Shown here: one piece after another, positions 1 through 64,000 of the stretch | How positions within the stretch are numbered: position 1 is the stretch's first letter | Layout: every line of letters begins with the position of its first letter | DNA from: Candidatus Omnitrophota bacterium | Lineage (GTDB): Bacteria; Omnitrophota; Gorgyraeia; Duberdicusellales; 4484-171 | Length of the DNA: 64,000 bases | NCBI GenBank assembly: GCA_023134705.1 | Contig: JAGLUN010000051.1 | Coordinates: 3,362 to 67,361, forward strand | Direction of reading: 5' to 3' | Notes under the pieces: generated by a model | The model's input: the letters and a program-made list of their open reading frames with translations, nothing else | Told to the model about the DNA's origin: nothing | Database searches by the model: none | Program-made: the position numbers and the translations under genes

Positions 1-1
1 T

Positions 2-1156
2 AAAAGGCTGAAAAAACACTTAATTATTAACAATAGTCTGCCTAAAACCATACTCGGTAAAATTAAACGCTACGAAGTAGAAAAAAAGTACGCTCATATA
101 ACAGAAGAGAAAGAAGAAAGAACAAAAGAATTATCACCTCAGGATTTAGAATTGTTAGCTTCCCCCATTTGCGGCAGAACTTTAGCCTATTTTTCCGCTG
201 AATTAAAACGGCCGCTTAACTTAGACGATCATTTAGAGCTGGACCTGGGTTTGGATTCTTTAGAACAGATAGGTTTATTTTTCGGATTTCAAGACGCTCT
301 TAGTGTAGAAATAAGCGAGGAGCAATTTCTCGGCGTATCCACTATCCGCGGCGTTTTAAAAAAGATAAAGGCTTCTTCTGAAGCAGCATCTTTAAAAGAA
401 ACAGCCCTAAACTGGCGGGAGATTTTACATTCGCCGGTTAAAGAAGACATAAAAGCATCCATATCTTTACGGCAATCTTCTACCGCAAAAGTCATTAATA
501 TTATTTTTTTGTGGATGCTGAAATTCATAACCCATACGGTTTTTCCTCTGAGAGTAAACGGTAAAGAGAATTTGCCGGAGAAAGGCCCTTTTATTTTATG
601 CCCTAACCATACCAGTTACCTGGACGGATTGATCCTGGCTTCTTCTCTGGATTCCTCTGCCCTTTTTAAGACTTACTTCCTGGGGTTTGCCGCTTATCTC
701 AAGCATCCTTTAATTGTTTGGACAAACAAGCTTTTGAGATTAATTCCTATAGATACTGCTTCAAGCTTAATGGACAGTTTAAAAATGTGTGCTTTTATTT
801 TGGGTGAGTCTAAAATATTATGCATGTTCCCGGAGGGGATCCGTTCCACTAATGGTAAACTCGGGGAGTTTAAGCGGGGGGTCGGAATCCTTGTTAAGGA
901 ATTGAATGTTCCGGTAGTTCCCGTGTATATCCGGGGTACTTATGAGGCCTGGCCTTTTTTTAAAAGACTGCCGAAATTGAATAAACTAAGCCTTTCTTTC
1001 GGTAAATTGTTAACCCCTGGGGAACTTGCCTCAGGAGGAGAATATAAGGTTGACATTTATAAAAATATAGTTGATAATTTAAAGCGAGAGATTTTGAATT
1101 TACAAAAAGAAAATGTGGTAGAAAGTAAAAATGAAATTGGGATTAATAAAAATTAA
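2..1156 (+). CDS. 3' part of a fusion protein: AMP-binding (acyl-CoA/acyl-ACP synthetase) C-terminus + phosphopantetheine-binding ACP domain + PlsC-type lysophospholipid acyltransferase (Aas-like). The 5' end lies outside the window.
   Basis: The open frame from position 2 reads LPKTILGKIKRYEVEKK, the C-terminal signature of AMP-binding enzymes. It is followed by LGLDSLEQIGL (PP-binding DSL serine), then the acyltransferase motifs NHTSYLDG (HxxxxD) and FPEGIRSTNGK (PEGTR). It is in frame with the listed ORF 152..1156. Confidence 0.6.
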   Translation, partial: KRLKKHLIINNSLPKTILGKIKRYEVEKKYAHITEEKEERTKELSPQDLELLASPICGRTLAYFSAELKRPLNLDDHLELDLGLDSLEQIGLFFGFQDALSVEISEEQFLGVSTIRGVLKKIKASSEAASLKETALNWREILHSPVKEDIKASISLRQSSTAKVINIIFLWMLKFITHTVFPLRVNGKENLPEKGPFILCPNHTSYLDGLILASSLDSSALFKTYFLGFAAYLKHPLIVWTNKLLRLIPIDTASSLMDSLKMCAFILGESKILCMFPEGIRSTNGKLGEFKRGVGILVKELNVPVVPVYIRGTYEAWPFFKRLPKLNKLSLSFGKLLTPGELASGGEYKVDIYKNIVDNLKREILNLQKENVVESKNEIGINKN

Positions 1157-1571
1157 ACACCTCCTTTCAAGAGACAAAAGGAAGACCGAACGCCTTATAC
1201 TGGGGGGGAATCTTTGGTATCGGCTTGGTTTTTCTCAGAAATGGACGGGCCCGTTGCCTATAGAAAATATCAGCGGCGGCGGAATTAACTTCAGATATAA
1301 AAAAAGCTTTAAGAAAAATACCGTGATAAATCTTATGATAAGTTTTCTTGGTGAAAGCGAACCTATAATCGTAAAAGGTAAAGTGACCTGGTGTAAGGCA
1401 ATGACCCCTCGCAAAACTTTAAACAATGAAGTTTTACCGGGGGGCTACAAAACAGGCGTTAAGTTCTTCAAGATGGATTATAATGACCGCCGCAAATTCA
1501 TAGATTACTTTAGCGAAAAGGTCATTACTAAATACCTGGATGCCGAAGGGAGAATGGAATCAGAAAAATGA
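1131..1571 (+). CDS. PilZ-domain protein (putative c-di-GMP receptor)
   Basis: RDKRKTER (RxxxR) is followed about 25 aa later by ENISGGG (D/NxSxxG), the two PilZ c-di-GMP binding motifs. The protein is small (146 aa) and its start overlaps the preceding gene. Confidence 0.55.
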   Translation: MKLGLIKIKHLLSRDKRKTERLILGGNLWYRLGFSQKWTGPLPIENISGGGINFRYKKSFKKNTVINLMISFLGESEPIIVKGKVTWCKAMTPRKTLNNEVLPGGYKTGVKFFKMDYNDRRKFIDYFSEKVITKYLDAEGRMESEK

Positions 1572-2410
1572 GTTTAGTAAAAACTACTGCGATAATATCC
1601 AGCGAGACGGATTTACAGACTTTTCTTAAATCTGTCGAGTATAGAGTTGTACGGAATAAAGAAGAGCTAAAGAAATCCTGCGCTCTCGTGTATAACGAAT
1701 ACATCAAAAGAGGTTATATGGAAAAAAATTTTTCCGGGTTAAGGATTTCAATCTATAACGCTTTTCCTCAAACAACTACTTTCATTGCCATTGTCGAACA
1801 CGAAGTCATAGCCACAGCTACTATAATACCTGATCTTTCTTTTGGGCTGCCGATGGAAACGACATACCATGAAGAACTTGAGAGATTCCGGAAGGAGAAC
1901 AAAAAGATTTGTGAGATATCTATGTTGGCCAGTGACACTGACCTTTTTAGCAGCGGAGCTTCAATGATGCTTCAGTCTAAAAAAATGTTTTTTATTTTCT
2001 TTTTATTCAAACTTATATTCGATTACGCCAAAAATATCCTTAACCTGGATAATATATGTATTACAATAAATCCCAAACACAATCTCACTTATGATTTTTT
2101 ATTATTTAAAAATATGGGTGGATTAAAAACATATTGCGATGCCAATGGGGCACCCGCGATAGCAAAATCCCTGGATTTAAATTCTATTGAAAAGGAATGT
2201 CAGGAAAAGAAAAAAGAAGGTATAGCCAGGATGTTTTTCCGGAGAAAAACCGATCCTGAGAAATTTTCCGGCAAATTTATGTTCAGCCTTCAGGATTTAA
2301 AATATTTTTTCACCGAGAAAACAGATATTTTTAAAAACGCCACCCCTTTTCAACTAGATTGCCTTAAACGCTGCTATCCCGCTTACGACTTCTCAACGAT
2401 TATCCCTTAA
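1568..2410 (+). CDS. GNAT-fold acyltransferase resembling the PEP-CTERM/exosortase-associated N-acyl amino acid synthase (FeeM-like) family
   Basis: 280 aa with a 4-bp start overlap with the PilZ gene. It sits next to an acyl-activating/ACP/acyltransferase gene, which is the context described for exosortase-associated N-acyltransferases. The family assignment rests on overall resemblance, not on a diagnostic motif. Confidence 0.4.
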   Translation: MSLVKTTAIISSETDLQTFLKSVEYRVVRNKEELKKSCALVYNEYIKRGYMEKNFSGLRISIYNAFPQTTTFIAIVEHEVIATATIIPDLSFGLPMETTYHEELERFRKENKKICEISMLASDTDLFSSGASMMLQSKKMFFIFFLFKLIFDYAKNILNLDNICITINPKHNLTYDFLLFKNMGGLKTYCDANGAPAIAKSLDLNSIEKECQEKKKEGIARMFFRRKTDPEKFSGKFMFSLQDLKYFFTEKTDIFKNATPFQLDCLKRCYPAYDFSTIIP

Positions 2411-2654
2411 GGAACGATAAAGAAAAAAATAATCATGAAACCACAGAGGACACCGAGAAATACTCTGGGAGAAGAGATGTCTCCCCCCTTTTGAAGATAT
2501 TAACCACAAAGAACCCAAAGAGCACAAAGTGAATGTTGATGAGTTAAAAAATAAAATTAACCCGCCAAAGGACGGATTTCGCTGGATACTTAATAAAGTG
2601 CTCAACCGCCGAAGGGGCAAATGGGAAAATATTTAAACCACAAGATTACACAGA

Positions 2655-2698
2655 TTCACCCTGTTAGATAATATAATTGAACCATCTAACGGGGTGAA
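2655..2698. other. Strong hairpin: 15-bp stem TTCACCCTGTTAGAT / ATCTAACGGGGTGAA with a 14-nt loop
   Basis: The inverted repeat is read directly from the sequence, with one T/G wobble position. It lies in the spacer between the two copies of the duplicated module. Confidence 0.6.
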
Positions 2699-3057
2699 CA
2701 CAGAAAAAAAGACACAGATAAACGCGGATTTTTTTAATTATGATTTAAAAGCGATATTTTCATATCAATCTTGTGAGAATCTCGTGAAAATTTTGTGGTT
2801 AAAAAATAATCCGCGTTAATCAGCTTAATACATTCCAATATGTGTTCTATCAATACTTTAACGTCTTTTTTCATAAAATAATCTCTTCTTCTTCTAATAT
2901 CTTTTCCTTAAGGAGAGAGTGAAGAGAAATATAGGTAACGATATTTTTACCTCCGGACAAAAATATAAGGTTGACATTTATAAAAATATAGTTGATAATT
3001 TAAAGCGAGAGATTTTGAATTTAAAAAAAGAAAGTGTGGTAGAAAATAAAAATTAAA

Positions 3058-3488
3058 TTGGGATTAATAAAAATTAAACACCTCGATTCAAGAGATAAAA
3101 GGAAGACCGAACGCCTTATGCTGGAGGGAAATCTTTGGGATAGGCTTGGTTTTTCTCAGAAATGGACCGGCCCTTTGCCTATAGAAAATATCAGCGGCGG
3201 CGGAATTAACTTCAGATATAAAAAAAGCTTTAAGAGAAATTCCGTGATAAATCCTATGATAGGTTTTCTTGGTGAAGGCGAACCTATAATCGTAAAAGGT
3301 AAAGTGACCTGGCCTAAGGCAATGCCTCCAGGCAAAACTTTAAACAATGAATTTTTACCGGGGGCTGCAAAACAGGCGTTAAGTTCTTCAAGATGGATTA
3401 TAATGACCGCCGCGAATTCATAGATTACTTTAGCGAAAAGGTCATTATTAAATACCTGGATGCCGAAGGCAAAATGGAATCAGAAAAA
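3058..3488 (+). pseudogene. PilZ paralog disrupted by a frameshift (G6 to G5 homopolymer) inside the duplicate copy
   Basis: It is identical in frame to the PilZ at 1131..1571 up to codon 101. From there the reading frame shifts, and the original C-terminus continues in another frame up to 3488. This could be a real pseudogene or a homopolymer sequencing error. Confidence 0.5.
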
Positions 3489-4300
3489 TGAGTTTAGTGA
3501 AAACTACTGCGGCAATATCCCGCGAGACGGATTTACGGACTTTTCTTGGACCTGTCGAGTATAGAGTTGTACGGAATAAAGAAGAGCTAAAGAAATCCTG
3601 CGCTCTCGTGTATAAAGAATACATAAAAAGAGGTTATATGGAAAAGAATTTTTCCGGGTTAAGGATTTCGATCTATAACGCTTTTCCTCAAACAACTACT
3701 TTCATTGCCATTGTCGAACAGGAAGTCATAGCCACAGCTACTATAATACCTGATCTTCCTTTTGGGCTGCCGATGGAGAAGACATACCATGAAGAACTTG
3801 AGAGATTCCGGAAGGACAACAAAAAGATTTGTCAGATATCTATGTTGGCCAGTGACAGCGAGCTTTTTAGCAGCGGAGCTTCAATGATGCTTCAGTCTAA
3901 AAAAATGTTTTTTGTTTTCTTTTTATTCAAACTTATGTTCGATTACGCTAAGAATATCCTTAACCTGGATAATGTATGTATTACAATAAATCCCAAACAC
4001 AATCCCACTTATGATTCTTTATTATTTAAAAATATGGGCGGATTAAAAACATATTCCGATGCCAATGGGGCACCCGCGATAGCAAAATTCCTGGATTTAA
4101 ATTCTGTCGAAACAGCCAGGATGTTTTTCTGGAGAAAAGCCGATCCTGAGAAATTTTCCGGCAAATTTATATTCAGCCATCAGGATTTAAAATACTTTTT
4201 CACCGAGAAAACAGATATCTTTAAAAACGCCACCCCTTTTCAACTAGATTGCCTTAAACGCTGCTATCCCGCTTACGACTTCTCAACGATTATTCCTTAA
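3488..4300 (+). CDS. Divergent paralog (270 aa, intact) of the GNAT-like N-acyl amino acid synthase-like protein
   Basis: It aligns over its full length to 1568..2410 with scattered substitutions and one 10-aa deletion. The frame is intact. Confidence 0.4.
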   Translation: MSLVKTTAAISRETDLRTFLGPVEYRVVRNKEELKKSCALVYKEYIKRGYMEKNFSGLRISIYNAFPQTTTFIAIVEQEVIATATIIPDLPFGLPMEKTYHEELERFRKDNKKICQISMLASDSELFSSGASMMLQSKKMFFVFFLFKLMFDYAKNILNLDNVCITINPKHNPTYDSLLFKNMGGLKTYSDANGAPAIAKFLDLNSVETARMFFWRKADPEKFSGKFIFSHQDLKYFFTEKTDIFKNATPFQLDCLKRCYPAYDFSTIIP

Positions 4301-4380
4301 GGATTTCACTTTGGATTATAATTTAAACTTTTATTTTCGGTTTTCTATTTTATGGTGTCTTGAATCTGGTATCTATTCAG

Positions 4381-4640
4381 AATTGATATTACGAGTATCT
4401 AGCATCCAGTATCGAGCTTCGCGTATCGCGTATCGAGCATCGCGTATTGCGTATCGAGTATCTAGCATCGAGGATCCAGGATCCAGGATCGAGGATCTAA
4501 AAGATTGTTCCTCATCTTTCGTCCCTCGTCCAAGTGAACGAAGTGAACGGTCGTCTCTCGTTCCTCGTTTTTCCTGTCCCCTCTCTTCTGTTCTCTAATT
4601 TTTATCTTCTAACGAGCATCTAGGATCAAGGATCTAAAAG
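4381..4640. repeat. Family-A composite intergenic repeat: CGCGTATCG-type octamer array, GATCCAGG/GATCGAGG units, then a CGTCCCTCGTC tract
   Basis: Tandem 8-9 bp units are read directly. The same composite recurs at 5521, 7834, 24496, 51271 and 57420. Confidence 0.8.
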
Positions 4641-4776
4641 GTTACATAAAGTTACTTAAAGTTACATAAGGTTACTTAAAGTTGCTTTAACGTGAAGCAA
4701 CCTTCCCTAACCTTAAGTAACGTTCTCAAAGTAACCTTCTTTAAGTAACCTTATTAGCCATCGACCATTGACTTCC
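4641..4776. repeat. Family-B element: imperfect palindrome built from GTTAC units phased every 10-11 bp, ending in GCCATCGACCATTGACTTCC
   Basis: The left arm is GTTACATAAAGTTACTTAAAGTTACATAAGGTTACTTAAAGTTGC. The centre is TTTAACGTGAAGCAACC. The right arm is the reverse-complement GTAACC units. Confidence 0.8.
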
Positions 4777-4801
4777 TTTGGGGTGTAGGGATAGAAGGGG
4801 C

Positions 4802-5143
4802 TTATTTCAAATATTCTTTTATTTTCAGCATTTTATTTTTTATATCCGGGATGTCCCGTAGTACAACTTCTAAAGTTAATTTCAAATCTATGCCGAAATA
4901 TTCATGTATAAGGATATCCCTCATACCGGCAATCTTTTTCCATGGAATCTCCGGATATTTTTCTTTTATGTCATCGGAAATATTCTTAACTGCTTCCCCG
5001 ATAATTTCGATACGGCGAATAACGGAATCCTGAAGCTGGACAGAGCCAAAAAAGTCATTGTCTGTTTTATCCCGCATATACTTTTCAACCAGCTCAATAG
5101 ATTCCAATATATGTTCTATCAATACTTTAACGTCTTTTTTCAT
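4802..5143 (-). CDS. hepT: HepT-like HEPN toxin (DUF86) of a HepT/MntA toxin-antitoxin pair
   Basis: It carries the Rx4HxY motif (RDILIHEY) and is 113 aa. It overlaps the upstream partner by 4 bp. Confidence 0.75.
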
Positions 5144-5427
5144 AAAATAATTTCTTGTTCTTCTAATATCTTTTCTTTAAGGAGGGGGTGAAGAGAAGCG
5201 TAGGTGACGATATCTACTTTTCTCCCCAGTAACTCCTGAAGTTCCAATTTTAAACCTACCAGATCTAATAAACTTTTTTTTTCTCCAAACTCAATAAGCA
5301 AATCAATATCACTTTCCTTTGTGATTTCGTTTCTTACAACCGAACCAAAAAGGGCGGCTTTTTTTACATTATGCTTTTTCAGTATTTTGTGAAAAACCTT
5401 TTTTATTTCATCAATCTGGATATCCAT
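5140..5427 (-). CDS. mntA: MntA-like minimal nucleotidyltransferase antitoxin
   Basis: It carries [17 protein letters not shown] (the GS...DxD nucleotidyltransferase motif). It is 95 aa and translationally coupled to hepT. Confidence 0.75.
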
Positions 5428-5636
5428 AAGTAGATTTGCTAAGGCACCCGTGAATAATAATGAAACAACTTAGTCCGATTATATAATAGCTTTATGTGCT
5501 TGTCAATAAAACCAGCGTTTTCTATTCGCGTATCGCATATCGAGGATCTAACAGATTATTCCTCCTCTCTCGTCCTTCATCTCTATATTCTTTACGAGTA
5601 TCGAGCATCGAGGATCTAGCATCAAGGATCTAAAAG

Positions 5637-5672
5637 GTTACATAAAGTTGCATAAAGTTACATAAGGTTGCG
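5637..5672. repeat. Family-B forward arm (GGTTACATAAAGTTGCATAAAGTTACATAAGGTTGCG) on the left of the four-helix-bundle gene
   Basis: It has the same phased GTTAC units as 4641..4690. The matching reverse arm lies at 6108..6225, on the other side of the gene. Confidence 0.7.
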
Positions 5673-6128
5673 TTTTTTTCGCAGCTTTGCGCCGGGGACT
5701 TTCCATGTTCCTTCCCGCTCCATCTTATACAAAGATTTAAGATATTGTCCAGTCATATAAGTCGCGCTTTGAAATAATTTCGAAAATGCGTCGAATTCTT
5801 TTTTGCTAATCAATCCGTCATCTTTGCAATCTTCAACATCGCCGCTTAATTCTTCTAAAGAACCCAGACTAATTCTAATGCTATGGATATATTCACCTAG
5901 AGTTCCTTTTCTATATCCCTCCCGTATATTTTGTTTTGCGCTTCTTGCGGCATCTCTCATTTGCGAAATCAGTCTTAGATGTATTGTTGAAAATCTTTTC
6001 GTTATTTTATGAATGAACTTACGTATTTGATAAATATCCTGATAAAATTTTAGCTTTTCATAGGCCAGAGTTTCCCGTCTTTCGTGTATTCTTTCGTCCA
6101 TTTCCTCTCTAACCTTCCCTAACCTCAA
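5658..6128 (-). CDS. Four-helix-bundle protein of the 23S rRNA intervening-sequence-associated family
   Basis: It carries ARSAKQNIREGYRKGT and SIRISLGSLEEL, the family core motifs (compare SxxNIAEG ... SxxExxxxL). It is 156 aa. Confidence 0.65.
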   Translation of the reverse strand: MRLGKVREEMDERIHERRETLAYEKLKFYQDIYQIRKFIHKITKRFSTIHLRLISQMRDAARSAKQNIREGYRKGTLGEYIHSIRISLGSLEELSGDVEDCKDDGLISKKEFDAFSKLFQSATYMTGQYLKSLYKMEREGTWKVPGAKLRKKRNLM

Positions 6129-6225
6129 GTAACTTTCTTAACGTAACCCTCTCAACGTAACCTTCTCTAACTTTAAGTAACTTTCTCAATGTACCCTTCC
6201 CCATGTAACCTTATGTACCCTTCCC
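6108..6225. repeat. Family-B reverse arm (GTAACC/TAACC units) on the right of the four-helix-bundle gene
   Basis: The sequence AACCTTCCCTAACCTCAAGTAACTTTCTTAACGTAACCCTCTCAACGTAACCTTCTCTAAC is nearly identical to 7783..7830 and 53880..53960. Confidence 0.75.
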
Positions 6226-6860
6226 TATCTAATGCGATAGCCCTCTACTATCTTCTCGAATTTTTTTTGAACACAAGAACGAATTCTTAAATTGGTTATT
6301 TTCCTTATCCATCCTTTCGCGTTCTTTAAATGAAATTGCTCTGAAAAATGCAGCTCAGGAAAATATCCAAACTGTTTTTTTTTACGGCAAGACAAATACA
6401 GGCTGTCAATTAAGGCCTTTTCAGGCTCAGCGATTAAGAATTCACCTTTTCCTTTAGACCAACAGAACCCGTCAAAGAATGAGGGGGCAATACGATGAAA
6501 AGAAAACACGCCTATTTTTGTTGATATAACTTTTGTATGAACCAGGGATGCGAGAGTAATTACTTGAGGTATTTGTTCAACTATTCCATAAAGATGTAGA
6601 GCACTCACAAAAGAAACATATGCCCTATGCCGGGGAAGTAGAAAAGGGATAATATTATAAGGGCTTACATATTTATCCCCCTTCTCATACCACAGGCCCC
6701 TATAAACTTTTACAAGAACACTCTCTTTTTCCAAATTATTCAAGGCCTGCGTTACAACAGACAAAGATTTACCGGAAAGGGCAGCGATTTCACGCGTCGT
6801 AAAAACTTTTCGGCCTAACTGCTTAATAAACTTTAAAACGGAACTTCTACGTTTTTCCAT
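6225..6860 (-). CDS. abiEi: AbiEi-like antitoxin/transcriptional regulator (N-terminal wHTH)
   Basis: It sits immediately downstream of an AbiEii-type nucleotidyltransferase and overlaps it. It has an N-terminal wHTH-like segment and is 211 aa. Confidence 0.5.
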   Translation of the reverse strand: MEKRRSSVLKFIKQLGRKVFTTREIAALSGKSLSVVTQALNNLEKESVLVKVYRGLWYEKGDKYVSPYNIIPFLLPRHRAYVSFVSALHLYGIVEQIPQVITLASLVHTKVISTKIGVFSFHRIAPSFFDGFCWSKGKGEFLIAEPEKALIDSLYLSCRKKKQFGYFPELHFSEQFHLKNAKGWIRKITNLRIRSCVQKKFEKIVEGYRIR

Positions 6861-7623
6861 TTATCAACTCATCTATAAAATTACACACCTTCAGTTTAAT
6901 CCCATCCCATACAGAACGCGTATCATACACATTCTGATCTTCGACAGAGAGATAAGAAACCACACTATCACGAAACTGTTCAAAACTGATTTCAAGTACA
7001 TTCTGATACGCCTTTTTTAAAATATTCTTTTCAATAAGTAATGCCCGGCTCTTGTCATATTGTGAACTCAAAAGATGAAGGTCAAAAACATCTCTTGCTT
7101 GAAGAAAAGCCCTTGTAACTAATGCTTTTATCTTTTGGCTCACCATAGAATCCGCGTCATAGTGAGGAACTAAAATCGGCGGCAGCTTATAGGCCCGCAA
7201 TACAGTATCCATAACTTCTTCTACCCGTACGCCTTCTTTAAAACCTCTCCTTGAAAATTCAATTTTAATAAATAAATCCTCTCCGCTTGCGGTTATCAAA
7301 TGGACTTTAAATGGCTGGGTAGTTTGTGTTTGCTTTGCTTTTTTTATATCCGGAGGAATTATCTTTTCAATACCAAAAGGTCTAAGTGTGTCCTGAAATG
7401 ATTGGGAATTAAGGACATTCATTACCATTTCAATAAGAGTATCAACGGCTACCCTTTCTACATCCAAATCTATATCTTCTGAGTAACGAATACTGTGAAA
7501 GAAAAAGCGCAAATTTACTCCACCCTTTAAAACATAGGTATCGGGTTTGAGCTTTCTCCCAAGCCATCGTAAGAATTCTAAATGAAATACCTCTCTTACT
7601 TGTAACGGGCTGTTTATTAGCAT
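6847..7623 (-). CDS. abiEii: AbiEii/AbiGii-family nucleotidyltransferase toxin (DUF1814)
   Basis: It carries LKGGVNLRFFFHSIRYSEDIDLDVE, matching the family signature LKGGTxL...R.SEDIDL. It is 258 aa. Confidence 0.7.
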   Translation of the reverse strand: MLINSPLQVREVFHLEFLRWLGRKLKPDTYVLKGGVNLRFFFHSIRYSEDIDLDVERVAVDTLIEMVMNVLNSQSFQDTLRPFGIEKIIPPDIKKAKQTQTTQPFKVHLITASGEDLFIKIEFSRRGFKEGVRVEEVMDTVLRAYKLPPILVPHYDADSMVSQKIKALVTRAFLQARDVFDLHLLSSQYDKSRALLIEKNILKKAYQNVLEISFEQFRDSVVSYLSVEDQNVYDTRSVWDGIKLKVCNFIDELINGKT

Positions 7624-7690
7624 TATAATTATGTATTATAGTTTAGTTATAACTAAATTTCAATACATTACTAAAAAGGTTAGATAAACG

Positions 7691-7833
7691 ATTACATAAA
7701 GTTATTTAAAGTTGCATTAACGTTACGTAACCTTCTTAACGCAACCTTCCCTAACCTTAAGTAACCTTCTCTAAGTAGCCTTCTCTACGTAACCTTCCCT
7801 AACCTCAAGTAACTTTCTTAACGTAACCTTCTC
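7691..7833. repeat. Family-B palindromic element with a short forward arm and a long reverse arm
   Basis: The sequence runs ATTACATAAAGTTATTTAAAGTTGCATTAACGTTACGTAACC, followed by phased GTAACC units. Confidence 0.8.
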
Positions 7834-7925
7834 ATCTCACTTGTATCTCTATATTCTTTGCGAGTATCTAGCATCGAGCATCCAGCATCTAAAGTGTTAT
7901 CCCTCATCTTTCGTCCCTCGTCTCT
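7834..7925. repeat. Family-A repeat segment (GCATCGAGCATCCAGCATC units, then CGTCCCTCGTC)
   Basis: It has the same units as 4396..4560. Confidence 0.7.
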
Positions 7926-8106
7926 TGAATTCCGGTGACTCAATGCTTAATTATTAACCACAAGATTGTAGAATCTGCAACAAACTTTTTAAAATCCTTT
8001 TCAAAATTCTCTTTTAGTGCTATTCTATAATTGTTTTACAAAGAAACGTAATAGTTTAATTATTCATTTTATGGGAGAGTAAACATTTAGGAGAAATTAG
8101 TTTTAT

Positions 8107-9681
8107 ATGGAAAAATATCTTATCTATAGCTTTTCAGGTGAACTGGACGATATATCTCATTTATTTCCTAACGAGAGATTAGCGCATATTGCGTCTATAA
8201 TAAATGCTTTAGGGAAAGAAGTTGCGATTTGGGATAGGGGGAATATTGATACACTAATTGCCTATGGAGCAGAAAAGATTAAGGAATTTGGAGATTTAGC
8301 TTTCGAAGATTTAAGCGATGATTATTTGAGCCTTGTTGAAAAAGAAGCAAGCAAAATAATTGAAGGTGGATTTGGTATGATTTTCCTTAATCTATGGCAG
8401 GGTTCCGGATTTAAGTTCTCAATGGACTTGGCAGAATTTTTAAAGACAAAGAGTGATGTTAAAATCTATGGGATTGGCCAGAAAGTCGATTGGTTTAAAG
8501 AGGATATTTTAAAAATAGCACCCTATATAGACGGCCTGATTTTAGGTTTAGGATTTGAGGCTATAGAAAGGATGATGGCCGGAGAAAAAGTAGAAACCAT
8601 TCCTAATTTGATATTGAGAGCAAAAGGGGGGGATTTGGTTTTTACTCTCAGAGAGGCCGTAACCAATATAAATACTCTCCCTCTACCCATTTATAATTCC
8701 AGAATATATACGGGAATTGGGGGGAAGATTCCTCTTTATCATATTGCCTTGTCTAATCAAGCCTGCCCTGGAAGATGTACTTTTTGTGAAAGGCCGGAAA
8801 ATTACGGGAGAAAGATTGTAAGAAGAGATATAAATATGGTAATAGATGAGCTTAGATATTTAATGGATAGCTGCAATGCGAGGTATTTTAGAATAGCTGA
8901 TTCGACTCCTCCGCCTCAATCCCTGACTGAACTCGCGAAGGCTATCATTTCCTCCGGCCTCCATAAGAAAGGCATTCATCTGTCAGCCTTCTCAAGAATA
9001 GATATAAATAGAAAAGAAGATTTCCCGGTTCTAAAAAAGGCGGGATTTGAAACTTTGTTCTTTGGTATAGAGTCGTTGGATAACGGAAATTTAGAGCGGA
9101 TAAATAAATGCATAACTTATACAGATATAAAAACTACTTTAGAAGAAGCATGTAAGGCAGATCTCTTTGTTGTCGGTAGTTTTATCTTTCCTATACCCGG
9201 GGAAACTAAAAAATCAATGGAAAATACACTCACAAGGCTTAATGAAATTAAAAAATACCTAAATTCTGCATTATTACAGCCTGCCGGAGTATATCCTTCA
9301 ACTGATTGGGGAAGAAATCCTAAAAAATACGGGATATTGCTTTCGCCAGATTATGTTAAGGAAGCTTTAATATATCCTATAAAACTTCTTATACCTATGA
9401 GATTCTGGACTCCCTTTCCATTTACCTACCGTATAATGGAAAAAGAAGCTGAAGATGTCAAATTTGAAGATATCATTTTAGTTTTTGAGCAGTTCTATAA
9501 AGCAGTAAGGACAGAAATAGGCATTCCAGGGATTCAAGATTATGGTCTCCTCATTGCCAAGATGCTTAAAAAGGATCCTCTTGAATTCACAAATGAAAGC
9601 ATAAAATATATGGTTACAAGGGATTATGCTAAAATAAAACAGATTGTAGAAGAAACTCAAAGAGGTCTTTCATGCCAGTGA
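8107..9681 (+). CDS. B12-binding-domain radical SAM protein (class B)
   Basis: It carries CPGRCTFCE (CxxxCxxC) in mid-protein. The N-terminal third is Rossmann-like and cobalamin-binding-like. It is 524 aa. Confidence 0.6.
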   Translation: MEKYLIYSFSGELDDISHLFPNERLAHIASIINALGKEVAIWDRGNIDTLIAYGAEKIKEFGDLAFEDLSDDYLSLVEKEASKIIEGGFGMIFLNLWQGSGFKFSMDLAEFLKTKSDVKIYGIGQKVDWFKEDILKIAPYIDGLILGLGFEAIERMMAGEKVETIPNLILRAKGGDLVFTLREAVTNINTLPLPIYNSRIYTGIGGKIPLYHIALSNQACPGRCTFCERPENYGRKIVRRDINMVIDELRYLMDSCNARYFRIADSTPPPQSLTELAKAIISSGLHKKGIHLSAFSRIDINRKEDFPVLKKAGFETLFFGIESLDNGNLERINKCITYTDIKTTLEEACKADLFVVGSFIFPIPGETKKSMENTLTRLNEIKKYLNSALLQPAGVYPSTDWGRNPKKYGILLSPDYVKEALIYPIKLLIPMRFWTPFPFTYRIMEKEAEDVKFEDIILVFEQFYKAVRTEIGIPGIQDYGLLIAKMLKKDPLEFTNESIKYMVTRDYAKIKQIVEETQRGLSCQ

Positions 9682-10349
9682 AAGTAGTAGAGGTAAAAGA
9701 AGTAACTAAAGATTTTTATTTAGGGAAAACCGTAATTCAGGCATTATGGAAGCTGAGCATTAATGTGGAAGATGGTGAGTTTATAGCCATCGCCGGCCCT
9801 TCAGGAAGCGGTAAAACTACGCTTCTTAATCTTATCGGCTGTATTGATAACCCGACTTCCGGAACTATAAAAATTGATGACGTGCAGGTAAACAATCTTT
9901 CCTCTAATAGATTAGCCGAACTACGAGCCTCTAAAATAGGTTTTATATTCCAAAGTTTTAATTTGATTCCTGTACTTTCAGGATTTGAAAATGTAGAATA
10001 TCCCCTTTTGAAAAAAAGAATGAATAAAGATGAACGGAAAAAAAGGGTTACTGCTGTTTTAGAAAATGTGGGATTGGAAAAATTTATCGAGCATAGACCC
10101 GATGAATTAAGCGGCGGCCAACGGCAAAGAGTAGCTATAGCCAGAGCTTTGGTTTCTAATCCTAAGATTATATTGGCGGATGAACCAACGGCTAATCTGG
10201 ATCATTCCACAGGAATAGATATTTTGAACCTTATGAAAAAAATAAATAAACTTTCAGGAACTACTTTTATCTTTTCTACGCATGACCCTAAAATAATAAA
10301 TATAGCGGACCGGATAATAAATCTATTTGACGGACAACTTTCAAAATAA
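9672..10349 (+). CDS. ABC transporter ATP-binding protein (MacB/LolD type)
   Basis: It has Walker A GPSGSGKTT, the signature LSGGQRQRVAIARAL and Walker B ILADEPT. Confidence 0.85.
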   Translation: MPVKVVEVKEVTKDFYLGKTVIQALWKLSINVEDGEFIAIAGPSGSGKTTLLNLIGCIDNPTSGTIKIDDVQVNNLSSNRLAELRASKIGFIFQSFNLIPVLSGFENVEYPLLKKRMNKDERKKRVTAVLENVGLEKFIEHRPDELSGGQRQRVAIARALVSNPKIILADEPTANLDHSTGIDILNLMKKINKLSGTTFIFSTHDPKIINIADRIINLFDGQLSK

Positions 10350-10356
10350 TCTGTAA

Positions 10357-11586
10357 TTGTTAGATATTATGTGTCTTAAGATAGCCATACGAAATGTCTT
10401 TAGAAATAAAGTAAGGACGATAATTACTCTTTTGGCAATAACTTTTGGTTGTATGTCTTTAATTTTAATCGGTGGTTTTATCCATGACGCTTTGACTACT
10501 TATAGAGACAGCATTATATATAGCCGTTTAGGGCACATACAAATTGCCAAAAAGGGTTTTTTTAAAGAAGGGACAATTAAACCCTTCGATTACATGATTG
10601 ATAATCCTGAAGAATTGAGGGAAGCACTCGATTCTTTAGACCACATAGAAAGAATAACTCCCCGGCTTCAATTTGTAGGCCTTCTCAGCAAGGGAGAAAC
10701 AACGTTTCCTTTTTTGGCCGAAGGAATCGATCCTGCCGGAGAGAAGTCTTTAAGTTCATACATTGAATTTGAAAAGGGTGAAAATCTTTCCAAAGGGGAT
10801 AATTACACGATTATTTTAGGAAAAGGCCTTGCGCGGGCAATCGGGGCGGACGTTGGTGACGATATGATTATACTTACCAATACAATCGAAGGTGGAATGA
10901 ACGCTCTTGACGTTAAAGTAAAAGGTATTTTTTACACTTCTTCAAAAGAATATGATGATCATTTTTTAAGAATACCGGTTCGGACAGCCCAATATTTACT
11001 TCAGACAGAGAAAGTTCAGAAATTTATCGTTATCTTAGATAAAACGGCAAACCTTAAAAAAGTCACAAATAGACTTGACGATTTTTTTGTAAAAAACAAT
11101 CTTCCTCTTGAATATAAAACTTGGTTTGACCTGGCGGAATTTTATAATAAACTTGTCGCGGTATATGAACGCCAGCTTAAAGTAATCAATATTATCATTT
11201 ACATTATTGTTATTTTAAGTATCAGCAACACTATGAGTATGGCCATATTTGAACGCACAAGAGAGATAGGTACGATTATGGCGTTAGGCGCTAAAAGGCA
11301 TGAAGTCTTATTCCTTTTTATTTTAGAAGGGGCTGTCTTAGGCGCCATAGGCAGTTTATTAGGTATCGGAGGCGGTATCTTTTTTGCCCATCTAATTTCC
11401 TGGATAGGTATTCCTATGCCTCCCGGCCCGGGCATCTCAGTAGGTTGGATAGGTAAAATCGCGGTAGTACCCGCGGTAGTATGTATATCTTTTTTTCTTT
11501 GTATGATTTCTGCAGTAATTTCTTCATTCTATCCCGCGTTTAAAGCAAGTAGACTTAATGTGGCGGAAGCTTTGCGCTATGTATAA
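10357..11586 (+). CDS. FtsX-like ABC permease (MacB/LolCE family) with a large periplasmic domain
   Basis: It has an N-terminal transmembrane segment, a periplasmic domain and three C-terminal transmembrane segments. It is 409 aa and directly follows the ATPase. Confidence 0.7.
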   Translation: MLDIMCLKIAIRNVFRNKVRTIITLLAITFGCMSLILIGGFIHDALTTYRDSIIYSRLGHIQIAKKGFFKEGTIKPFDYMIDNPEELREALDSLDHIERITPRLQFVGLLSKGETTFPFLAEGIDPAGEKSLSSYIEFEKGENLSKGDNYTIILGKGLARAIGADVGDDMIILTNTIEGGMNALDVKVKGIFYTSSKEYDDHFLRIPVRTAQYLLQTEKVQKFIVILDKTANLKKVTNRLDDFFVKNNLPLEYKTWFDLAEFYNKLVAVYERQLKVINIIIYIIVILSISNTMSMAIFERTREIGTIMALGAKRHEVLFLFILEGAVLGAIGSLLGIGGGIFFAHLISWIGIPMPPGPGISVGWIGKIAVVPAVVCISFFLCMISAVISSFYPAFKASRLNVAEALRYV

Positions 11587-12385
11587 AAGAGTATTTCTTC
11601 TAATAGCTGTTGTTTTTATCATTCCTGCAGGAGTTTTTGCTGTTTTTCCACAAGAAACTTTACCCACTATTGAACCCACCAGCGAAGTTAATGGAGTTAA
11701 GCGTATATCCTTATTTACTCCGGAGGAAATTTTAGAAAAATCAGACATGATAAGATCCCCAAATTTTGATTTTTCAGTTGAAGTAATAATTACCAGTTTT
11801 AGATCTAACAGAGAAACAACTGTCAGCCGTTATGAAACTATGATAAAAGAAAAAGATAAAACTTTGGTGAAAAGCGTCTATCCCCCGCGAGATAAAGGAA
11901 GAATCATTCTTATGCGTGGTTGGGATTTATGGATTTATTTACCTACTGTTTCCCGCCCGATCCGTATTTCACCGCGTGAAAGATTATTTGGAGAGGTATC
12001 ATATGGTGATATTGCCCGTATTAACTTTACTCACGATTATAATCCCGTTTTACTGGGGATAGAAAAAATAGACGAGAAAGAATATTATGTTCTTGAGCTT
12101 AATGCCGAAAATGAAAGGGTAACCTACCATAAAGTTATTTATTTCGTCGAAAAAAACACATTCAATCCATTTAAGGCGGAATTTTACGCTGTTTCGGGTA
12201 TCCTTCTTAAGGAGTGTTTGTATGAAGATTATCGTTATGTGTTAGGAGAATCCCGTCCGATGAAGCTCATTATTACCGATAAGCTTGTTAAAGGAAAAAA
12301 ATCAATAATGGAATATAAAAATATGACAAAAGCCGATTGGCCGGAAAAGATATTTAACAAATTTTACCTGAAGAAATTGAAATAA
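11579..12385 (+). CDS. LolA-like / DUF1329-like outer-membrane lipoprotein-sorting family protein (secreted)
   Basis: It has the signal peptide MYKRVFLLIAVVFIIPAGVFA. Its size and position after a MacB-like pair fit this family. The family call rests on resemblance. Confidence 0.4.
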   Translation: MYKRVFLLIAVVFIIPAGVFAVFPQETLPTIEPTSEVNGVKRISLFTPEEILEKSDMIRSPNFDFSVEVIITSFRSNRETTVSRYETMIKEKDKTLVKSVYPPRDKGRIILMRGWDLWIYLPTVSRPIRISPRERLFGEVSYGDIARINFTHDYNPVLLGIEKIDEKEYYVLELNAENERVTYHKVIYFVEKNTFNPFKAEFYAVSGILLKECLYEDYRYVLGESRPMKLIITDKLVKGKKSIMEYKNMTKADWPEKIFNKFYLKKLK

Positions 12386-12479
12386 AAAGGAAAGGTTTCG
12401 AGTTTGTTTTTTCGTTTTTTGGAAAACAGCATTTGAATTTATAAAAAGTATTTTTTTGTCTAATCTATTTATATCCGAA

Positions 12480-13829
12480 ATGAGAAAGACTTATGGATAT
12501 ATAATTATATTAACTCTCGTTTCTTTAATGCCTTTTTTCTCGAATGGAAAAGAACTTCCTCAAATTTTGTTGAAAGAAGAATCTCGGGAATTTGAGCCTC
12601 TTCCCTTTCCTTTTTCTGTTTCTCCTCCTTCCGGCTTCTTAAAAAGCGAATTTGCCTGCAGGGTTGTATCTTCTACAGAATGGACTAAAATGCGCAATAT
12701 TTTTCAAACATCTCTCCGGGGAGAATTGTTTGAAAATATAAAATTTAAATTTACCGGCCGCGCCTTCTATGATGCTGTATTCGCTTTAACTAACAATTTT
12801 TCAAGCGGAGTAAAAGATGACCATGGCCATGAAATTTGTTTAAGAGAAGCGTTTCTTGATTTTCCTTTGGGGGGGTGGGATTTTAGAATAGGTAAACAAC
12901 AAATTGTCTGGGGTGAAGCTGTGGGGATATTCCTTGCCGATATTGTAAACGCTAAAGATTTAAGAGAATTCATCTTGCCGGATTTTGACTTTATTCGGTT
13001 ATCACAATGGGCGGTTAACGCCGAATATTACTTAGAGAAATTTCATTTCGAACTAATATGGCAGCCTATTCTTGAATTTAATGAATTAGGTGTTCCTGGT
13101 TCTGAATTCGCTTTATCATTTCCTCCAAAACCGTTACCTTACATAATTACCGAAACAGATACTCCCGCTAATAGTTTAAAGAACGGCGAAGCTGGAATTC
13201 GTTTGTCTCATTCCGCTGAAACTTTTGATACAAACCTTTTTTATCTTTATTGTTTTGAAGATAATCCTATTTGGTTTCGTTCGATTGCTTCCACGTCAGC
13301 CGGGGCTACTTCTTTTGTTAACCTTCGATATAAACGTCAACATCAGATTGGCCTGACTTTTTCCAAAGAGTTAATTCCATTCATGGTAAGGGGAGAGTTC
13401 CTTTATACGACACCTAAGTATTTATCTGTATTAGACGCAACAGATGAAGATGGGGTAATTAAAAAAGAGATATTGGACTATGTACTGGGCATGGATTATA
13501 CGTTTTTTAAAAAAGTAGATTTTAATATGCAATTCGTTCAACACCTGATTTTTAATTACGACTCCCGTCTTCCCGAAGACCAAACAACAAGTTATTTATC
13601 ATTGCGGGCTGCTGCCGGATTTTTAAACAATGCGATTGAACCCGAAGTGTTTTTTATGTCCAATTTGTCCCAATCTGATTATCTGTTCCGCCCAAAGGTG
13701 AAATTCAATGTGAATGATGCCTGGCAGGTAAACGTTGGCGGCGATTTCTTTGGCGGGAAAACAATGAGTTTCTTTGGCCAATTTAAGGATAGAGACAGGG
13801 TATATTTAGAAGCCAAGTATGCTTTTTAA
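12480..13829 (+). CDS. DUF1302-like outer-membrane beta-barrel protein
   Basis: It has a signal peptide, the RIGKQQIVWGEA motif, alternating beta-strand-like segments and a C-terminal ...KYAF aromatic end typical of outer-membrane barrels. The start may be at 12456. Confidence 0.4.
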   Translation: MRKTYGYIIILTLVSLMPFFSNGKELPQILLKEESREFEPLPFPFSVSPPSGFLKSEFACRVVSSTEWTKMRNIFQTSLRGELFENIKFKFTGRAFYDAVFALTNNFSSGVKDDHGHEICLREAFLDFPLGGWDFRIGKQQIVWGEAVGIFLADIVNAKDLREFILPDFDFIRLSQWAVNAEYYLEKFHFELIWQPILEFNELGVPGSEFALSFPPKPLPYIITETDTPANSLKNGEAGIRLSHSAETFDTNLFYLYCFEDNPIWFRSIASTSAGATSFVNLRYKRQHQIGLTFSKELIPFMVRGEFLYTTPKYLSVLDATDEDGVIKKEILDYVLGMDYTFFKKVDFNMQFVQHLIFNYDSRLPEDQTTSYLSLRAAAGFLNNAIEPEVFFMSNLSQSDYLFRPKVKFNVNDAWQVNVGGDFFGGKTMSFFGQFKDRDRVYLEAKYAF

Positions 13830-13964
13830 AAATATGCCTTTTACGACAGATAATTAATGAGGATCCCCAATAGGGAATTGTTTGTTCCTATTTGTGAAGA
13901 TTTTGTTTGTAATTATTCGTAAAGTAATATAAAAAACATGGAAAATCGATAAGGAGGTTAATCT

Positions 13965-14669
13965 ATGTTTCAAAAAAAAGTGTTTATTATAAATACCATA
14001 ATTATAGGTATTCTTTTTGCTATTTCTAGTCTACTATCAGGGCTAATCTACAATGCTTTACGAATAATGAGCGGCCTCTATTTTAATCTATTTTTTATAT
14101 TTATCCTGCTGATTTCCGTAATGATATTTTATGTAATTTTCCTTTTATTCATCATTATCTACTATCGTACACTTTTAGCTTTTATCCCTCACCAAGAAGA
14201 TACAGTTTATTTGACTGAGAAAATTCCTTATCAGACCAGACAGCAATTAAGGACTATTCTTACCGGTGTAGCTTCAGACATAGCCACGCCTATATTATAC
14301 TATTTTTCTGATTGGCTGAAATTATTTGGTGCAAAAGTTGGAAAGAATTTTGTTCTCCGGGGAAAAGTTTGTAATCCTGAGTTGCTTGAAATTGGAAATA
14401 ACGTGCTTATTGGAAATAGCAGCTTCATTACTGCTCATTTGAAAGATGGAGTTCGGCTTATTTTCAAAAAAATAAAAATAGGGCATAATTGTACTATCGG
14501 GGTTAAAAGTATACTTTTTCCCGGGGTGGAGATTGGTGATAATTCAATTATTGGCGCCTATTCATTACTCCCGAAAGATATGAAAATTCCTCCTAATCAG
14601 GTTTGGGCCGGGATACCGGCAAAGAAAATAAAAGATATTGAAATTAAACACAGCCATTTAGATAAATAA
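13965..14669 (+). CDS. Membrane-anchored hexapeptide-repeat (LbH) acyl/acetyltransferase
   Basis: It has two N-terminal transmembrane helices. The C-terminal half carries I/L/V-G-x-N hexapeptide repeats (IGNNVLIGNSSFI, IGHNCTIGVKSILFPGVEIGDNSIIG). Confidence 0.5.
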   Translation: MFQKKVFIINTIIIGILFAISSLLSGLIYNALRIMSGLYFNLFFIFILLISVMIFYVIFLLFIIIYYRTLLAFIPHQEDTVYLTEKIPYQTRQQLRTILTGVASDIATPILYYFSDWLKLFGAKVGKNFVLRGKVCNPELLEIGNNVLIGNSSFITAHLKDGVRLIFKKIKIGHNCTIGVKSILFPGVEIGDNSIIGAYSLLPKDMKIPPNQVWAGIPAKKIKDIEIKHSHLDK

Positions 14670-14671
14670 GA

Positions 14672-15895
14672 ATGAAAACTATAGCAATGATTCCTAACGG
14701 ACATATTTTATCTCACCTTGTGAGGCTTTTGGTAATTGCCAGGGAATTACGCTCAAGGGGGCATAAAGTGATTTTTGCCGGCTCCGGTAAATATATGCAA
14801 ATAGCCGAAGATGAAGGGTTTGACGTATCCCTTCTTCTTGAAGCCGAGCATGAAAAATTAATGGCCGCCGTTAGAAAAAATAAAATAAACTTTATAAGTT
14901 TTAATGAGCTGGAACCCTTAGTTAAGGCAGATATAGAATTCTATAACAAAGTAAAGCCCGATTTAGTTCTTTCGGATGGAAGAATAAGCGCTATTGTTTC
15001 CAGCAGAATCCGTAAGGTACCGCATGGAGCCGTGGTTAACGCTTCTTCAACCGGCTATAGGGCTATTCCTTATGTGCCTTTATTCCCGTTTCTTTCAAAG
15101 ATACCTTTTAAAAAAAACTTCATATTCCAGGAATTGAACGTAAAGATTGAATGCGCGGTGTTTGATTTGTTTATGAGGGCATATACTAAGTTAAGCCGCA
15201 AATATAAATTAACCAGGCCTGTAAAGACGTCACAATTTTTAACCGGCTCTGATTTCACCTTACTTCCCGATATCCCTGAATATTTTCCTACATGTAATCT
15301 TCCCGAAAATTTCCATTATATCGGGCCGCTTCCCTGGGAAAGTAAACTTCCCCCTCCTTCCTGGATTAATGCGCTTAAAAAAGATTCCCCGGTAATTTAC
15401 ATAACTATGGGGTCCACAACTCCGGAAGATATTTATCAGTATATCCAGCGGGTTTTTACGAAATTGGATTACCAGGTTGTGCTTACTACCGGCGGCCAGG
15501 TGAGAAGCGAAATTATATCTTCAATGTCCGTTCCCGGAAAGATATTTGTAGAAAACTACGTAAATGGGGATCTTGTTATGCAAAAGAGTAATGTAGTAAT
15601 CTGCCATGGCGGGAATGGAACCATTTATCAAGCTATAAAAAATGGCGTTCCGATTGTAGGGATTCCCACTCACCACGACCAGGCATATAACATGAAAAGA
15701 GTGGAAAATCTGGGGATAGGGATAAAAGTCAGTTATGAACAATTTACAAAAGCTCCTTTGTCTTTGTTGAACGATTTAAAAAGAATTTTTTCTAATAATT
15801 CTTTCAGGGAAACAATTAGCAAATACCAAAAGATAGTGAATGCGTACACTCCGGCAAAAACAGCAGTTAACATTATAGAAGAGAGGTATATGTGA
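14672..15895 (+). CDS. GT1-family UDP-glycosyltransferase (MGT/UGT-like)
   Basis: It carries VICHGGNGTIYQAIKNGVPIVGIPTHHDQAYN, matching the UGT signature HGGxGT ... P ... DQ. It is 407 aa. Confidence 0.7.
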   Translation: MKTIAMIPNGHILSHLVRLLVIARELRSRGHKVIFAGSGKYMQIAEDEGFDVSLLLEAEHEKLMAAVRKNKINFISFNELEPLVKADIEFYNKVKPDLVLSDGRISAIVSSRIRKVPHGAVVNASSTGYRAIPYVPLFPFLSKIPFKKNFIFQELNVKIECAVFDLFMRAYTKLSRKYKLTRPVKTSQFLTGSDFTLLPDIPEYFPTCNLPENFHYIGPLPWESKLPPPSWINALKKDSPVIYITMGSTTPEDIYQYIQRVFTKLDYQVVLTTGGQVRSEIISSMSVPGKIFVENYVNGDLVMQKSNVVICHGGNGTIYQAIKNGVPIVGIPTHHDQAYNMKRVENLGIGIKVSYEQFTKAPLSLLNDLKRIFSNNSFRETISKYQKIVNAYTPAKTAVNIIEERYM

Positions 15896-15902
15896 TATGT
15901 AA

Positions 15903-16754
15903 AATAAGAAATTATCAAGGCAAAAATTTACCGGAGAAAGGCTTCTCTCCGGTAAAACTACCCCTTACTTTTTGGAAGAACATGCCTGCCGTTACAAATT
16001 CATAAAGGATATTATAAAAAATAAAGTTGTACTTGATGTGGGATGTGGTGAAGGGTATGGAGCTTAGTATTTGTCTTATTATGCTCAAAAAGTTGTTGCT
16101 ATAGATTTATCCCAAGAAACTATTGTTTATGCCCGGCAAAAATACGTAAGAAATAATTTAGATTTTTTTACTATGAACTCCTGTAGATTAGGATTTGATA
16201 ATGGAACATTTGATGTTATCTGTTCGTTCGAAATGATTGAACATGTTTTAGATGCCGGGGATTATCTCAAGGAAGCACAACGAGTATTAAACCAGGAAGG
16301 TATATTTATAGTTTCGACTCCCAACAAAAACAATTATCTTTTACACGGAAAAAATGAATTTCACGTCAAAGAATATTCTCTTGATGAATTCAGAAGTGCC
16401 TTGCAAAAATACTTCTCAAAGGTCGAGTTTTTTGGGCAAATATGCGGTTCCCGTTTTAGAAAATATTATAATTATGCTTTAGCAGGAATTTTTTTGAAGT
16501 TTAAAATCTTAACCTATATGCAAAATTTTCTTTCTTCATTTGCTAAACCTAAAGTTATCACGTTAGATGAGGTAAAACCCGTTATTTTCAGTTTTCAAAG
16601 CATGAAGTGTGGAAAGCTGATTTTTTTATCGCAAAATGCAAGAAGGAAGCCCGCTAAAAACGAACTTCCTTCTTTAGTTTTTAAATTTAAGCGATGTCTA
16701 TCTAACTTAAGCTTTAAGCTTAGATTTTCTTGCTTTTCCTTCTTTTTCCCATAA
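15903..16754 (+). pseudogene. Class I SAM-dependent methyltransferase interrupted by an in-frame TAG (16065..16067) and lacking a canonical start codon
   Basis: In one frame it reads QKFTGERLLSGKTTPYFLEEHACRYKFI...VVLDVGCGEGYGA*YLSYYAQKVVAIDLS...FDVICSFEMIEHV. Motif I is intact but followed by a stop. There is no ATG/GTG/TTG between the upstream TAA at 15900 and motif I. Confidence 0.5.
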
Positions 16755-17667
16755 AAGCAAATCCAAAGAGACCGAATCCCAGAAGAATAAGAGTACACGG
16801 TTCAGGTGTTCCGTATGCCCGTATAGGATCGGAACTTGTGACTTGCCATCCGTTGCTACCAGTTGATAAATCATGGTGGAGCCATATATCCGCAATAGCA
16901 TTGAGGGGACCTATTGTAAATTGACCTGGTACAAATGCACCTTGTCCACTTCCACCTAGTATTTCCAGATAACCATCACCATATCCTGTGTTAACTATGT
17001 TTGGGGTTGCCGGATAGACATTTATTGAACATTTGTAAACTATTTCCGGGGTACCATCGTGATCAAGATCAAGATATGGCACAAATCTTGAGGTTAACCA
17101 GAGGTTATTTGGTGCATCATCAATACCAGGGTAAGAATCATGTGATATCCCTTCTACCCATGCTCCTGGACCAGCTTGAGGTGCATTACCAGCGAGAGTA
17201 TTCCAGTCTGCACTCGTATCCTGCCATAGATCTGCTCGACCTGTATACCCTTGGGTTGTATACCTATTTCCTGCTTCGTAGTAAAATACTTGGGTCACGC
17301 TCCCATCAATTTCCGGAGTCCATGTTTGCGCGGCTAAAACGATATCATACATCATGAATCCAAATTCATCTGTTAAACTAGGGGTCCATACTGGAGATAG
17401 TCCGCTAGTTGACCATCCTGGTGGACCGTCAGCATGCCATACACTCTCAATGTTTCCCACACTTCGATCTTCATCTCCTATTACAAGAGGAGCACCAATA
17501 CCAACCGGAGACCACTCCTGCTCAGTATCATTCCAACGGAAATTTCCACTTGCATCTGTCATATGGAGAGCTATCGGCCCTTGAGGAATAATAATCGCTT
17601 CTGCCTTGGGAACTGCCCAGCATAAACTTATGGCGATTGCCATTACGATTAAACCTATTTTCTTCAT
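16720..17667 (-). CDS. Secreted PEP-CTERM-anchored protein (exosortase substrate)
   Basis: It starts at MKKIG with the RBS GGAGGTG and a signal peptide. Its C-terminus GTPEPCTLILLGFGLFGFAFMGKRRKSKKI has the PEP motif, a transmembrane helix and a basic tail. Confidence 0.8.
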   Translation of the reverse strand: MKKIGLIVMAIAISLCWAVPKAEAIIIPQGPIALHMTDASGNFRWNDTEQEWSPVGIGAPLVIGDEDRSVGNIESVWHADGPPGWSTSGLSPVWTPSLTDEFGFMMYDIVLAAQTWTPEIDGSVTQVFYYEAGNRYTTQGYTGRADLWQDTSADWNTLAGNAPQAGPGAWVEGISHDSYPGIDDAPNNLWLTSRFVPYLDLDHDGTPEIVYKCSINVYPATPNIVNTGYGDGYLEILGGSGQGAFVPGQFTIGPLNAIADIWLHHDLSTGSNGWQVTSSDPIRAYGTPEPCTLILLGFGLFGFAFMGKRRKSKKI

Positions 17668-17821
17668 CTTTCTTTCACCTCCTTCTTTTTTAGATTTTTT
17701 GTGACTTGAATTGTCACTCTTTGTGAATAAATTTTTACGTCCCATTTTACTTCTCCCTCCTTTCTTCTTTTGTGTTTTGTTTTTTCATTATTTGTTATTT
17801 TCCTGCTATTCGCTTTAGTTT

Positions 17822-17839
17822 AAGCAAGAGGCGTGCCAG
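17822..17839 (-). promoter_or_regulatory. Sigma-54 promoter (-24 TGGCAC / -12 TTGCT) for the PEP-CTERM gene
   Basis: The minus strand reads CTGGCACGCCTCTTGCTT, a perfect TGGCAC-N5-TTGC. Confidence 0.6.
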
Positions 17840-18035
17840 ATAGGGGTTTTTGTTAGTATTTTTTTATACACGCAGATTTTTTCGTATCGCGTATCGAGTA
17901 TCGCGTATTGCGTAAAGAAAGTCGATAGTTAATAGCTGATAGTGGGAAAAGTAAGGCGTTAAATAGTTTTACGAGTTAGCGAGTTGAACGAGTTTAACGA
18001 GTTTTAATGAAAAGGATAGAGGTTTTTTATGAAAA

Positions 18036-18140
18036 ATTGTAAAGTTTTTCGAATGTGTAAAGGAAAGCGACAGATTTCGTGGAAATATGCTTTGTGAAAT
18101 GTACTTCCTGAAATACATGGAAATATAGTTGAAATAAATT
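18036..18140 (-). promoter_or_regulatory. Upstream activator-like region with direct repeats of the TGAAATA/GGAAATA type; candidate enhancer for the sigma-54 activator
   Basis: It reads GGAAATATGCTTTGTGAAATGTACTTCCTGAAATACATGGAAATATAGTTGAAATAAAT. The same block is present at 19413..19630, 20690..20740 and 58040..58125. Confidence 0.45.
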
Positions 18141-18192
18141 GTCTGCCATAGGCTCTTCCAAAGGCAGATCCTCCTCATTATGGTGGGAAAAT

Positions 18193-18208
18193 CACGGGCA
18201 TGCCCGTG
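18193..18208. promoter_or_regulatory. Perfect 16-bp palindrome CACGGGCATGCCCGTG
   Basis: It is read directly. An identical copy lies at 19654..19669, at the same relative position in the next intergenic module. Confidence 0.5.
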
Positions 18209-18296
18209 GGGTGTTCCATTAACTTAATTCCCCCTTCTCCCTCGCGCCTATTTCTAAATTGGGATTTGTTTGTGAAGTATGAAGTGTAGAACACAA

Positions 18297-18336
18297 ACAA
18301 AAAGACAGAAGCTTTTATGCTTCTGTCTTTTTTATC
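18297..18336 (-). terminator. Intrinsic terminator hairpin (GACAGAAGC / GCTTCTGTC stem, flanking T/A runs) after the PEP-CTERM gene 18379..19134
   Basis: A 9-bp perfect stem with a 6-nt loop is flanked by T6 on the plus strand and by TTTTTGTTTGT on the minus-strand transcript. Confidence 0.6.
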
Positions 18337-18340
18337 TATT

Positions 18341-18395
18341 CTTCACGCGATACGCAACATGCGATATGCGATACGCATTTACGCGATACGTTTTC
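18341..18395. repeat. Family-A CGCGATACG array overlapping the last codons of the PEP-CTERM gene
   Basis: It reads CACGCGATACGCAACATGCGATATGCGATACGCATTTACGCGATACG. Confidence 0.7.
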
Positions 18396-19134
18396 TCCGC
18401 CTGAATCCCGCACCAGCTAATCCTATAAGCCCGGATCCAAGAAGAAGTATGGTTGCCGGTTCGGGGATAGGAGCTGTGTCGGCATCGTGGGAATATGGAG
18501 CGAAAACATCCTTCGACGTCCCGTTATCTTTATAGTAGGTGCCTGTAAGGTCAAAATGGATAAAAGAAAATATGGGGTTATAACTTATATCGTAAACCTG
18601 AATCTGTCCTAAGTCTTGTCCGTCACTTTCTGCAGGATTCCCCGGATTATAAGACAGGTCATAATTGTAAACAGTTGTCATTACGGCAAGAGGTGTAAAT
18701 AAAAAATCGTCGAGCTCCATAGAGGCATAATAAGTGAGATATATTCCATGAGGAGAAGTCCCTTCAGGTTGTCCGAAAGTTTCAAAATCATCTTTAAAGA
18801 GCTTTATGCCACCAATAGTGATAATCGGTGTTGTCTCTTCTTCAGTTGTCTCTTCTTCATAGGAAAGGTATTGATTTTCAAGGAGTGATATATGAAGTTT
18901 GACCTCGGTTATCTCAGTAAGAGTCCCATTTTTAGAGGCGCCCACGGCCCAGAGTTCAAAAGGATTATCGGTAGTAATCCATGTGTCTTCGCTTTTATCG
19001 GGAAACCAAGGGCTAACTTCATAATAAGTAGAATTAGGAATATAGAGTTGCAGTGCAGAAACAGCAAAAGCCGGAGTTGTAATGCCAAATACTAAAAATA
19101 GAAGCATTAAACCTTTCAACATACTTTTTTTCAT
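18379..19134 (-). CDS. Secreted PEP-CTERM-anchored protein
   Basis: It has the signal peptide MKKSMLKGLMLLFLVFGITTPAFA. Its C-terminus is IPEPATILLLGSGLIGLAGAGFRRRKRIA. Confidence 0.8.
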   Translation of the reverse strand: MKKSMLKGLMLLFLVFGITTPAFAVSALQLYIPNSTYYEVSPWFPDKSEDTWITTDNPFELWAVGASKNGTLTEITEVKLHISLLENQYLSYEEETTEEETTPIITIGGIKLFKDDFETFGQPEGTSPHGIYLTYYASMELDDFLFTPLAVMTTVYNYDLSYNPGNPAESDGQDLGQIQVYDISYNPIFSFIHFDLTGTYYKDNGTSKDVFAPYSHDADTAPIPEPATILLLGSGLIGLAGAGFRRRKRIA

Positions 19135-19192
19135 CTTTCTGTTTCCTTATTTTAGTTTTTCATCTAAAAATATACATTTTTCACCTTTAGGT

Positions 19193-19210
19193 AAGCAAAA
19201 AATGTGCCAA
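19193..19210 (-). promoter_or_regulatory. Sigma-54 promoter (TGGCAC-N5-TTGCT) about 60 bp upstream of the PEP-CTERM start
   Basis: The minus strand reads TTGGCACATTTTTTGCTTAC. Confidence 0.6.
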
Positions 19211-19756
19211 AAGGGGAATTTTGGGGGATGTTTTTTATAAACGATGCTTGATCCTCGATGCTGGATGCTAGATACTAGTAAAGAATAGAGATAAAAGTGA
19301 GATGATAAGGACGAGGGATGAGAAAAGCAAAAATTAGACTCAAGACTTAAGACTCAATAGAGAAAGTCATAAGGTCATAAAGCCAAAAGTTGCCGAAATT
19401 TGGGGGAAAATTGTAAAACTTTTCGAATGTGTAAAGGAAACCGACATGTTTCGGGGAAATATGCTTTGTGAAATGTACTTCCTGAAATACATGGAAATAT
19501 AGTTGAAATGAATAGAGATATATAGAAATATATAGTCCGCCAAGGCGGATCCGCCTCCGGCGGAAAATATATTGAAATATGGTTGAAATAAATTGTCTGC
19601 TATAGGCTTTTCCAAACAAAGGCAGATTCTTCTCGTATGTATGGCGGGAAGATCACGGGCATGCCCGTGGGATGTTCCATTAACTTAATTCCCCTCTCCC
19701 TCGCGCCTATTTTTAAATTGGGATTTTGTTTGTGAAGTATGTAGTGTGTGACATAA

Positions 19757-19795
19757 ACAAAAAGGCAGGAGCTTTTATGCTTCTGCCTTTTTTAT
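19757..19795 (-). terminator. Intrinsic terminator hairpin (AGGCAGGAGC / GCTTCTGCCT) after the PEP-CTERM gene 19857..20567
   Basis: It is a near-perfect stem with a following T-run. It is homologous to the hairpin at 18297..18336. Confidence 0.55.
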
Positions 19796-19856
19796 CTATT
19801 CTTCACGCATTAAGCGATGACCGAAGGGAATCCTGAGTATCCCCGACGGATACGCG

Positions 19857-20567
19857 TTACGAGGTATGTTTTTTTTGCCTGAATCCCGCGCCAATCAATC
19901 CCAAAAGCCCGGATCCAAGAAGAAGAATGGTTGCGGGTTCGGGGATGGGCGGAGTGCCTCTATATTCCAATCGAAAGGGAGTGTCTATATCAGCATGCCA
20001 GTTCCAACGATTATTACGTTCGTCTAGGTGATAGAATCCATCTCCGGTAGCAACCTTTGGTAAACGAAAGTCCGTATCGTCTGTTGTTGTGGCGGCATTT
20101 GAACCATTTAATCCGTAAAAACTAAGCCAATACTCACCGGAAGGAAGACCTAATGGAGTTGGGAGTGTGAATTCAATATCGTAAATTTTGTCAATAGTGG
20201 AAAAAGGGGCTATAGAACTTTGTAAAGCAGTGTAGTCACCAGGTATGAGTATTTGTTCATAAAAAGGAGAGGAAGTATCTGGCTTTCCAGAGCTAGAGTC
20301 GTTGTTAAAAATTGAAAATGTAAATTTTTCGAGTGAATAGTTTATAGTTATGCCTTCTTGAAACCAAACGGTATCTATTGTTGAATCCTGAGGAAGTGTG
20401 AAATCGTCGTAAATGCGCCACTTAGAAGGTGTAAAAGCTTCAGATGAGCGAAGACCTCCAGCAGATGTTCCGATGCCATTATCATAAATAATAATTGCGT
20501 CAGCCGTGCATGTGGAAATTATAATTACAAACATAGTTATAAAGAATATTAATATTCTTTTTCCCAT
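19857..20567 (-). CDS. Secreted PEP-CTERM-anchored protein
   Basis: It has a signal peptide. Its C-terminus is PIPEPATILLLGSGLLGLIGAGFRQKKHTS. Confidence 0.8.
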   Translation of the reverse strand: MGKRILIFFITMFVIIISTCTADAIIIYDNGIGTSAGGLRSSEAFTPSKWRIYDDFTLPQDSTIDTVWFQEGITINYSLEKFTFSIFNNDSSSGKPDTSSPFYEQILIPGDYTALQSSIAPFSTIDKIYDIEFTLPTPLGLPSGEYWLSFYGLNGSNAATTTDDTDFRLPKVATGDGFYHLDERNNRWNWHADIDTPFRLEYRGTPPIPEPATILLLGSGLLGLIGAGFRQKKHTS

Positions 20568-20624
20568 TCTGATGCCTCCTTTTTTAAATCTTCATCTAAA
20601 AATATACATTTTCCACTTTGTAAC

Positions 20625-20642
20625 AAGCAAAAAATGTGCCAA
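20625..20642 (-). promoter_or_regulatory. Sigma-54 promoter (TGGCAC-N5-TTGCT)
   Basis: The minus strand reads TTGGCACATTTTTTGCTTGTT. The spacing to the ATG is the same as for the promoter at 19193..19210. Confidence 0.6.
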
Positions 20643-20741
20643 ATGAGGATGGATAGACGCAAATTATGAGATACGGTGAGATTGATAGCAATAATATAGT
20701 GGAAATATATAGAAATAGGTTGAAATATAGTTGAAATACAA

Positions 20742-20868
20742 GGTTACTTAAGGTTAGGGAAGGTTACGTAGGAAAGTTACATTGAGAAGGTTGCTTAAAG
20801 AAGGTTACTTCACGTCAACGTAACCTTAAGTAACTTTAAGTAACTTTATGTAACCTTATTTTAATTAA
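20742..20868. repeat. Family-B palindromic element in the opposite orientation
   Basis: It reads AAGGTTACTTAAGGTTAGGGAAGGTTACGTAGG...CACGTCAACGTAACCTTAAGTAACTTTAAGTAACTTTATGTAACC. Confidence 0.75.
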
Positions 20869-20931
20869 CTTCTGCAATCTTTTTTATCTATTTTTCCCGC
20901 GATACACAATACGCGATACGCGTTACGTTTT

Positions 20932-22296
20932 TCATCCAATTCCGTATTTCTTCATCAAATCATACAGGGTGGGGCGGGTGACTCCGAGCATCTTCGCGGC
21001 CAGGCTTACATTCTCTTTGCTTTCATCTAAGGCTTTTTTGATAAGCTGAATTTCCATATTCTCGCGGGCTTCTTTTAAAGAAAGTTTCCCTGAATTTGAA
21101 TCTTCTCTATCGCCTCCGCCAAAGCCAAGCTCTGAAGAAATAATAAAAGAATTCTCTGCCAGGATAAAAGCTCTACGGACTCTATTTTCCATTTCTCTTA
21201 CATTACCCGGCCAGCTATAACTGTTCATTAAATCTTTACATTCTTTAGTAAAGCCCTTTATGGATTTGACCGGAGATTCTTCGCGATACTTATTAAGGAA
21301 ATAAGCAGCTAAAAGCAGTACATCTTCTCCTCTTTCCCGCAAAGGGGGGATTTGAAAGTTTATAACACTTAGCCGGTAATATAGATCTTCTCTGAACAGG
21401 CCTTGTTTAATCTTTTTCTTTAAATCGCTGTTAGTCGCGGCAATGATTCTTAGATTGAGCTCTATCGGATTATTCCCTCCAACGCGTTCTATAACATGTT
21501 CCTGGAGAAATCTTAAAATTTTCACCTGTAATCCAAGACTCATCTCACCGATTTCATCTAAGAAAACCGTGCCGGTATCAGCTATTTCCAATTTCCCAAT
21601 CCTTTTTATATGAGCATCGGTAAACGCGCCTTTTTCGTGGCCGAATAGTTCACTTTCTAAAAGATTCTCGGGAATCGCTCCGCAGTTTATTACCACAAAA
21701 GGGTGTTTTCCTCTTGGACTTAGGTAATGGATTGCTTTTGCCACTAATTCTTTTCCTGTGCCGCTTTCTCCGGTAATTAAAACCGCGGCATCGGTAGGCG
21801 CTACTCTTCTTATCAATTTAAAAACTTCTTTTATCGCCGGAGAACTGCCTATCATATCTTCAAATTTAAACTTATTCTGTAATTGTTCGGATAAACGCCG
21901 GTTTTCTTCCTCTAATTCCCGCAAGTATACGGCTCTTTTTAATATCACTTTTAATTCTTCGATTTTTACCGGCTTTGAATAATAATCAAACGCTCCTTTG
22001 TTTATAGATTCCAAGGCAATATCTTTTGTGTCATTTCCGGTTATCATAATTACTTTAATAAAAGGGTCATTATTTTTAATTTCCTCTAAAATTTCTATCC
22101 CTTCTTTCCGGTTTTTATTTAACGGGTCTAAATTAATGTCTAAAGCCGCTAGTTCAAATTTTTGTTCTCTAATTACTTTCAAGGCTTCCGGTTTATTTGA
22201 AGCAGTCAGGACTCCATAATCTCCTTCTAAAGCCCATTTTAGCTGTTTAAGGATACCTTCATCGTCGTCGACGATCAAAATTTTAGTTTTTGCCAT
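20932..22296 (-). CDS. prsR: Sigma-54-dependent response regulator (NtrC family; PEP-CTERM-box regulator PrsR type)
   Basis: It has a receiver domain (ILIVDDDEG ... D54-like), an AAA+ domain (GESGTGKE Walker A, and GAFTDA, a variant of GAFTGA) and a C-terminal Fis-type HTH. It lies downstream of prsK and next to sigma-54-promoted PEP-CTERM genes. Confidence 0.8.
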
Positions 22297-22476
22297 AGTT
22301 TACTCCATTTCTTAGTTTATCGAGTTTATCGAGTTCAATTGTCACGAATTCGATAGATTATGAGTAGTTAGTAGTTTGTTTAAAAAAATATGTTATCAGA
22401 CCGCTCACCAAAATATATCCTTCTCCCAAACCAACTACAAACTACAATGCACTTTTAAATTGAACTCGCTAACTTC

Positions 22477-24495
22477 TCACACTTGGGGCAATCTCACTTT
22501 AAACACTGTCCCCTCTCCCTCAACGCTTTCCGCCTCAATCTCCCCTCCATGTGCCTCGATAATAGTCTTGCATTGATAAAGGCCTACACCCATTCCCTTT
22601 TCTTTGGTGGAGCTAAAGGCTTTAAAAAGTTCATTCTCAATGAAATCTTTGGACATGCCGGTGCCGGTATCTTTAAATCGAATCTCGGCGAAGTTCCTCC
22701 CCGATTTACTGTCAATTCCCGGTTGTCCGGTATAAATCCCGGTGGAAATTATAAGATTTCCTTCGCCAGGCATGGCTTCCAGGGCGTTTATTAAAAGATT
22801 AAGAATGACTTTATTCATATAACGGCGGTCAACACATATTTCTATTGATTCCTCCACGTCTATAGTAAGCCGCGTATTCTTAAATCTGTCTTTTCCTAAG
22901 TCCCTTAAGGCTTCATTAATCAAATATGACAATTTATGTTTTTCCTTATTTATTGCTAAGTCTCCGCGCAATGTTTTAAATTCATTAATTAAACGTTTCA
23001 TTTTCCCGATAGCGTTTTCCAGCGTAAAAAAAGCGTCTTCCCGGAATTCAGGATTATTGAATTTATCTTTATTAGAAACAAGGAGTGAAAGGCTGTTAAC
23101 ATAATTCTTAACGTCATGGATAACGAATGAGGATAGTTTATAAATTGATTCTTTTTTCTCGGCTTCCCGTAATTTTTGATAAGCCCAGCAGTTTAAAATA
23201 ACGCTGGACGCCTGCAGTGATAAAACCTTAAGAAGTTCTTTGTCCAAGAAGTTGTTATCATTTAAAGACATCCCGATCAATCCGATAATTTCCTTATCTC
23301 CATATAAAGGCATTGCCGCTTCAATCTTGTTTTCTTTAAAAAAAACTTTTGCTTTGGGAAATTTGTTTTTATCCGGAGAAGAACTGTTAAAAGTTTCGTT
23401 AAAGTTAAAGGCTTCTCCCTGCCTTAGAAGCCGGTCACAAAATCCTTCTTCAAAAGGTGTCTCTTTTTCAAAGACAAAAACCCGGACAGCGGAAACATTC
23501 ATAATTTTTGAAATCGCGTCCTGGATGTTTTTCTTTATTTTTTCGACATCAGTAACGAGAGAAATTTTATAAGTAAAATCTTCCCAGATTTTTTGCCAAT
23601 CATATTTTTGGCGGGTTAAATACCTTAATAGGAATGTTCTTAACCGCTCCCGGAAAGATAATGAGAAGATAAGAAATAGTAAAGCGAAAAATATAAAAAG
23701 CGCGGTTAGAAAAGAAAACAGAACATTCAGATTCCAGCCAAAAGTCTGGAACAGTTTGATGAACGCGCCGATGAAAAATAGATAGCCTCCGACAAGGAAA
23801 AGAGTCAAAGAGGCATGAATTACGGTTTTTTCTTTTACTGCTTCGATAGAAAAACCTTTTTGAGAGGCAAAAAGAAAAATCAATCCGCCGGCAAAGACGC
23901 TTATTGACGAATAAGTTAAAACTCCAATATGTATCTCAAAAAATAATACCGCGTAGGTAGCCAGAACAACATACGGAGTAAGTAAAAATAAAGCGCTTGT
24001 AAAAAGCAATCCCAGCCTCTTTTGTCTTAAAAAGTATAAGCTTCTTTCTATATTGGAAATTGAAAAACTCAAATCAAAAATAAGAAAAATAAAAAAATAT
24101 TGCGCTAATTGAGGGAGTGTCGGGAATAAGTCATTCCCCGGTAAAATTATAAAAGGCTTTATCCACCAGAGCAGGAAAAACATCAAGGAAATAAGTCCTA
24201 AAACCGGGGTTAAAATCAGCCGGTTAAAAACATACCGTTTAGAGGGTAGCAATGATACGCTGAAAATAAGCCAAAATAAGGATATAAGGCAAAATCCCAG
24301 GCCGAATATCTTATCCGCGAAAGGGACCTCAAAAAAGAAGGAAAACTTGGCGATTTCCAAAACTACAAGGCTTAAAATACAAAATGCCGCCAGAAGATTG
24401 GTAATGCTCTTGCGCTTGAAAAGATTAAAGGTAGAAAACCCCAGCATAAAGATATTTACAATCGCAATTATTGATAAAATTGTTTGATCAAACAT
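22477..24495 (-). CDS. prsK: Multi-pass membrane sensor histidine kinase (PrsK-like PEP-CTERM-system kinase)
   Basis: It has about 10 N-terminal transmembrane helices, a GAF-like segment, an H-box VIHDVKN and an HATPase domain (GTGMSKDF, GMGVGL). It is 672 aa. Confidence 0.7.
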   Translation of the reverse strand: MFDQTILSIIAIVNIFMLGFSTFNLFKRKSITNLLAAFCILSLVVLEIAKFSFFFEVPFADKIFGLGFCLISLFWLIFSVSLLPSKRYVFNRLILTPVLGLISLMFFLLWWIKPFIILPGNDLFPTLPQLAQYFFIFLIFDLSFSISNIERSLYFLRQKRLGLLFTSALFLLTPYVVLATYAVLFFEIHIGVLTYSSISVFAGGLIFLFASQKGFSIEAVKEKTVIHASLTLFLVGGYLFFIGAFIKLFQTFGWNLNVLFSFLTALFIFFALLFLIFSLSFRERLRTFLLRYLTRQKYDWQKIWEDFTYKISLVTDVEKIKKNIQDAISKIMNVSAVRVFVFEKETPFEEGFCDRLLRQGEAFNFNETFNSSSPDKNKFPKAKVFFKENKIEAAMPLYGDKEIIGLIGMSLNDNNFLDKELLKVLSLQASSVILNCWAYQKLREAEKKESIYKLSSFVIHDVKNYVNSLSLLVSNKDKFNNPEFREDAFFTLENAIGKMKRLINEFKTLRGDLAINKEKHKLSYLINEALRDLGKDRFKNTRLTIDVEESIEICVDRRYMNKVILNLLINALEAMPGEGNLIISTGIYTGQPGIDSKSGRNFAEIRFKDTGTGMSKDFIENELFKAFSSTKEKGMGVGLYQCKTIIEAHGGEIEAESVEGEGTVFKVRLPQV

Positions 24496-24700
24496 GATTT
24501 TTTCGTATGCTTATCGCGTATCGAGTATCGCGTATCGAGCATCCAGTATCTAAAAGCTCGTCCCTCGTCTCTTCGTCCCTCATTTTTCGTTTTTCCTGTC
24601 CTCTATTCTCTGATTTCTGTCTTCCAACGAGTATCCAGCATCGAGCATCTAGCATCTAAAGTTGGCCATCGGTTCCTTCGCCCATTGACTTTCTTTTAAC
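24496..24700. repeat. Family-A composite repeat (CGCGTATCGAG array, CGTCCCTCGTC tract, GCATCGAGCATCTAGCATC units, then a variant of the GCCATCG...CCATTGAC terminus)
   Basis: It is read directly and is collinear with 4396..4776. Confidence 0.8.
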
Positions 24701-26208
24701 TCCGTCCCGTCTCCTATATAAAAATCATCAATCCAAAGAGTATCTTTCTGATACCGATCTTCATGTATATAAAATTGAAATACTTTCAAATATTTTAAGG
24801 AGGGCAAAACGTTTTTCACAATAGCTCGCACATCGATATACATTTCATGCCATTTCCCGTCATTGATTAAATGAATGTCCCTCAGATCTATCCAATCATT
24901 ATATAGTGTTTTAACGCGTATTTTGAACGGCACCCCTTCAGAAATCATATACGCGAAACTGACTATCGGATAATTCTCGAGATTCCAAAGGTCTAATTGG
25001 ATGATGTTATATACCCGCTCTGCCCCAGAAGCTTTAAATTTTACTTTTTGAGCATTCCTATGCGGAGATATTATTTTGGTATTTACAGTTGTATCTACCG
25101 TTCCGGAGTTTTCAAACTTTCCGGGAGAAGGTTTTAAATTATCAAAAATAAACATCGTGTTATCATTTGCCAGTCGCTTCCGTGATTCTTCTTCCGAAAC
25201 TACCGTAGGATTTCTTCCAATTAATTTAACATCAGCGACTACCGGACGATGATCCGACCCTATATCAGGTCCGACCTGACAACGAATAACCTTCCAATTA
25301 CCATCACACAATAGATGGTCAATGCGTACCCCATGCCAACTGGTGTATTTTGTATACCCAAACCCAAAGCCTGCTTTTGAAAAAGTATTGGTAAGCGATG
25401 GCCAATACTTTTTATAAATAGGATTAATTTCTGACATATTAAAATCCCCGCCTACCAAAACCGTTTTGTATGAAGAAATCCATCGTGACATAATAGCAGA
25501 ATCTTTAGCCTGTAACTTCGTAACGCTTCTCATTTTTGATAGACCTCTTACTCTATTATCCATAAAAGCGGCTAAACCTTTTCTTGGCGTCACCAAATGC
25601 ACATTAAAAAAATGTATGGGCCCCATAACCCCTTCTAATTCATATTTCCCAACTAAACCACCATCCCCATCTAATTTTTGTATATTTTTCACAACAGCAT
25701 TCTTGATTTTTAATCGACTTGCTATCCCTAGAGATCCTTGAAATGATAAGTACCATTGATTTTGAGGCAATATTTCTTTTAAAGCATTCTGATCTTGCCA
25801 GTAGACCTCTTGCAGTGCAATAATATCAGGACGTGTTCTCGAAATAAAGTCACATAAAGAAGTTGCGTTAAGATTTTCACCAATATTAAAAGTCATAATT
25901 CTAAGATTAGTACATGATTGCTCATTCTTTTGGCTTAGTATGGAAAAGGGTATGTTAAATTTCATAATGCAAAAAGTAATTATTAAAAAAGAGAGGCTGT
26001 GAACTATAATTACTCCCTTTCTCTTTACCAGCAACCCCGTTATAAAAAGAAATCCAACAGGAAAATAAAGAACCCACAGGGGCGCCATTAAAAATATATT
26101 GGCCAGCCACCATAGTGCTGTTGGCCAATATGGGATGGTGCACAAAATGCAAAGCATTATCAGGTATAGGACTGAAAATAACCAAACTAATAATTTTATT
26201 ACTTTCAT
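24649..26208 (-). CDS. Endonuclease/exonuclease/phosphatase (EEP)-family protein with an N-terminal membrane anchor and an extra C-terminal domain
   Basis: It has about three N-terminal transmembrane helices, then the EEP motifs LRIMTFNIGENL, IIALQEV and GSDHRPVVADV. Confidence 0.55.
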   Translation of the reverse strand: MKVIKLLVWLFSVLYLIMLCILCTIPYWPTALWWLANIFLMAPLWVLYFPVGFLFITGLLVKRKGVIIVHSLSFLIITFCIMKFNIPFSILSQKNEQSCTNLRIMTFNIGENLNATSLCDFISRTRPDIIALQEVYWQDQNALKEILPQNQWYLSFQGSLGIASRLKIKNAVVKNIQKLDGDGGLVGKYELEGVMGPIHFFNVHLVTPRKGLAAFMDNRVRGLSKMRSVTKLQAKDSAIMSRWISSYKTVLVGGDFNMSEINPIYKKYWPSLTNTFSKAGFGFGYTKYTSWHGVRIDHLLCDGNWKVIRCQVGPDIGSDHRPVVADVKLIGRNPTVVSEEESRKRLANDNTMFIFDNLKPSPGKFENSGTVDTTVNTKIISPHRNAQKVKFKASGAERVYNIIQLDLWNLENYPIVSFAYMISEGVPFKIRVKTLYNDWIDLRDIHLINDGKWHEMYIDVRAIVKNVLPSLKYLKVFQFYIHEDRYQKDTLWIDDFYIGDGTELKESQWAKEPMANFRC

Positions 26209-26339
26209 CTAATTTCTGCTTTATAGGATTAGTGTTTTAATAGGAGTAGATATCCAAAGGCATTTCGCTCCCAGACATTCTCATATATAATCATAATTAT
26301 TTAAAAAAATCTAATATTTATATAACTATTGATATTCAT

Positions 26340-27428
26340 TTAAATTCTCTTTTTTAATATATAATCACGATATTTTGAAGGATCGCCATCCATTCCATCC
26401 TCTGCTGCTTTTATAGTATTATACATTTCTCTCGCTGTAACATAATGAAGCTTATACTGCATACCATCATTATATTTTTCATCAAGATATGAAAGCATCT
26501 TACGCATTGGATCACCTAAAAGGGTATCCCAATTGTGCTCTTGTGTTCCATGAGTATACACTTTAACAAATATCCATCCCGGCCTTCCTTTTACATGAAT
26601 ACCTTGTTTTATCCACAAGTCTATCCTATCTTCTATAGGATTATTTGAGTAAGAAATCTCGCCATTTTCAATGCGAGGTAAAATGCCCCATTTACGCCTT
26701 TTCCAATTTAAGGCAAGAGGCCCCTGAATTATCATCAGATCTCCTGAAGGCTTCCCTCCAACTTTAACATCAACGCCATCATTATGCGATTTTGGTTTGC
26801 ATGGATCATCTTTAGCATAATAAATGCTGTTTATCTTCCTGGTCTGAGATACATCTGGTGCGGATGGCAATGTAAAATCAGCATAACATCCTGTTTCTTT
26901 CAATATTATTAGTTCATTATTTACCCCACACCATTTATCATCTCCACGAGAATTATCCAATGCCCAGTTGCCATGTATAAAACCATATCTAATATTTCCT
27001 TCATTATCTTTTGACAACAAACCATGTTTTGAAAGATTTTCTTTAAAACTTTCTACCTTTCTCTTAAGACCTTCACCTGTATCGTTATGATGATGTAAAT
27101 GTATTTCTATTTCTCCAAACCCACTCTCAGATATTCTCTTTAACTTATCAATATGCTCTTTTCTATATTCTTCTTCCGGATAAAAAAATGTATATTGAAA
27201 CGGCCTTCCACTGTTATCTTTAAACTCGCTTGCTATTTTAGGAAAATCATTAACCCATTTATCAACACGTTTAACTTCTGTATCATACGAAGGATTGTTC
27301 CAACGAGGCTCAAAATGATCTACCATACAAAACATAATGTGAGTAGGTGACTCTTTACAAACATCATTTGTATTCATTAATTTTTGTTTTATATAATCTG
27401 CCAGCCAAATATGGGTATTTTTAAACAT
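26340..27428 (-). CDS. Hypothetical protein, possibly a metal-dependent carbohydrate esterase or hydrolase (His-rich site)
   Basis: It is 362 aa and carries MVDHFEP and EIHLHHHND motifs. It is embedded in the glycan locus. No firm family assignment is possible from sequence alone. Confidence 0.25.
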   Translation of the reverse strand: MFKNTHIWLADYIKQKLMNTNDVCKESPTHIMFCMVDHFEPRWNNPSYDTEVKRVDKWVNDFPKIASEFKDNSGRPFQYTFFYPEEEYRKEHIDKLKRISESGFGEIEIHLHHHNDTGEGLKRKVESFKENLSKHGLLSKDNEGNIRYGFIHGNWALDNSRGDDKWCGVNNELIILKETGCYADFTLPSAPDVSQTRKINSIYYAKDDPCKPKSHNDGVDVKVGGKPSGDLMIIQGPLALNWKRRKWGILPRIENGEISYSNNPIEDRIDLWIKQGIHVKGRPGWIFVKVYTHGTQEHNWDTLLGDPMRKMLSYLDEKYNDGMQYKLHYVTAREMYNTIKAAEDGMDGDPSKYRDYILKKRI

Positions 27429-28590
27429 TATCAGTTCTTTCTCTCATTAATATTTCTATTATTCTACTAGATGCCTTACCATCTCCATAAGGACTAACCG
27501 CTTTTGACATTTTAAAATATTCAGAGCTATTATGTAATAACAACTCTGTTTCACTAACTATTCTTTCTGAATTTGTTCCTATAAGCTTTGCAACACCCGC
27601 TTCAACCCCTTCTGGACGTTCTGTTTCTGATCTTAAAACTAATACAGGCTTACCTAAAGCAGGCGCTTCTTCTTGTATCCCTCCTGAATCAGTAATAACA
27701 ATATGTGCTTTATTTAAAAGCCTTACCAAATCAAAATACTCCACTGGTGAAAATAAATGTATTCTATCCTTATTTGCCAAAATTTTATCAACAACATTTT
27801 TTACATTAGGATTAAGGTGTACTGGATATATAATCTCTACATCCTCGTTTTTTTTTACAATTTGCATCAAGCCTGCACATATATTTTCTAAAGGCTTACC
27901 AAAATTTTCTCTCCTGTGAGCTGTCACAAGAATTAACTTGTTCCCATTAAGAAACGAAGTGTCTATATTAGATGGATATCCTTCAATATTCTTCAATATC
28001 ATTTGCAATGCATCTACCACACTATTCCCAGTTACAAAAATACTGTCTTTATCAAAATCTTCTTTTAGTAATGCATTCTTTGCACCTTCTGTAGGCGCAA
28101 AATTATATGTTGCTAATTTACCTATAATATTGCGATTAGCTTCTTCTGGAAAAGGATTATAGATATTATTGGTTCTTAACCCTGCCTCTATATGACCAAC
28201 AGGAATCTTTTGATAAAATGCTGCAAGAGCAGCTGTCATAGCAGTTGTAGTATCCCCTTGCACCAGAACTACATGTGGCTTAACCTCCTTAAGAGTAGCG
28301 CTTAGCGCTACCAAAGCTTTAGCTGTAAAAGAATCTAATGTTTGGTTCTTCTCCATTAAGTCAAGATCAATATCAGGTTTTATGTTAAATAATGCTAAGA
28401 ACTGATCCAACATCTCCCGATGTTGCGCTGTAACACACACCATAGAAGTAAATGCATCAGGATGTTTTTCTAGTTCTTTTATAACAGGAGCCATCTTTAT
28501 GGCTTCTGGCCTTGTACCAAACACAAAAAGAACTTTTTTAACCATATCCTTATTTTTTGTATTATTTAAGTTATAAATAGGTTTTAACAT
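27421..28590 (-). CDS. wecB: UDP-N-acetylglucosamine 2-epimerase (non-hydrolysing)
   Basis: It carries VLFVFGTRPEAIKMAPV, HVEAGLRT and DSGGIQEEAPALGKPVLVLR. Confidence 0.85.
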   Translation of the reverse strand: MLKPIYNLNNTKNKDMVKKVLFVFGTRPEAIKMAPVIKELEKHPDAFTSMVCVTAQHREMLDQFLALFNIKPDIDLDLMEKNQTLDSFTAKALVALSATLKEVKPHVVLVQGDTTTAMTAALAAFYQKIPVGHIEAGLRTNNIYNPFPEEANRNIIGKLATYNFAPTEGAKNALLKEDFDKDSIFVTGNSVVDALQMILKNIEGYPSNIDTSFLNGNKLILVTAHRRENFGKPLENICAGLMQIVKKNEDVEIIYPVHLNPNVKNVVDKILANKDRIHLFSPVEYFDLVRLLNKAHIVITDSGGIQEEAPALGKPVLVLRSETERPEGVEAGVAKLIGTNSERIVSETELLLHNSSEYFKMSKAVSPYGDGKASSRIIEILMRERTDNV

Positions 28591-29657
28591 TTTGCCAGAG
28601 ACTCCTTGTTGTTTTCTTTCGCTACGGGCCTAACCGCTGATGAAATGCCAGGGCCAAACTTAGCACAATCTTTAATATTATCCCAATTAGTATCAAACCA
28701 CTGGATCGTTTCCTTTAAGCCATAGTCAAAGTCCTGAATAGGGTCAAATCCGAGTACCTTTCTGGCTTTTTCATTGGAAGCGAGCAATCTTGTTTTTGTA
28801 TCCCATTTCCTCCTAGGCAAATACCTGATCTCCTTATCGCTACCCGCAAACTTATTTACCTTATTAGCGAGATCTATTATCTTTATTTCCTTACCAGCGG
28901 CCAGATTAAACGCCTCGCCTATCGCTTCTTTCATATACCCCATGCGTAAAAGACCATCCACTATATCTCCTACATACGTAAAATCTCTTGTCTCTTCTCC
29001 AGTACCTGTTATAGGTAAAGATTGTCCTTGCATAGCCCAGTATATAAAGTTAGGTATTACATTCCTATATTGGCCCGGTACTTCACCTGCTCCATATGAA
29101 TTAAAAAATCTTGCTTTTGAAATAGGTAACCCCTTCATCTTATAAAAATAATTCATGTATAGCTCGCCAAGCATTTTAGTAATCTGATAAGGAGTGCCCA
29201 TATACATACTTGCGCCTAGATCCTCCTTAAAAGGCATTGGTGCATCACTTGGATAAATAGAGCACCCCGATGATGCATATACTAGTCTCTCGAGTTTTCC
29301 ATACATAACACCATACTGTAGAAGCTTTAGTGTACCCAGGCCATTTATATTAAGATCCTTTTCCGGATAATCAACTGAATTTTGATTTGCAAAAAAAGCA
29401 GCCAGATGAAATATAATCTGCGGCTCTTCATTAAAAACTCTTTTAAGGTCGACCTCATCTACCACATCGCCTTGTACAAAAAGAAGCCCTTGCTCATTCT
29501 GAGGCAGATTCCATGTATAGCCGGAACTTAAATCATCAAGCACGATAACCTGGGCTTTTAACTCCAACAATTTTCTTACAAGAATCGAACCCACAGCACC
29601 TGCTCCTCCTGTAACCAGGACTTTTCTACCTTCGTAATAATTTAGATATTCCTTCAT
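28584..29657 (-). CDS. Extended-SDR NAD-dependent nucleotide-sugar epimerase/dehydratase
   Basis: It carries VLVTGGAGAVGS (GxxGxxG) and YQITK (the YxxxK catalytic pair). It is 357 aa. Confidence 0.7.
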   Translation of the reverse strand: MKEYLNYYEGRKVLVTGGAGAVGSILVRKLLELKAQVIVLDDLSSGYTWNLPQNEQGLLFVQGDVVDEVDLKRVFNEEPQIIFHLAAFFANQNSVDYPEKDLNINGLGTLKLLQYGVMYGKLERLVYASSGCSIYPSDAPMPFKEDLGASMYMGTPYQITKMLGELYMNYFYKMKGLPISKARFFNSYGAGEVPGQYRNVIPNFIYWAMQGQSLPITGTGEETRDFTYVGDIVDGLLRMGYMKEAIGEAFNLAAGKEIKIIDLANKVNKFAGSDKEIRYLPRRKWDTKTRLLASNEKARKVLGFDPIQDFDYGLKETIQWFDTNWDNIKDCAKFGPGISSAVRPVAKENNKESLAKC

Positions 29658-29672
29658 TTTTATCCCCTTTGT

Positions 29673-30896
29673 TTAAGCTGTTTTTAATTTTCGATATATT
29701 TCCAGACATTTTGTCAGAGAAAAATTTTCTACTACATAATCTCTTCCATTATTTGCAAATTCTTTACAAAGCCTCTTATCTAAATATATTTTTCTTATAG
29801 CTTCTGCCAAGCCTTTACAATCACCCGCATCTACGCAAATACCGCATTTACTTTCTTTTATTATTTTTGGAGCATCGCCTCCCAATGGTAAACTCGCGGC
29901 AACAGCTCTTCCTGCAGACATAATGCTTAAAAGTTTAGATGGCACTACCGGAGTCTTCACTTCCTTATGCAGATTGACTAAACATGCATCAGATGCAGCA
30001 AGTAATCTAACATACTTTTCTTTAGGTAACATTGGTAAGAATCTGACATTCTTAAGCTCTTTTGCCTTTACCTTTTCCTGCAAACGCTCTTTTTCTACAC
30101 CATATCCTACAATTAAAAAAATTATATTATCTTTTTTTAAATATTCAGCGCTTTCTATCACTGTATCCAAATCCTGAGAATAACCTATCACACCTGCAAA
30201 AGATACAATAAATTCTCCATTAAGTAAAAATTCTTTACGAAACTCAAGATCTATCGGCTTTGGCTGTATCATGTCCGTATCTATCCAGTTTGGGATAGTA
30301 ATAACACTGGATGGCTTTACACCTTTTGATATAACATGGTTTCTGTTCCCTTCTGAATGTACCGTAACAATATCTGCTTTGTTGTAAATGAATGACTCTA
30401 ATTTTTCTAGCTTTCCTATCATAGCTTTATTGGTCAATACCCCTAAATCTATTGCACTCTGTGGAAAAAGATCCTGCACATTGCATATAAACGGTTTTTT
30501 ATTTATTTTACTTAAACCATAAGCCGTCAATCCTAAAGGTAAAGGCGGCGAATAAACCAAAATCCGATCATAAGAAGCCTTCTTGATAAATAAACCTCTT
30601 ATAAAAAATAAAAACGCCATTATCAGGTGGTCCATACCCCTGGCTATTGGAATATAACGAGGAAGAGATAGAAGCCTCATTCGCACTACCTTTATGCCTT
30701 CCATCTCCTCTACCATAGATAATCTACCTTTATATTTCTCAGGAAGGTCCTTAGAATTAATATTGTATCTAGGAAATCCCGTAAGAACGGTCACCTTATC
30801 CCCTTTTTCTACAAGTTTTTTTCCCAGTTCAAAAAACAAAAATGAAGCTGACCCTATCTCAGGGGGAAAATACGCATTTATCATTAACCATTTCAT
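29673..30896 (-). CDS. GT4-family glycosyltransferase
   Basis: It has a GT-B fold and a C-terminal EX7E-like region (ESKCGICVD). It is 407 aa. Confidence 0.65.
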   Translation of the reverse strand: MKWLMINAYFPPEIGSASFLFFELGKKLVEKGDKVTVLTGFPRYNINSKDLPEKYKGRLSMVEEMEGIKVVRMRLLSLPRYIPIARGMDHLIMAFLFFIRGLFIKKASYDRILVYSPPLPLGLTAYGLSKINKKPFICNVQDLFPQSAIDLGVLTNKAMIGKLEKLESFIYNKADIVTVHSEGNRNHVISKGVKPSSVITIPNWIDTDMIQPKPIDLEFRKEFLLNGEFIVSFAGVIGYSQDLDTVIESAEYLKKDNIIFLIVGYGVEKERLQEKVKAKELKNVRFLPMLPKEKYVRLLAASDACLVNLHKEVKTPVVPSKLLSIMSAGRAVAASLPLGGDAPKIIKESKCGICVDAGDCKGLAEAIRKIYLDKRLCKEFANNGRDYVVENFSLTKCLEIYRKLKTA

Positions 30897-30905
30897 ACAA
30901 TACTC

Positions 30906-32090
30906 CTAAATATTTTCTATTTTTAATGAACTTACATCTGTAATACTGTTATAAAAATCGATTATTTTTTCTACATTCTTTCTCCATGTGTGGTTATTGG
31001 AGACCTTTTTACGACCTGCCGCACCCATCTTTGTGCTTAATTCAGAGTCGCTTAATAAGTTTATCAAGGCATTCTTCAAGCCTTCTGCGTCTTTACGATT
31101 AAAAAGTATCCCTTCTTGGCCATCACTAATAACTAATTTTATATTCTTTAATCTCGGCCCAACAACAGGCTTCTGCATTGCCATATATTCAAACATCTTT
31201 ACCGGAGAAGTATAAGCAGCTGCGTCAGGCACTACTGCTATATCAAACATATTAATATAAGCAGGTAATACATCATAAAGCACCCTACCTGTAAATATCG
31301 CTCTCTCATCTAAGTGTTCTTCCTTTATGCGTTGCTTTATAACTTGATATGTCTGCCCCCCGCCTATCAACATCACCTTTACATCCTTATTCTTTTCTAA
31401 AAGTAACTTAAAACTATCTAACAACAAATCAAGCCCGTGCCAAGGAGCAAAACACCCTACCCATCCAATGATCCTATCTTTTTTGGTTATGCCATATTTA
31501 TCAAGTATTTTTTTATCTGACTCCATTGGCTTAAAATGCTCAATATCAACAGCATTAGGTAAAACTAATATCTTTTCCTTATCTATACCATGAGATAAAA
31601 TATCATGTTTAAGATGATCTGATATCACATAAATTATCGCTGCTCTCTTGAATATTAAATGTTCTAAAAAACTTTCTAAAAACCTAAACACACCTGTTCT
31701 TTTGGGGTATATCTCGCTCCTTGTCGTAAAATTAACTTCCAAAAATAAAGGCTTCCTAAAAAATATTGAAATAAAACAACCAACCATACTCAATAAAGCA
31801 TATCTTTCATAAACAATATCGTATTTATTCCTTATTTGATATACTACAAGCCTCAAAATAGCAGGGATATTATACAACACTTCCAGCATCTCAAATAAAA
31901 TTCTTGGCATTTTAGTCGCAATCCTTTTATCTTTATCTGATAATTTTTTAGATTCAAAATCTACATTACAGCCTGCATATGAGATTACATCTACTTGATA
32001 GCCAAGAGACTTGAATCCATCAACTATGCCTTTTATATGAGTTCCATCGGCTCCACTACAACGTGTTTTATGGTGATACATTACTTTCAT
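30906..32090 (-). CDS. GT4-family glycosyltransferase
   Basis: It carries FEYMAMQKPVV and GILFN (the GT4 C-terminal domain). It is 394 aa. Confidence 0.65.
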   Translation of the reverse strand: MKVMYHHKTRCSGADGTHIKGIVDGFKSLGYQVDVISYAGCNVDFESKKLSDKDKRIATKMPRILFEMLEVLYNIPAILRLVVYQIRNKYDIVYERYALLSMVGCFISIFFRKPLFLEVNFTTRSEIYPKRTGVFRFLESFLEHLIFKRAAIIYVISDHLKHDILSHGIDKEKILVLPNAVDIEHFKPMESDKKILDKYGITKKDRIIGWVGCFAPWHGLDLLLDSFKLLLEKNKDVKVMLIGGGQTYQVIKQRIKEEHLDERAIFTGRVLYDVLPAYINMFDIAVVPDAAAYTSPVKMFEYMAMQKPVVGPRLKNIKLVISDGQEGILFNRKDAEGLKNALINLLSDSELSTKMGAAGRKKVSNNHTWRKNVEKIIDFYNSITDVSSLKIENI

Positions 32091-32107
32091 AATTTTATTC
32101 TCTTATC

Positions 32108-33484
32108 CTATAAGTTGTCTTTCGCGACTTTTGATACAACAAAGCGTCTTTTACCTGATTTTGGAACTTCTATTTGAGCTACATAACTAAGACTAAAGTT
32201 TACTCCCTCACCTAAAAGTATATTTAAAGACTTCTTTATATGCTCTTCAAATTCACCATTATATAATTCATTTTTCACTATTATTACTTCAATATTTGAA
32301 ATTGACTTCTGAACTATCTGATATTGATCAATGCCTTTAAATGCCCTGAATATATTTGTAAAATTCGGCGCTGTAAGCACTCTATTTGGTAAAATTACCA
32401 TATCAGCGACTCTCCCTTCAACCTTCCCTAGTAAAGGGAGTTTAATTCCGCATCTACAGTAATTTTCAACTGCCATAAAACCAGCGTCTCCTATTTCGTA
32501 TCTTATCAATGGAAAAGCAAAATTATTAAAATCTGTGATAACGATCTTCCCGAGTTCACCTGGTTTTTTCTGCATTCCATTACTATCCGAGATCTCTAAG
32601 TGAAATATGTCAGAATTTACATGATAACCGTTATGTAGAGGGCATTCTGCTGCAATGTAAAATTCTGCAGCTCCATAATGATCGAAAACTTTGTCTTTCC
32701 CAAACACATCATTGAGTAATTCCCTCTGATATTCTTGAAGTGTTTCGGAACTAGTGATTATTGCTTTTACAAAATTAAAACATGCCCCTGGATGATTTTT
32801 CTTGATAAATTTTGCAAGTTGATATACACCACTTGCATACCCCCATACGCTTTCTGGTTTCCATGATACGATCTGTTTATAATAATTACCTAAAATCTGT
32901 TCTGTCAAAAAAGCAATCGGCATATTCTTGCTATTAAGCAACCAAAGTTTAAGCTTGCCTATTGTTTTTTGTCTTTTGGTATATTCATAATGAGAACCTG
33001 TCATTTGCGCATTTCTGCCACCCAATCTTAATCCTGCCCAACTGCCATTTCTTAACATCGCTGCTCTTCTCCATCCCAAAGATATTCTGTCGCAAAAAAA
33101 ATGCAGCGGCTCACCTGTAGATCCGCCAGTATTAGCCTTTACAAACCTTGCAGCAGGAACATTTTCACACTTAATCTCATCAATGTTACTATTAATATTT
33201 TTTTTGGTTAAAATAGGAATATCTTGAAAAAATTTTTCATCTTTTATTGGCAACTTAATATCTTCCAGCCTTTTTTTATAAAAAGAAGAATTCTTCCTTG
33301 CGTGATTAAGTATAATATTTAACTTATCAATCCGCCATTTTCTCAGAACATTTTTATCCCAATATTGCGATCTATTAAGCTGTTTCAATTTACCAACGCT
33401 CCTATCGCCTCTAAGAAAATCTGCAGCATAAAATAAAAATTTATGCGCTAACACGCTACTCATCTTAAGTAAACCTCCGTCCAT
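32108..33484 (-). CDS. CapK/PaaK-like adenylate-forming ligase (phenylacetate-CoA ligase family) of capsule loci
   Basis: It carries TGGSTGEPLHFF (the AMP-binding P-loop variant of this family). It is 458 aa. Confidence 0.6.
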   Translation of the reverse strand: MDGGLLKMSSVLAHKFLFYAADFLRGDRSVGKLKQLNRSQYWDKNVLRKWRIDKLNIILNHARKNSSFYKKRLEDIKLPIKDEKFFQDIPILTKKNINSNIDEIKCENVPAARFVKANTGGSTGEPLHFFCDRISLGWRRAAMLRNGSWAGLRLGGRNAQMTGSHYEYTKRQKTIGKLKLWLLNSKNMPIAFLTEQILGNYYKQIVSWKPESVWGYASGVYQLAKFIKKNHPGACFNFVKAIITSSETLQEYQRELLNDVFGKDKVFDHYGAAEFYIAAECPLHNGYHVNSDIFHLEISDSNGMQKKPGELGKIVITDFNNFAFPLIRYEIGDAGFMAVENYCRCGIKLPLLGKVEGRVADMVILPNRVLTAPNFTNIFRAFKGIDQYQIVQKSISNIEVIIVKNELYNGEFEEHIKKSLNILLGEGVNFSLSYVAQIEVPKSGKRRFVVSKVAKDNL

Positions 33485-35640
33485 TCATCTTTGATGTTAT
33501 CCCAGGAGAATTCGTTAACTAATTCTCTAGCGTTTATTATAAGCTGCTTAGCCAAATCTTTATTTTCAAGTAATTCGAATATTCTTTCCGACATCCTTAC
33601 ATGATCATTACTCTCAACCATTAATCCAGTTACGCCGTCTTTTATTAAATATTTTAATCCTCCAACATTAGTTGAAATAACCGGCAACCCTGATGCAAAC
33701 GCCTCTAAAACCGAAACTGGCATATTATCAACGCTTGATGGATTAATAAAAAAATCCGCTTGCGCATAAAAAGATGAGATATTATTATTATCAACTCGAC
33801 CTAAAAAATCTACTGACTCAGATAATCCTAATTCGTCTACTAACCGCTCGAGATTCTCTCTGTCATTCCCATCGCCTAACAATCTAAGCCGCGCTGATTT
33901 GTACTTTTCTTTAATAATAAAAAAAGCCCTGATCGCGCACTGTATGTTATATATTTTTTCCATATTTCTTGTTACTATAAAATTCGGTAAAAAATCCTCT
34001 CTTTTCTTAAACTCGAGCTTCTCAAAATTGCAAATGTTCGGTATAACCTTTACGTCTATTTTATATTCATTAAAAATATCTTTCAAAAAATCTGAGGGCA
34101 CGACAATTTCATCGCTTAACTTCATTATAAGTTTGATCAAAAAAGAATATTTCTTTAAAAAGTCTTCCGCAGCCCCTCCATGATAATGAATAATAGATTT
34201 TTTTCTAAAAAACTTTGTTACAATTACTGCTGGAGCTGTGTATAAAAAGTAATCCAGGTAAGAATTACTGAATACATGCACAATACCTACTCTTGGCACT
34301 ATTCTTAAAAGATTCAGCACATAATAAAAAAACCTGACAACTGTTCTTAATATCTTGATCTTGCTGAGGTATTTAAAATTCTTATTTCTCATAACAGACT
34401 GCACAAAAAATCCTTCTTTCTGCATTTTTTCAACAAATAACCTTGCCTGTAAACCCATTCCGCCATCTGGAGGAGGAAATTCTCCTGCCACGCATATCCT
34501 TTTATTTGTTGATTTTTTAAATATAGATTTATAAATATCCTGATATTCACTGACCATATGTTCAAAAGTAAAAAACTCTTCTATTCTTTTTCTCCCCTTT
34601 TCTCCCATTTTTTTAGATATATCCAAGTCCCGCGTAAGCTCACATAATGCCCCGGCTAATAAGTCCGGCCTGCCAGAGGGAACAACTAATCCGGTCTCTC
34701 CATGAATAACTACCTCCGCATTACCATCCACATCTGTCGCAACAACAGGTAAAGATGATGCCATGGCCTCTAAAATAACAACCGGAAGACCTTCTCTTTT
34801 TGAAGATAAAACAAAAATATCCATTATGCTCATAAGATCAGCTATATCCCGTCTATTGCCTAAAAATATTACTTTTTCAGAAAGTTCTAATTTACGGGCC
34901 AACTCCTCTACTTTACTTTTCAAATGGCCATCCCCTATCAAAAGCAAATAAGAGCATGGTATTTTTTCTGCTACCTGCTTATAAGATTTTAATAGTGTTT
35001 CATGATCTTTATTTTCAAAAAACCGTGCTATATTTCCTATAACTACATAATCTTTTTTTAGTCCTAAATTAGTTTTAATTGTATCCCTGCCATTAATCAC
35101 TTCAAAATCCTTTGCACGAACAGCATTATATATAACCTTTATCTTTTCTGAATTAATCCTGGATTTCTCTACCATATGTTTCTTAACACTTCCTGCGACA
35201 GTAGTTATAACGCTTGTAAACTTAGAGAGGTTTCTTTCTATAAAAGACCATCTCTTCACATGATAATTGTTATAATCACTTGCCGTATGCTGTGTATGGA
35301 CTATCGGTATTCCAGCTATTTTTGCTGCTATTCCTCCATAAAGCCAATTTGTAGGATTATGTGTATGAACTATATCAATAAAATTAGCCTTTAATACTTT
35401 TGCTAATCTAATAGATAAAAGCCAATCAAACCCATATTTTTTATCTACTTCAATTACTTGTATACCATCCTTTATATATTCTTTTTTAAGCTTTCCGTCT
35501 TTCATAAACACAAATATCAGCGGCTCAAAGAGATTCCTATCTAGTTTTTTACCTATCTCAAGGATTAAAGTCTCAACCCCACCAATATCCAGGGAATAAT
35601 TAACAAATCCTATTCTGATTTTTTTATTCATAATAAGCAC
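33460..35640 (-). CDS. Fusion of two GT4 glycosyltransferase modules (726 aa)
   Basis: It has two complete GT-B units, each with an E-rich C-terminal sugar-donor motif (EGLPVVILEAMASSLPVVATDVDG and SVLEAFASGLPVISTNVGG). Confidence 0.65.
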   Translation of the reverse strand: MLIMNKKIRIGFVNYSLDIGGVETLILEIGKKLDRNLFEPLIFVFMKDGKLKKEYIKDGIQVIEVDKKYGFDWLLSIRLAKVLKANFIDIVHTHNPTNWLYGGIAAKIAGIPIVHTQHTASDYNNYHVKRWSFIERNLSKFTSVITTVAGSVKKHMVEKSRINSEKIKVIYNAVRAKDFEVINGRDTIKTNLGLKKDYVVIGNIARFFENKDHETLLKSYKQVAEKIPCSYLLLIGDGHLKSKVEELARKLELSEKVIFLGNRRDIADLMSIMDIFVLSSKREGLPVVILEAMASSLPVVATDVDGNAEVVIHGETGLVVPSGRPDLLAGALCELTRDLDISKKMGEKGRKRIEEFFTFEHMVSEYQDIYKSIFKKSTNKRICVAGEFPPPDGGMGLQARLFVEKMQKEGFFVQSVMRNKNFKYLSKIKILRTVVRFFYYVLNLLRIVPRVGIVHVFSNSYLDYFLYTAPAVIVTKFFRKKSIIHYHGGAAEDFLKKYSFLIKLIMKLSDEIVVPSDFLKDIFNEYKIDVKVIPNICNFEKLEFKKREDFLPNFIVTRNMEKIYNIQCAIRAFFIIKEKYKSARLRLLGDGNDRENLERLVDELGLSESVDFLGRVDNNNISSFYAQADFFINPSSVDNMPVSVLEAFASGLPVISTNVGGLKYLIKDGVTGLMVESNDHVRMSERIFELLENKDLAKQLIINARELVNEFSWDNIKDEWTEVYLR

Positions 35641-36936
35641 TCAAATGATTTCCTTAATAGCTATAAGCCATATTCCTATAGTTATAAAAATAGTCAAAGC
35701 TACCAACATACCCCAGTCATTAAAACTAATATTAAAATTAAAATTTTTTATATGATTTTTAGCAGATAAAACAAAGCTTGCTGATAAAGCACATAAAATA
35801 TATAAAATATCAAGCTCCATTAAAACAAACGTAGTAGCTACTGCAAAACCTACAATGGTCAAAAAAAGTACTCGCGACATAAGAAGAAACTCATCATTCA
35901 ATTTATTCCTATATCTATTAAAAATTTTAAAAAGATTTTTAAGTGGCCAATATAACAATGATAGATAAATTAACAAACCGGGAAATCCCATTTCTGATAA
36001 GTTTTCAACATAATTACTATGCGAAAAATATTCTGTCTGCACTCTAAATTGCCCTTTCCCTATGCCAAAAATAGGATTAGACTTTGCCATATAAAAAGCT
36101 TGCTCCCATGTCCACGTTCTCTCATGAGCAGATTTCTCTTCAGAATTCAAGACCTTCATCCTCTCTGGAACAGAATTATATATTATTGGCAAAACTAATA
36201 AACAAATAATTAAAGCTTTTCTTGCCTTAAATCTTACAATGAAAAACATCGCTACAATACACATAAAGGCAATAAACCCGCCTCTCGACTTAGTAAGACA
36301 AATTCCATAGCTTAGCAAAGCAAAAATAACTGTGTACGTCATTTTTTGAAGACTTTTATTTTTTTTTCTAAAAATATTTTCTAGACAAAAAGGTATGCAA
36401 AATAAAAATGGAAAACATAATACATTAGGGCCATCCCACAAACCAATCCAAAAACTCCTGCCACCGTACTTATGAAAGTCCATCAATGATGTTTGATGCA
36501 TCATATTTGAATTTGTATGAAGCGCTTGCCTGGCCCATCCCACCCCAGTAATACTTTGATGGATAGATTGAACTCCTAAAATACTACAAAGCAAAACTGA
36601 GAAAAAAAGAACTTTTTTGATCTTTTTTGGAGAATCTACTATAAATACAAACATTACAAAAACACAAAACCTTTTAAAGAGATTAACAAATTGTTGTGTT
36701 CCTGCATCAAAATTACCATTTACAATATTTGTGATAAAACCAAAACAAATAAATGCGAAAAGAAACCATCCTACTGGAGTTATATCTTGTCTTTTATTTT
36801 TACTAGCATTAGCAAAAGCAATAAACAATCCTGCGATAACAATAAAATCATTCACTGGCCAGCCATATACCAAGGATCCTTGCCAATCTTGAGGCCGTAT
36901 AAATAATGTTATTAGAAAGAAATAAATCGCAATCAT
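35641..36936 (-). CDS. O-antigen ligase/polymerase-like (Wzy-type) polytopic membrane protein
   Basis: It has about 10-12 transmembrane helices with a large periplasmic loop and is 431 aa. It could alternatively be a PEP-CTERM-locus O-antigen-ligase-like protein. Confidence 0.5.
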   Translation of the reverse strand: MIAIYFFLITLFIRPQDWQGSLVYGWPVNDFIVIAGLFIAFANASKNKRQDITPVGWFLFAFICFGFITNIVNGNFDAGTQQFVNLFKRFCVFVMFVFIVDSPKKIKKVLFFSVLLCSILGVQSIHQSITGVGWARQALHTNSNMMHQTSLMDFHKYGGRSFWIGLWDGPNVLCFPFLFCIPFCLENIFRKKNKSLQKMTYTVIFALLSYGICLTKSRGGFIAFMCIVAMFFIVRFKARKALIICLLVLPIIYNSVPERMKVLNSEEKSAHERTWTWEQAFYMAKSNPIFGIGKGQFRVQTEYFSHSNYVENLSEMGFPGLLIYLSLLYWPLKNLFKIFNRYRNKLNDEFLLMSRVLFLTIVGFAVATTFVLMELDILYILCALSASFVLSAKNHIKNFNFNISFNDWGMLVALTIFITIGIWLIAIKEII

Positions 36937-36952
36937 ATTTGATCCAATATTT

Positions 36953-37924
36953 TTAACTTCTATTTGTTAAAAAACTCTTAATTCTTTTGAAAATTAAAAT
37001 AATACTAGGACTTAGATAAGTTAAAACCAAATATTTAAGGGTCTTGAGTTTAAACTTAAATTTTAAAGACCGCTTAAACTCTTTTCTGGCTTCGTCGTTT
37101 TTGTTAACACAAAATAACTTATAACCTATAGTAAAATGATTTTTTGCCAGTCTATATGGCAAAAGTTGATTTAACTTTTTCCGCACATCTGGAAATGCAC
37201 AAATTGTCTTCTCAATTGCCTTGTCTACCCAGAAATACGTATTTCTGACATCCCTTGTTATATGACTATTATGCCTGCGCACCTGCACCAGAGGTAAATC
37301 AATGTAACCTGTTATTTTACGCCCCTTGGTCAAACGCAACCACAAGTCATAATCTTCCGACATTGACAAGGACTCATTAAACACGCCTCCTTTTTTAAAG
37401 CTTTCTCGCTTAAGCAAAACCGAAGATGTCCGAATAAAGTTTTCTCTGAATAGAGAAAAAAAGATGTCTCCAGCGAAACATTTTTTAAACTTATTTGTAT
37501 ATCCTGAGTTATTTACATTGGCTTGCAGGTCAAAGGAACTATAATCAGTATGTATTAACTCAAGAGTAGAATTATTTTTAAATAGTTTTATTTGCGTTTC
37601 AATCTTTTTATCGACCCATCTATCGTCAGCATCTAAAAATGCTACGTATTCGCCCTGAGCATATTCAATGCCTTTGTTTCTCGCTGCTGCCGGCCCTCTA
37701 TTCTCCTGATAAATATAGCATATATTCATTGGTGATTTTGTGGCATGTTGACTTTGTGGCCCCATATATTTTTCAACTACTTCTTTTGTACTGTCTGTAG
37801 ATCCATCATCCACAATAATAATTTCGATATCTCGGTATGTTTGAGCCAAAACAGATTCAATTGCTTGCCCGATATACAGCTCACTATTAAACGCAGGTAT
37901 AATTACATTCACTGATCCCATCAT
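36953..37924 (-). CDS. GT2-family glycosyltransferase
   Basis: It carries VNVIIPAFNSELYIGQAIESVLAQTY, IIIVDDGSTD and FLDADD. Confidence 0.75.
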   Translation of the reverse strand: MMGSVNVIIPAFNSELYIGQAIESVLAQTYRDIEIIIVDDGSTDSTKEVVEKYMGPQSQHATKSPMNICYIYQENRGPAAARNKGIEYAQGEYVAFLDADDRWVDKKIETQIKLFKNNSTLELIHTDYSSFDLQANVNNSGYTNKFKKCFAGDIFFSLFRENFIRTSSVLLKRESFKKGGVFNESLSMSEDYDLWLRLTKGRKITGYIDLPLVQVRRHNSHITRDVRNTYFWVDKAIEKTICAFPDVRKKLNQLLPYRLAKNHFTIGYKLFCVNKNDEARKEFKRSLKFKFKLKTLKYLVLTYLSPSIILIFKRIKSFLTNRS

Positions 37925-38104
37925 CGCTCTTTACCTACATAATCTCTTTAACTGCTATTAAATACACGACTACAATAACCAGAAACATCCCAATAGACAC
38001 CGGAAAAGCATCTTTAATCCTGAACTGCAAACTAAAGTTTTGTAATTCTCTCCTGGCAATATTTACACACTCCGCCTATATTCTGTCATAGATCAATATT
38101 ACCA

Positions 38105-38123
38105 CCAACTTTGTTGGTGGACA
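38105..38123 (-). terminator. Perfect hairpin CCACCAAC-TTT-GTTGGTGG just downstream of the FkbM methyltransferase gene
   Basis: The inverted repeat is read directly. There is no strong U-run, so its terminator function is uncertain. Confidence 0.3.
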
Positions 38124-38137
38124 ATACAAGGTGTGTA

Positions 38138-38872
38138 TCAAGTTAATTCCTTAACCATTACACAATCATATTCTATAATTACTAGATTCCTTTTGTCTCG
38201 AGAGACTGGATAGAGACCGGAAACCCTAAAGCCTAGTTCATTATATTTCTTTAAAACATGAATATAGTCAGGCGCGTCTTTATATATTTGCTTAAACGAC
38301 AATTCTGACTGTATTCCGAAAATATTGTTTATGCTTTTTTGAGCCCCTTTAATAACTTCCAAATCGAAACCTTGCGTATCCATTTTTAGAAAAACGCAGG
38401 GCTTATTTATGTCTTTGAGGATTTTAAAAAGTATTGAGTCTATGGTTTTTACCTGGACATTTTCGGCATGATCAATATCAAGAGAATCTTTGAACCTTTC
38501 TTTTGAGTAAGATACCGGGGTTAAAAATGACGAAAAGTCATCAGATTTCATAACTTTAATAGTTTTAGTCGATTCCTCACTACCCAGGGCAAAATTATAA
38601 GCTTTCCATTTCGGATCATTTTTACAACACAAAGATAATTCTTTAAAAGAGTGTTGAACAGGTTCAAATGATATTATTTGCCCTAAAAACCCATTTCTTC
38701 TTAATCGCCTTCCGAACTCTCCTTTATGCGCACCAACATCTATAACACAATTGACATTCAGAATTTTAAAAAGATTAAAAACGTGACGATCAATTACTAA
38801 ATGGTTATCTTTTATTTTGACGCGATACAAATCATAACCAAAAAAGTTTGCGATTTGTTTGATCAATTTCAT
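38138..38872 (-). CDS. FkbM-family SAM-dependent methyltransferase
   Basis: It carries VIDVGAHKGEF (motif I) and is 244 aa. It is a typical sugar O-methyltransferase of glycan clusters. Confidence 0.65.
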   Translation of the reverse strand: MKLIKQIANFFGYDLYRVKIKDNHLVIDRHVFNLFKILNVNCVIDVGAHKGEFGRRLRRNGFLGQIISFEPVQHSFKELSLCCKNDPKWKAYNFALGSEESTKTIKVMKSDDFSSFLTPVSYSKERFKDSLDIDHAENVQVKTIDSILFKILKDINKPCVFLKMDTQGFDLEVIKGAQKSINNIFGIQSELSFKQIYKDAPDYIHVLKKYNELGFRVSGLYPVSRDKRNLVIIEYDCVMVKELT

Positions 38873-38984
38873 TTTTGTCCTTTTGAAAAATTCAAAATTA
38901 ATAATTAAAATACTTTTCGAACATATGAAAAAGAATCGTTCATATTAATTACCTATAGTTATTGTCTTACACTCCTCTATTTTC

Positions 38985-39181
38985 CTAATAAAAATATTTA
39001 ATTCTGTCAGAATATTTTTTGAGATATTCTTCTAATACTTCTTCGGTATTATCTGTGAGACTACATCAACAACAATAATTTCAAAATCCTGAAAGGTTTG
39101 ATACAACATTGATTCTATCGCTTCAGTTATATGTTTTGCACAGTTATAAGTAGGAATTATTACACTTACTAAAGATTTCAT
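38985..39181 (-). pseudogene. Remnant 5' fragment of a GT2 glycosyltransferase gene (frameshifted and truncated)
   Basis: The minus strand reads [39 protein letters not shown], then shifts frame. After an apparent 4-nt loss the other frame continues as [23 protein letters not shown] and stops. Confidence 0.5.
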
Positions 39182-39192
39182 TTTTGCATCCT

Positions 39193-40698
39193 TTAAGGTA
39201 ACAATACCGCTTTTTTAAAATACTTTCTTTCCATTTTATTAAAACCGAAAGAAAAGATAAGAATAATAAATAATAAAAATCCACAGCAAGATAAAATTAT
39301 TAAATTCAAATAATTTGGTACTATAAAAACTTTGAACAACTGCCAAAATAAAACAAGAATAAATAAAGATTTAAATGTTATCGGTATTAATATGTTAAAG
39401 TAAAACTTAGTCGGTTTAAAATCTATAATTTTACAAATATATATTGGTTGTACAAATAATTTTACTATTAACATAGGGATAGCTTGTCCAAGGGCAACGC
39501 CAATTAAACCAAACCTCCTTACAAGTAATAAGCTAAGTATAAGATTGCTAAGCCCCTCTAGACTATTAGCTATAGCAAAGTACTTATGTTTTGAAATACC
39601 ATACAGTAACCCCCATGCTGAACTTTGCATTAAGGCAAAGATTGTAGGTATAATTAATATTAGAAGGATAGGGTAAGCGTTTGTATACTCCTTGCCAACC
39701 CACCGTTCAAGGAAGGCCTTGCCAAGTAATATTATAAATCCTCCTATAAAAAATGATAAATAGCCACTTATTTTTGTAATCAATACATATTTTTCTTGTA
39801 TGGATTTATAATCTCCTTTTCCATCATACTGGCTAAATACAGGCATCATCAATCCTGTTGAATTAGAGATAAACATTGTAAAATATCTTATAAGATTTGC
39901 AGCTACAGCATAAATAGTCACATAATTTAAGCCCATAAAACCTGCAATAACAAAATTGCTGACTTTGAAGTTTAATTGATTCGCAATTTGTATTATAAAA
40001 CTAGTAAAGCTATATTTAAAAAAAGGTTTTAATAATGACATATCTATAAATTTCCTAGATAAAACTATGTAGTTAAACATCTTTTTAACCATAATAAATT
40101 TAACAAGATAACCAGAAGCTTCAAGACCGAAAGTAATTATTGCTAGAGCCAAAATCCCATATCCAGCCTTTAAGAAAACAACCACTAAGGCAGTTCTTAA
40201 TATTAACTTGCTAAATTCTATAGTAGCGTATAAATCATATCTAACGTGTGAGAGGAGAATTCCAGAAAAAACACGCATAGGAAATCCAAATGCCATGCTT
40301 ACTCCCAATACAACTATTAATTGTCTAAAAAGAACTACATCTGATGGTCTTTTTACAAAAAATGGCGCTAATGCAACAATCACAACCGTAATAAGTAAAC
40401 TTAATACTCCTATAAAATTAAAAAGCAACAATGAAGTATTAATACTCTTGTTTGCTGCAGTAAAATCCTGTGAACCAATTGCTTTTGAAATAAATCTCTG
40501 GGCTGCAAAAACTAAACCAAAATCAAAAATTCCATAAAAGCCTAAAAAAGAACCAGCAATCATCCAAAGCCCATACATTTTATCGCCTAAAGAATGTATT
40601 ATGAACGGCATAAGAAGTATACCTATTAATGCGCTAGCAATAAAATTAGATGTTCCTACTACAGATCCTCTAATTAAAGCTTTTGCTTTCCTACTCAT
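39193..40698 (-). CDS. wzx: Wzx-type oligosaccharide flippase (polysaccharide biosynthesis protein, MOP superfamily)
   Basis: It has about 12-14 transmembrane helices and is 501 aa. Its position in the glycan cluster fits a flippase. Confidence 0.6.
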
Positions 40699-40738
40699 TA
40701 TCTCTCCTTATAATGTTGCAACAATGCCATCTATTGTA

Positions 40739-41905
40739 TTATAAGATCTCATACAACTGCAGATGCTGATTAATAACTTTTCCAATAGCAAATTTTTCTT
40801 CAATCATCCGTCTTCCCAATACCCCCATTTCAAGTGACAGGTTTTTACTATTTAAAAGTGATTTAATTGCATCACCTAAAGCAACATGATCCCCAGCTGG
40901 CACCAGAACACCATTTGTACCATGCTTAACAAGCTCTGGTATACCTCCAACAGCACTTGCAACAACGGCTTTGCCAGCTGCCATTACTTCAAGGATGGTA
41001 TATGGCAAGGCTTCTTTTAGGGATGGGTGGACAAGAAAATCAGAAGCACACAGTATTTCAGGAACGTCACTTCGTCGGCCAGTAAAATAAATATTCTCTT
41101 GCACACCAAGTTCATCTACTAATTCTGTTAGATTTTTTTGAAAATAGCCTTCGCCCACAACGATAAACATGACCTCTGGAGCATATTTTGTAACCATGGG
41201 AATGGCACGAATCAAATATTCTAGCCCCTTCGCCGGTATCAACATTGAAACAGTCGTTATAAAAAATAATCTATTTACTATATTTAAGTTTGGGAAAATC
41301 TCTGCCATAGTTTTTTTGGATTGAAATTTATCAAGATTAACACCATTATAAATAACCATGATTTTACTTTCCGACACTCCCTTGGCAATCAATTGTTTCT
41401 TCACTTCTTTTGACACAGCACAAATTTTGTCAACAACATGAGAAAGTAAACCTATTTTTGAAATATATTTTTTTAGTGTTTTAAGCAAAAAACTACCACT
41501 TGCATTGTGTATTTCAGAGTGCTGATACCAAATTAACTTAGGCAAGCATAACATTAATGCATTAAGCATTTTTATAACAAAAATAGTTGATTCAAAGCAA
41601 AAATGAAATGTTGCCAGATCTATTTTTTTAGATTTTATTAGATTAGCTATAGAAAAAGCTATCCAAATATTATGTTTTCTTTTGTCAAATTTGTCAGCCC
41701 ACCAATTGTTTAATACGGTATATTTAAATCCTACATCCTTTAACTTGGTTTTGACCAGTTCACATGGCTCGATAGGAAGCACAAATTCTGCAATCACATC
41801 GCGTTTTACGCATTCTTGTAAAAACATGCGATGAAACTCCGCCATTGAATCCAAGCGCTTCATATAATAGTCCATTACGATCAGAATTCTTTTATTTTTA
41901 TCCAT
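40739..41905 (-). CDS. GT4-family glycosyltransferase
   Basis: It carries EALPYTILEVMAAGKAVVASAVGGIPELV. Confidence 0.7.
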   Translation of the reverse strand: MDKNKRILIVMDYYMKRLDSMAEFHRMFLQECVKRDVIAEFVLPIEPCELVKTKLKDVGFKYTVLNNWWADKFDKRKHNIWIAFSIANLIKSKKIDLATFHFCFESTIFVIKMLNALMLCLPKLIWYQHSEIHNASGSFLLKTLKKYISKIGLLSHVVDKICAVSKEVKKQLIAKGVSESKIMVIYNGVNLDKFQSKKTMAEIFPNLNIVNRLFFITTVSMLIPAKGLEYLIRAIPMVTKYAPEVMFIVVGEGYFQKNLTELVDELGVQENIYFTGRRSDVPEILCASDFLVHPSLKEALPYTILEVMAAGKAVVASAVGGIPELVKHGTNGVLVPAGDHVALGDAIKSLLNSKNLSLEMGVLGRRMIEEKFAIGKVINQHLQLYEIL

Positions 41906-41911
41906 AAGCGT

Positions 41912-42961
41912 TTAGCCTTTAAATAGCTCAACAAATTTTGAAATCTTTTTTGAAAACATATATACAAAGTTGTAGAAAACCTTCGGAATCTCTAACCTTA
42001 TATAATAGTGCATGTTGCGTTTATTTCCGTCTACGCAAGCCAACCATTCTCTATCATTTATTTTGAGTGCCGACAAATGATGCATGCCATCTTTATTCCA
42101 ACCAGTATTTGAAAATTTTAATATTGGGTATTTATTTATCTCTTTTTCAATATATTTGTTTGTAGTAAGCTCTAGAATCTCAAATCCCCTTAATGAACTA
42201 CCATATCTCGGATAACCATTTTGAGCTACTCGTATCAATTTTCCATTTATATTGAGAATATTACCGCCTGATCTCGTTTTAGAACGGTCATTTTTGATTA
42301 TTGGACTTTTAGGATGTAAAGTCCAAGGACCATCTGGTGTAAGTGCATAATAAAGATTTAATGTCGATGGCGATATGGTTGTAAATAACCACCATTTGTC
42401 ATTATAATAAAAAATTGTTGAATCAACAAAATCGTTTCCTGTAAGAATTTTTTTTACTAGCTTCCATTTATACGGAAAGTTTTCGGATTTATACAACCTA
42501 ATGGATTTGTCCTCTGCGGATTCCGGAATCATATAATATTGATTTTCATACTTGAATACACATGGGTATGAAAGATGGAAAGGCTCTTTTAAAACTACTT
42601 TTTGATACTCCCAGTTAATCCCTTCTATGCTTGTAGCTAATCCAATATTACCTCCCTTGGATGTCAAAGTCTCAAAAAACATGTAGTAGGTTCCTTTTTC
42701 AAAAACTAAAAATGGATCTGCAACAAACTTAGTATTCCTGCAACCTACATTCTTCATTGATAAAACAGGATTTAATATACCGGGATAAGGCGTTAACTGA
42801 AATGAGGAGTTATCCGATAATATTTTATATATACCAATACTCCATTCATCGCCCTCTTTTGCGTTCAAGCTTATAGGTAGAAACTGAGTTTTAGCACCAA
42901 TGCTCACCAAAACAAATACAGCTAAAGAAAATATAAAAATGATTTTTAATGTTTTATTCAT
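41912..42961 (-). CDS. Secreted five-bladed beta-propeller protein of the GH43/GH130-like (glycoside hydrolase or glycan-modifying) fold
   Basis: It has a signal peptide. The motif ADPFLVFEKGTYYMFFE is typical of the first blade of GH43-like propellers. It is 349 aa. Confidence 0.4.
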   Translation of the reverse strand: MNKTLKIIFIFSLAVFVLVSIGAKTQFLPISLNAKEGDEWSIGIYKILSDNSSFQLTPYPGILNPVLSMKNVGCRNTKFVADPFLVFEKGTYYMFFETLTSKGGNIGLATSIEGINWEYQKVVLKEPFHLSYPCVFKYENQYYMIPESAEDKSIRLYKSENFPYKWKLVKKILTGNDFVDSTIFYYNDKWWLFTTISPSTLNLYYALTPDGPWTLHPKSPIIKNDRSKTRSGGNILNINGKLIRVAQNGYPRYGSSLRGFEILELTTNKYIEKEINKYPILKFSNTGWNKDGMHHLSALKINDREWLACVDGNKRNMHYYIRLEIPKVFYNFVYMFSKKISKFVELFKG

Positions 42962-42967
42962 AAGTTT

Positions 42968-43975
42968 TTAAAAATTATTTTGCAAAATAACATCGATTAC
43001 AGAATAAATGTGCTTATAATTCCACTTGTCTTTCTGTAGATGCTCATCAATAAGTTGTTGTCGATATCTTCTAGTAATGGTATTTATCCAAAACATAATC
43101 AACATAGGTCTTATAAATTGGTCAGAAATCATAAGCCTGCCTAAATACTTATCAATTATTTTTTGCTCAAGCATGCTAAATTTAGAGCTTATAGGGCCAT
43201 TGCAAAATACATGCAAGAGCTGTTGCCTTTTCATAATTCCCTTTTTATCTATTAAAAGATAGAATACATCTAAAAGTGGCAATCCCTCCAGTCCCGAGAG
43301 ATCCCAGTCTATAATGCCTTCTATATGCCATGTTTTAGTATTAACGAGTATGTTTTCTACCTTATAATCTCCGTGCATCCATACAGTCTTAAATTTTTTA
43401 TCAATTAATTGTTTTTTAATATTTTGTTTTATCGTTTTAAGTTTTTCTCGATATTCATCATTTAGATACAAATTTAATCTCTCAAAGTCTCTGCCAAATA
43501 ATCGTTTAAAATTGGATTCCGTTATAGTAATATCTTTTGCTGTTTCCTGATGGAATTTGGTTATAAAATCCGCTGCTTTTACTACCAACTCATCCATCTT
43601 TTTGATCGGTAGACCTATGGCAACTCCGGGCAATTTTTCTTCACAATAGTATTTTTTCCCTTGGAATTCGCCTTCTTGTAAAATTCGCGGAGTTAAGTTT
43701 GCTATATTTGTTTTTTGTGTTTTTTTCAACATTATCTTATTTACTCTACATCTTATAGCGCTTAACCTATCCAATGGCATGCGAAGTATGTTTTTTTTAG
43801 TTATAATAATAAGAGTATTTGGCTTCCCAATAAAAATCCTCTTAACATTCTTAAGGCCTAAATCTTTAATAATAGCATTGCCCAAAGAATTATTCTTAAG
43901 TAAAGGATTATTAAAAATACTTGCCTTAATAGATTCTTTAAAAATCAAAATTCTGTCTTTAAACTCACTAAGCAT
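42968..43975 (-). CDS. Protein-kinase-like (aminoglycoside/choline-kinase type) phosphotransferase
   Basis: It carries HGDYKVENILV (the catalytic loop HGDxxxxN) and IIDWDLSG (DxD). Confidence 0.5.
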   Translation of the reverse strand: MLSEFKDRILIFKESIKASIFNNPLLKNNSLGNAIIKDLGLKNVKRIFIGKPNTLIIITKKNILRMPLDRLSAIRCRVNKIMLKKTQKTNIANLTPRILQEGEFQGKKYYCEEKLPGVAIGLPIKKMDELVVKAADFITKFHQETAKDITITESNFKRLFGRDFERLNLYLNDEYREKLKTIKQNIKKQLIDKKFKTVWMHGDYKVENILVNTKTWHIEGIIDWDLSGLEGLPLLDVFYLLIDKKGIMKRQQLLHVFCNGPISSKFSMLEQKIIDKYLGRLMISDQFIRPMLIMFWINTITRRYRQQLIDEHLQKDKWNYKHIYSVIDVILQNNF

Positions 43976-44070
43976 AACACTCCTGGGATTGCCTTACTCC
44001 TTTTTATACCTGCTACTAATCCTACATATCCCAACCCAATTGTACAAATATTCATAACAATGTTCTATTT

Positions 44071-44742
44071 TTAACCTTTTGTTTTGATGAACTTATTTGA
44101 GATCTTTATTCCTTTTGTTATTATATGTACAAACGGAGAACTTTTTTTGGTAATATGTTCTGCTAAACTTAAATTTAAAAGAAATTCTTCTTTGCTATTA
44201 AAGGACTGGATTTTTAAAACGGTACTATCTATCTCATCTCTTGTATGAGCATCGCTTCCTGATATCTTTATTTTTTTTTCTTTTTCAGCTAACTTGAGAG
44301 CTCTTTCATTATCTTTTGCATATAAATTCCTTGAATTAAAGACCTCCAGAATATCAACGCTATCTATTATTCTATTTAAGGCATTCTCTCTTAATCTTTC
44401 TTTTCTAAATGAGTCGTATGGATGCGGGATACAAACAATACCATTTTGGCATCTTATTTGTTCTATAGTCTTTTCCGGGCTCATTCCGGAACATATCTCT
44501 TTATCTAAGAATAAGCCCATAACTTCACCTTCAGTAGTATTTATTTCCTCTCCCACTATTATCTGTAATCCTTCTGGTGCTACTTTCTTTAACTCAATAG
44601 CCCCCTTTATAGTATTGTGATCTGTAATTATAATTGAGCTTATGTTCTTATGTATGCAAAATTCTATTACTTCCCTTAAAGAAGTCCTGCAGTCTAAAGA
44701 GAATTCAGTATGGATGTGAAATGCACACTTTATAATGCTCAT
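44071..44742 (-). CDS. PHP-domain metal-dependent phosphoesterase
   Basis: It carries FHIHTEFSLD, IIITDHNT and SGSDAHT, the PHP His/Asp metal ligands. It is 223 aa. Confidence 0.55.
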   Translation of the reverse strand: MSIIKCAFHIHTEFSLDCRTSLREVIEFCIHKNISSIIITDHNTIKGAIELKKVAPEGLQIIVGEEINTTEGEVMGLFLDKEICSGMSPEKTIEQIRCQNGIVCIPHPYDSFRKERLRENALNRIIDSVDILEVFNSRNLYAKDNERALKLAEKEKKIKISGSDAHTRDEIDSTVLKIQSFNSKEEFLLNLSLAEHITKKSSPFVHIITKGIKISNKFIKTKG

Positions 44743-45992
44743 TTTGAACCACCTTTATTGCATACTAAAGGTCTAATAATTTTCTCTATTGTCAAAGATG
44801 CCAAAATAATAATAAAAGGAATTGCCAGCAATCGATACCTGGTAGTAGAATACGTAAGCATAATTACCAGCGAAATAGATATGATCCAAAAATGGAATAG
44901 CCACCACTCGACATTCATATCTTTTATAAGGATTATGATAGCTGGTATCGCTAAAATAATTAAACCAGCATACCAGACAAGCCATACTATTCTAAAAATC
45001 GTTTCAGGGGTTAATTGAGTTAAGTCCATATTATGATAAGGAACTCTCCATAATAAATATAGTTTCTTTAGAGATAATCTTACGGATCTAATAGGATCTT
45101 CTAAGATAAATTCGATCCCTTTCTTATACCCCTCACTACCTGCTCTTAATTCTAAACGCGATAGCTCCTCATCTGTGGCATTTTCTAATGTATCAGGCCA
45201 TATGACACCTGGCGCTAATCTCCAGAGAAAATCACCATTAGCATCAGGGTTATTACCCATGTAAAAATTTATTCCACCATTAGTAGATACAGGGACTATT
45301 TTATGCAATATCGCATAATTCCTTATTATCCATGGCGACATCGTAACCATCATAAAAATAGCAATAACCAAAAACTTCTTTATGGATTTTTTTACTTTTC
45401 CCGGAGAAGGGGAAGATATGAATATCCACACAGAAATAGGGGCAATAAAAAGAAATGCTGTCTCTCGTGTAAGAGCAGAAAGCCCCAACAAAATACCGCT
45501 AATTATTCCATCTTTATTTGCAGAATGTCTCATAAATCTGTAAAGGAATAAAATAGCTGACATAAATAAAAACAAAAATAATGTCTCGCTCCATAATTCT
45601 CCTGGATACCTAATAAACTGAGGATAAAAAGCAAATAAACCAGCAGCTATTAAAGCTGTTAACTTATTAGAAAGTAATTTGGTTAATAAATAGATCACTA
45701 TACAAGTCAATATACTTAATATCGCCTGAATCACTTTCACTGCAAGATAGTTATAGCCGAATAGTTTATAGATGCCTGCTAAAAAATAAGGATATGCAGG
45801 CGGCCTATACGCAAACAGCTGGCCATTACGATAAGAACCTTCTTCTATTATATGTTTGGCTGCTTTATCATAATAATAAGGATCGCTTTTTATCTCTTTA
45901 GGTGAGTAAGCAAATATCCAAAAAAGCCTTAAGAAAAAGGCAAACGTCAAAGCAACAAACAATATTTTCTTAGTTGATATATCCTTAAACAT
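44739..45992 (-). CDS. GT-C fold polyprenyl-phosphate-sugar-dependent glycosyltransferase (ArnT/PMT, GT83/GT39-like)
   Basis: It carries FAYRPPAYPYFLAGIYKLFG in the first periplasmic loop, matching ArnT YRPPLYPxF. It has about 11 transmembrane helices. Confidence 0.6.
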   Translation of the reverse strand: MFKDISTKKILFVALTFAFFLRLFWIFAYSPKEIKSDPYYYDKAAKHIIEEGSYRNGQLFAYRPPAYPYFLAGIYKLFGYNYLAVKVIQAILSILTCIVIYLLTKLLSNKLTALIAAGLFAFYPQFIRYPGELWSETLFLFLFMSAILFLYRFMRHSANKDGIISGILLGLSALTRETAFLFIAPISVWIFISSPSPGKVKKSIKKFLVIAIFMMVTMSPWIIRNYAILHKIVPVSTNGGINFYMGNNPDANGDFLWRLAPGVIWPDTLENATDEELSRLELRAGSEGYKKGIEFILEDPIRSVRLSLKKLYLLWRVPYHNMDLTQLTPETIFRIVWLVWYAGLIILAIPAIIILIKDMNVEWWLFHFWIISISLVIMLTYSTTRYRLLAIPFIIILASLTIEKIIRPLVCNKGGSK

Positions 45993-46004
45993 TCATTTCC
46001 CTTT

Positions 46005-46349
46005 CTATTGCCCCATTGATAACAAACAAATACCGGAAACTACCAAAAGAACTCCCCCAATTTGATGTAACTTTAAAAATTCTCCAATAAAAAAATATGC
46101 CAAAAGTACAACTAATAGATTAGAGCCTCCAATAACAACCGGAAAAGCAACTAATAACTTGACATGTTTCAATACAACCAAATACATGACAGTGCTAATG
46201 ACATAACAAGATAGTCCTATCCATATAAAATAATTCGTCGTTAAGTTTTGTAAGGAAAAAGATCCTGAAGCTTTCTTTAAACATAACTGGCCAGCCGAGG
46301 TTAATATAATTGTTAAAACCATAATAGTATTTATAATCCAATTTGACAT
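46005..46349 (-). CDS. Small 4-TM EamA/SMR-like protein (ArnE/ArnF-type polyprenyl-phospho-sugar flippase subunit)
   Basis: It is 114 aa with four hydrophobic helices. It sits between the ArnT-like and UbiA-like genes. Confidence 0.5.
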   Translation of the reverse strand: MSNWIINTIMVLTIILTSAGQLCLKKASGSFSLQNLTTNYFIWIGLSCYVISTVMYLVVLKHVKLLVAFPVVIGGSNLLVVLLAYFFIGEFLKLHQIGGVLLVVSGICLLSMGQ

Positions 46350-46365
46350 ATTAAATGCTCCTTAA

Positions 46366-47334
46366 TCAATGCATTAAGATGCTAAAAGTTACAAGAAGCC
46401 AAAGCACTATTGGGACAATAAAAGCTTTGTCTTTTAATATAATATCAACCGGTCCTATCCCATTACCTTCCTGCGTCTTAAACATATAACGAAATAAACA
46501 ATATATAACCATAGGCACAGTATACATAAAAGCAGTTGAGTGATGCCTGGCAACGGTTTCAGGATCTACTACAAAAAGGATATAAGACAATATACATATA
46601 GCGTTCATTATAGATAGCGCTGAATTTAGCTTTTCCTTGCTATACACGATCAAAGTAGGCCTGGCATCAGATCTTTTTATTGTCCCATTGCTAAGCCACT
46701 CTAACTCTGCACGTCTTTTTCCAAATGCGAGAAATAAGCTAAGAGAAAAACCACAAACCATAAACCATCTGGACGGTTCAACGCTTATAACATAGCAACC
46801 TGCGATAAATCTGAGCATAAAACCTATAGAAATCGATAACACATCGGCTATTACTTTATGTTTTAAATATGTACTATATATTACATTATTGAATACATAG
46901 GCTAACATGATTAAAAATACTACTTTATCTAGCGTAAATGCTAAACCCAGCCCTGAGCTCAAAAGAATTATCCCTACAAATATAGCTGTAGTTTTAGAAA
47001 TATTACCAGATGCAATAGGCCTTAACTTCTTTTTTGGATGAACTTGGTCTTTTTTTATATCTACGATATCATTAAGTATATAAATACTACTTGAAATAAT
47101 ACTAAAGGCGAAAAAACAATATATAGCCTGTATAACAGAATGAAGATCAAGAAATAATCTAGAAAAAACTAAGGGTGCCAAGACAAATACATTCTTAATC
47201 CAATGATGGATACGTAATTGTTTAGCCCAAATAGCAAGTAAATTATTACTCACTTTTGTAATTCCGGGGATACGATACCCAATTGTTAACCATAAAATTT
47301 TCATGAGATTCTTTTTTGTTTCAATATATTTCAA
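46366..47334 (-). CDS. UbiA-superfamily polyprenyl-phosphate phosphoribosyl (sugar-phosphate) transferase, resembling decaprenyl-phosphate phosphoribosyltransferase
   Basis: It carries ILNDIVDIKKDQVHPKKKLRPIASG, matching the NDxxDxxxD...RPxxxG motif of DPPR synthases. It has about 8 transmembrane helices. Confidence 0.55.
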   Translation of the reverse strand: MKYIETKKNLMKILWLTIGYRIPGITKVSNNLLAIWAKQLRIHHWIKNVFVLAPLVFSRLFLDLHSVIQAIYCFFAFSIISSSIYILNDIVDIKKDQVHPKKKLRPIASGNISKTTAIFVGIILLSSGLGLAFTLDKVVFLIMLAYVFNNVIYSTYLKHKVIADVLSISIGFMLRFIAGCYVISVEPSRWFMVCGFSLSLFLAFGKRRAELEWLSNGTIKRSDARPTLIVYSKEKLNSALSIMNAICILSYILFVVDPETVARHHSTAFMYTVPMVIYCLFRYMFKTQEGNGIGPVDIILKDKAFIVPIVLWLLVTFSILMH

Positions 47335-47347
47335 CTTTCTTGTGATC

Positions 47348-48448
47348 TTATGACTTTGCGCCCTTGCGACTTTCTCTATTGAGTCTTATGTCTTCTGTTT
47401 TCTGTACTTTGTCCTTCACAACCTGCATTCCTTCCTGCAATCGTTGCCCATACATCTTTTTATAGTAATTAAGGTACTCCCCTGACTTAATTTTCATCCA
47501 CCAGCCTTTATTCTGCCTATACCACTCAATTGTTTTTTCTATGCCTTCTTCGAACTTGTATTTAAGCTGCCAGCCTAATTCATTCTTAATTTTAGTTATA
47601 TCCATAGCATACCGTCTATCATGGCCAAGCCTATCTTTTACATAAGTAATTAAGGATTTAGGTTTATTCAAATGTTTTAATATTATTTTTGCTATATTTA
47701 TATTAGTTTCCTCTGAATTTCCTCCGGCATTATAGACTTCTCCTATCCTGCCTTTATGCAAAACAACATCTATTGCCCGGCAAAAATCTTCGGTATAAAT
47801 CCAGTCTCTAACGTTTAAACCGTCTCCGTATAATGGAATGGGTTGATTATCTAAAACATTTGAAATAGTTAAGGGGATATATTTCTCCGGGAATTGATAA
47901 GGCCCGTAGTTATTTGTGCAGCGGACAATTGTTGCCGGAAATTTGAATGTTTCCACATAAGACCGGACTAACAAATCTGAACTTGCTTTTGATGCTGAAT
48001 AAGGACTATTTGGTTGTATTGGCGTTAACTCAGTAAATACCCCTGTCGGACCAAGAGAACCATATACTTCATCAGTCGAAATATGGATAAATTTCTCAAT
48101 ATTGTTTTCTTTTGCCGCTTCTAATAAAACATGAGTGCCAACGATATTTGTTTTTATAAAAGGAATGGAATCTGTAATAGACCGGTCAACGTGTGATTCA
48201 GCGGCAAAATGAACTATAAATGAAATTCCTTCTTCTTTTATTAGATTACTTACCAATTTTCTATCCTCAATCCTTCCCTTAATAAATTTATAATTTGGAT
48301 TACCTTCTATGCTTTTTAAATTTTCTAAGTTACCGGCGTAAGTCAATGCATCTAAATTAATTATCTTATAATCATAATTGTTAAGCATATAATGAATGAA
48401 ATTCGAGCCTATAAATCCACAGCCACCGGTTATTAATATATTTTTCAT
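47348..48448 (-). CDS. rfbB: dTDP-glucose 4,6-dehydratase
   Basis: It carries ILITGGCGFIGSNF and YSASKASSD. It has the full-length RfbB architecture. Confidence 0.85.
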   Translation of the reverse strand: MKNILITGGCGFIGSNFIHYMLNNYDYKIINLDALTYAGNLENLKSIEGNPNYKFIKGRIEDRKLVSNLIKEEGISFIVHFAAESHVDRSITDSIPFIKTNIVGTHVLLEAAKENNIEKFIHISTDEVYGSLGPTGVFTELTPIQPNSPYSASKASSDLLVRSYVETFKFPATIVRCTNNYGPYQFPEKYIPLTISNVLDNQPIPLYGDGLNVRDWIYTEDFCRAIDVVLHKGRIGEVYNAGGNSEETNINIAKIILKHLNKPKSLITYVKDRLGHDRRYAMDITKIKNELGWQLKYKFEEGIEKTIEWYRQNKGWWMKIKSGEYLNYYKKMYGQRLQEGMQVVKDKVQKTEDIRLNRESRKGAKS

Positions 48449-48452
48449 AGTA

Positions 48453-48500
48453 TATTTGATTACACAGATTATTGCTAGATTACACAGATTTCTGTTCGAT
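48453..48500. repeat. Array of GATTACACAGAT-type units (left flank of the GxxExxY gene)
   Basis: It reads GATTACACAGATTATTGCTAGATTACACAGATTTCTGTTCGATTGCTCAGATT. Confidence 0.7.
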
Positions 48501-48508
48501 TGCTCAGA

Positions 48509-48889
48509 TTAAAGAACAAACCTTTTAACTCCACAACTTTTATTGCCGAAATTAACTAATAATCCGACTTTCAAATTAGATGCTCTTAAATAAGAAAGTA
48601 TCTGGTATTTAAAAACATCGGGAATATTGCCTGTTAAGGCTTTAACTTCAACTATAACTTTATCTTCTATGATTAAGTCTAATCTAAGTCTGCCAACATT
48701 CTCTCCTTGATACGAAATCGTAAAACTTTTCTCAGTCTGATACCTTAAGCCTTCCTGTTTTAAAGCTATCTCTAAGGCATTATGGTATATACGCTCATTA
48801 AATCCCGGCCCTAATTCAGAATGAACCCTATAACAACAACCTATTATTTTTTCTGTAAGTGAATCATTATCTTTCATCTGTGTAATCAT
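48509..48889 (-). CDS. GxxExxY-family protein (PD-(D/E)xK-like small selfish/insert gene)
   Basis: It carries LGPGFNERIYHNAL (G..E..Y) and the family end ...GVKRFVL. It is 126 aa. Confidence 0.65.
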   Translation of the reverse strand: MITQMKDNDSLTEKIIGCCYRVHSELGPGFNERIYHNALEIALKQEGLRYQTEKSFTISYQGENVGRLRLDLIIEDKVIVEVKALTGNIPDVFKYQILSYLRASNLKVGLLVNFGNKSCGVKRFVL

Positions 48890-48965
48890 TTTTCATAATC
48901 TGCGTAATCATTTATTATAATCTGTGCCATCATTTTTTATTATCTGTGTAATCTTCCTTTTAATC
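48890..48965. repeat. Array of ATCTGTGTAATC-type units (right flank, inverted relative to the left flank)
   Basis: It reads ATAATCTGCGTAATCATTTATTATAATCTGTGCCATCATTTTTTATTATCTGTGTAATCTTCCTTTTAATCTGTGTAATCA. Confidence 0.7.
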
Positions 48966-49850
48966 TGTGTAATCATTTATTCTAATAAATTTATCGGTAG
49001 ATTCCTCCCATTTTGGGATAGCGATATCTAATGTTTTTTTGATTTTTAAATTCGACATAGCGGAAAACATCGGCCTCTTTGCTTTTGTTTTAAAAGTATC
49101 TATTGAAACGGGAACAATTATATTTTCAGTACCCATTCTATTAATAAAATATCTGGCTAATTCATGTCTTGAAGCATAGCCGGTATTAGTTAGATGGAAT
49201 AAGCCCGTTATGCCTTTTTCTAAACTTAATAATGTAACATTTACAATATTTTCTGTATATGTAGGAACTGAGACTTCATCAGATGTTATTTTAAGCACTT
49301 TAGATTTTTCAGCCCACTGTCTTAACTTGTATAAAAAGTTTTGTTTCCCCTTTCCGATAACCCAACTTAATCTGAATATCAAAAAATCAGATAAACACTC
49401 TTTGATTGCCTGTTCTCCCTCTAATTTGCTTTTACCATATACATTAAGAGGATTTGTCATGTCTTCTTCTACATATAAATCCTGTTTTTGTCCATCAAAC
49501 ACATAGTCTGAACTATAGTGGACTAAAAATATTTTATTTTCTTTACAGATTCTTGCTAAATTCTCGACAGCCTGACTATTTACTAAATGTGCTAATTTTG
49601 AATTTTCTTCGGCTTCATCAACTAGATTATATGCGGCGCAATTAATAATGACATTGGGTTTAGCTTCATTTATTATTGTTCTTGTCTTTGTGAAATCAGT
49701 AATATCCCATTCTTCTTCCGATGGAGCAGCAAAATCAATTTTTCTTTCATGGAAAATTTTCTGAAATTCTTTACTTAATTGCCCTGAAGCGCCTGAAATT
49801 AAAAATTTATTATTCTTCATCGTAAATAAAGCTTTTTTTAATGTTATCAA
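48960..49850 (-). CDS. rfbD: dTDP-4-dehydrorhamnose reductase
   Basis: It has a Rossmann N-terminus (LISGASGQL), is 296 aa and lies in the rfb gene order. Confidence 0.8.
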   Translation of the reverse strand: MITLKKALFTMKNNKFLISGASGQLSKEFQKIFHERKIDFAAPSEEEWDITDFTKTRTIINEAKPNVIINCAAYNLVDEAEENSKLAHLVNSQAVENLARICKENKIFLVHYSSDYVFDGQKQDLYVEEDMTNPLNVYGKSKLEGEQAIKECLSDFLIFRLSWVIGKGKQNFLYKLRQWAEKSKVLKITSDEVSVPTYTENIVNVTLLSLEKGITGLFHLTNTGYASRHELARYFINRMGTENIIVPVSIDTFKTKAKRPMFSAMSNLKIKKTLDIAIPKWEESTDKFIRINDYTD

Positions 49851-50376
49851 AAGAAGGATAAACTGAATCTTTTTCTGATAAAATAGGACTTTCTACCGGC
49901 CAATCAATCTTTAAGGTATCGTCATTCCAAATTATCCCTCTCTCGTGCTGAGGTGAATAAATATTCGTGCATTTATATATAACTTCTGTTATCTCAGATA
50001 ATGTACAAAATCCGTGGGCAAATCCTGAGGGGATATATAGCATTTTTTTATTTTTTGAAGATAGATTAACCCCTATCCATTTACCATAAGTTGGAGACCC
50101 TGTTCTTATATCTACGGCTACATCAAAGATTTCTCCGGAAATAACTTGAATGGTTTTACCTTGAGCAAAGGGGGAAATCTGATAATGTAAACCCCTTAAA
50201 ACTCCTTTTTGAGTTGATTTTGAATAATTATCCTGAATAAATCTTTCTTTTATTCCAAATTCTATAAAATCTGAATACTTATAGGTTTCCATAAAGAAAC
50301 CTCTGCCATCAGGAAAGACTTTAGGTTCAATTAAAACAAGTCCGGGAATATCTAATTTTTTAAAACTAAACGGCAT
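49810..50376 (-). CDS. rfbC: dTDP-4-dehydrorhamnose 3,5-epimerase
   Basis: It carries [11 protein letters not shown] and is 188 aa with a cupin fold. Confidence 0.85.
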
Positions 50377-51259
50377 AACTACATCCCTTATTCATATTTT
50401 CCTTAATAATTCTCAACAAGTACTCACCGTATCCGGCGTTTACATTCTTAGCTATAATTTGTAATTGGTTTTGGTTGATAAAGCCCATCTTATACGCTAT
50501 CTCTTCAATACATCCGATTTTTAGGCCTTGCCGTTCTTCAATGGTTTTAATAAACATTGAGGCATCAAGCAATGAATTATGAGTCCCTGTATCAAGCCAG
50601 GCGTATCCTCTGCCTAATAATTTGACTTTTAACTGCTTCCTCTGTAAATAGGTATTGTTAACATCAGTAATTTCTAACTCTCCTCTCTGGGAAGGCTTGA
50701 TTTTCTTTGCTATTTTTACAACCGAGTTATCATAAAAATATAATCCGGTAATCGCCCAGTTGGACTTAGATTTTTTAGGTTTTTCTTCTATAGAAATTAC
50801 ATTATTGTTATCATCAAACTCTACTACACCGTAACGTTGGGGGTCTTTTACGTAATACCCAAAAACAGTAGCCCCTTGTTTCTGTGAAACTGTTTCCTTT
50901 AAAACCTCTGAAATACCGTGGCCAAAAAATATATTATCTCCCAACACTAAACACACTGAATTCTTACCAATAAATTCTTCTCCTATAATGAATGCCTCGG
51001 CTAAACCTTTGGGTTCTTTCTGTTGGGCGTATTGAATGTTTAAGCCAAAATCTTCTCCGCTATTTAATAAATCCGTAAATCTCGGCAAAGCCTCAAGCGT
51101 TGAGATAATAAGTATATCCCTGATTCCTGCCAGCATTAATACCGATAATGGATAATAAATCATCGGTTTGTCATAAACAGGCAAAAGCTGCTTACAAACG
51201 GCTTTTGTTACCGGATATAATCTTGTTGCTTTACCGCCTGCTAATATTATTCCTTTCAT
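50366..51259 (-). CDS. rfbA: Glucose-1-phosphate thymidylyltransferase
   Basis: It carries [39 protein letters not shown]. Confidence 0.9.
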
Positions 51260-51270
51260 TCTTTAGCTTC

Positions 51271-51420
51271 TCTCTATTATCGTATATCGTATCGCGTATT
51301 GCGTATCGAGTATCGAATATCTATCATCTACTCTCCATTTTCTGTTCTCGCCCTACATTTCTCGTCCTTCGTCTTTTCGTCTCTCGTCCCTCGTTTCTTA
51401 TCCCCCTTCACTTCCGTCCA
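51271..51420. repeat. Family-A composite repeat
   Basis: It has the CGTATCGCGTATTGCGTATCGAGTATCG array, then the TCGTCC/CTCGTCCCTCGT tract. Confidence 0.8.
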
Positions 51421-52757
51421 ACACTCACATAAGTAAATCCTAATCTTTTCATCCTCTCCGGCTCATAGATGTTCCGGGTGTCAATTAGTACCGGTTTTTT
51501 TAACAATTTTTTTGCTTTTGCTAAGTCGAGATACCGGAATTCGTTCCATTCGGTAAGGATAACCAGAGCGTCGCTGTCTTCCATAACCTCATAGGCGTCA
51601 TTACAATACCTGATATCCTTCAGTACTTTTTTTGCCGCGTTCATTGCCACCGGGTCAAACGCTTTTATTTGAGCGCCGTCTTTTTTTAAACCTTCGATTA
51701 TAGTAATAGCCGCGGATTCCCGAATATCATCAGTGTTAGGTTTAAAGGCTAAGCCTAATATGCCAATGGTTTTATTTTTAAGATTGCCTATTATCTTTTT
51801 GATTTTTTCTATCATCCATTTTTTTTGCCGCTCATTTACCGCTACAGTTGCTTTCACGATTTTTAAGTCATAACCCACGTTTTTGGCAATATCAATTAAA
51901 GCAAGGGTATCTTTTGGGAAGCAGGACCCTCCGTAGCCGGGGCTGGCATGAAGGAATTTAAAGCCGATTCTTCTATCGAGCCCGATGCCTTTAGCAATCA
52001 TGTTTACGTCAGCTCCTACCTTTTCGCAGATATTAGCCATTTCATTGATGAATGAAATTTTTGTCGCCAGAAACGCGTTTGCCGCGTATTTAATCATCTC
52101 GGATGTTTCGAGTGTGGTGAATACCATGGGGGTTTCGAATAAATAAAACGGCCGGTAGATATCTTTCATAATCGCTCTTGCCTGATCACTTTCCGTGCCT
52201 ACGACAATCCTATTCGGACGCATAAAGTCTTCGATTGCCGAACCTTCCCTCAGGAATTCAGGATTTGATACCAGGTCAAAATCCGGCATCCGGGGATCAA
52301 TATCCGGATTCTTAGCTAATCGTTCCGGAGAAAATTTTTCATCTAATGTTTTCTGAATCATTACGCGGACATTGGCGCAGGTTCCCATTGGAACAGTGCT
52401 TTTCATCACAATAACTTTATACTCATCCATATGTTCAGCTATTGCTACGGCAACCGCGTTTATGTTTGATATGTCAGGCGCGCCATCACCGCTATTAGGT
52501 GTATTTACCGCGATATAAAGAGCTAAAGACGATTGGATGCTTTCTTCTAAATTTGTAGTAAAGCTTAGCCGTTTTTCTTTTAGATTCCTATGGACTAATT
52601 CCTCTAACCCCAGTTCATAAATGGGAATAATGCCTTTTCGCAGTTTCTTGATTTTTTCCTCATCTTTATCCACGCATATTACCGTATGCCCGAAATCCGC
52701 CAGACAGGTTCCTGTTACTAAGCCCACATAGCCGGCACCAAAAATTGAGATATTCAT
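51408..52757 (-). CDS. ugd: UDP-glucose 6-dehydrogenase
   Basis: It has the N-terminal NAD-binding motif FGAGYVGLVTG and the catalytic segment GGSCFPKD. It is 449 aa. Confidence 0.85.
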   Translation of the reverse strand: MNISIFGAGYVGLVTGTCLADFGHTVICVDKDEEKIKKLRKGIIPIYELGLEELVHRNLKEKRLSFTTNLEESIQSSLALYIAVNTPNSGDGAPDISNINAVAVAIAEHMDEYKVIVMKSTVPMGTCANVRVMIQKTLDEKFSPERLAKNPDIDPRMPDFDLVSNPEFLREGSAIEDFMRPNRIVVGTESDQARAIMKDIYRPFYLFETPMVFTTLETSEMIKYAANAFLATKISFINEMANICEKVGADVNMIAKGIGLDRRIGFKFLHASPGYGGSCFPKDTLALIDIAKNVGYDLKIVKATVAVNERQKKWMIEKIKKIIGNLKNKTIGILGLAFKPNTDDIRESAAITIIEGLKKDGAQIKAFDPVAMNAAKKVLKDIRYCNDAYEVMEDSDALVILTEWNEFRYLDLAKAKKLLKKPVLIDTRNIYEPERMKRLGFTYVSVGRK

Positions 52758-52760
52758 GTT

Positions 52761-53720
52761 TTAAACCGCCTCCTTCTTTCCAAGCGAAATTTTTTTTGAA
52801 AAATATTCTATTGTTCTTTTTAAACCCTCATCGATATCAATCCGGGGTTTCCATTTTAAAATTTTAGTTGCTTTTGTGATATCGGGTTTTCTTCTTTTGG
52901 GATCGTCTTGGGGCAATTTAAAAAATGTTATTTTTGACGATAAGCCGGTTATTTCCATTACTTTTTTCGCGAGCTCAAGCATCGTATATTCACTTGGATT
53001 CCCTAAATTAATAGGTAACAAATATTTAATGTCCATGAGTTTTAAAATTCCTTCAATTAAATCATCCACGAAACAAAAGGATCTGGTTTGCGTACCCTTT
53101 CCATATATTGTTAATGCCTTCCCTTTCAAAACCTGCACAATAAAATTAGAAACGACTCTTCCATCATCAAGCTGCATATTCGGCCCATAGGTATTGAAAA
53201 TACGGACAATTCGAATTTCAATATTATGTTGACGGTGATAGGCGTAGGTTAATGCTTCAGCCCCTCTTTTGCTTTCATCATAACAACTACGCTCACCAAT
53301 CGTATTGACATTACCCCAATATTCTTCAGGCTGCGGATGAATTAGCGGGTCTCCATACACTTCAGAAGTCGATGCGAGAAAAAACTTTGCCTTCTTGAGC
53401 TTTGCTAATCCTAAACAATTATGTGTACCTAAAAGCCCGGATTTTAAGGTCTTAATCGGATGCGCGAGATAATCGTTAGGGGAAGCAATCGCGGCAAAAT
53501 GTAAAACCCAGTCAATATCTTCTTCTATTACAAACGGCTTTGATATATCATGCTCAATAAGTGTGAAGTTGTTGTTCCCTATCAATCCCCGCACATTTTC
53601 CTTGGATCCGGTGATAAAATTATCTATACATACTACCCGATCCCCTCGATCGAGAAACTTCTTGCATAAATGGGATCCAATAAAACCCGCGCCGCCGGTA
53701 ATTAAGATTTTCATTTTCAA
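52761..53720 (-). CDS. UDP-glucuronate decarboxylase (UDP-xylose synthase)
   Basis: It carries ILITGGAGFIGSHL and YDESKRGAE, and closely resembles UXS-type SDRs. It is 319 aa. Confidence 0.75.
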   Translation of the reverse strand: MKMKILITGGAGFIGSHLCKKFLDRGDRVVCIDNFITGSKENVRGLIGNNNFTLIEHDISKPFVIEEDIDWVLHFAAIASPNDYLAHPIKTLKSGLLGTHNCLGLAKLKKAKFFLASTSEVYGDPLIHPQPEEYWGNVNTIGERSCYDESKRGAEALTYAYHRQHNIEIRIVRIFNTYGPNMQLDDGRVVSNFIVQVLKGKALTIYGKGTQTRSFCFVDDLIEGILKLMDIKYLLPINLGNPSEYTMLELAKKVMEITGLSSKITFFKLPQDDPKRRKPDITKATKILKWKPRIDIDEGLKRTIEYFSKKISLGKKEAV

Positions 53721-53740
53721 TCTCCTTTGAGTATCAAGTA

Positions 53741-53990
53741 TTGCGTATCGTGTGAAGAAAGGTTACATAAAGTTACTTAAAGTTAAGGTTACTTAAAGTT
53801 ACATAAGGTTACTTAAAGTTGCTTAAGGTTGCGTTAACGTGAAGTAACCTTCTCAAAGCAACCTTCTCTAACCTTCCCTAACCTCAGGTAACTTTCCCAA
53901 AGTAACCTTCTCTGCGTAACCTTCTTAATGTAACCTTCTTAATGTAACCTTCTCTAAGTACCTTATCAGCTATCGACCATCGACTTCCTT
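53741..53990. repeat. Family-B element (the largest copy) with the terminus CAGCTATCGACCATCGACTTCC
   Basis: It reads AAGGTTACATAAAGTTACTTAAAGTTAAGGTTACTTAAAGTTACATAAGGTTACTTAAAGTTGCTTAAGGTTGCGTTAACGTGAAGTAACC, followed by nine reverse GTAACC/TAACC units. Confidence 0.85.
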
Positions 53991-54016
53991 TTTGTGAGTT
54001 TGTGACATAGAACACT

Positions 54017-55342
54017 TCAGAGTCTCCAGTACAACAATCCTGAGTCTTTGAATGTTTCTTTGTTGAAGATGCCTTTAACATCAATCACTACGCCTTTACT
54101 GCCTTTGCGCGATACATGGTTTTTTATGGCTTCGGGTGTTAGTTTTTCCCGGAAAAGGTCGTGGTTCACCGCGAGTATTATGCCGTCAGCCTTAATCTCA
54201 GGGGTGTATCCGGTTAAATCTATGTTGTATTCTTTTTTTACCTCTTCTTTATCAGCTAAAGGGTCGCAGATAATGACTTCTACTCCATAGACTTTTAGCT
54301 CTTGGATTATGTCAATTACCCGGGAATTGCGGATATCACTGACATTCTCCTTAAAAGTGATTCCGCAAAGGAGAATTTTTGCTCCTTTGACCGGTTTATC
54401 AGCTTCAATGAGGTTTTTTATTACGGCTTCGGCAATATATTTGCCCATACCGTCATTTATTCTTCGTCCGGCAAGTATAATTTGGGGATTATAGCCTAAT
54501 TCTTCAGCTTTGAAAGTTAAGTAGTAAGGGTCTACTCCGATGCAATGGCCGCCTACCAGTCCGGGAAACATTTTGATGAAATTCCATTTAGTTGCCGCGG
54601 CATTTAATACCGATAAAGTATCAATGCCGGCTTTTTGAAAAATTATCGCCAGTTCGTTCATAAGCGCGATATTGAGATCTCTCTGAGTGTTCTCTATGAT
54701 TTTCGCGGCTTCGGCGCATCTAATAGACTCGGCTTTATACACTCCGGCTTCGATAATCAATTCGTAAACTTCAGAAATTTGCTTAAGTGTTTCCCGGTCA
54801 CAGCCGGATACTACCTTTATAATATTTGTAAGTGTATGTTCTTTATCCCCGGGATTAATGCGTTCGGGAGAATAGCCGGCTTTAAAATCTTGTTTATACT
54901 TAAGCTTTGAATGTTGTTCTAAAAGCGGTATGCAAAGGTCTTCGGTCACTCCGGGATAAACTGTTGATTCAAAAACAACAATAGCGCCTTTTTTTAAGTT
55001 TTTACCCACGATTTTCGAAGCATTCAGGAGGTAGGAGAGATCAGGCCGCTTATTTTTGGTTATCGGTGTAGGCACAGCTACAATAATGAAATCAGCTTGT
55101 TTCAGTTTTTTTTCGTCGTCTGTAAATTCCAGGAAAGACGCGGATTTGATTTCATCGGGGGTTGTTTCGTTGTTTGAGTCAATTCCCTTTTGTAAATTAG
55201 CTATCCGCGTTTGTTTTAAGTCAAACCCGATAGTATGCGTAATTTTACCGAATTCGACAGCCAGAGGAAGTCCGACATAACCAAGCCCCACAACCGCGAC
55301 TTTCGCTTTTTTTGTTTTGAGCTTTTCAGATAAATTCATCAT
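54017..55342 (-). CDS. UDP-N-acetyl-hexosamine 6-dehydrogenase (WecC/TviB/WbpA family nucleotide-sugar dehydrogenase)
   Basis: It has the N-terminal motif VVGLGYVGLPLA and the catalytic Cys region GGHCIGVDP. It is 441 aa. Confidence 0.7.
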   Translation of the reverse strand: MMNLSEKLKTKKAKVAVVGLGYVGLPLAVEFGKITHTIGFDLKQTRIANLQKGIDSNNETTPDEIKSASFLEFTDDEKKLKQADFIIVAVPTPITKNKRPDLSYLLNASKIVGKNLKKGAIVVFESTVYPGVTEDLCIPLLEQHSKLKYKQDFKAGYSPERINPGDKEHTLTNIIKVVSGCDRETLKQISEVYELIIEAGVYKAESIRCAEAAKIIENTQRDLNIALMNELAIIFQKAGIDTLSVLNAAATKWNFIKMFPGLVGGHCIGVDPYYLTFKAEELGYNPQIILAGRRINDGMGKYIAEAVIKNLIEADKPVKGAKILLCGITFKENVSDIRNSRVIDIIQELKVYGVEVIICDPLADKEEVKKEYNIDLTGYTPEIKADGIILAVNHDLFREKLTPEAIKNHVSRKGSKGVVIDVKGIFNKETFKDSGLLYWRL

Positions 55343-55510
55343 CTCTCACCTTTTTTTATTTAACCACATTTTTTTTGACAGGATTAACTGGATTAACAAG
55401 ATAAAATTTCATATTTAACCACAAGATTACACTAGATCTTGATACTTTAAAATCTTCTTAACAATTTAATCGCGGATTATTTTTTTACCACGAAGTTCAC
55501 GAAGGTTTTA

Positions 55511-55957
55511 TCATAGAACAAATCTTTTTATTCCTAATTTTAATTTTTCAACGTTAAAATTAAGCAATAACCCAACTTTAATTTTTGCCAATTTCATATA
55601 AGTTAGTATTTGAGCTTCGTGTATGCCTAAAATTTTATCAACGCTTTTTAATTCTATAATAAGCTTATTTGCTATAAGAATATCGATACGATATCCACAA
55701 TCTAATTTAATCCCGTTATATTCTATCGGTAAAGAACATTGTAGAGTAAACGGTATATCTGATAGTTTTAATTCATGAGCTAAACATTGTTCATAAGCCG
55801 ATTCAAGTAAGCCTGGTCCAAGAGCCCGGTGTACTTTTATGGCACAACCTATAACTTTATTTGATAATTCATCAAATTTTACTTCGTGTCCTTCGTGTTT
55901 AAAATATTTATTTACCGGCACTTCTTCCATACTCATCTTCCAGCCTCTGGATATCAT
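55511..55957 (-). CDS. GxxExxY-family protein (second copy)
   Basis: It carries LGPGLLESAYEQCL and the end GIKRFVL. The start is probably internal (M8 or M10), so the overlap with manC may be shorter. Confidence 0.6.
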   Translation of the reverse strand: MISRGWKMSMEEVPVNKYFKHEGHEVKFDELSNKVIGCAIKVHRALGPGLLESAYEQCLAHELKLSDIPFTLQCSLPIEYNGIKLDCGYRIDILIANKLIIELKSVDKILGIHEAQILTYMKLAKIKVGLLLNFNVEKLKLGIKRFVL

Positions 55958-57368
55958 CTTCTTCCAGATATTTTCCGCATTGCACCTCTATGATTTTTAA
56001 AGGGATATCTATGGGATTTTCCAAGCAATGAATGCCTTTTTTGGGGATATAAGTGCTTTCATTGGTGTTAAGGTAGAGAGTGTTTTTTTTGTTGGTTATT
56101 TTCGCTTCGCCTTCCACTACTACCCAGTGTTCGCTTCTTTGTATATGTCTCTGGAGGCTCAGTCTTTTATGGGGTAATACTTCCACAAGTTTAACTTTAA
56201 ATCCAATGCCGGAATTTAAAACCGTGTAAGTTCCCCAGGGCCTTTTTACTTTCGTATGAATTGAATGTTCTTTACGTCGGTTTTGTTTGAGGATACGGAC
56301 TATTTCTTTTACTTCTTCCGCTCTTGACTTGTCACAAACAAGAAGAGCGTCCGGCGTATCGCTGATAATCAGGTCTTTTAAGCCAATAGTAGCAATCAGC
56401 CTTGGCTCACCGAATACCGCTGTATTTTTGCTCCCTATATCTATGGAATCCGCCTGGATTGTATTACCGTTTTTATCTTTAGCTAAAAGTTCAGCTAAAG
56501 CCGGCCAGGAACCCAAATCCGACCAGCCAATATCTTTCGCGGCCACTACCGCGGTTCGCTTGGATTTCTCTAATATCCCGTAGTCAAGCGAAATAGCCGG
56601 TATTCGTTTCCATGTTTTTTCGTTTATATCCGCGGTATCTATTTTCTTTAGTTTCGCGGCAAGTTCCGGCAAATAAGCTGTTATTTCATCCAAAATGACT
56701 TTTGCTTTCCAGATAAACATTCCACTGTTCCAGAAATATTTTTTGTCCTTAAAATACTTCTCGGCTTTAACCCTATCCGGTTTTTCCACGAATTTCTCAA
56801 CACGATATGCTTTGTATTTCGCCTGTCTGTTTTTACTCTTTAGGTCTATGGTCTGTGGTCTATGGTCTATGGTCTGTATTTTAATATACCCATACCCTGT
56901 ATGAGGCATAGTTGGCGGAATCCCCAGAGTAACCAGATAATCTTTTCCTGCTAATATCTCTGCCTGTTTCAATACACCTAAAAAACTTGTGTTATTCGAA
57001 ATAAAGTGGTCTGAGGGGAAAACAAACATTATCGCGTCAGGGTCTTGTTTAATTATAAACCTTGCGGCTAAACCAATAGCCGGAGCAGTGTTTTTCCCTT
57101 CAGGCTCAAGAATGATATTCGCCTCCGGTATGAAAAAATTTTCAACCTGTCTTTTTATCTCGAAGTTATGCCGGCAATTGGCGACAATATAAATGTTTTT
57201 TGGCGCGATAAAGGGTGTAATCCGTTTCACGGTCTGTTGAAGTAAGGATTTATTGCCTTTGAGTTTTAAAAATTGCTTTGGTTCCAACTCCCGGCTTAAC
57301 GGCCAAAAACGGCTGCCTACTCCGCCAGCCAGAATTACCGCGTACTTGTTATTTGATATTTCGTTCAT
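55908..57368 (-). CDS. manC: Mannose-1-phosphate guanylyltransferase / mannose-6-phosphate isomerase (bifunctional, with a cupin C-terminus)
   Basis: It carries AVILAGGVGSRFWPLS and FVEKP. The C-terminal cupin carries GEAKI...YIPKGIHCLENP. Confidence 0.85.
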   Translation of the reverse strand: MNEISNNKYAVILAGGVGSRFWPLSRELEPKQFLKLKGNKSLLQQTVKRITPFIAPKNIYIVANCRHNFEIKRQVENFFIPEANIILEPEGKNTAPAIGLAARFIIKQDPDAIMFVFPSDHFISNNTSFLGVLKQAEILAGKDYLVTLGIPPTMPHTGYGYIKIQTIDHRPQTIDLKSKNRQAKYKAYRVEKFVEKPDRVKAEKYFKDKKYFWNSGMFIWKAKVILDEITAYLPELAAKLKKIDTADINEKTWKRIPAISLDYGILEKSKRTAVVAAKDIGWSDLGSWPALAELLAKDKNGNTIQADSIDIGSKNTAVFGEPRLIATIGLKDLIISDTPDALLVCDKSRAEEVKEIVRILKQNRRKEHSIHTKVKRPWGTYTVLNSGIGFKVKLVEVLPHKRLSLQRHIQRSEHWVVVEGEAKITNKKNTLYLNTNESTYIPKKGIHCLENPIDIPLKIIEVQCGKYLEEDDIQRLEDEYGRSAGK

Positions 57369-57620
57369 ATATCGTCAATGGTTAATAGTCGATAGTCAAT
57401 GGTCGATAGTCTATGGGGAGAAAGTAACGCGTATTGCGTATCCTTCGGGGATACTCAGGATTCTCTCCTTCGACTGTGCTCAGGACAAGTTTCGGTCATC
57501 GCATATCGAGCATTCAGCATCCAAACTTTCTGACTTCTGTCCTCTGACTTCTGAAGCCTGTCTCCTCCCACTTCTCTATCGAGCATCTAAACTTTCTATT
57601 TACTGCCTTCTTCCCTCTGA
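57361..57620. repeat. Family-A composite repeat with GTCGATAGTCAATGG units
   Basis: It has TCGTCAATGGTTAATAGTCGATAGTCAATGGTCGATAGTCTATGG, then CGTATTGCGTATCC and GAGCATTCAGCATCC/GAGCATCTAAAC units. Confidence 0.75.
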
Positions 57621-57678
57621 AGTTTTAGGCCTTGAGTCTTGGGTCTTGGGAAGAAGGCTTTTTCTCCCCTGTCCTGCT

Positions 57679-57999
57679 TCATCCTTTGTTTTTTTTCTTT
57701 CTTTTCAACGCGGAAAGGACTAATCCTCCTAATCCGATTCCAAAAAGGGTTAAAGTTGCCGGTTCAGGATTAAGACCAACAAAATCATTGCCACTGCCCG
57801 AATTACTAGTGCCGCCTAAATCATCTGTATAGCCTGGATCATTTGAGTAATCAAGATCAACAAAATCACCGCCGCTGCCCGAATTATTTGAGTAATCGGC
57901 ACCGGAAAAAGAAACCGAATCAGAATCGCTGCCCCCTCCTCCGCTTTTACAGCCAATAAAGCAAACTGCTACTGTCAAAATCAGTATAAATCTTAACAT
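57679..57999 (-). CDS. Small low-complexity PEP-CTERM lipoprotein (Gly/Ser/Asp-rich)
   Basis: It has the RBS GGAGGTGATCC. The signal peptide carries the lipobox FIGC. Internal repeats are SGSGGDFVDLDYSN and SGSGNDFVGLN. The C-terminus is NPEPATLTLFGIGLGGLVLSALKRKKKNKG. Confidence 0.65.
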   Translation of the reverse strand: MLRFILILTVAVCFIGCKSGGGGSDSDSVSFSGADYSNNSGSGGDFVDLDYSNDPGYTDDLGGTSNSGSGNDFVGLNPEPATLTLFGIGLGGLVLSALKRKKKNKG

Positions 58000-58039
58000 T
58001 ATGGATCACCTCCTTTTGAATAGTCTATGGTCGATATTC

Positions 58040-58140
58040 ATTGAAATATGCTTCGCGAAATATACTTCGTGAAATATACTTCATGAAATATATAGATATA
58101 GATAGAAATAAATGGAAATATGTTGAAATAAATAGTCCGC
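58040..58140 (-). promoter_or_regulatory. GAAATAT direct-repeat block (14-bp period) upstream of the small PEP-CTERM gene, homologous to the blocks at 18036 and 19413
   Basis: It reads CGCGAAATATACTTCGTGAAATATACTTCATGAAATATATAG...GGAAATATGTTGAAATAAATAGTCCGCCATTGGCGG. Confidence 0.45.
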
Positions 58141-58179
58141 CATTGGCGGAAAATATAATTGGAATACATCTTTATTGCT

Positions 58180-58578
58180 TTAATCTTCATTTTTGGCCTT
58201 AGTTTTTGATTTGTATGTTGAACTTATAAAGTTATTTAATTTGATTGATAATTTCTTGCTCAATTTTTCCATTTTGTTAAAAATATCTTTATCGATAATC
58301 TTTCGTTCATGGAGTAAAGATAACCAATGTTCACACGATTCACTTAAAGACGCACGGCTGGTATAATAGAACTTAATCCTATCTAAGAAGTGATATCTTT
58401 TATACCCTTCAGCAATGTTTGCCCCTACAGAATCGATAGATTCAATAAATTGATCTCCCATAATCTTCTTTTCATGCCAATTCAATGCGCTATAGATTTC
58501 CCATGCAATTCCTGATAATTCTCTGGATATCCTGTAAACCTCTAAATCCTTCAGTTCTATATATTTCTTTATATCCAT
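58180..58578 (-). CDS. Four-helix-bundle protein (23S IVS-associated family), second copy
   Basis: It carries SVGANIAEGYKRYH and YYTSRASLSESCEHW. It is 132 aa. Confidence 0.65.
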   Translation of the reverse strand: MDIKKYIELKDLEVYRISRELSGIAWEIYSALNWHEKKIMGDQFIESIDSVGANIAEGYKRYHFLDRIKFYYTSRASLSESCEHWLSLLHERKIIDKDIFNKMEKLSKKLSIKLNNFISSTYKSKTKAKNED

Positions 58579-58603
58579 TCTATATCTATATATTGATATA
58601 TCT

Positions 58604-59581
58604 CTACCCTTTCACCAGTTGGCTTTTAAAATATTCGACTGTTCTCCTAAGGCCTTGTTCAAAATCAACTATGGGTTTGAAGCCAAGCATTGACTTGATT
58701 TTAGAAACATCGGCTAAGGTTTTGAATACGTCTCCTTTGCGTACAGGTAAAAATTCCGGTTGGATATTTTTGCCGATGATTTTATTGAGTGAGTCAACTA
58801 TGCTTAATACAGTGTTGTCTTTTCCGTTGGCAACGTTAAGAATCGTATTGCGTATCGCGTATTGCGTATCGCGTAAAGGGACGGTGGCGGCAAGGATGTT
58901 GGCTTCAACTACGTTATCAATATAAGTAAAATCACGGGATTGTTTGCCATTACCAAAAATCGGCGGTTGTTCATTATTAAGAATGCAATGGATAAATTTA
59001 GGGATAACTACAGCGTATTCGTCGTCTAATGCCTGCCTTGGGCCGAACACGTTAAAGTAACGCAGGCTTACTGTTTCCAGGCCGAAGTTCTCGCTGAAAA
59101 TCCGGCAGTAATATTCACCGGCTAATTTAGTCAAAGCGTAAGGAGAAATAAGTAACGGATAGGCGGTTTCCTTCTCAGGGAATTTGTCGGTATCTCCATA
59201 AACAGAACTTGATGACGCAAAGACCAAACGTTTCGTCCCGCACTCTCCACCGGCTTTAAGCATATTTAAAGTGCCATTAATATTTACCTCGTTATATTCA
59301 TAAGGGTTATTCATTGATTTAGGTACACTGCGTAAGGCGGCCTGGTGGAATATAATTTCGATACCTTTACAGGCTCTTAGACAAGTATCATAGTCACAGA
59401 TATCGCCTCTGATTAGTCGATAGTCGATGGCCGATTGTCCATAGCTGGATACAAAAGAGAGGTTCTCTTCTTTTCCGGAAGAGAAGTTATCAAGTACAAC
59501 CACGTCATTTCCTTCCTTCAGTAATCGTTCAACAATATGTGAACCGATAAATCCTGCTCCGCCGGTTACCAATGCTTTCAT
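58604..59581 (-). CDS. NAD-dependent UDP-sugar 4-epimerase (GalE/WbpP-like extended SDR)
   Basis: It carries ALVTGGAGFIGSH and YALTKLAGE and is 325 aa. The codons 58849..58880 are a family-A repeat unit (see findings). Confidence 0.75.
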   Translation of the reverse strand: MKALVTGGAGFIGSHIVERLLKEGNDVVVLDNFSSGKEENLSFVSSYGQSAIDYRLIRGDICDYDTCLRACKGIEIIFHQAALRSVPKSMNNPYEYNEVNINGTLNMLKAGGECGTKRLVFASSSSVYGDTDKFPEKETAYPLLISPYALTKLAGEYYCRIFSENFGLETVSLRYFNVFGPRQALDDEYAVVIPKFIHCILNNEQPPIFGNGKQSRDFTYIDNVVEANILAATVPLRDTQYAIRNTILNVANGKDNTVLSIVDSLNKIIGKNIQPEFLPVRKGDVFKTLADVSKIKSMLGFKPIVDFEQGLRRTVEYFKSQLVKG

Positions 59582-59832
59582 TGTTTTCTCCTTATTTAAT
59601 AGATATTGTCAAAATTATTTAAGTTTAAATAACCAATCACCAAGATATACCCTTACGGGCACAGGCAAGATACAAACAAATTCCAATCTTCAATAATCAA
59701 TAACCAAAATACCTGATTTTGTTGAATTTTTTGGTTATTGAAATTTGGTCATTGGTTATTGTTTGGTTATTGTTTCTTGTGTCTTGGTTATTCATTCCTT
59801 CTGTGCCCTCTGTGGTTTTTTCATAACTTATC

Positions 59833-60567
59833 CTAAAATGTAAAAACCGCTTCGGTATAACTGTCTAAATCTCCGATATCGAACCAATCACCCTGGAAAG
59901 TATATCCATAGACACTATCCCGTTGGGAAAGCCATTCTAAATAACTTCCTATTTTGTCAAGATCATTGTCAGCTTGGAAATATTCTTTAATAAGAGAGAC
60001 TTTTTCTTTGGGGAAAAAGTAAAGGCATGTTGAAATAAGCTGTGAGCCGTTTAATTGATTGGGTTTTTCGAAAAACTCAATAACTTTTGACGTATTATCC
60101 ATTTTTACTATGCCGAATTTATTCGCTTTTAATTTTCCATTCAGGTTATAAACGCCAATCACATTGTTTGGCCGTAGTTTTTTAGTAAAATCCACGAATT
60201 CATCAAGGGAGAAAGAGAATAAATTATCTCCGCCGAGTACCAATAAATCATCGTCAATATTTTCCTTTTCACAAACAAAGGCTAAATCTTTTACCGCGCC
60301 TAACTTATCTTTGTGATTTAAAGAGCCGTCATTAATGAGTTTAATCGGTGTTTCGGAATTGAAGTTGTCAAGCCATTGTTGGAATTGTTTGAAAAAACGG
60401 TTATTGCTAACAATAAATATTTCTTCTACTTCTTCTATTAACTGAACTTTATTTACAATAAATTCAATAATAGGTTTACCCCGTATAGGAAGAAGAGGCT
60501 TCGCCCGTTCTTTGGTTAAAGGATATAACCTTGTTCCATAACCAGCCGCTAGGATTATTGCTTTCAT
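59833..60567 (-). CDS. Sugar-phosphate nucleotidyltransferase (NTP_transferase domain only)
   Basis: It carries MKAIILAAGYGTRLYPLTKERAKPLLPIRGKPII and is 244 aa. Confidence 0.7.
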   Translation of the reverse strand: MKAIILAAGYGTRLYPLTKERAKPLLPIRGKPIIEFIVNKVQLIEEVEEIFIVSNNRFFKQFQQWLDNFNSETPIKLINDGSLNHKDKLGAVKDLAFVCEKENIDDDLLVLGGDNLFSFSLDEFVDFTKKLRPNNVIGVYNLNGKLKANKFGIVKMDNTSKVIEFFEKPNQLNGSQLISTCLYFFPKEKVSLIKEYFQADNDLDKIGSYLEWLSQRDSVYGYTFQGDWFDIGDLDSYTEAVFTF

Positions 60568-60590
60568 AAGTTTCGTATCCTCCGGGAATA

Positions 60591-60800
60591 CTCAGGATTC
60601 CCTTCGGTCATTTCGTATTGCGTATCGCGTATCGCGTATTGCGTTATAAATTCCTTTTACTAACTTTATACCTTTTTTCCAAACTCTTAAATCTCTAAAA
60701 TATTTTATTTTGTCTTCCATTTTGTCATATTTGTGTTTTGTACGCGATACGCGATACTCGTTACGCGATACGCTATTATTGCTTTCATAAATTTCGTATT
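60591..60800. repeat. Family-A arrays in inverted orientation bracketing a 5' fragment (about 60650..60740) of a four-helix-bundle gene
   Basis: 60611..60645 reads CGTATTGCGTATCGCGTATCGCGTATTGCG. 60745..60790 reads GTACGCGATACGCGATACTCGTTACGCGATACG. 60650..60740 is about 90 percent identical to 61092..61180. Confidence 0.75.
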
Positions 60801-60803
60801 GCG

Positions 60804-61163
60804 TTATAATTTTTTTGCTAAATTAGTAATCATTCTACAAATATGGTCGATTATTTCTGTTAATTCGTTTTCTTTGTCTTCTTTTATGTAAGACAATTCT
60901 TTTGTAATTATCACCTGGGTTTCTAATTCCGCGCAGGAACCTAAAGATATATTGAGAAATTGTTTGTATTCTTTGTTATGTTTTCGTCTAAAACCCTCTG
61001 CTATGTTAGAAGGGATAGAAATGGCACATCTTCTCATTTGAGAAGAAAGTCCATATTGTTCTTCTTTAGGGAAACTTTTCGTTGTTTTATAAATTTCTTT
61101 TACTAGCTCTATACCTTTTTTCCAAACTCTTAAATCTCTAAAACGTCTTATTTTGTCTTCCAT
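60804..61163 (-). CDS. Four-helix-bundle protein (23S IVS-associated family), third copy
   Basis: It carries RRCAISIPSNIAEGFRRKH and NISLGSCAELETQ. It is 119 aa. Confidence 0.7.
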   Translation of the reverse strand: MEDKIRRFRDLRVWKKGIELVKEIYKTTKSFPKEEQYGLSSQMRRCAISIPSNIAEGFRRKHNKEYKQFLNISLGSCAELETQVIITKELSYIKEDKENELTEIIDHICRMITNLAKKL

Positions 61164-61214
61164 ATTGTCATATTTGTTTGTACGCGATACGCAATACGCG
61201 TTACGCGATACGAA

Positions 61215-61706
61215 TCACGCGATACGCGTTACAATATTTTTAAAGAATATAATTGCTCCCACAATTACCGCGTTTATTGAGGCTAAGAGGACCCCGGCAG
61301 CGGCAATGTCTTTAACCAGTTTAACCGAAGGATGATATTTCTTGCCGTTTAAAAAGTCTAAGCTTAACTCTAAAGCCGTGTTAATAATTTCACAAGCAAT
61401 AACAAAGATCATGGCTAAAAACAAAATTGCCATTTCTAAATAAGAAACCTTAATCAAAAGACTTAAGACAATGACCGATAATCCCGTAATAATATGTATA
61501 CGGATGTTCCTTTGGCTTTTTAAAGCGAATTTAAGCCCTTCCCAGGCACAAACAAAGCTGCTCAATAAATTTCTTCGTTTATTAAAAATATTTAAGGGAT
61601 AATTGTTAACCTCTAATGAAGAAGCATTAGCGGTTAAGGGATTAGGTCCGGAATGATTATTTTTTACAACTTCATCCATCCCTTGACCAAGATTAATCTC
61701 CGGCAT
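61215..61706 (-). CDS. dgkA: Diacylglycerol/undecaprenol kinase (DgkA family)
   Basis: It carries EIINTALELSLDF and VKDIAAAGVLLASINAVIVG, and has three transmembrane helices. The start is assigned at the internal Met to avoid the upstream overlap. The ORF could extend to 61772. Confidence 0.55.
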   Translation of the reverse strand: MPEINLGQGMDEVVKNNHSGPNPLTANASSLEVNNYPLNIFNKRRNLLSSFVCAWEGLKFALKSQRNIRIHIITGLSVIVLSLLIKVSYLEMAILFLAMIFVIACEIINTALELSLDFLNGKKYHPSVKLVKDIAAAGVLLASINAVIVGAIIFFKNIVTRIA

Positions 61707-61716
61707 AGTTATTGTT

Positions 61717-62352
61717 CTATTCATTATTCCTCCCTTCGGCGCTTGTAAGCTTTGATTTCTGATTGGAATCACGTGATTTTAATATTCTTGCTGGCACTCC
61801 CACTACTACAGCGTTATCAGGAACATTCTTATTCTTTGTCACTACTGCCCCGGCTCCGGTTATCGCGCCTTTACCTATTTTTAGAGGAGCGACTAAAATT
61901 GAGCCGCTTCCGATAAAAGCTCCTTTTTTAATTGTTGTTTTATGTTTTTGTTTGCCGTCGTAATTAGCGATAATTGTTCCCGCGCCGATATTTACCCTTT
62001 CTTCAACCATGGTATCGCCCAGATAAGTCAGGTGCTTGACTTTGCTTCCTTTAGAAATTGTACTGCGATTTAATTCCACAAAATTTCCCACAATGACTTC
62101 ATCTTTAACTCTGGTCCCTTTGCGTATCCGGGCAAAAGGGCCAATCTGACAGTTTTTGCCGATCTTAACATCGGTTTCTATGACAGTTAAAGGATTTATT
62201 GTTGTTCCTTTACCAATAGTTACGCCGTCAGCAATGTAAGTAGTTAAGGGGTCAATAATCTTCACCCCGCGTTTTATTAATTTATAAAGGCGACTTAACC
62301 GCTCTTTATTTTGGGCTATTATTTGTTCTCCGGGATTAAAATTGTTTTTCAT
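61717..62352 (-). CDS. Stand-alone GlmU-type left-handed beta-helix acetyltransferase domain (GlcN-1-P N-acetyltransferase-like)
   Basis: It carries GPFARIRKGTRV, HLTYLGD, IGAGTIIANYDGKQKHKTTIKKGAFIGSGSILVAPLKIGKGAITGAGAVV, which is collinear with the C-terminal domain of GlmU. No N-terminal uridyltransferase domain is present. Confidence 0.6.
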   Translation of the reverse strand: MKNNFNPGEQIIAQNKERLSRLYKLIKRGVKIIDPLTTYIADGVTIGKGTTINPLTVIETDVKIGKNCQIGPFARIRKGTRVKDEVIVGNFVELNRSTISKGSKVKHLTYLGDTMVEERVNIGAGTIIANYDGKQKHKTTIKKGAFIGSGSILVAPLKIGKGAITGAGAVVTKNKNVPDNAVVVGVPARILKSRDSNQKSKLTSAEGRNNE

Positions 62353-62386
62353 ATTTTACTCCTCGTTATCCGGTTATTTCCGTATT

Positions 62387-63787
62387 TCAAGCATGTAAGC
62401 CGGTTTCCTCCGGCTCTATCCCGATTTCTCCTTTTATCCGGGCAGCTAAACTCTGCGCTATTTCCGTAATTAAACCCTGGTCTTTACCTTCAACCATGAT
62501 TCTTGCTAAGGGCTCGGTTCCTGAATACCTGACTAAAAGCCTTCCGTTATCTTTTAGCCGGGTATTAGAATCACATATAGCTCCCCAGACCGAAGGGATA
62601 GATTCAAAAGGTTTTTTTTCTTTTACTTTTACATTCAATAAGATTTGGGGCATCTTTTTAAAACATTTTGAAAGCTCATTTAACGAGGTGTTTTGTTCTT
62701 TCAATATTTTAAGAATTTTTAGCGCCGTAAGCAGGCCGTCAGGTGTGGGAGAATGATCTAAAAGAATGATGTGTCCTGATTGCTCACCGCCTAAGTTAAG
62801 ATGGTTCTTAATCATAGATTCCAAAACGTATTTATCACCTACGTTGGTAAAAATAACCTTGCCGCCTAACTTTTCTATCGCCAGTTTTAAACCGTAGTTA
62901 CTCATTACTGTGGTAACGATTGTAGCTTTAGGGAGCCTTTGATTCTTTAATAAATAACCGGCAATTATAGCTAAGATATAATCACCGTCTAAGATATCCC
63001 CTTTATTATCAATAAGAATCATTCTGTCTCCGTCACCGTCAAAAGCGAAGCCGATATCAGACCCGGTATTTACGACTAATTCTTTAAGGAGCGCCGGATT
63101 CATTGCTCCTCCTTTGTTTATATTTTCACCGCACGGGGAATCGTTTATAGATATAACCCGGGCTTTTAATTGTTCAAAAAGTTTTTTGGCAAAAAGAGCG
63201 GTAGCTCCACAGCCACAATCCAGACAAATGTTTATCCCCTCTAAATTTAAATTCCCCAGTATTGACTTCAGAAAATTGAGGTAAAGAGAGTTAGCCGGTT
63301 CAAGCGAAGATACTTCTCCCCGTTTCTGACAGGTTAAATCAACAAAACTGTGAATCAAATTGTTAAATATTATTTCCTCAATCCAGTCTTCATCCTGAGG
63401 TGAAACTTTATACCCCCCGGAACCAAAAAATTTAATGCCGTTATCTGTGGGTTCATTATGAGAAGCGGAAATCATAATTCCCATATCCGCGGAAAGCTCT
63501 TTTACCAAAAAAGCCAGCCCGGGGGTAGGAATTATTCCGGCTAAAAGGACATCTACCCCGTAGGAGCTGATGGCATCAGATAATATGCTTTCGATCCTAT
63601 AGCCGCTTAACCGGGTGTCCTTGCCGATAATTACTTTCATCGGGAGGTTGCTGCCCTTCCTTTTATAATGAAGCAGGCGGGCTATACTGCCTCCTATTTT
63701 GAAAACCATGCCGTCAGTTAGAGGATAAATCCCCGGGGTACCTCTTATCCCGTCTGTGCCGAATAATTTTTCGTGTTTTTGTTCCAT
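62387..63787 (-). CDS. glmM: Phosphoglucosamine mutase (phosphohexomutase family)
   Basis: It carries FGTDGIRG and ISASHNEPTDNGIKFF (the phosphoserine loop). It is 466 aa. Confidence 0.75.
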   Translation of the reverse strand: MEQKHEKLFGTDGIRGTPGIYPLTDGMVFKIGGSIARLLHYKRKGSNLPMKVIIGKDTRLSGYRIESILSDAISSYGVDVLLAGIIPTPGLAFLVKELSADMGIMISASHNEPTDNGIKFFGSGGYKVSPQDEDWIEEIIFNNLIHSFVDLTCQKRGEVSSLEPANSLYLNFLKSILGNLNLEGINICLDCGCGATALFAKKLFEQLKARVISINDSPCGENINKGGAMNPALLKELVVNTGSDIGFAFDGDGDRMILIDNKGDILDGDYILAIIAGYLLKNQRLPKATIVTTVMSNYGLKLAIEKLGGKVIFTNVGDKYVLESMIKNHLNLGGEQSGHIILLDHSPTPDGLLTALKILKILKEQNTSLNELSKCFKKMPQILLNVKVKEKKPFESIPSVWGAICDSNTRLKDNGRLLVRYSGTEPLARIMVEGKDQGLITEIAQSLAARIKGEIGIEPEETGLHA

Positions 63788-63799
63788 ATTTAAACCTCG

Positions 63800-64000
63800 C
63801 TAACTATTTTTCTGGTGGTAATAATAATAGTAACCGCAAAAATCGGGTGTCCGGTGATCAGTTTTGGTAAGGATAAATCCCAGAAATTTATTATGCGCCT
63901 GTTCAAGAAGCTCTTTTGCCTTTTCCACAATATGGGCCTTTGTGCGCTGTGCCTGAACCACTATAATAACGCCTTCGGTTTGAAGCCCTAAGACCCGGGC
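63800..64000 (-). CDS. C-terminal end of a BY-kinase (Wzc/EpsG-type chain-length-determinant tyrosine kinase). The N-terminus lies outside the window.
   Basis: The partial frame reads ...VIIVVQAQRTKAHIVEKAKELLEQAHNKFLGFILTKTDHRTPDFCGYYYYYHQKNS*. The C-terminal Tyr cluster is characteristic of BY-kinases. Confidence 0.55.
   Translation of the reverse strand, partial: ARVLGLQTEGVIIVVQAQRTKAHIVEKAKELLEQAHNKFLGFILTKTDHRTPDFCGYYYYYHQKNS

Follow-up and report, generated by a model that had tools for sequence, protein, structure and literature searches.

PEP-CTERM genes adjoin N-acyl amino acid synthase genes, according to Craig et al. 2011 as cited in PMC7293339. In the gene cluster proposed for stieleriacine, four synthases occur together with KAS II, a ThiF-like enzyme, a PEP-CTERM protein, an oxidoreductase and efflux pumps. 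When a synthase of Methylomonas LW13 is mutated, the polysaccharide band is lost (PMC11072679). In the literature and in NCBIfam, we found no paper or model that joins the parts described here. The DNA that we analyzed, a 64,000-nt stretch that we call the window, comes from an uncultured Omnitrophota bacterium. We give roughly even odds that a block of eight genes within it serves for tailoring and export in a PEP-CTERM-linked lipoamino-acid pathway, with a product destined for the outer membrane.

The block and its surroundings

Eight co-directional + strand ORFs were verified at 8107-16754, in the order and with the tight spacing of the original prediction, whose domain calls are borne out in all eight (Table 1). 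The ABC gene starts inside the end of the radical SAM (rSAM) gene, overlapping it by 10 nt, the FtsX permease gene follows after 7 nt and itself overlaps the LolA-like gene, the left-handed beta-helix (LbH) and GT1 genes are 2 nt apart, and about 1 nt separates GT1 from the frame of the methyltransferase pseudogene. Gaps are wider 5' of the barrel (~70-94 nt) and of LbH (135 nt), and no terminator-like site was found on the + strand in any intergenic gap of the block; we infer that its genes are co-transcribed. Three starts probably lie within the ORFs: the permease near 10369 (from a 405-aa product on the source contig), the LolA-like protein at 11579 (giving 268 aa) and the barrel at 12480 (from a 449-aa NCBI product).

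The flanks also match the original description, with AbiEii/AbiEi and HepT/MNT toxin-antitoxin genes upstream and PEP-CTERM proteins, then PrsR/PrsK, downstream. In the intergenic region 5' of rSAM are tandem TAACCTTCY-based units (7725-7834) and a sigma-70-like match (8035-8063, score 9/12); 7624-8106 yielded no sigma-54 consensus, Rfam match or credible small ORF. The PEP-CTERM genes, in contrast, have perfect sigma-54 promoters, at 17823-17838 (family A) and 19194-19209 (family B); that the block has none counts against its link to their pathway.

Table 1. Features of the window, with the evidence on which each assignment is based.
Feature	Position	Strand	Basis
AMP-ligase + ACP + PlsC fusion, 3' part	1..1156	+	Acyltransferase 91.1, PP-binding 28.4 bits
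PilZ	1131..1571	+	PilZ 36.2 bits
FeeM N-acyl amino acid synthase	1568..2410	+	FeeM 111.8 bits
PilZ-like, 121 aa	3058..3423	+	BLAST clustering
Second FeeM	3488..4300	+	FeeM 116.6 bits
Inserted toxin-antitoxin genes HepT/MNT, 23S-rRNA-IVP protein, AbiEi/AbiEii	4802..7623	-	Pfam
Upstream intergenic region	7624..8106	.	Repeat array, weak promoter-like site
Class-B-fold radical SAM, 524 aa, candidate tailoring enzyme	8107..9681	+	Pfam Radical_SAM 62.9 bits
ABC ATPase of type VII (MacB/LolD-like) transporter	9672..10349	+	ABC_tran 122.8 bits
FtsX/MacB-type permease with periplasmic core domain	10357..11586	+	MacB_PCD 69.5, FtsX 68.4 bits
LolA-like (TP_0789-like) periplasmic carrier	11558..12385	+	PF17131 LolA_like 150.6 bits
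DUF1302-family outer-membrane beta-barrel	12456..13829	+	DUF1302 86.9 bits; weak Wzi match
Membrane-anchored LbH (hexapeptide) acyltransferase	13965..14669	+	Hexapep and Hexapep_2 ~40 bits
GT1 (UDP-glycosyltransferase, GT-B), small-molecule-acceptor type	14672..15895	+	UDPGT 59.4 bits
Class I SAM methyltransferase pseudogene	15897..16754	+	Two in-frame stops
PEP-CTERM protein, family A, recurrent with module	16720..17745	-	PEP-CTERM motif
PEP-CTERM 'choice-of-anchor N', family B, recurrent with module	18379..19134	-	NF038141 101.3 bits, cutoff 40
PrsR	20932..22296	-	TIGR02915 558.3 bits, cutoff 502.6
PrsK-like histidine kinase	22477..24495	-	TIGR02916 248.2 bits, under cutoff 300

A four-gene transport module and its partners

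We compared neighborhoods in 80 metagenome loci anchored on the barrel (67 after redundancy removal) and 35 loci anchored on rSAM, counts from which are approximate, with many short metagenome contigs and mechanically called ORFs. All eight genes occurred together in none of them. The eight-gene set that the original prediction treated as a unit is thus not a conserved one: wide conservation as a module is confined to four of its genes, those for the ABC ATPase, FtsX/MacB permease, LolA-like protein and DUF1302 barrel, to which the other working genes are optional partners. The order and strand of ABC-FtsX-LolA-like-DUF1302 are constant in over 20 of the closest-barrel loci; in loci with more distant barrels the genes are rearranged. 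ABC homologues (48-67% identity) occupy the same slot in the module, and LolA_like and DUF1302 also occur fused in natural proteins (P0149, P0181, P0183).

For the ABC ATPase the best NCBIfam matches, LolD (236.7 bits) and DevA (227.1 bits), both fall under their cutoffs, and the permease, which has four hydrophobic segments, scores 124.7 bits against lolCE (cutoff 362). The LolA-like protein is close to the LolA-superfamily protein NE2245 of Nitrosomonas europaea (PDB 3BUU, E 2.9e-62); its Sec signal peptide ends in ...VFA and lacks a lipobox cysteine. The barrel protein has a signal peptide and a C-terminal ...YAF, and a porin-like barrel was predicted for it (pLDDT 81.7), with best TM-scores of 0.52-0.54, to AlgE and Occ barrels. 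Proteobacterial DUF1302 proteins have DUF1329, BNR and RND proteins as partners, which we count against the proposed pathway.

The module's strongest partners fall outside 8107-16754. FeeM is found in 24 of the 67 non-redundant barrel loci, a ThiF-family gene in 20 and a nitroreductase-like gene in 22, with at least one of the three in 41/67 and, of the 36 groups whose sequence extends to 8 kb or more, in 27. In NCBIfam PRK14852 all three are naturally fused; the ThiF and nitroreductase pair, as common a module partner as FeeM, is absent from the window. As an internal control, FeeM is the only family statistically linked to both anchors, being enriched in 9/35 rSAM and 27/80 barrel loci, whereas KAS (11/35 versus 1/80) and FadL (10/35 versus 0/80) go with rSAM, and ThiF (0/35 versus 23/80) and nitroreductase (0/35 versus 26/80) with the barrel. 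The original prediction was to be given up if the genes belonged to separate units with unrelated neighborhoods; the neighborhoods of the parts do differ, yet all of them converge on FeeM.

The original prediction passed over the probable core biosynthetic genes, which lie at 1-4300: an acyl-ligase/ACP/PlsC fusion and two pairs of PilZ and FeeM genes. The first pair overlaps by 4 nt, and in another locus (L126) a single protein combines PilZ with FeeM; the 121-aa ORF has no Pfam match and clusters with the first PilZ and with PilZ-like neighbors elsewhere. The full fusion gene on the source contig (L001) encodes 897 aa with AMP-binding, PP-binding and Acyltransferase domains, a probable acyl donor and second acyltransferase. 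Toxin-antitoxin insertions, each cassette bracketed by TAACCTTCY repeat arrays, split the rSAM block from the FeeM genes, which are 4-6 kb away. Transcription of the two as one unit is excluded by these opposite-strand genes between them.

The original prediction placed the block between toxin-antitoxin genes and the PEP-CTERM regulon. The block is not separate from the PEP-CTERM system: its module recurs beside PEP-CTERM genes, and PrsK/PrsR-like regulators and EpsI each adjoin it in one locus or more (in L129, PrsR, a PrsK-like kinase and EpsI). PEP-CTERM-like ORFs occur in 19/80 barrel loci. Along its entire length, the family A protein shares 39% identity with one whose gene adjoins GT1-LbH-rSAM in L134, and has relatives in L053, L063, L129, L050 and L120; those of family B are in L053/L054, L063, L129 and L048/L049.

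Candidate tailoring enzymes

The CxxxCxxC motif of rSAM (C220/C224/C227) is invariant in 28 homologues. None of the NCBIfam B12-rSAM families comes near its cutoff (best HpnJ, 78 versus 577.6 bits). A Foldseek search with the predicted model (pLDDT 94.9) returned MgmA at the top (E 1.2e-19), with TsrM, AprD4, OxsB, TokK and CysS; the structure-based classification that had been called for thus places the modelled fold closest to cobalamin-type class-B enzymes.

Orthologues of rSAM (43-56% identity) adjoin FeeM and AMP-ligase genes, or KAS and FadL genes, and in other Omnitrophota the gene is divergent from an AMP-ligase-FeeM operon. The module's transporter is present in just 1/35 of the orthologue loci (GT1, LbH and methyltransferase in 0/35), and in Kiritimatiella glycovorans the enzyme adjoins NMO, U32 and M20 peptidase and mevalonate-pathway genes, with no FeeM in the neighborhood. 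Given these 34 transporter-less loci and the Kiritimatiella context, the family may have a more general lipid role. Class-B rSAM enzymes of three different subfamilies also accompany the transport module, in three further arrangements: in L004 an orthologous rSAM comes after LolA-like-FtsX-FtsX-ABC and a remote DUF1302-like barrel in a single + strand run; in L056/L057 and L063 a different B12-binding rSAM has the position that rSAM has in the window, directly 5' of ABC, and FeeM and PilZ lie 3'; and in L134 a third type lies 3' of GT1-LbH.

LbH has 2-3 N-terminal membrane helices (hydrophobic stretches at about residues 4-30 and 31-76) followed by C-terminal hexapeptide repeats, and among NCBIfam models it matches the Pls/PosA C-terminal domain best (80 bits), with WcaF and LacA next. 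GT1 also matches Glyco_tran_28_C (58.3 bits) and EryCIII-like_C (50.2 bits), scores 112.5 bits against the MGT subfamily (cutoff 260), and has YjiC, OleD, the CalG enzymes and a sterol glucosyltransferase as nearest solved structures; its orthologues had other network members nearby in 4/4 contexts examined. LbH homologues are paired with GT1 in L053, L060, L094, L096, L134 and L135. The pair, like class-B rSAM genes, accompanies the module in unrelated bacteria, including cultured Desulfobacula phenolica for the pair (LbH / GT1 / barrel-LolA-like-FtsX-ABC-ThiF/nitroreductase / FeeM). Desulfacinum infernum has GT1 without LbH (ThiF/nitroreductase-ABC-FtsX-LolA-like-barrel-GT1), and Geobacter metallireducens has PEP-CTERM-GT1 ... 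FeeM x2. L053 carries on one strand two FeeM genes, a histidine kinase, ABC, FtsX, LolA-like, barrel, ThiF, nitroreductase, two PEP-CTERM genes, LbH, GT1 and FeeM.

The eighth gene is a dead methyltransferase. Its true frame, M*NKK...VLDVGCGEGYGA*YLS..., runs from 15897 and is interrupted by TAA (15900-15902) and by TAG (16065-16067), an ordinary stop codon in the window, directly 3' of SAM motif I; the ORF at 16071-16754 is only the 3' part. Read through the TAG, the frame covers Methyltransf_11 from position 1 to 95 (of 95) with 78.3 bits, versus 58.4 for the truncated ORF, and a frameshift is likely near 16590-16600, judged by eye. The original prediction counted the gene among the tailoring enzymes; it has no conserved association, and in none of the 80 loci does the module have a homologue of it nearby. 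Nor are the methyltransferases of L128, L033 and L036 its orthologues.

A candidate pathway to the outer membrane

As a whole, the original interpretation is partly supported: synthesis and export of a tailored lipid to the outer membrane fits the conserved transport module and the recurrent GT1, LbH and rSAM. We infer what the substrate and product would be, and the direction of transport. By analogy with family biochemistry, the two FeeM-type synthases would N-acylate an amino acid from acyl-ACP supplied by the AMP-ligase/ACP/PlsC fusion, whose PlsC domain may add a second chain. The PilZ gene that precedes each FeeM gene suggests control by c-di-GMP. The class-B-fold rSAM might then alter an unactivated lipid carbon, most simply by C-methylation, the cytoplasmic GT1 would add a sugar and the membrane-anchored LbH enzyme would O-acylate; the dead methyltransferase would contribute no step.

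For export, the ATPase and single permease would act as a homodimeric type VII ABC transporter that draws the amphiphile out of the inner membrane by mechanotransmission. MacB-type transporters take up substrates from the periplasmic side, so that a lipid glycosylated in the cytoplasm would need prior flipping; no flippase was identified. The soluble LolA-like carrier would receive the lipid and hand it to the DUF1302 barrel, which would insert it into the outer membrane or pass it through.

At the cell surface, the lipid would act in concert with products of the adjoining locus under sigma-54/PrsR control, namely its exopolysaccharide and its PEP-CTERM proteins. The exporter core recurs in many bacteria beside acyl amino-acid lipid enzymes and the PEP-CTERM system.

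The conserved transporter module

The window belongs to a Candidatus Omnitrophica metagenome-assembled genome. Eight plus-strand ORFs do lie at 8107-16754, as the original prediction had it, and Pfam and NCBIfam scans reproduce all of the domain calls made for them. The flanks are also as described, with toxin-antitoxin (TA) genes on the opposite strand on one side and PEP-CTERM genes with PrsR/PrsK-like genes on the other: beyond the PEP-CTERM genes come PrsR and then a PrsK-like kinase, and farther downstream an XrtA-type exopolysaccharide locus, with a stp2-like glycosyltransferase, an O-antigen-ligase-like protein and sugar-nucleotide enzymes. Spacing is operon-like from the radical SAM gene through the barrel gene (the radical SAM and ABC genes overlap by 10 nt) and again from LbH to GT1, with larger gaps of 70-94 nt ahead of the barrel and 135 nt ahead of LbH. 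No gap in the block holds a plus-strand terminator-like site, and a weak promoter-like match precedes LbH. We infer from these sequence features that the block may be co-transcribed. An Rfam scan across 4300-17000 returned no cobalamin or c-di-GMP riboswitch.

Positions of the sequence features discussed here (window coordinates unless stated)
Feature	Position	Strand or setting
AMP-ligase + ACP + PlsC-acyltransferase fusion, 897 aa, Aas-like	1-1156 (full gene: 336-3029 of L001, the source contig)	directly upstream of first PilZ-FeeM pair; truncated at the start of the window
First PilZ-FeeM pair	1131-2410 (FeeM 1568-2410)	4-nt overlap at 1568-1571
Second PilZ-FeeM pair	3058-4300 (FeeM 3488-4300)	
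TAACCTTCY-based repeat arrays	4690-4790, 6090-6230, 7690-7835, 20740-20860, 53760-53960	intergenic
HepT/MNT toxin-antitoxin genes	4802-5427	opposite to block
23S-rRNA-IVP protein gene	within TA region	opposite to block
AbiEi/AbiEii	6225-7623	opposite to block
Weak promoter-like match	13825-13854	before LbH
Perfect hairpin, 13-bp stem	15927-15956	inside 5' end of dead methyltransferase; T-run on minus strand
PEP-CTERM protein gene, first	16720-17745	opposite to block
PEP-CTERM protein gene, second	18379-19134	opposite to block
PEP-CTERM protein gene, third	19857-20567	opposite to block
Perfect sigma-54 promoters	17823-17838, 19194-19209, 20626-20641	minus

The window also carries an intergenic repeat built on TAACCTTCY in tandem 12-14-nt units, with 16 exact matches to the motif where 1.57 are expected; some arrays include an oppositely oriented block of the same units as well. 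Such arrays flank every TA cassette between the FeeM genes and the radical SAM block, which suggests that they are insertion hot-spots or cassette boundaries. Folding of the upstream array (7670-7850) was no better than that of shuffled sequence (z = -0.14), and a hairpin-forming element there was rejected.

The eight genes together do not make up a conserved unit. Neighbourhood searches show that only four of them, encoding the ABC ATPase, the FtsX/MacB permease, the LolA-like carrier and the DUF1302 barrel, are kept together, and this four-gene module is the real conserved unit. A barrel-anchored search over JGI metagenomes gave 80 loci in 67 non-redundant groups, 36 of which have at least 8 kb of sequence. 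Among the loci with the closest barrels, more than 20 have the ABC-FtsX-LolA-like-barrel series in the order and on the strand of the window; at distant barrel loci the module is rearranged, often with two permease genes and with the carrier on the other strand. Natural fusions of LolA_like and DUF1302 domains also occur among the barrel relatives, and from them one would predict that carrier and barrel touch directly. ORFs in the compared loci were called mechanically, and the collection scans cover relatives that match short peptide patterns. Many contigs are short, so that the partner counts we give are lower bounds.

The single permease of the block is of the type VII kind, with MacB_PCD at residues 21-241, FtsX at 276-401 and hydrophobic segments that fit a four-TM layout, and the adjoining ATPase matches ABC_tran at 122.8 bits. 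LolCDE models are the closest in NCBIfam for both proteins, though the scores fall far under the equivalog cutoffs (lolCE 124.7 against 362.45 bits, LolD 236.7 against 307.75). The predicted LolA-like and DUF1302-like proteins are both borne out by profile scores over cutoff. The carrier is a LolA-superfamily protein of the TP_0789-like branch (PF17131, 150.6 bits, cutoff 30) with a Sec signal peptide and no lipobox, and is close to PDB 3BUU, a structural-genomics entry for NE2245 of Nitrosomonas europaea (E 2.9e-62). The barrel (PF06980, 86.9 bits against 23.2) has a signal peptide and ends in ...YAF, and its predicted model (pLDDT 81.7) is porin-like, matching porins and AlgE. A more specific functional match for the barrel was sought and rejected, as its likeness to 16-18-strand porins, AlgE and Occ is generic and PDB holds no sequence relative; neither the carrier nor the barrel is covered by an NCBIfam model. 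Many DUF1302 relatives bear AMIN, SPOR or OmpA peptidoglycan-binding N-terminal domains (P0122, P0130, P0132, P0142, P0172, P0177, P0184 and P0222), suggesting cell-wall tethering of the barrel in certain lineages.

Enzymes around the module and the radical SAM gene

Partner families were found by clustering of neighbouring proteins followed by Pfam and NCBIfam scans. Three families stand out among the 67 barrel groups: FeeM N-acyl amino acid synthases (24), a ThiF-family protein of the PRK08223 type (20) and an Acg/Rv3131-like nitroreductase (22). Of the 67 groups, 41 have one or more of these families, as do 27 of the 36 groups with at least 8 kb. Set against 35 loci anchored on orthologues of the radical SAM enzyme, ThiF and nitroreductase are specific to the barrel set, ketoacyl synthase (KAS) and FadL to the radical SAM set, and FeeM alone is enriched in both, where the two sets serve as mutual controls and enrichment is relative to the other set and not to a genome-wide background. 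ThiF and the Acg-like nitroreductase are fused at two compared loci (L132 5080-7245, L135 15540-17579) and in NCBIfam PRK14851/Rv1355c, and NCBIfam PRK14852 is a natural fusion of FeeM with both; these fusions point to a conserved, uncharacterised step of activation and oxidation on N-acyl amino acids. The window has neither ThiF nor nitroreductase, with the radical SAM enzyme present instead.

The FeeM proteins of the window score 111.8 and 116.6 bits, do not match the TIGR03694 profile, and share a BLAST cluster with FeeM proteins that adjoin the module elsewhere. Each FeeM gene follows a PilZ or PilZ-like gene, and in one Omnitrophica locus (L126, 11835-14690) two PilZ-FeeM fusion proteins are encoded immediately downstream of the barrel; such coupling and fusion suggest c-di-GMP control of N-acyl amino acid synthesis. 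In another Omnitrophica genome (L128) the module is flanked by FeeM, two PilZ genes, a response regulator and a PlsC acyltransferase. The AMP-ligase/ACP/PlsC fusion of the window could be the source of acyl-ACP and, like OlsA in ornithine-lipid synthesis, attach a second acyl chain. The FeeM-family enzymes that have been characterised use acyl-ACP to form long-chain N-acyl amino acids (work of Brady and Clardy cited in PMC7293339 and PMC11631085), and a synthase mutant of Methylomonas LW13 has lost a polysaccharide band (PMC11072679).

The LbH enzyme has two or three N-terminal membrane helices. GT1 resembles small-molecule UDP-glycosyltransferases, with Pfam scores over cutoff for UDPGT (59.4 against 19.5 bits) and EryCIII-like_C (50.2 against 31.7), and it misses the cutoff of the TIGR01426 MGT subfamily (112.5 against 260); by profile scores it is a family member outside every curated subfamily. 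Homologues occur near the module in 8 (GT1) and 4 (LbH) of the 36 long groups. Judged by gene content, the best single counterpart of the window is L053, where one strand carries two FeeM genes, a histidine kinase, the module in the order ABC, FtsX, LolA-like and barrel, then ThiF, nitroreductase, two PEP-CTERM genes, LbH, GT1 and a further FeeM. Working outward from GT1, we found LbH, GT1, the full module, a ThiF-nitroreductase fusion and FeeM together in the cultured Desulfobacula phenolica, and cultured Desulfacinum infernum has the series ThiF/nitroreductase-ABC-FtsX-carrier-barrel-GT1. In Geobacter metallireducens GS-15 a PEP-CTERM-GT1-acyltransferase series precedes two FeeM genes along with a sigma-54 two-component system.

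The methyltransferase at the end of the block is indeed broken, as predicted: its frame begins at 15897 as ATG-TAA, with a TAG right after SAM motif I, and the read-through translation spans the entire Methyltransf_11 profile. Recoding of TAG was rejected, as TAG ends 7 of the 40 long ORFs in the window; since it is a normal stop here, the gene either is a pseudogene or contains an assembly error. It has no conserved association in the compared loci. A degraded copy of the methyltransferase inside the related module operon of L128, or of that beside radical SAM orthologues in L033 and L036, was considered and set aside, the similarity being of the generic class I kind. The T-run of the hairpin inside its 5' end means that the hairpin could be the terminator of a convergent PEP-CTERM transcript, about 760 nt past the stop of the PEP-CTERM gene.

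Classification of the radical SAM enzyme by profile and structure succeeded in part, giving a class B fold and no curated B12-dependent family. The protein is identical in sequence to an NCBI entry from a 91-kb contig and to that of two other assemblies; it matches Radical_SAM at 62.9 bits (cutoff 29.5), with a partial TIM barrel whose CxxxCxxC motif (C220/C224/C227) is invariant in an alignment of 28 homologues. Its predicted model (pLDDT 94.9) has its best structural matches in MgmA, TsrM, AprD4, OxsB, TokK and CysS, structures in which the N-terminal domain is present, with a TM-score to TsrM of 0.66-0.69. Because these top matches are all class B, the model supports a class B assignment at the level of the fold. 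In all six a Rossmann-like domain at the N-terminus precedes the radical SAM barrel with CxxxCxxC, but their sequence identity to the window protein is just 12-17%. Cobalamin use is a candidate property, as Pfam B12-binding was not detected and a class B fold does not guarantee it, AprD4 being a case in point. The sole sequence match in PDB is the MCR glutamine methylase MgmA. Of the named B12 radical SAM families (HpnJ, PhpK, MgmA, ladderane radical SAM, BchE, HpnR) none reaches its NCBIfam cutoff, the best being HpnJ at 78 against 577.6 bits, and an enzyme of the ladderane, hopanoid or tetraether type was rejected with every curated family far under cutoff.

The family to which the enzyme belongs is specific to Omnitrophota, Planctomycetota, Lentisphaerota, Verrucomicrobiota and Kiritimatiellota, with a small number of further groups. 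The 35 orthologous loci (43-56% identity) come from GTDB representative genomes of Omnitrophota, Brocadiaceae and other Planctomycetota, Victivallales/Lentisphaerota, Verrucomicrobiota, Ratteibacteria, Muiribacteriota, Riflebacteria and MAGs labelled Myxococcales. None of these loci has a homologue of GT1, LbH or the methyltransferase, and transporter genes are present at just one, the planctomycetial L004, where the radical SAM gene ends a tight plus-strand run of LolA-like, FtsX, FtsX, ABC and a 428-aa barrel that aligns with DUF1302 (hhalign probability 85%, E 5.8e-6). The recurrent neighbours are ketoacyl synthase (11/35), a FadL-type outer-membrane protein directly upstream (10/35), FeeM-type acyltransferases (9/35), hybrid histidine kinases and AMP-ligases. 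Elsewhere in Omnitrophota (L008, L014, L033, L036) the gene is divergent from an AMP-ligase operon, which in the last three includes one or two FeeM genes. The theme shared by these neighbourhoods is fatty-acyl or lipid chemistry, not transport. In cultured Kiritimatiella glycovorans (L131, CP010904, 8491-13906) the orthologue lies between NMO (FabK-like) and U32/M20 peptidase genes, beside a mevalonate-pathway operon, and a U32 gene is also found 3' of it in three Victivallales loci; these contexts hint at a different, possibly housekeeping, lipid role of the family.

Other radical SAM enzymes are tied to the network as well. At L056/L057 and L063, one of about 25% identity, with a Pfam B12-binding domain, is directly upstream of ABC as in the window, preceded by an AMP-ligase, with FeeM and PilZ after the barrel. 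At L134, which has the closest GT1 relative (63% identity), GT1-LbH is followed by a third radical SAM type and then by a PEP-CTERM gene orthologous to the first one of the window. That non-orthologous enzymes can occupy one position points to a tailoring role that varies.

A possible lipoamino-acid route and its alternatives

We read the block as the tailoring and export arm of a PEP-CTERM-associated lipoamino-acid pathway, and put the probability of this reading at about one half. FeeM and the acyl-ligase/ACP/PlsC protein would make a lipoamino acid, which the radical SAM enzyme, GT1 and LbH would then tailor, C-methylation being the simplest guess for the radical SAM fold. The ABC transporter would draw the lipid out of the inner membrane, the LolA-like carrier would take it across the periplasm, and the DUF1302 barrel would take it up at the outer membrane. 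We infer the substrate, the direction of transport, the radical SAM reaction and the need for a flippase.

It is also conceivable, though unlikely, that the block is mosaic, made up of independent units which simply adjoin, with a radical SAM enzyme of general lipid metabolism, a Lol-like transporter with unrelated cargo and an LbH-GT1 pair of the exopolysaccharide locus, and no shared product. The eight genes are not conserved as a set, 34 of the 35 orthologous radical SAM loci are without a transporter, and the two wider gaps could hold promoters, such as the weak match before LbH. The region downstream is rich in glycosyltransferases and sugar-nucleotide enzymes, the methyltransferase is decaying, and the window FeeM genes stand behind inserted TA cassettes. 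But all working parts recur with the module in distant lineages, three radical SAM subfamilies among them, and in L053, L060, D. phenolica and D. infernum the module and an LbH-GT1 pair or a lone GT1 are arranged like an operon. The radical SAM/ABC overlap and the lack of terminator-like sites in the gaps likewise speak against such a mosaic.

The PEP-CTERM genes bear on what the cargo might be. Genes for N-acyl amino acid synthases neighbour PEP-CTERM genes, according to Craig et al. 2011 as cited in PMC7293339, and within 20 kb the window has three PEP-CTERM proteins and PrsR (558 against 502.6 bits). By motif scan, 19 of the 80 module loci have PEP-CTERM-like ORFs, as do 2 of the 35 radical SAM loci. 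Two families recur, that of the first PEP-CTERM gene and the 'choice-of-anchor N' type of the second (NF038141, over cutoff), and both are present in L053, L063 and L129. A perfect TGGCAC-N5-TTGCT sigma-54 promoter lies 60-95 nt upstream of each PEP-CTERM gene of the window, which fits control by the adjoining PrsR. Extension of this sigma-54/PrsR control to the block was rejected, as the only perfect promoters are those three and none precedes the radical SAM gene, so that the neighbours would be under different promoters.

The two PEP-CTERM families travel with the module, in L053 inside a co-directional run, and in L129 the module lies between PEP-CTERM genes, beside PrsR, a PrsK-like kinase and EpsI. 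One might thus think of proteins as the cargo, with a Lol-like route that brings lipid-anchored, exosortase-processed PEP-CTERM proteins to the outer membrane or cell surface, and FeeM, GT1, LbH and the radical SAM enzyme building the lipid or glycolipid acceptor to which exosortase would transfer them. Archaeosortase substrates gain a C-terminal lipid, the carrier is of the LolA superfamily, and LolCDE models are those in NCBIfam that come nearest to the permease and ATPase. We consider this improbable, as lipid anchoring is shown for no bacterial exosortase product, the LolCE and LolD scores are far under cutoff, and many module loci have no PEP-CTERM gene within reach. A related proposal makes the module a fourth, exosortase-dedicated Lol-type branch that delivers a FeeM-derived lipoamino acid, both glycosylated and acylated, to the outer membrane as the acceptor or anchor to which exosortase would attach PEP-CTERM proteins, or carries the lipid-anchored proteins themselves. 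This is speculative and we would not bet on it, but if true it would explain why N-acyl amino acid synthases, two PEP-CTERM families and a transporter travel together across phyla, and the acceptor version would reveal how PEP-CTERM proteins are anchored.

The module might instead take in or sense hydrophobic molecules. AupA and AupB, a DUF1302 and a DUF1329 protein, have a proposed role in alkane uptake, DUF1302 and DUF1329 genes are found within clusters for the catabolism of hydrocarbons and aromatics, and FadL stands directly upstream of orthologous radical SAM genes in 10 of the 35 loci, but the window block has no FadL, the partners (FeeM, GT1, LbH, AMP-ligase) are biosynthetic rather than catabolic, and the characterised type VII ABC systems (MacB, LolCDE, YbbAP) extract or expel with no importer known, all of which makes uptake or sensing highly improbable. 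Production and export of a radical-SAM-modified peptide, as by the darobactin operon with its radical SAM enzyme and MacB-type ABC exporter, is scarcely credible and was rejected: the radical SAM gene does immediately precede a MacB-type ABC transporter, the darobactin DarD model gives the ATPase 224.5 bits (under its cutoff of 375) and some RiPP pathways use ThiF-like and nitroreductase-like enzymes, but the 483-nt upstream region holds just TTG/GTG-initiated ORFs of 21-41 aa and no credible precursor, the fold is class B and not SPASM-type, the conserved neighbours are the lipid enzymes FeeM, AMP-ligase, KAS and FadL, and a LolA-like carrier and porin-like barrel replace the darobactin membrane-fusion protein.

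Known systems and significance

The export of a lipoamino acid that we favour would have a close parallel in LolCDE-LolA-LolB. Both have an FtsX/MacB-fold permease with a periplasmic domain, a LolD-like ATPase, a soluble LolA-superfamily carrier and an outer-membrane receiver, and the logic would be the same, with acylated cargo taken from the inner membrane and handed across the periplasm. There are also clear differences: one permease gene, for which a homodimer is expected, stands in place of LolC/LolE, the carrier is of the TP_0789-like branch (PF17131), the receiver is an integral DUF1302 barrel where LolB is a lipoprotein, and the gene partners are small-molecule lipid enzymes instead of lipoprotein maturation machinery. 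Another precedent is DevBCA-HgdD, whose MacB-type ABC exporter serves the heterocyst glycolipid and whose nearby biosynthetic genes include a glycosyltransferase. As there, the block has a MacB-type ABC system and a glycosyltransferase gene, but a LolA-like carrier and DUF1302 barrel take the place of the DevB membrane-fusion protein and TolC-like duct; the block has no HlyD/MFP or TolC domain, and the ATPase misses the DevA cutoff (227.1 against 295.8 bits).

On the biosynthetic side, the proposed stieleriacine cluster of Stieleria maiorica contains four synthases, a KAS II, a TcdA/ThiF-like enzyme, an oxidoreductase, a methyltransferase, a PEP-CTERM protein and RND pumps (PMC7293339). As far as this cluster and those of Craig, Cherry and Brady 2011 are described there, they share with the window FeeM beside PEP-CTERM, and the same accessory families surround the module or the radical SAM gene at other loci. 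The Stieleria cluster differs in having RND pumps where we find the ABC/LolA-like/DUF1302 module, and in its accessory enzymes, the window being without ThiF and nitroreductase genes; the Stieleria paper (PMC7293339) makes no mention of a radical SAM gene. A proteobacterial DUF1302/DUF1329/BNR/RND cluster has been proposed to export an envelope component (Price et al., bioRxiv 10.1101/072470), and similarly combines a DUF1302 barrel, a LolA/LolB-like partner and an inner-membrane exporter. Here, however, the exporter is a type VII ABC system and not RND, PF17131 replaces DUF1329, and the barrel family is of about 450 aa, its relatives often with AMIN, SPOR or OmpA N-termini. DUF1329, BNR-repeat and RND families are absent from the Pfam matches of the block and from the recurrent neighbour families; the carrier relative of L132 has a weak DUF1329 match. 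Through mechanotransmission, type VII ABC systems work on cargo on the periplasmic side of the inner membrane. [quoted passage not shown] That partner is the hydrolase TesA, in place of the carrier and barrel found here, and the ATPase scores 196.5 bits with the YbbA model, under the cutoff of 336.

Each component class was already known, as was the link between synthases and PEP-CTERM genes. What is new is the Lol-like trans-envelope module, of the type VII ABC kind and with a barrel as its receiver, within a modular lipoamino-acid/PEP-CTERM gene network. Our literature searches yielded no paper that joins DUF1302 or a TP_0789-like carrier to N-acyl amino acid synthases or PEP-CTERM, and for TP0789 itself a mention in proteomics only. 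Experiments are feasible because the network is present in cultured bacteria, with the full module in D. phenolica and D. infernum, GT1 with FeeM in G. metallireducens GS-15, and NE2245 in N. europaea. The analysis links N-acyl amino acid synthases with tailoring enzymes and with a dedicated trans-envelope module, and the predicted molecule is a tailored, possibly glycosylated lipoamino acid whose predicted place is the outer membrane or the cell surface. The module would thereby give a cargo class to DUF1302 barrels and to the TP_0789-like branch of LolA proteins represented by PDB 3BUU.

Follow-up and report, generated by a model that had tools for sequence, protein, structure and literature searches.

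Which DNA element would bring a sigma-54-dependent response regulator to the PEP-CTERM genes lying next to its own gene in a Candidatus Omnitrophota bacterium? The window, meaning the whole 64-kb stretch of DNA that was analyzed, contains a prsK-like gene, prsR, and PEP-CTERM genes preceded by sigma-54 promoters and a reiterated module. In a sequence-only reading, the GAAATA direct repeats of this module had been taken for a candidate enhancer. I consider it fairly probable that the locus represents the PrsK/PrsR two-component branch of the PEP-CTERM/exosortase surface-protein system in Candidatus Omnitrophota, with a 17-nt motif (m1) next to these repeats as the likely PrsR site. The family assignments, promoters, repeats, and cross-genome conservation are established from the sequence.

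All four PEP-CTERM substrates in the window pass the PEP-CTERM models, whose cut-offs are 16 bits (TIGR02595) and 20.7 bits (PF07589). As had been claimed, the products of genes 1 to 3 are PEP-CTERM proteins, with 21-25 bits for TIGR02595 and 22-27 bits for PF07589. Gene 1 (16720-17745, minus strand) is a 341-aa ORF with 21.4 bits for TIGR02595 and 22.3 bits for PF07589. Judging from the ribosome-binding site (GGAGGTG) and signal peptide that go with Met27, its start is more probably at 17667 than at 17745, giving a protein of 315 aa. Gene 2 (18379-19134, minus strand, 251 aa) encodes a choice-of-anchor N protein (NF038141, 101 bits against a cut-off of 40; TIGR02595, 25.5 bits). Gene 3 (19857-20567, minus strand, 236 aa; TIGR02595, 22.1 bits; PF07589, 26.5 bits) has a passenger domain without a known family. 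A fourth gene (57679-57999, minus strand, 106 aa, lipoprotein-type signal; TIGR02595, 20.5 bits; PF07589, 21.6 bits) had been missed in the first reading. No GG-N10-GC element, sigma-54 promoter, or m1 was found upstream of it.

It was found that TGGCAC-N5-TTGC has exactly three perfect matches in 64 kb (0.05 expected), all on the minus strand and one before each of genes 1 to 3, just as proposed. They lie at 17824-17838 for gene 1 (TGGCACGCCTCTTGC), at 19195-19209 for gene 2 (TGGCACATTTTTTGC), and at 20627-20641 for gene 3 (TGGCACATTTTTTGC), the last being 60 nt 5′ of the ATG. None of 100 shuffles reached three or more matches, and allowing one mismatch added a single site, within a coding region. 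Is this arrangement found in other Omnitrophota? In loci L207, L208, L209, and L212, the gene order prsK-prsR-PEP-CTERM recurs and TGGCA[CT]-N5-TTGC also precedes the PEP-CTERM genes. The prediction that these elements are the sigma-54 -24/-12 promoters of the PEP-CTERM genes is thus supported.

The adjacent gene pair had been assigned to PrsK/PrsR, and the TIGR02915/TIGR02916 search that had been suggested bears this out with a reservation on the kinase side. The product of prsR (20932-22296, minus strand; REC, AAA+, HTH_8) scores 558 bits against the TIGR02915 cut-off of 502.6, and NCBI annotates it as a PEP-CTERM-box response regulator (MCK4810104.1). Its Pfam domains are Response_reg, Sigma54_activat, AAA_lid_14, and HTH_8, with D53, a Walker A motif at residue 176, and GAFTDA at residue 223, as expected for the NtrC-type regulator with a GAFTDA variant described earlier. 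Five of six related Omnitrophota PrsR proteins keep GAFTDA or GSFTDA; GAFTDA is among the natural motif variants considered compatible with activation and is found in the enhancer-binding protein DVU2106, which has assigned target operons (PMC4641369). Thus, the doubt over GAFTDA as a sigma-54-interaction variant is largely removed. The HTH segment (...AAKxLGxxRPT[LF]YDLxKKY) is conserved throughout the Omnitrophota clade.

The kinase gene (22477-24495, minus strand, 672 aa) has TIGR02916 as its best NCBIfam match over the full length, at 248 bits, which is under the cut-off of 300. About eight hydrophobic segments in residues 1-276, an HDVKN H-box at residue 460, and HATPase_c agree with the polytopic GAF histidine kinase that had been predicted, the GAF_2 match being weak and just below threshold. 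The kinase belongs to an Omnitrophota-specific clade, with 46-63% identity inside the clade and at most 30% to named PrsK proteins. By sequence comparison it is a divergent, PrsK-like protein. The kinase, PrsR, promoters, and substrates are all present, but no exosortase, PrsT-type TPR protein, or rpoN was found in the 64-kb window. Thus, the description of the locus as a complete regulon in cis was too strong.

The module upstream of promoters 1 and 2 does recur almost verbatim, as first described (18033-18478 versus 19407-19956; 392 of 443 aligned bases identical, 88.5%). It is about 450 nt long rather than the roughly 300 bp first reported, and the second copy is about 100 nt longer than the first. 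Its first bases still belong to the upstream gene, in the part that codes for the PEP-CTERM end. Both copies contain the perfect 16-nt palindrome noted before, CACGGGCATGCCCGTG (18193-18208 and 19654-19669), which is absent 5′ of genes 3 and 4. The terminator hairpins were also recovered, with 14-bp stems at 18299-18332 for gene 2 and 19759-19792 for gene 3 (both minus strand). The latter is an inverted repeat with 14-nt arms of 93% complementarity followed by TTTTTGTTTA on the minus strand; the hairpin search listed it on the plus strand only. The shortened module reported before gene 3 consists of a TATTTC array only (20693-20738). Genes 2 and 3 share their promoters and 5′UTRs (81% identity) as well as their PEP-CTERM ends and 3′ flanks (88%), while their bodies are unrelated, in line with the cassette-like reiteration that had been suspected.

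Which part of the module is conserved beyond this locus? It is m1, a 17-nt TGTCGN-N5-TT[TG]ACA (TGTCG[G/C/A]-N5-TT[T/G]ACA), which lies inside the module and is conserved across genomes. In the window it has two matches (0.02 expected) on the minus strand, TGTCGCTTTCCTTTACA at 18056-18072 and TGTCGGTTTCCTTTACA at 19430-19446, starting 234 and 237 nt 5′ of the TGGCAC start, respectively. These are the best candidate PrsR binding sites (upstream activating sites). Each is followed by a second TTTACA-ending element on the same strand (ATTCGAAAAACTTTACA at 18038-18054; ATTCGAAAAGTTTTACA at 19412-19428, 18 nt after m1), and this 18-nt tandem of m1 and a weaker element is common to the window and L212. 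Across 200,838 bases from Omnitrophota, m1 has eight copies, where dinucleotide shuffles give 0.06; the eight include sites from the close relatives L208 and L209 and two window sites that are mutual duplicates, and the pattern was partly derived from the sequences in which it was counted. Independent confirmations come from promoter 3 of L207, from L212, and from the second site in each of L208 and L209. Each of the eight copies lies 156-237 nt upstream of a sigma-54 element and on the strand of that element, and no such pair occurred in the shuffles. A position weight matrix built from the eight sites found no comparable site elsewhere. Strict m1 is lacking at L207 sigma-54 promoters 1 and 2, and no m1 or TTTACA element was found in the 420 nt upstream of promoter 3 of the window (20627-20641), where only the TATTTC array is shared with promoters 1 and 2.

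The 17-bp, 6-5-6 geometry of m1, its TG...CA (TGT...ACA) ends, its tandem arrangement, and the remote position from which it would act on a -24/-12 promoter resemble enhancers of the NtrC/glnAp2 and NifA type, which are 17-bp 6-5-6 tandem sites with TG...CA ends, remote from their promoters. On the other hand, the half-site sequence differs, the symmetry is confined to the outer 3 bp, and m1 lies about 200 nt away from the promoter. The motif also fits, as far as the published text description goes, the "motif 1" of Haft et al., a 17-nt sequence ending in TTTACA 5′ of the sigma-54 motif that was predicted to be the PrsR site (PMC1569441). The m1-promoter spacers of 102-217 nt go beyond the 32-92 nt reported for Proteobacteria (PMC1569441).

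Could PrsR instead oligomerize on the GAAATA/TATTTC direct repeats, as an enhancer of the three promoters? The arrays are the sole upstream element common to all three. With a threshold of at least four TATTTC per 120 nt, exactly four clusters occur in the window, each 5′ of a PEP-CTERM gene that reads in the direction of the cluster, and the box ATTTCAAC-N0-1-ATATTTC-N5-ATTTC has four matches with none expected. All are on the minus strand: array 1 (18082-18141; five units at spacings of 11, 10, 14, and 14), arrays 2 (19456-19595; two sub-arrays with CCGCC hairpins between them at 19536-19560), array 3 (four units with a 10-11-nt period), and array 4 (58042-58150; preceded by a CCGCC hairpin, 80% identical to 19446-19549 across 106 nt). 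Array 3 ends about 52 nt from promoter 3, within the 32-92 nt of motif 1. However, this distance is inconsistent with about 245 nt elsewhere, and the arrays are absent from Omnitrophota loci L206-L209, L211, and L212, even though PrsR keeps its HTH. Moreover, array 4 precedes a gene without a GG-N10-GC element, and a fifth copy lies 5′ of an acyl-ligase/acyltransferase gene with a sigma-70-like TGnTATAAT promoter. Head-to-tail repeats at 10-, 11-, and 14-nt spacings are also not usual recognition sites for dimeric Fis-type HTH activators. Since the arrays are missing in relatives, precede two non-sigma-54 genes, and form one block within a dispersed mosaic of short-period repeats across the locus, they are probably not the conserved enhancer, and the earlier proposal appears quite improbable. 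It is likely that m1, adjoining the repeats, is the PrsR binding site.

An accessory function of the arrays, for instance through a second bound factor or DNA bending, may exist. In another reading, they would form a cis element of their own, specific to the lineage, that is bound by some other factor or is intrinsically bent and modulates PEP-CTERM/EPS genes whatever the sigma factor. All five known copies (in about 67 kb) occupy regulatory regions within the PEP-CTERM/EPS super-locus, before sigma-54 and sigma-70-type genes alike. Their orientation relative to the downstream gene is constant, their T3 tracts recur in phase every 10-11 nt, and they are kept upstream of genes 3 and 4, where the adjacent blocks are lost. 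But duplication links the copies to one another (80-93% identity), and shared ancestry, not selection, may account for the association; several other array families at the locus show no gene-class association, and no candidate array-binding protein was identified. Such an independent element seems unlikely on balance.

Does the module have any regulatory meaning beyond the promoters? It might simply be repeat DNA that spread by slippage and recombination and was carried along when gene cassettes were duplicated in tandem or converted. Heptamer, decamer, and 14-mer arrays form a mosaic in the intergenic DNA throughout the window. A GTTAC composite element with inverted arrays, one of about six dispersed copies, lies at 20740-20861, and the blocks of the module differ in their distribution. 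STRR heptamer repeats, reportedly described by Mazel et al. in 1990 in heterocystous cyanobacteria, are tandem heptanucleotide arrays restricted to intergenic DNA, with several families per genome. The window arrays are likewise short, tandem, intergenic, and of several families, but their units (CGTATCG, CGAGCAT, and others) and phylum differ, and their composite dispersed elements combine the heptamers with arrays of decamers and 14-mers. In the favored reading, with m1 as the PrsR site, the GAAATA/TATTTC arrays, palindrome, and heptamer arrays are mosaic blocks duplicated along with the cassettes. Different heptamer arrays fill the m1-promoter spacers of promoters 1 and 2, yet these spacers are nearly equal (194 versus 197 nt) despite unrelated sequences, and m1 is shared between genomes, where its position is constrained. 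A module devoid of regulatory meaning is therefore very improbable.

With m1 as the preferred site, a circuit can be proposed in which the phosphorylation of PrsR and its binding to DNA, the looping, and the points of transcription start are inferred. Judging from its family, the PrsK-like kinase would sense an envelope or polysaccharide-related signal and phosphorylate PrsR at D53. Phosphorylated PrsR would occupy the upstream activating sites, most likely m1 and the weaker TTTACA element 18 nt later (about 200-237 nt 5′ of promoters 1 and 2), and form an AAA+ ring. Via DNA looping, the ring would remodel the closed sigma-54 holoenzyme at the TGGCAC-N5-TTGC promoters. Monocistronic PEP-CTERM transcripts would start about 12 nt 3′ of the GC, and their products would be exported and passed to an exosortase encoded elsewhere.

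As in the PrsK/PrsR/PrsT system of Haft et al., the genes for the kinase and a sigma-54-dependent response regulator are neighbors within an EPS locus, and monocistronic PEP-CTERM genes have long upstream regions with a -24/-12 motif 60-160 nt 5′ of the start codon and a 17-nt upstream motif with a TTTACA end, sometimes repeated. In contrast, the DNA motifs were found in Proteobacteria only (PMC1569441), whereas the host here belongs to Omnitrophota. Further differences are the separate kinase clade below the TIGR02916 cut-off, the longer motif-promoter spacer, the lack of PrsT and exosortase in the window, one of three sigma-54 promoters without the motif, and the lineage-specific repeat arrays. 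In Aquincola tertiaricarbonis RN12, pepA is RpoN-dependent, as judged from an rpoN mutant, with its start mapped downstream of TGGCAC/CTGCTT, and there is a genetic link between prsK-prsR and the phenotype in this or the related Zoogloea floc-formation system (PMC9850573). The Omnitrophota genes likewise stand behind TGGCAC-N5-xTGC promoters, although the phylum and substrates differ and the Omnitrophota case is known from sequence. The PrsK/PrsR-sigma-54-PEP-CTERM circuit goes back to a prediction of Haft et al. (2006, BMC Biol 4:29; PMC1569441) and has experimental support in Betaproteobacteria. The circuit is thus already known, and the Omnitrophota locus is an ordinary, well-preserved further case of it.

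The host region is a polysaccharide-biosynthesis locus (35.6% G+C) in a metagenome-assembled genome of Candidatus Omnitrophota. A prsK-like kinase gene (22477-24495) and prsR (20932-22296) are adjacent on one strand, and the pair has glycosyltransferase, epimerase, and Wzy genes as its neighbors. The remaining genes of the window encode glycosyltransferases, sugar-nucleotide enzymes, Wzy, Wzx, toxin-antitoxin-like modules, and FeeM-type acyltransferases. A 1.36-kb tandem duplication of 94-96% identity (1026-2413 vs 2947-4303) contains two genes with a FeeM domain (N-acyl amino acid synthase-like), at 1568-2410 and 3488-4300.

Three sigma-54 -24/-12 promoters matching TGGCAC-N5-TTGC lie on the minus strand at 17824-17838 (promoter 1), 19195-19209 (promoter 2), and 20627-20641 (promoter 3). 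Their proposal in the sequence-only reading was borne out, as 0.05 such elements are expected in 64 kb by dinucleotide shuffling. When one mismatch was tolerated throughout the 64 kb, the sole extra match fell within a coding region. A PEP-CTERM substrate behind each promoter had also been claimed, and the products of genes 1-3 (16720-17745, 18379-19134, and 19857-20567) indeed score above the TIGR02595 and PF07589 cut-offs. Four window proteins have a C-terminal PEP-CTERM sorting domain by both cut-offs, and the gene for the fourth (gene 4, 57679-57999) had been missed. The sigma-54 motif precedes three of these four genes and is found in relatives, too. The gene 2 product is additionally a choice-of-anchor N protein, while gene 1 probably starts at 17667, judging from its ribosome-binding site and signal peptide. 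The bodies of the three proteins encoded by genes 1-3 are unrelated outside the sorting domain, and the promoter plus 5′UTR shows 81% identity between genes 2 and 3. The idea of reiterated cassettes therefore holds, in the form of shared arms around unrelated protein bodies.

The regulators had been named as a PrsK/PrsR pair. This stands for PrsR, which scores 558.3 bits against TIGR02915 (cut-off 502.6; residues 6-453 aligned) and has Response_reg (6-118), Sigma54_activat (148-314), AAA_lid_14 (320-390), and HTH_8 (411-451) domains in Pfam. The kinase, a polytopic protein, has TIGR02916 as its best match over residues 15-670, but its 248.2 bits are under the cut-off of 300. It belongs to an Omnitrophota-specific PrsK clade at 46-63% identity, beyond which identity drops to 30% or less for canonical, named PrsK proteins; its NCBI annotation is hypothetical. 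The sigma-54 contact loop of PrsR is GAFTDA at residue 223, not GAFTGA. GAFTDA or GSFTDA is kept in five of six related Omnitrophota PrsR proteins. GAFTDA has been judged compatible with activation among natural GAFTGA variants, and is present in DVU2106, an enhancer-binding protein with assigned target operons (PMC4641369). The variant occurs together with conserved sigma-54 promoters, which suggests that GAFTDA is functional in PrsR. The HTH region of PrsR is conserved throughout the Omnitrophota clade, and a conserved operator is therefore expected.

It is known that PEP-CTERM genes mostly form operons of one gene, with a long region upstream (Haft et al. 2006, PMC1569441). In Proteobacteria, these regions contain motif 1, a 17-nt sequence with TTTACA at its end, which is at times repeated, and, 62.8 ± 10.6 nt (range 32-92) further on, a 17-nt sigma-54 -24/-12 motif (motif 2); the phylogenetic profile of this motif signature picks out PrsK, PrsR, and PrsT (PMC1569441). 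In Aquincola, pepA is RpoN-dependent and its mapped transcription start lies downstream of TGGCAC/CTGCTT, and prsK and prsR are among the loci from a screen for floc-formation genes (PMC9850573). The circuit proposed for the window (PrsK/PrsR, sigma-54, and PEP-CTERM genes) was read correctly and, given these studies, is already the known one. It is likely that PrsK/PrsR activates the PEP-CTERM genes via sigma-54 here, too. On the other hand, calling the window a "complete regulon" overstated the case because the exosortase, PrsT, and rpoN are not within it; for rpoN, the sequence covered comprised the window and 3 kb of flank. No exosortase (EpsH/XrtA) was found within the 64 kb. No TPR family corresponding to PrsT was found among the Pfam/NCBIfam assignments of the window genes, and PrsT could lie outside the window. 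In two related loci (L208 and L209), EpsH and EpsI are encoded about 6 kb downstream of prsR, with a TPR gene beside the exosortase gene. A search of genome contigs with PrsR gave 0 of 80 loci with a PEP-CTERM gene behind a sigma-54 promoter, using peptide patterns that are generic for enhancer-binding proteins (the best match was 50% identical).

Relatives for comparison were retrieved via the kinase. In four related Omnitrophota loci (L207, L208, L209, and L212), PEP-CTERM genes lie downstream of prsK-prsR, directly after prsR in L207-L209 and after four intervening genes in L212. TGGCA[CT]-N5-TTGC is found ahead of PEP-CTERM genes in 4/4 loci, and L208 and L209 have TGGCAT-N5-ATGC ahead of an EPS priming glycosyltransferase gene as well. 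The four loci also have TGTCG[G/A]-N5-TT[T/G]ACA in common. The corresponding 17-nt motif TGTCGN-N5-TT[TG]ACA, termed m1, occurs in the window only at 18056-18072 and 19430-19446 (two matches vs 0.02 expected). Strict m1 matches number eight in 200,838 bases of Omnitrophota DNA vs 0.06 in 200 dinucleotide shuffles, a count in which the pattern derives partly from sequences included in it and which represents about five independent occurrences, as L208 and L209 are closely related and the window's two copies duplicate each other. Each of the eight copies has a sigma-54 element 156-237 nt further downstream on its own strand, and no such pair arose in the shuffles. A weight matrix of m1 gave no comparable site elsewhere. 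A second, weaker TTTACA element follows m1, 18 nt on in the window and L212, and 80 nt on in L208 and L209.

The 6-5-6 geometry of m1 with TGT...ACA ends is typical of NtrC- and NifA-type sites. Compared by description only, m1 also fits the published account of motif 1 (17 nt ending in TTTACA). The m1-to-promoter spacer (199-217 nt in the window and 102-197 nt in relatives) is longer than the 32-92 nt of Proteobacteria (PMC1569441). From its conservation in relatives, its geometry, and its fit to the description by Haft et al., I take m1, and not the GAAATA arrays, to be the site that PrsR most probably binds, with moderate confidence in this reading of the sequences. A further sigma-54-type element, TGGCATAAAAAATGC, lies ahead of an EPS priming glycosyltransferase gene at 15189-15203 of L204, a stretch of the same genome reaching left of the window. 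A half-m1 (TGTCGA) is located 215 nt upstream of it, and this promoter type is also found ahead of the orthologous gene in L208 and L209.

Both m1 sites of the window lie within the module repeated before genes 1 and 2, 10 nt downstream of a TATTTC array (the GAAATA repeats on the opposite strand). The module had been described as a block of roughly 300 bp; its recurrence stood, while its size did not. The segments 18033-18478 and 19407-19956 are 88.5% identical, the second carrying about 100 nt extra; the duplication begins in the upstream gene, within the end that encodes PEP-CTERM, and stops just past the TTTACA pair. The 16-nt palindrome (18193-18208 and 19654-19669) and the terminators (18299-18332 and 19759-19792) reported in it are present. 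Self-comparison revealed a mosaic of heptamer arrays, terminator, palindrome, CCGCC hairpins, TATTTC array, and m1, with differing distributions of the blocks. An Rfam scan of 16000-25000 gave only sub-threshold matches driven by the terminators, so no known RNA lies in the module. The small ORFs that run through the arrays (17969-18178 and 19367-19615) were rejected as genes; they lack a ribosome-binding site, and of about seven differences between the copies, three change the amino acid. Promoters 1 and 2 are separated from their m1 pairs by spacers (17839-18032 and 19210-19406) that are filled by different short arrays and have background similarity, yet are 194 and 197 nt in length. Such near-equal lengths of unrelated sequence suggest a length constraint. 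IHF-like TATCA[AGT] sites spotted by eye between the upstream activating site (UAS) and the promoter were too weak to claim.

The sequence-only reading took the GAAATA repeats for the PrsR enhancer. Clusters of at least four TATTTC per 120 nt number exactly four in the window, one upstream of each PEP-CTERM gene in the same orientation. They share a box, ATTTCAAC-N0-1-ATATTTC-N5-ATTTC, and three of the four have a section with a 14-nt period. However, the enhancer assignment is probably wrong because the loci of the relatives lack clusters (none was found in L207, L208, L209, or L212) and arrays also occur at genes lacking a sigma-54 promoter. The array of gene 4 lies 43-136 nt ahead of the ATG without m1. 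A degenerate sigma-54 promoter was considered for gene 4 and rejected, as there is no GG-N10-GC element between the array and the ATG; a search for a sigma-70 promoter upstream of the gene gave no convincing match. A fifth array (L204 14640-14745), outside the window, shares 89.5% identity with 19494-19616 across 124 nt and precedes an 897-aa acyl-ligase/acyltransferase gene with a TGnTATAAT promoter. This array and the L204 element at 15189-15203 are positioned about 1.7-2.2 kb left of window position 1. The homology between the regions upstream of genes 2 and 4 ends at 19446, the upstream edge of an m1 site, and so only about one base of m1 is inside the shared stretch. Given the gene 4 array, the fifth copy, the mosaic blocks, this homology end, and the other array families, the TATTTC arrays behave as a dispersed repeat. 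Selection and common descent of the copies are not separable here.

An accessory role of the arrays, e.g., binding of a second factor or phased T-tracts, is possible. It is unlikely that the arrays, with their 10/11-nt and 14-nt sections, form a lineage-specific second cis-code for a putative factor, marking PEP-CTERM/EPS genes with either sigma-54 or sigma-70 promoters, and the accompanying readings of an array vocabulary and of cassette swapping share this doubt. If true, the regulatory intergenic DNA of this Omnitrophota genome would be built from a few dispersed short-period arrays (TATTTC, GTTAC, and heptamers), and the arms (promoter plus UTR; PEP-CTERM end plus terminator plus UAS) would let surface-protein cassettes swap by recombination. 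A metagenome-contig search with the TATTTC box gave 120 matches, none upstream of a PEP-CTERM gene, and was uninformative on function. The matches were eukaryote-like satellites, AT-rich intergenic arrays, and decamer repeats in a 1340-aa CusA-like ORF. In the two contigs with the last type (L097 and L130), the GAAATA/TATTTC decamer arrays are within this single ORF; thus, they are coding repeats unrelated to the window arrays.

Promoter 3 is the main point in favor of the arrays. It is a perfect sigma-54 promoter with the same sequence as promoter 2, but TGTCGN-N5-TTTACA is present at only two of the three window sigma-54 promoters and absent at this one; no TTTACA-type element was found within 420 nt upstream. 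The upstream region looks like a shortened module, with a GTTAC element where the other copies have the terminator and palindrome, and without the m1 block and spacer. The TATTTC array may be the enhancer of promoter 3 after all, as the earlier hypothesis held. Alternatively, the m1 pair that lies 1.2 kb downstream may act on promoter 3, since enhancers are able to act at a distance (PMC4641369), or the promoter may use an unrecognised site.

The GTTAC element is a composite dispersed element present in about six copies at the locus: 3-6 units of GTTACNTAAA, then GTTGCGTTAACGTGAA, then 3-6 units of GTAACCTTCTCAAN, the arrays being inverted. Copies lie at 4613-4756, 5609-5674 with 6105-6222, 7668-7834, 20740-20861, and 53758-53968. 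The copy at 20740-20861 is inverted and separates prsR from gene 3, and one copy is apparently split by a 23S-rRNA-IVP/four-helix-bundle gene (5658-6128). Small 23S-rRNA-IVP/Avd-like four-helix-bundle genes recur in the gaps between genes of these Omnitrophota EPS loci; gene 4 has one immediately upstream (58180-58571), and in three relatives (L207, L209, and L212) one lies between prsK and prsR.

The repeat mosaic comprises arrays of heptamer, decamer, and 14-mer units, together with cassette arms that enclose unrelated passenger genes. Tandem heptamer arrays with the units CGTATCG, CGAGCAT, GGATCNA, and TCTCGTC crowd the intergenic DNA (4392-4497, 5595-5632, 7861-7889, 17883-17914, 18345-18390, 19243-19278, 20898-20927, 24505-24658, 51288-51398, 58844-58875, 60614-60773, and 61181-61232), and several start at or immediately past a stop codon. 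They resemble the STRR repeats of cyanobacteria. L207, L208, and L209 have heptamer arrays of different units in matching relative position, after prsR and the PEP-CTERM genes. A 22-nt tandem array of 5.3 copies (AATCATTATTTATAATCTGTGT, 48862-48986) overlaps the start of an ORF (48960-49850), and a 129-nt direct repeat of 90.7% identity (60644-60772 vs 61087-61212) flanks the region of about 60.6-61.2 kb.

These results correct the assignment of the conspicuous GAAATA repeats as an enhancer, which was plausible but is probably wrong: repetition within one genome can mislead, while cross-genome conservation does not. No biochemically demonstrated PrsR binding site was found in the literature searched, and the by-products of the analysis are a candidate operator for the Omnitrophota PrsR, TGTCGN-N5-TTTACA at about 100-220 nt upstream of the promoter, and the description of an unusual repeat mosaic. 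The PrsK/PrsR, sigma-54, and PEP-CTERM logic, first reported in Proteobacteria only, is likely extended to uncultured Omnitrophota.

Follow-up and report, generated by a model that had tools for sequence, protein, structure and literature searches.

A four-gene cassette in an Omnitrophota exopolysaccharide locus is predicted to encode a lipid-linked pentofuranose pathway with a candidate PHP-type phosphatase

We analysed a 64-kb stretch of Candidatus Omnitrophota DNA, hereafter the window, in which positions 44071-47334 hold four tightly packed minus-strand genes inside an exopolysaccharide (EPS) locus. An original prediction had proposed a lipid-linked pentose donor pathway here, and its four open reading frames were all found, on the minus strand and at the coordinates it gave. 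With their immediate neighbours, the features are as follows.

47348-48448, minus strand: RmlB (dTDP-glucose 4,6-dehydratase)
46366-47334, minus strand: predicted polyprenyl-phosphate phosphoribosyltransferase (PPPRS) of UbiA fold
46005-46349, minus strand: small 4-TM SMR/DMT-like protein (ArnE/ArnF/EmrE-like), candidate flippase
44739-45992, minus strand: minimal GT-C-fold glycosyltransferase of PMT_2 type
44071-44742, minus strand: soluble PHP-family metal-dependent phosphoesterase, candidate polyprenyl-P-ribose-5-phosphate 5-phosphatase (PRP step)
42968-43975, minus strand: APH-family kinase-like protein

The rmlB gene lies directly upstream of the UbiA gene and belongs to an rmlACDB set. 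Gaps along the order rmlB, UbiA, small 4-TM, GT-C and PHP are 13, 16, 12 and -4 nt, the start of the PHP gene overlapping the GT-C stop by 4 nt. The module is contiguous within a glycan locus that has Wzx, Wzy_C, GT2/GT4 and rml genes as well, and its match signals are far beyond chance.

The UbiA-fold protein comprises 322 aa when read from a TTG start, and its database copy has 312 aa, with an ATG start at 47304, 10 codons later. The motif N88-D89-xx-D92-xxx-D96...R105-P106-xxx-G110 is present, so that the NDxxDxxxD...RPxxxG signature described previously is real. The NCBIfam model of decaprenyl-phosphate phosphoribosyltransferase (NF008977) matched the protein with 259.6 bits (E = 3.9e-77; equivalog cutoff 234 bits), whereas other prenyltransferase models (UbiA, MenA, CyoE, ChlG and similar) gave at most 52 bits. 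The enzyme thus groups with phosphoribosyltransferases and not with quinone, haem or chlorophyll prenyltransferases. Mycobacterium tuberculosis Rv3806c (PDB 8j8j) matched over its full length (E = 5e-32), and 11 of the 13 residues that Rv3806c uses for PRPP, Mg and lipid phosphate (DP) were identical. The Rv3806c ligands R22, K28, Y70, N73, D77, K87, R90, Q135, Y138, K143 and Y157 correspond to R41, K47, Y85, N88, D92, K102, R105, N150, Y153, K158 and F172; among these, R41, K47, Y85, N88, D92, K102, R105, Y153 and K158 match the ligands of Mg2+, pyrophosphate and the 5′-phosphate, and the two changed positions are Q135 (to N150) and Y157 (to F172). A tyrosine-to-phenylalanine change at the Y157 position is also seen in mycobacteria. 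On the basis of this homology, the enzyme is predicted to make polyprenyl-P-β-D-ribofuranose-5-phosphate from PRPP.

The following gene encodes a 114-aa protein with four or five hydrophobic segments, a hydropathy profile consistent with the 4-TM type. NCBIfam models for ArnE (E = 4.5e-9; 36.5 bits, far under the curated cutoff of 92) and ArnF (E = 1.6e-4) matched it, and the ArnE/F-like label given to it earlier holds at family level (ArnE/ArnF/EmrE-like). Homologues of this gene adjoin UbiA in five other loci (L001, L090, L096, L132 and L143), and the SMR-like cluster is present in 11 metagenomic PPPRS loci. By analogy, the protein is a candidate flippase for polyprenyl-P-pentose.

The GT-C protein has 417 aa and matched Pfam PMT_2 (E = 2.1e-22). 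Its AlphaFold model had a pLDDT of 92.8, and all top Foldseek matches of the model were GT-C enzymes (STT3/AglB/PglB/ArnT/Pmt/Emb/AftB; probability 1.00, TMq ≤0.61), so that at the level of the predicted structure the GT-C fold is confirmed. The YRPPxYPxF loop noted in the original prediction is real (A61-Y-R-P-P-A-Y-P-Y-F70). Residues D37, P64, P65 and R176 were invariant in 20 homologues, and D37, located after TM1, is the candidate catalytic Asp. The name ArnT-like, under which the protein had been introduced, is justified at the level of the GT-C/PMT_2 superfamily but no further, since no ArnT model appeared among its NCBIfam matches at E ≤ 0.01; the TM-score (TMq) of the model against ArnT structures was 0.41-0.42. 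An ArnT (GT83) orthologue was rejected on the missing model match and on the lack of ArnC and ArnB genes in the window. We predict that the protein is a periplasmic pentofuranosyltransferase using a lipid-linked donor.

The last protein of the module, of 223 aa, matched Pfam PHP (E = 2e-11) and PHP_C. Its model reached a pLDDT of 96.9, with PHP structures as the top fold matches, and no TM segment was found in the protein. The metal ligands of the HxH, D/H, E, H and DxH motifs are all intact, and H9, H11, D17, D41, H42, E66, H107, D164 and H166 are invariant.

The same gene order recurs in three metagenomic loci, L001, L089 and L090, where the UbiA (58-64% identical), GT-C (45-48%) and PHP (50-52%) genes are adjacent; two of the three also have the small 4-TM gene, which L089 lacks. 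The overlap between the GT-C stop and the PHP start is found in all four cassette loci, and our PHP protein forms a clade of its own with the cassette PHPs of the other three. The cassettes occupy differing polysaccharide contexts, of Wzx/Wzy type and of ABC/Wzt type, and since UbiA is about 60% identical across the four loci, shared ancestry may explain some of the conserved gene order. Beyond close relatives, the UbiA-PHP link reappears independently in locus L172, whose UbiA is only 33% identical and whose PHP is 46% identical; L172 also contains a B12-radical SAM gene and a different multi-TM GT-C-like protein. A further locus of this sort, L155, has UbiA, Bac_transf, GT4 and PHP genes. 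In two sister modules the phosphatase is of HAD fold and not, as here, of PHP fold: metagenomic locus L096 reads GT-C(PMT_2), SMR-like, UbiA (52% identical) and HAD, and the EPS locus of Lactococcus cremoris pF27D reads DPPRS, HAD-IB phosphatase and GtrA. The earlier idea that the PHP protein replaces the PAP2 phosphatase of the known pathway is thus backed by UbiA-GT-C-PHP synteny in three other loci, by the L172 link and by the HAD enzyme of the sister module.

Taken with the clade of the UbiA enzyme and the fold of the GT-C, the PHP linkage supports a lipid-linked pentose pathway as first proposed. We consider it probable, at roughly 0.7, that the four genes are a portable unit that adds extracytoplasmic sugar side chains, of the three-component pentofuranose kind. 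At the cytoplasmic face, the UbiA-fold enzyme would move ribose-5-phosphate from PRPP onto a polyprenyl phosphate, probably undecaprenyl-P, to give polyprenyl-P-β-D-Ribf-5-P, a step for which homology argues strongly. The soluble PHP enzyme would then take off the 5-phosphate, as gene linkage and the exchange of HAD for PHP in the sister module suggest. Analogy and co-occurrence point to the ArnE/EmrE-like 4-TM protein, presumably a homodimer, as the factor that would flip polyprenyl-P-Ribf to the periplasmic face, where the minimal GT-C would put the pentofuranose on an acceptor. The most likely acceptor would be the exopolysaccharide that this PEP-CTERM/XrtA-type locus makes by Wzx/Wzy.

The logic of this pathway is already known, and so holds no conceptual surprise, from three-component extracytoplasmic pentofuranose systems such as ORF15-ORF14-ORF12 of Citrobacter youngae O1/O2 (Kelly et al. 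2024, PNAS, PMC11127046). Common to both are a UbiA-fold, PRPP-using phosphoribosyltransferase, a dephosphorylation step and a small EmrE/ArnEF-like flippase (ORF14 was modelled as an antiparallel EmrE/ArnEF-like dimer; PMC11127046, SI), for the present module all three as predicted, and also a GT-C, a location within a polysaccharide locus and an optional epimerase. In contrast, ORF15 is a synthase fused to an N-terminal HAD (PRP) domain and M. tuberculosis uses a PAP2 enzyme (PMC11127046), whereas no HAD domain was found in our UbiA or its neighbours and a separate PHP-fold phosphoesterase is there instead. ORF12 (GT136) was described as EpsG-like with a carbohydrate-binding module (PMC11127046); the 417-aa PMT_2-type GT-C has no C-terminal module of this kind and is therefore probably not a member of CAZy family GT136. 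The Citrobacter system serves an O antigen, and the present one would serve the EPS of a PEP-CTERM-type locus in an uncultivated Omnitrophota host. The mycobacterial DPA pathway (Rv3806c, Rv3807c, DprE1/DprE2, Rv3789, Emb/Aft) likewise starts with a homologous enzyme whose PRPP ligands are kept, and follows the same logic of making lipid-P-Rib-5-P, dephosphorylating it, flipping it and using it by GT-C. However, homologues of its PAP2 enzyme, DprE1/E2 and GtrA-family Rv3789 are missing from our module, identity between the GT-C and Emb/Aft structures is only 10-16%, the carrier there is decaprenyl phosphate and here probably undecaprenyl phosphate, and the mycobacterial pathway polymerises arabinan whereas this module would decorate a glycan.

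The step most exposed to another explanation is dephosphorylation. The PHP protein could instead act on nucleotides, RNA or phosphotyrosine, for example as a pAp phosphatase, as an RNase AM-like enzyme or, like CpsB, as a regulator of EPS synthesis, with an unlinked enzyme removing the 5-phosphate. Among solved structures, TM0559, RNase AM and the Cv1693 pAp phosphatase come closest to it, and the characterised ones (pAp phosphatase and RNase AM) act on phosphorylated ribose. Its closest database relatives, 41-48% identical and from Dehalococcoidia, lie without UbiA in a housekeeping context (EF-P, PHP, formyltransferase, HAD, PfkB), and the PHP of locus L173 also has no UbiA nearby, so that the family is not dedicated to the pathway. 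PHP-type tyrosine phosphatases (CpsB/YwqE) are known from capsule loci; neither NCBIfam nor Pfam gave a match to CpsB/YwqE, nor did the 50 best PDB fold matches include one, and this candidate was rejected. Against a role outside the pathway stand the overlap with the GT-C gene in every cassette, the separate clade of the cassette PHPs, the reappearance of a PHP beside the very divergent UbiA of L172, the HAD enzyme holding the equivalent place in L096, and the lack of any other phosphatase in the module. We therefore regard such a role as unlikely, and keep the PHP protein as the candidate 5-phosphatase of the module.

The identity of the sugar is the second point. The original prediction left it between a ribofuranose and an arabinofuranose type, and ribofuranose is the more likely, because the module comes without a gene for a lipid-pentose epimerase: DprE1/E2-type (FAD/DprE1-like) genes are absent from the 64-kb window, none of the four cassettes contains an epimerase gene, and no SDR epimerase adjoins the module. 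The neighbouring SDR was considered as an ORF13-like lipid-pentose epimerase, but it is a bona fide RmlB (TIGR01181, 486 bits; cutoff 365 bits) and is context only. The same module could nevertheless transfer an epimer, D-arabinofuranose or xylofuranose, if an epimerase encoded elsewhere in the genome, of which the window covers 64 kb, acted before flipping. Kelly et al. (PMC11127046) show that such systems may or may not include an epimerase (SDR ORF13, DprE1/E2) and that their GT-C can be promiscuous. In 12 of 85 PPPRS loci (80 metagenomic and 5 others) UbiA has SDR genes beside it, and the window has unassigned SDRs at 28584-29657 and 58604-59581. We judge an epimer unlikely.

It is highly improbable that the GT-C and its small membrane neighbour draw on another lipid-linked sugar (an Arn-like aminopentose, for example, or a hexose) and stand next to UbiA by coincidence. 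For this speak the wider GT-C family, in that no UbiA was found within 10 kb of 80 more distant relatives (24-38% identical), and a UDP-glucose dehydrogenase and a UXS/ArnA-like SDR at 51408-53720. The lack of UbiA near these relatives counts against the module, as does one 45% identical relative (L091) that sits among housekeeping genes. Lipid A modification by Arn resembles our locus in that the best named matches of the small 4-TM protein are ArnE and ArnF, and in the GT-C_A fold and PMT_2 Pfam family of ArnT-like proteins. However, the Arn donor synthase is a GT2 and not a PRPP-dependent UbiA enzyme; the window has no GtrB/ArnC-type donor synthase, its sole GT2 being without a TM anchor, and no equivalog match to ArnT, ArnC, ArnA or ArnB above cutoff was obtained here. 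Gene order and overlaps with UbiA are kept across the cassette loci, and PPPRS is accompanied by PMT_2-type GT-Cs in L096, L004 and Chondrinema, where a DPPRS-DprE1-like-SDR set is flanked by PMT_2/GT39-annotated GT-Cs. Finally, an ordinary aromatic or quinone, haem or chlorophyll prenyltransferase is scarcely credible for the UbiA-fold protein, which belongs to the Pfam family UbiA and has many homologues auto-annotated by JGI as '4-hydroxybenzoate polyprenyltransferase', but which exceeds the DPPRS cutoff and keeps the phosphoribose and 5′-phosphate ligands that Rv3806c does not share with prenyltransferases.

What is new in the proposed pentofuranose module is the PHP protein, in place of HAD or PAP2, as candidate phosphatase, and a PMT_2-type GT-C that probably lies outside GT136. 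If the proposal is true, the pentofuranose side-chain pathway, described in 2024, extends to candidate-phylum bacteria and to PEP-CTERM/exosortase-type EPS loci, and unrelated enzymes (PAP2, HAD and now PHP) stand in for one another at the phosphoribose-phosphatase step. The bioinformatic marker published for systems of this kind, the HAD PRP domain, would then miss the PHP class, and a compact four-gene cassette with a very small GT-C could be tried for ribofuranose side chains in glycoengineering. We see an even chance that the PHP protein is a third, non-homologous solution to lipid-linked phosphoribose 5-phosphatase activity, beside the PAP2 enzyme Rv3807c and the HAD-type PRP, and that the GT-C founds a pentofuranosyltransferase family, new and from uncultivated Omnitrophota. 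More boldly, one of the PEP-CTERM proteins of the locus, and not the EPS, would be the acceptor (protein ribofuranosylation). To our knowledge, no other PHP-fold enzyme is known to act on a polyprenyl-linked sugar phosphate, and this one would be the first.

Among the neighbouring genes, a GH43-like one is not a conserved part of the module. The kinase-like gene (Pfam APH, 1.5e-14) is present downstream as first described but lies outside the conserved module, with no homologue in L001, L089 or L090, and is probably a locus-specific accessory.

Between 38 and 53 kb, the window carries a single long run of minus-strand genes within a polysaccharide locus. Further genes of the window, among them those for a Wzy_C protein, several GT4/GT2 enzymes, three PEP-CTERM proteins, a sigma-54 response regulator and a histidine kinase, assign this run to a PEP-CTERM/exosortase-type EPS region. 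The relevant features, with the run given in transcription order, are as follows.

Start of run, minus strand, rmlA, rmlC and rmlD (profile matches)
47348-48448, minus strand, rmlB, directly before the UbiA gene (profile match)
46366-47334, minus strand, UbiA-family protein (profile match)
46005-46349, minus strand, 4-TM protein of 114 aa
44739-45992, minus strand, PMT_2-type membrane protein, here called GT-C (profile match)
44071-44742, minus strand, PHP protein (profile match)
42968-43975, minus strand, soluble APH-type kinase-like protein of 335 aa (profile match)
41912-42961, minus strand, GINT1_N/GH43-like beta-propeller with an N-terminal membrane anchor (Pfam GINT1_N, E = 2e-56)
End of run, after the GINT1_N/GH43-like gene, minus strand, GT4, Wzx-like flippase and FkbM methyltransferase
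22477-24495, minus strand, GAF histidine kinase
20932-22296, minus strand, sigma-54 response regulator
16720-17745, 18379-19134 and 19857-20567, minus strand, three PEP-CTERM proteins

The genes from rmlB through UbiA, the small protein and GT-C to PHP are separated by 13, 16, 12 and -4 nt, and a gap of 95 nt lies between the PHP and kinase-like genes. The dTDP-rhamnose gene set is otherwise contiguous and is split between rmlD and rmlB by a PDDEXK_3 gene of the PD-(D/E)XK nuclease superfamily (48509-48889, minus strand, E = 4e-37). The PEP-CTERM genes adjoin those of the sigma-54 regulator and the GAF histidine kinase (16720-24495), an arrangement typical of exosortase-type EPS regulation.

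The UbiA-family protein scored 259.6 bits against the NCBIfam equivalog model of decaprenyl-phosphate phosphoribosyltransferase (DPPRS; NF008977, cutoff 234), compared with 52 bits for the best non-DPPRS prenyltransferase model, and its entire sequence could be aligned with that of Rv3806c from M. tuberculosis, known from a cryo-EM structure (E = 5e-32). In Rv3806c, Mg2+ is bound by N73 and D77, pyrophosphate by R22, K87, R90, Y138 and K143, the ribose by Q135, and the 5'-phosphate by K28, Y70 and Y157 (Gao et al., PMC10994848). When these ligands were taken together with two further Asp residues of the D-rich motif, 11 of the 13 positions were identical in the window protein. The exceptions were Q135, replaced by N150, and Y157, replaced by F172, a change that also occurs in some mycobacteria (PMC10994848). 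Because the phosphoribose ligands are absent from true prenyltransferases (PMC10994848) and kept here, the protein falls, as the original prediction had it, in the phosphoribosyltransferase group and not with the menaquinone or chlorophyll enzymes. By every sequence test available, it is predicted to be a PRPP-dependent polyprenyl-phosphate phosphoribosyltransferase (PPPRS).

Three other metagenomic loci (L001, L089 and L090) carried UbiA, GT-C and PHP genes side by side, their products being 58-64%, 45-48% and 50-52% identical to those of the window, and in every one of them the GT-C stop overlapped the PHP start. The small 4-TM gene was also present in L001 and L090 (35-36% identical) and was absent from L089. 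The polysaccharide surroundings differed, with Wzx/Wzy and Poly_export genes in L089 and an ABC transporter with Wzt_C in L090, as expected of a portable decoration cassette. In a neighbour-joining tree without bootstrap, the four cassette PHP proteins formed a clade of their own. The kinase-like and GINT1_N/GH43-like proteins were weighed as possible module members and ruled out, since neither has a counterpart in L001, L089 or L090. Between the small flippase-like gene and GT-C, L001 (9264-9941) and L090 (652-1329) contain an inserted gene for a class-I SAM methyltransferase of 225 aa (63% identical between both), which may point to a methylated pentose.

Since sequence search of the PDB was insufficient for the GT-C and PHP proteins, with no relative at E ≤ 1 for the former and weak matches only for the latter, their structural relatives were found by fold search. 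The PDB neighbours of the GT-C model (417 aa, pLDDT 92.8, pTM 0.91) were exclusively GT-C enzymes, namely STT3, AglB, PglB, ArnT, Pmt, EmbA/B/C, AftB/D and ALG9/12, at a TMq of up to 0.61 and 10-16% sequence identity. D37 in the first periplasmic loop, an A-Y-R-P-P-x-Y-P loop and a TNGGINFYMGNNP segment were conserved in 20 homologues. No ArnT model matched in the NCBIfam search. The earlier description of this protein as ArnT-like holds at the superfamily level only; rather than an orthologue of ArnT, it is a minimal enzyme of the GT-C_A type. A scan of GTDB genomes gave 80 GT-C relatives (L009-L088, 24-38% identical), from MAGs of Zixibacteria, Ignavibacteria, Krumholzibacteria, Planctomycetota and other groups; the species of the window itself was not among the matches. 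None of them had a UbiA gene within 10 kb, so that coupling to UbiA is limited to the close GT-C subclade and a family-wide link is not supported. A GT-C protein 45% identical to that of the window (locus L091) was encoded among housekeeping genes, with neither UbiA nor PHP nearby. The 80 relatives represent a large family of compact GT-Cs (about 400-430 aa, motif GG[IVF]NFY[MIL]GN) that occurs widely among MAGs of the FCB group and of Planctomycetota and in which UbiA linkage is usually absent.

The best named matches of the small protein were ArnE (E = 4.5e-9) and ArnF (E = 1.6e-4), both far under the curated cutoffs. Weak Pfam matches to EamA and SMR were also obtained, and its hydropathy was consistent with four TM segments.

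Hydropathy analysis detected no TM segment in the PHP protein. Its structure model, predicted from an alignment built from database matches, reached a pLDDT of 96.9, and the canonical metal ligands (H9, H11, D41, H42, E66, H107, D164 and H166) were all invariant. The nearest solved folds were TM0559, RNase AM and Cv1693 (a 3',5'-adenosine-bisphosphate phosphatase), which, where characterised, cleave phosphate esters on ribofuranose rings; there was no CpsB/YwqE-type tyrosine phosphatase among the matches. The closest database relatives came from Dehalococcoidia (41-48% identical; P0246, P0270 and P0294 were looked up), where three loci (L006, L007 and L008, around position 7000) showed the conserved order EF-P - PHP - Formyl_trans_N - HAD - PfkB and had no UbiA beside the PHP gene. 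A further relative (P0242; locus L173) showed no UbiA linkage either and adjoins an HD-domain protein. Because its closest relatives lie in a housekeeping context without UbiA, this type of PHP protein is not dedicated to the pathway, and the subfamily therefore also serves in a housekeeping role.

The wider survey of PPPRS loci, in which an alignment of the closer UbiA sequences served as query for the metagenomic scan and gene content was obtained by all-ORF clustering, comprised 85 loci (80 metagenomic and five others), 47 of them with at least 1.5 kb downstream of UbiA. A separate HAD gene lay directly downstream of UbiA in 7 loci, and in two loci the UbiA ORF was long, at 445 and 527 aa, and may encode a HAD fusion. 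Genes of SMR-like type were found in 11 loci, and SDR genes in 12 of the 85. The arrangement GT-C(PMT_2) - SMR-like - UbiA (52% identical to that of the window) - HAD phosphatase in L096 presents the same four functions, with HAD in place of PHP. Encoded together in L172 are a UbiA protein 33% identical and a PHP protein 46% identical to those of the window, a B12-radical SAM protein and an unrelated multi-TM protein of 549 aa, the first loop of which is GT-C-like ('DDPY...G.G'). These two loci carry the association beyond shared ancestry. The cultured examples fit the metagenomic picture: in an EPS locus of Lactococcus cremoris pF27D the order is DPPRS - HAD-IB phosphatase - GtrA, and on a Chondrinema plasmid genes for GT39/PMT_2 proteins lie on either side of the set DPPRS - FAD oxidoreductase - SDR.

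The observation of these genes in the EPS locus is confirmed, and their interpretation as a lipid-linked pentose module is supported, with corrections. The module follows the logic of the mycobacterial DPA pathway, and the pathway is of a kind already described. A more precise match comes from Citrobacter youngae, in which Kelly et al. 2024 (PMC11127046) established 'three-component systems' that add pentofuranoses outside the cytoplasm. These consist of a PPPRS fused to a HAD phosphoribose phosphatase, a small flippase whose model resembles EmrE/ArnEF, and the GT-C that founded GT136, epimerases being optional (PMC11127046). The window module has the same synthase family and flippase type, but its phosphatase has the PHP fold, its GT-C belongs to another, much smaller family, probably not GT136, and both phylum and glycan context differ; we therefore consider it a variant of the described pathway. 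In M. tuberculosis and P. aeruginosa, the phosphatases are distinct proteins 'belonging to different structural families' (PMC11127046). PHP is not mentioned in the text or SI of Kelly et al. (PMC11127046), and we found no literature describing a PHP partner of PPPRS. Replacement of HAD/PAP2 by PHP would, if borne out, be a neat case of non-orthologous displacement; it overturns nothing and has practical weight for genome mining.

On the cytoplasmic face, UbiA would convert PRPP to polyprenyl-P-ribofuranose-5-P, a step strongly supported by homology. The soluble PHP enzyme would then remove the 5-phosphate from the lipid-linked ribose, as gene linkage and the HAD/PHP swap suggest. By analogy, the ArnE/EmrE-like protein may flip the lipid-linked pentose, and the GT-C, assigned by its fold, would pass the pentose on to a glycan in the periplasm, for which the simplest candidate is the EPS that the locus would make by the Wzx/Wzy route. 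As for the sugar, first proposed to be of ribofuranose or arabinofuranose type, the 64-kb window encodes no DprE1-like FAD enzyme, and the only SDR beside the module is a genuine RmlB. Ribofuranose is thus the default prediction and likelier than arabinofuranose, although an epimerase could be encoded elsewhere in the genome, outside the window. The GT2 at 36953-37924 is devoid of TM segments and was therefore ruled out as a donor synthase of the GtrB/ArnC type; since the window's only GT2 lacks a TM anchor, there is no alternative source of lipid-monophosphate sugar of this type in the window.

Other partner genes were observed at further PPPRS loci. A DUF362 protein of about 364 aa was encoded directly downstream of UbiA in 15 of the 47 loci (L101-L104, L110, L117, L122, L129, L132, L134, L143, L158, L160, L166 and L168), never in the same locus as a HAD gene and often followed by an SMR-like gene; it may be another interchangeable pathway partner. 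Within L004/L005 (8001-12827), the UbiA gene of L004 overlaps an alkaline-phosphatase-superfamily 'Phosphodiest' gene, after which come sulfatase and sulfotransferase genes. B12-binding radical SAM genes occur near the L004 UbiA and in L172 (2923-4317), and the partner genes of these two loci hint at further modified lipid-linked pentoses.

At the start of the window, an ACP-acyltransferase fusion (152-1156, plus strand) has in its vicinity two paralogous FeeM-like N-acyl amino acid synthases (1568-2410 and 3488-4300, plus strand), which suggests that N-acyl amino acids or lipids are the products of genes beside the PEP-CTERM locus. A plus-strand run at 8107-13829, with radical SAM, ABC ATPase, MacB/FtsX permease, LolA-like and DUF1302 outer-membrane protein genes, resembles a set for the export of lipoproteins or lipids, and an AbiEii toxin gene is located at 6847-7623 on the minus strand.
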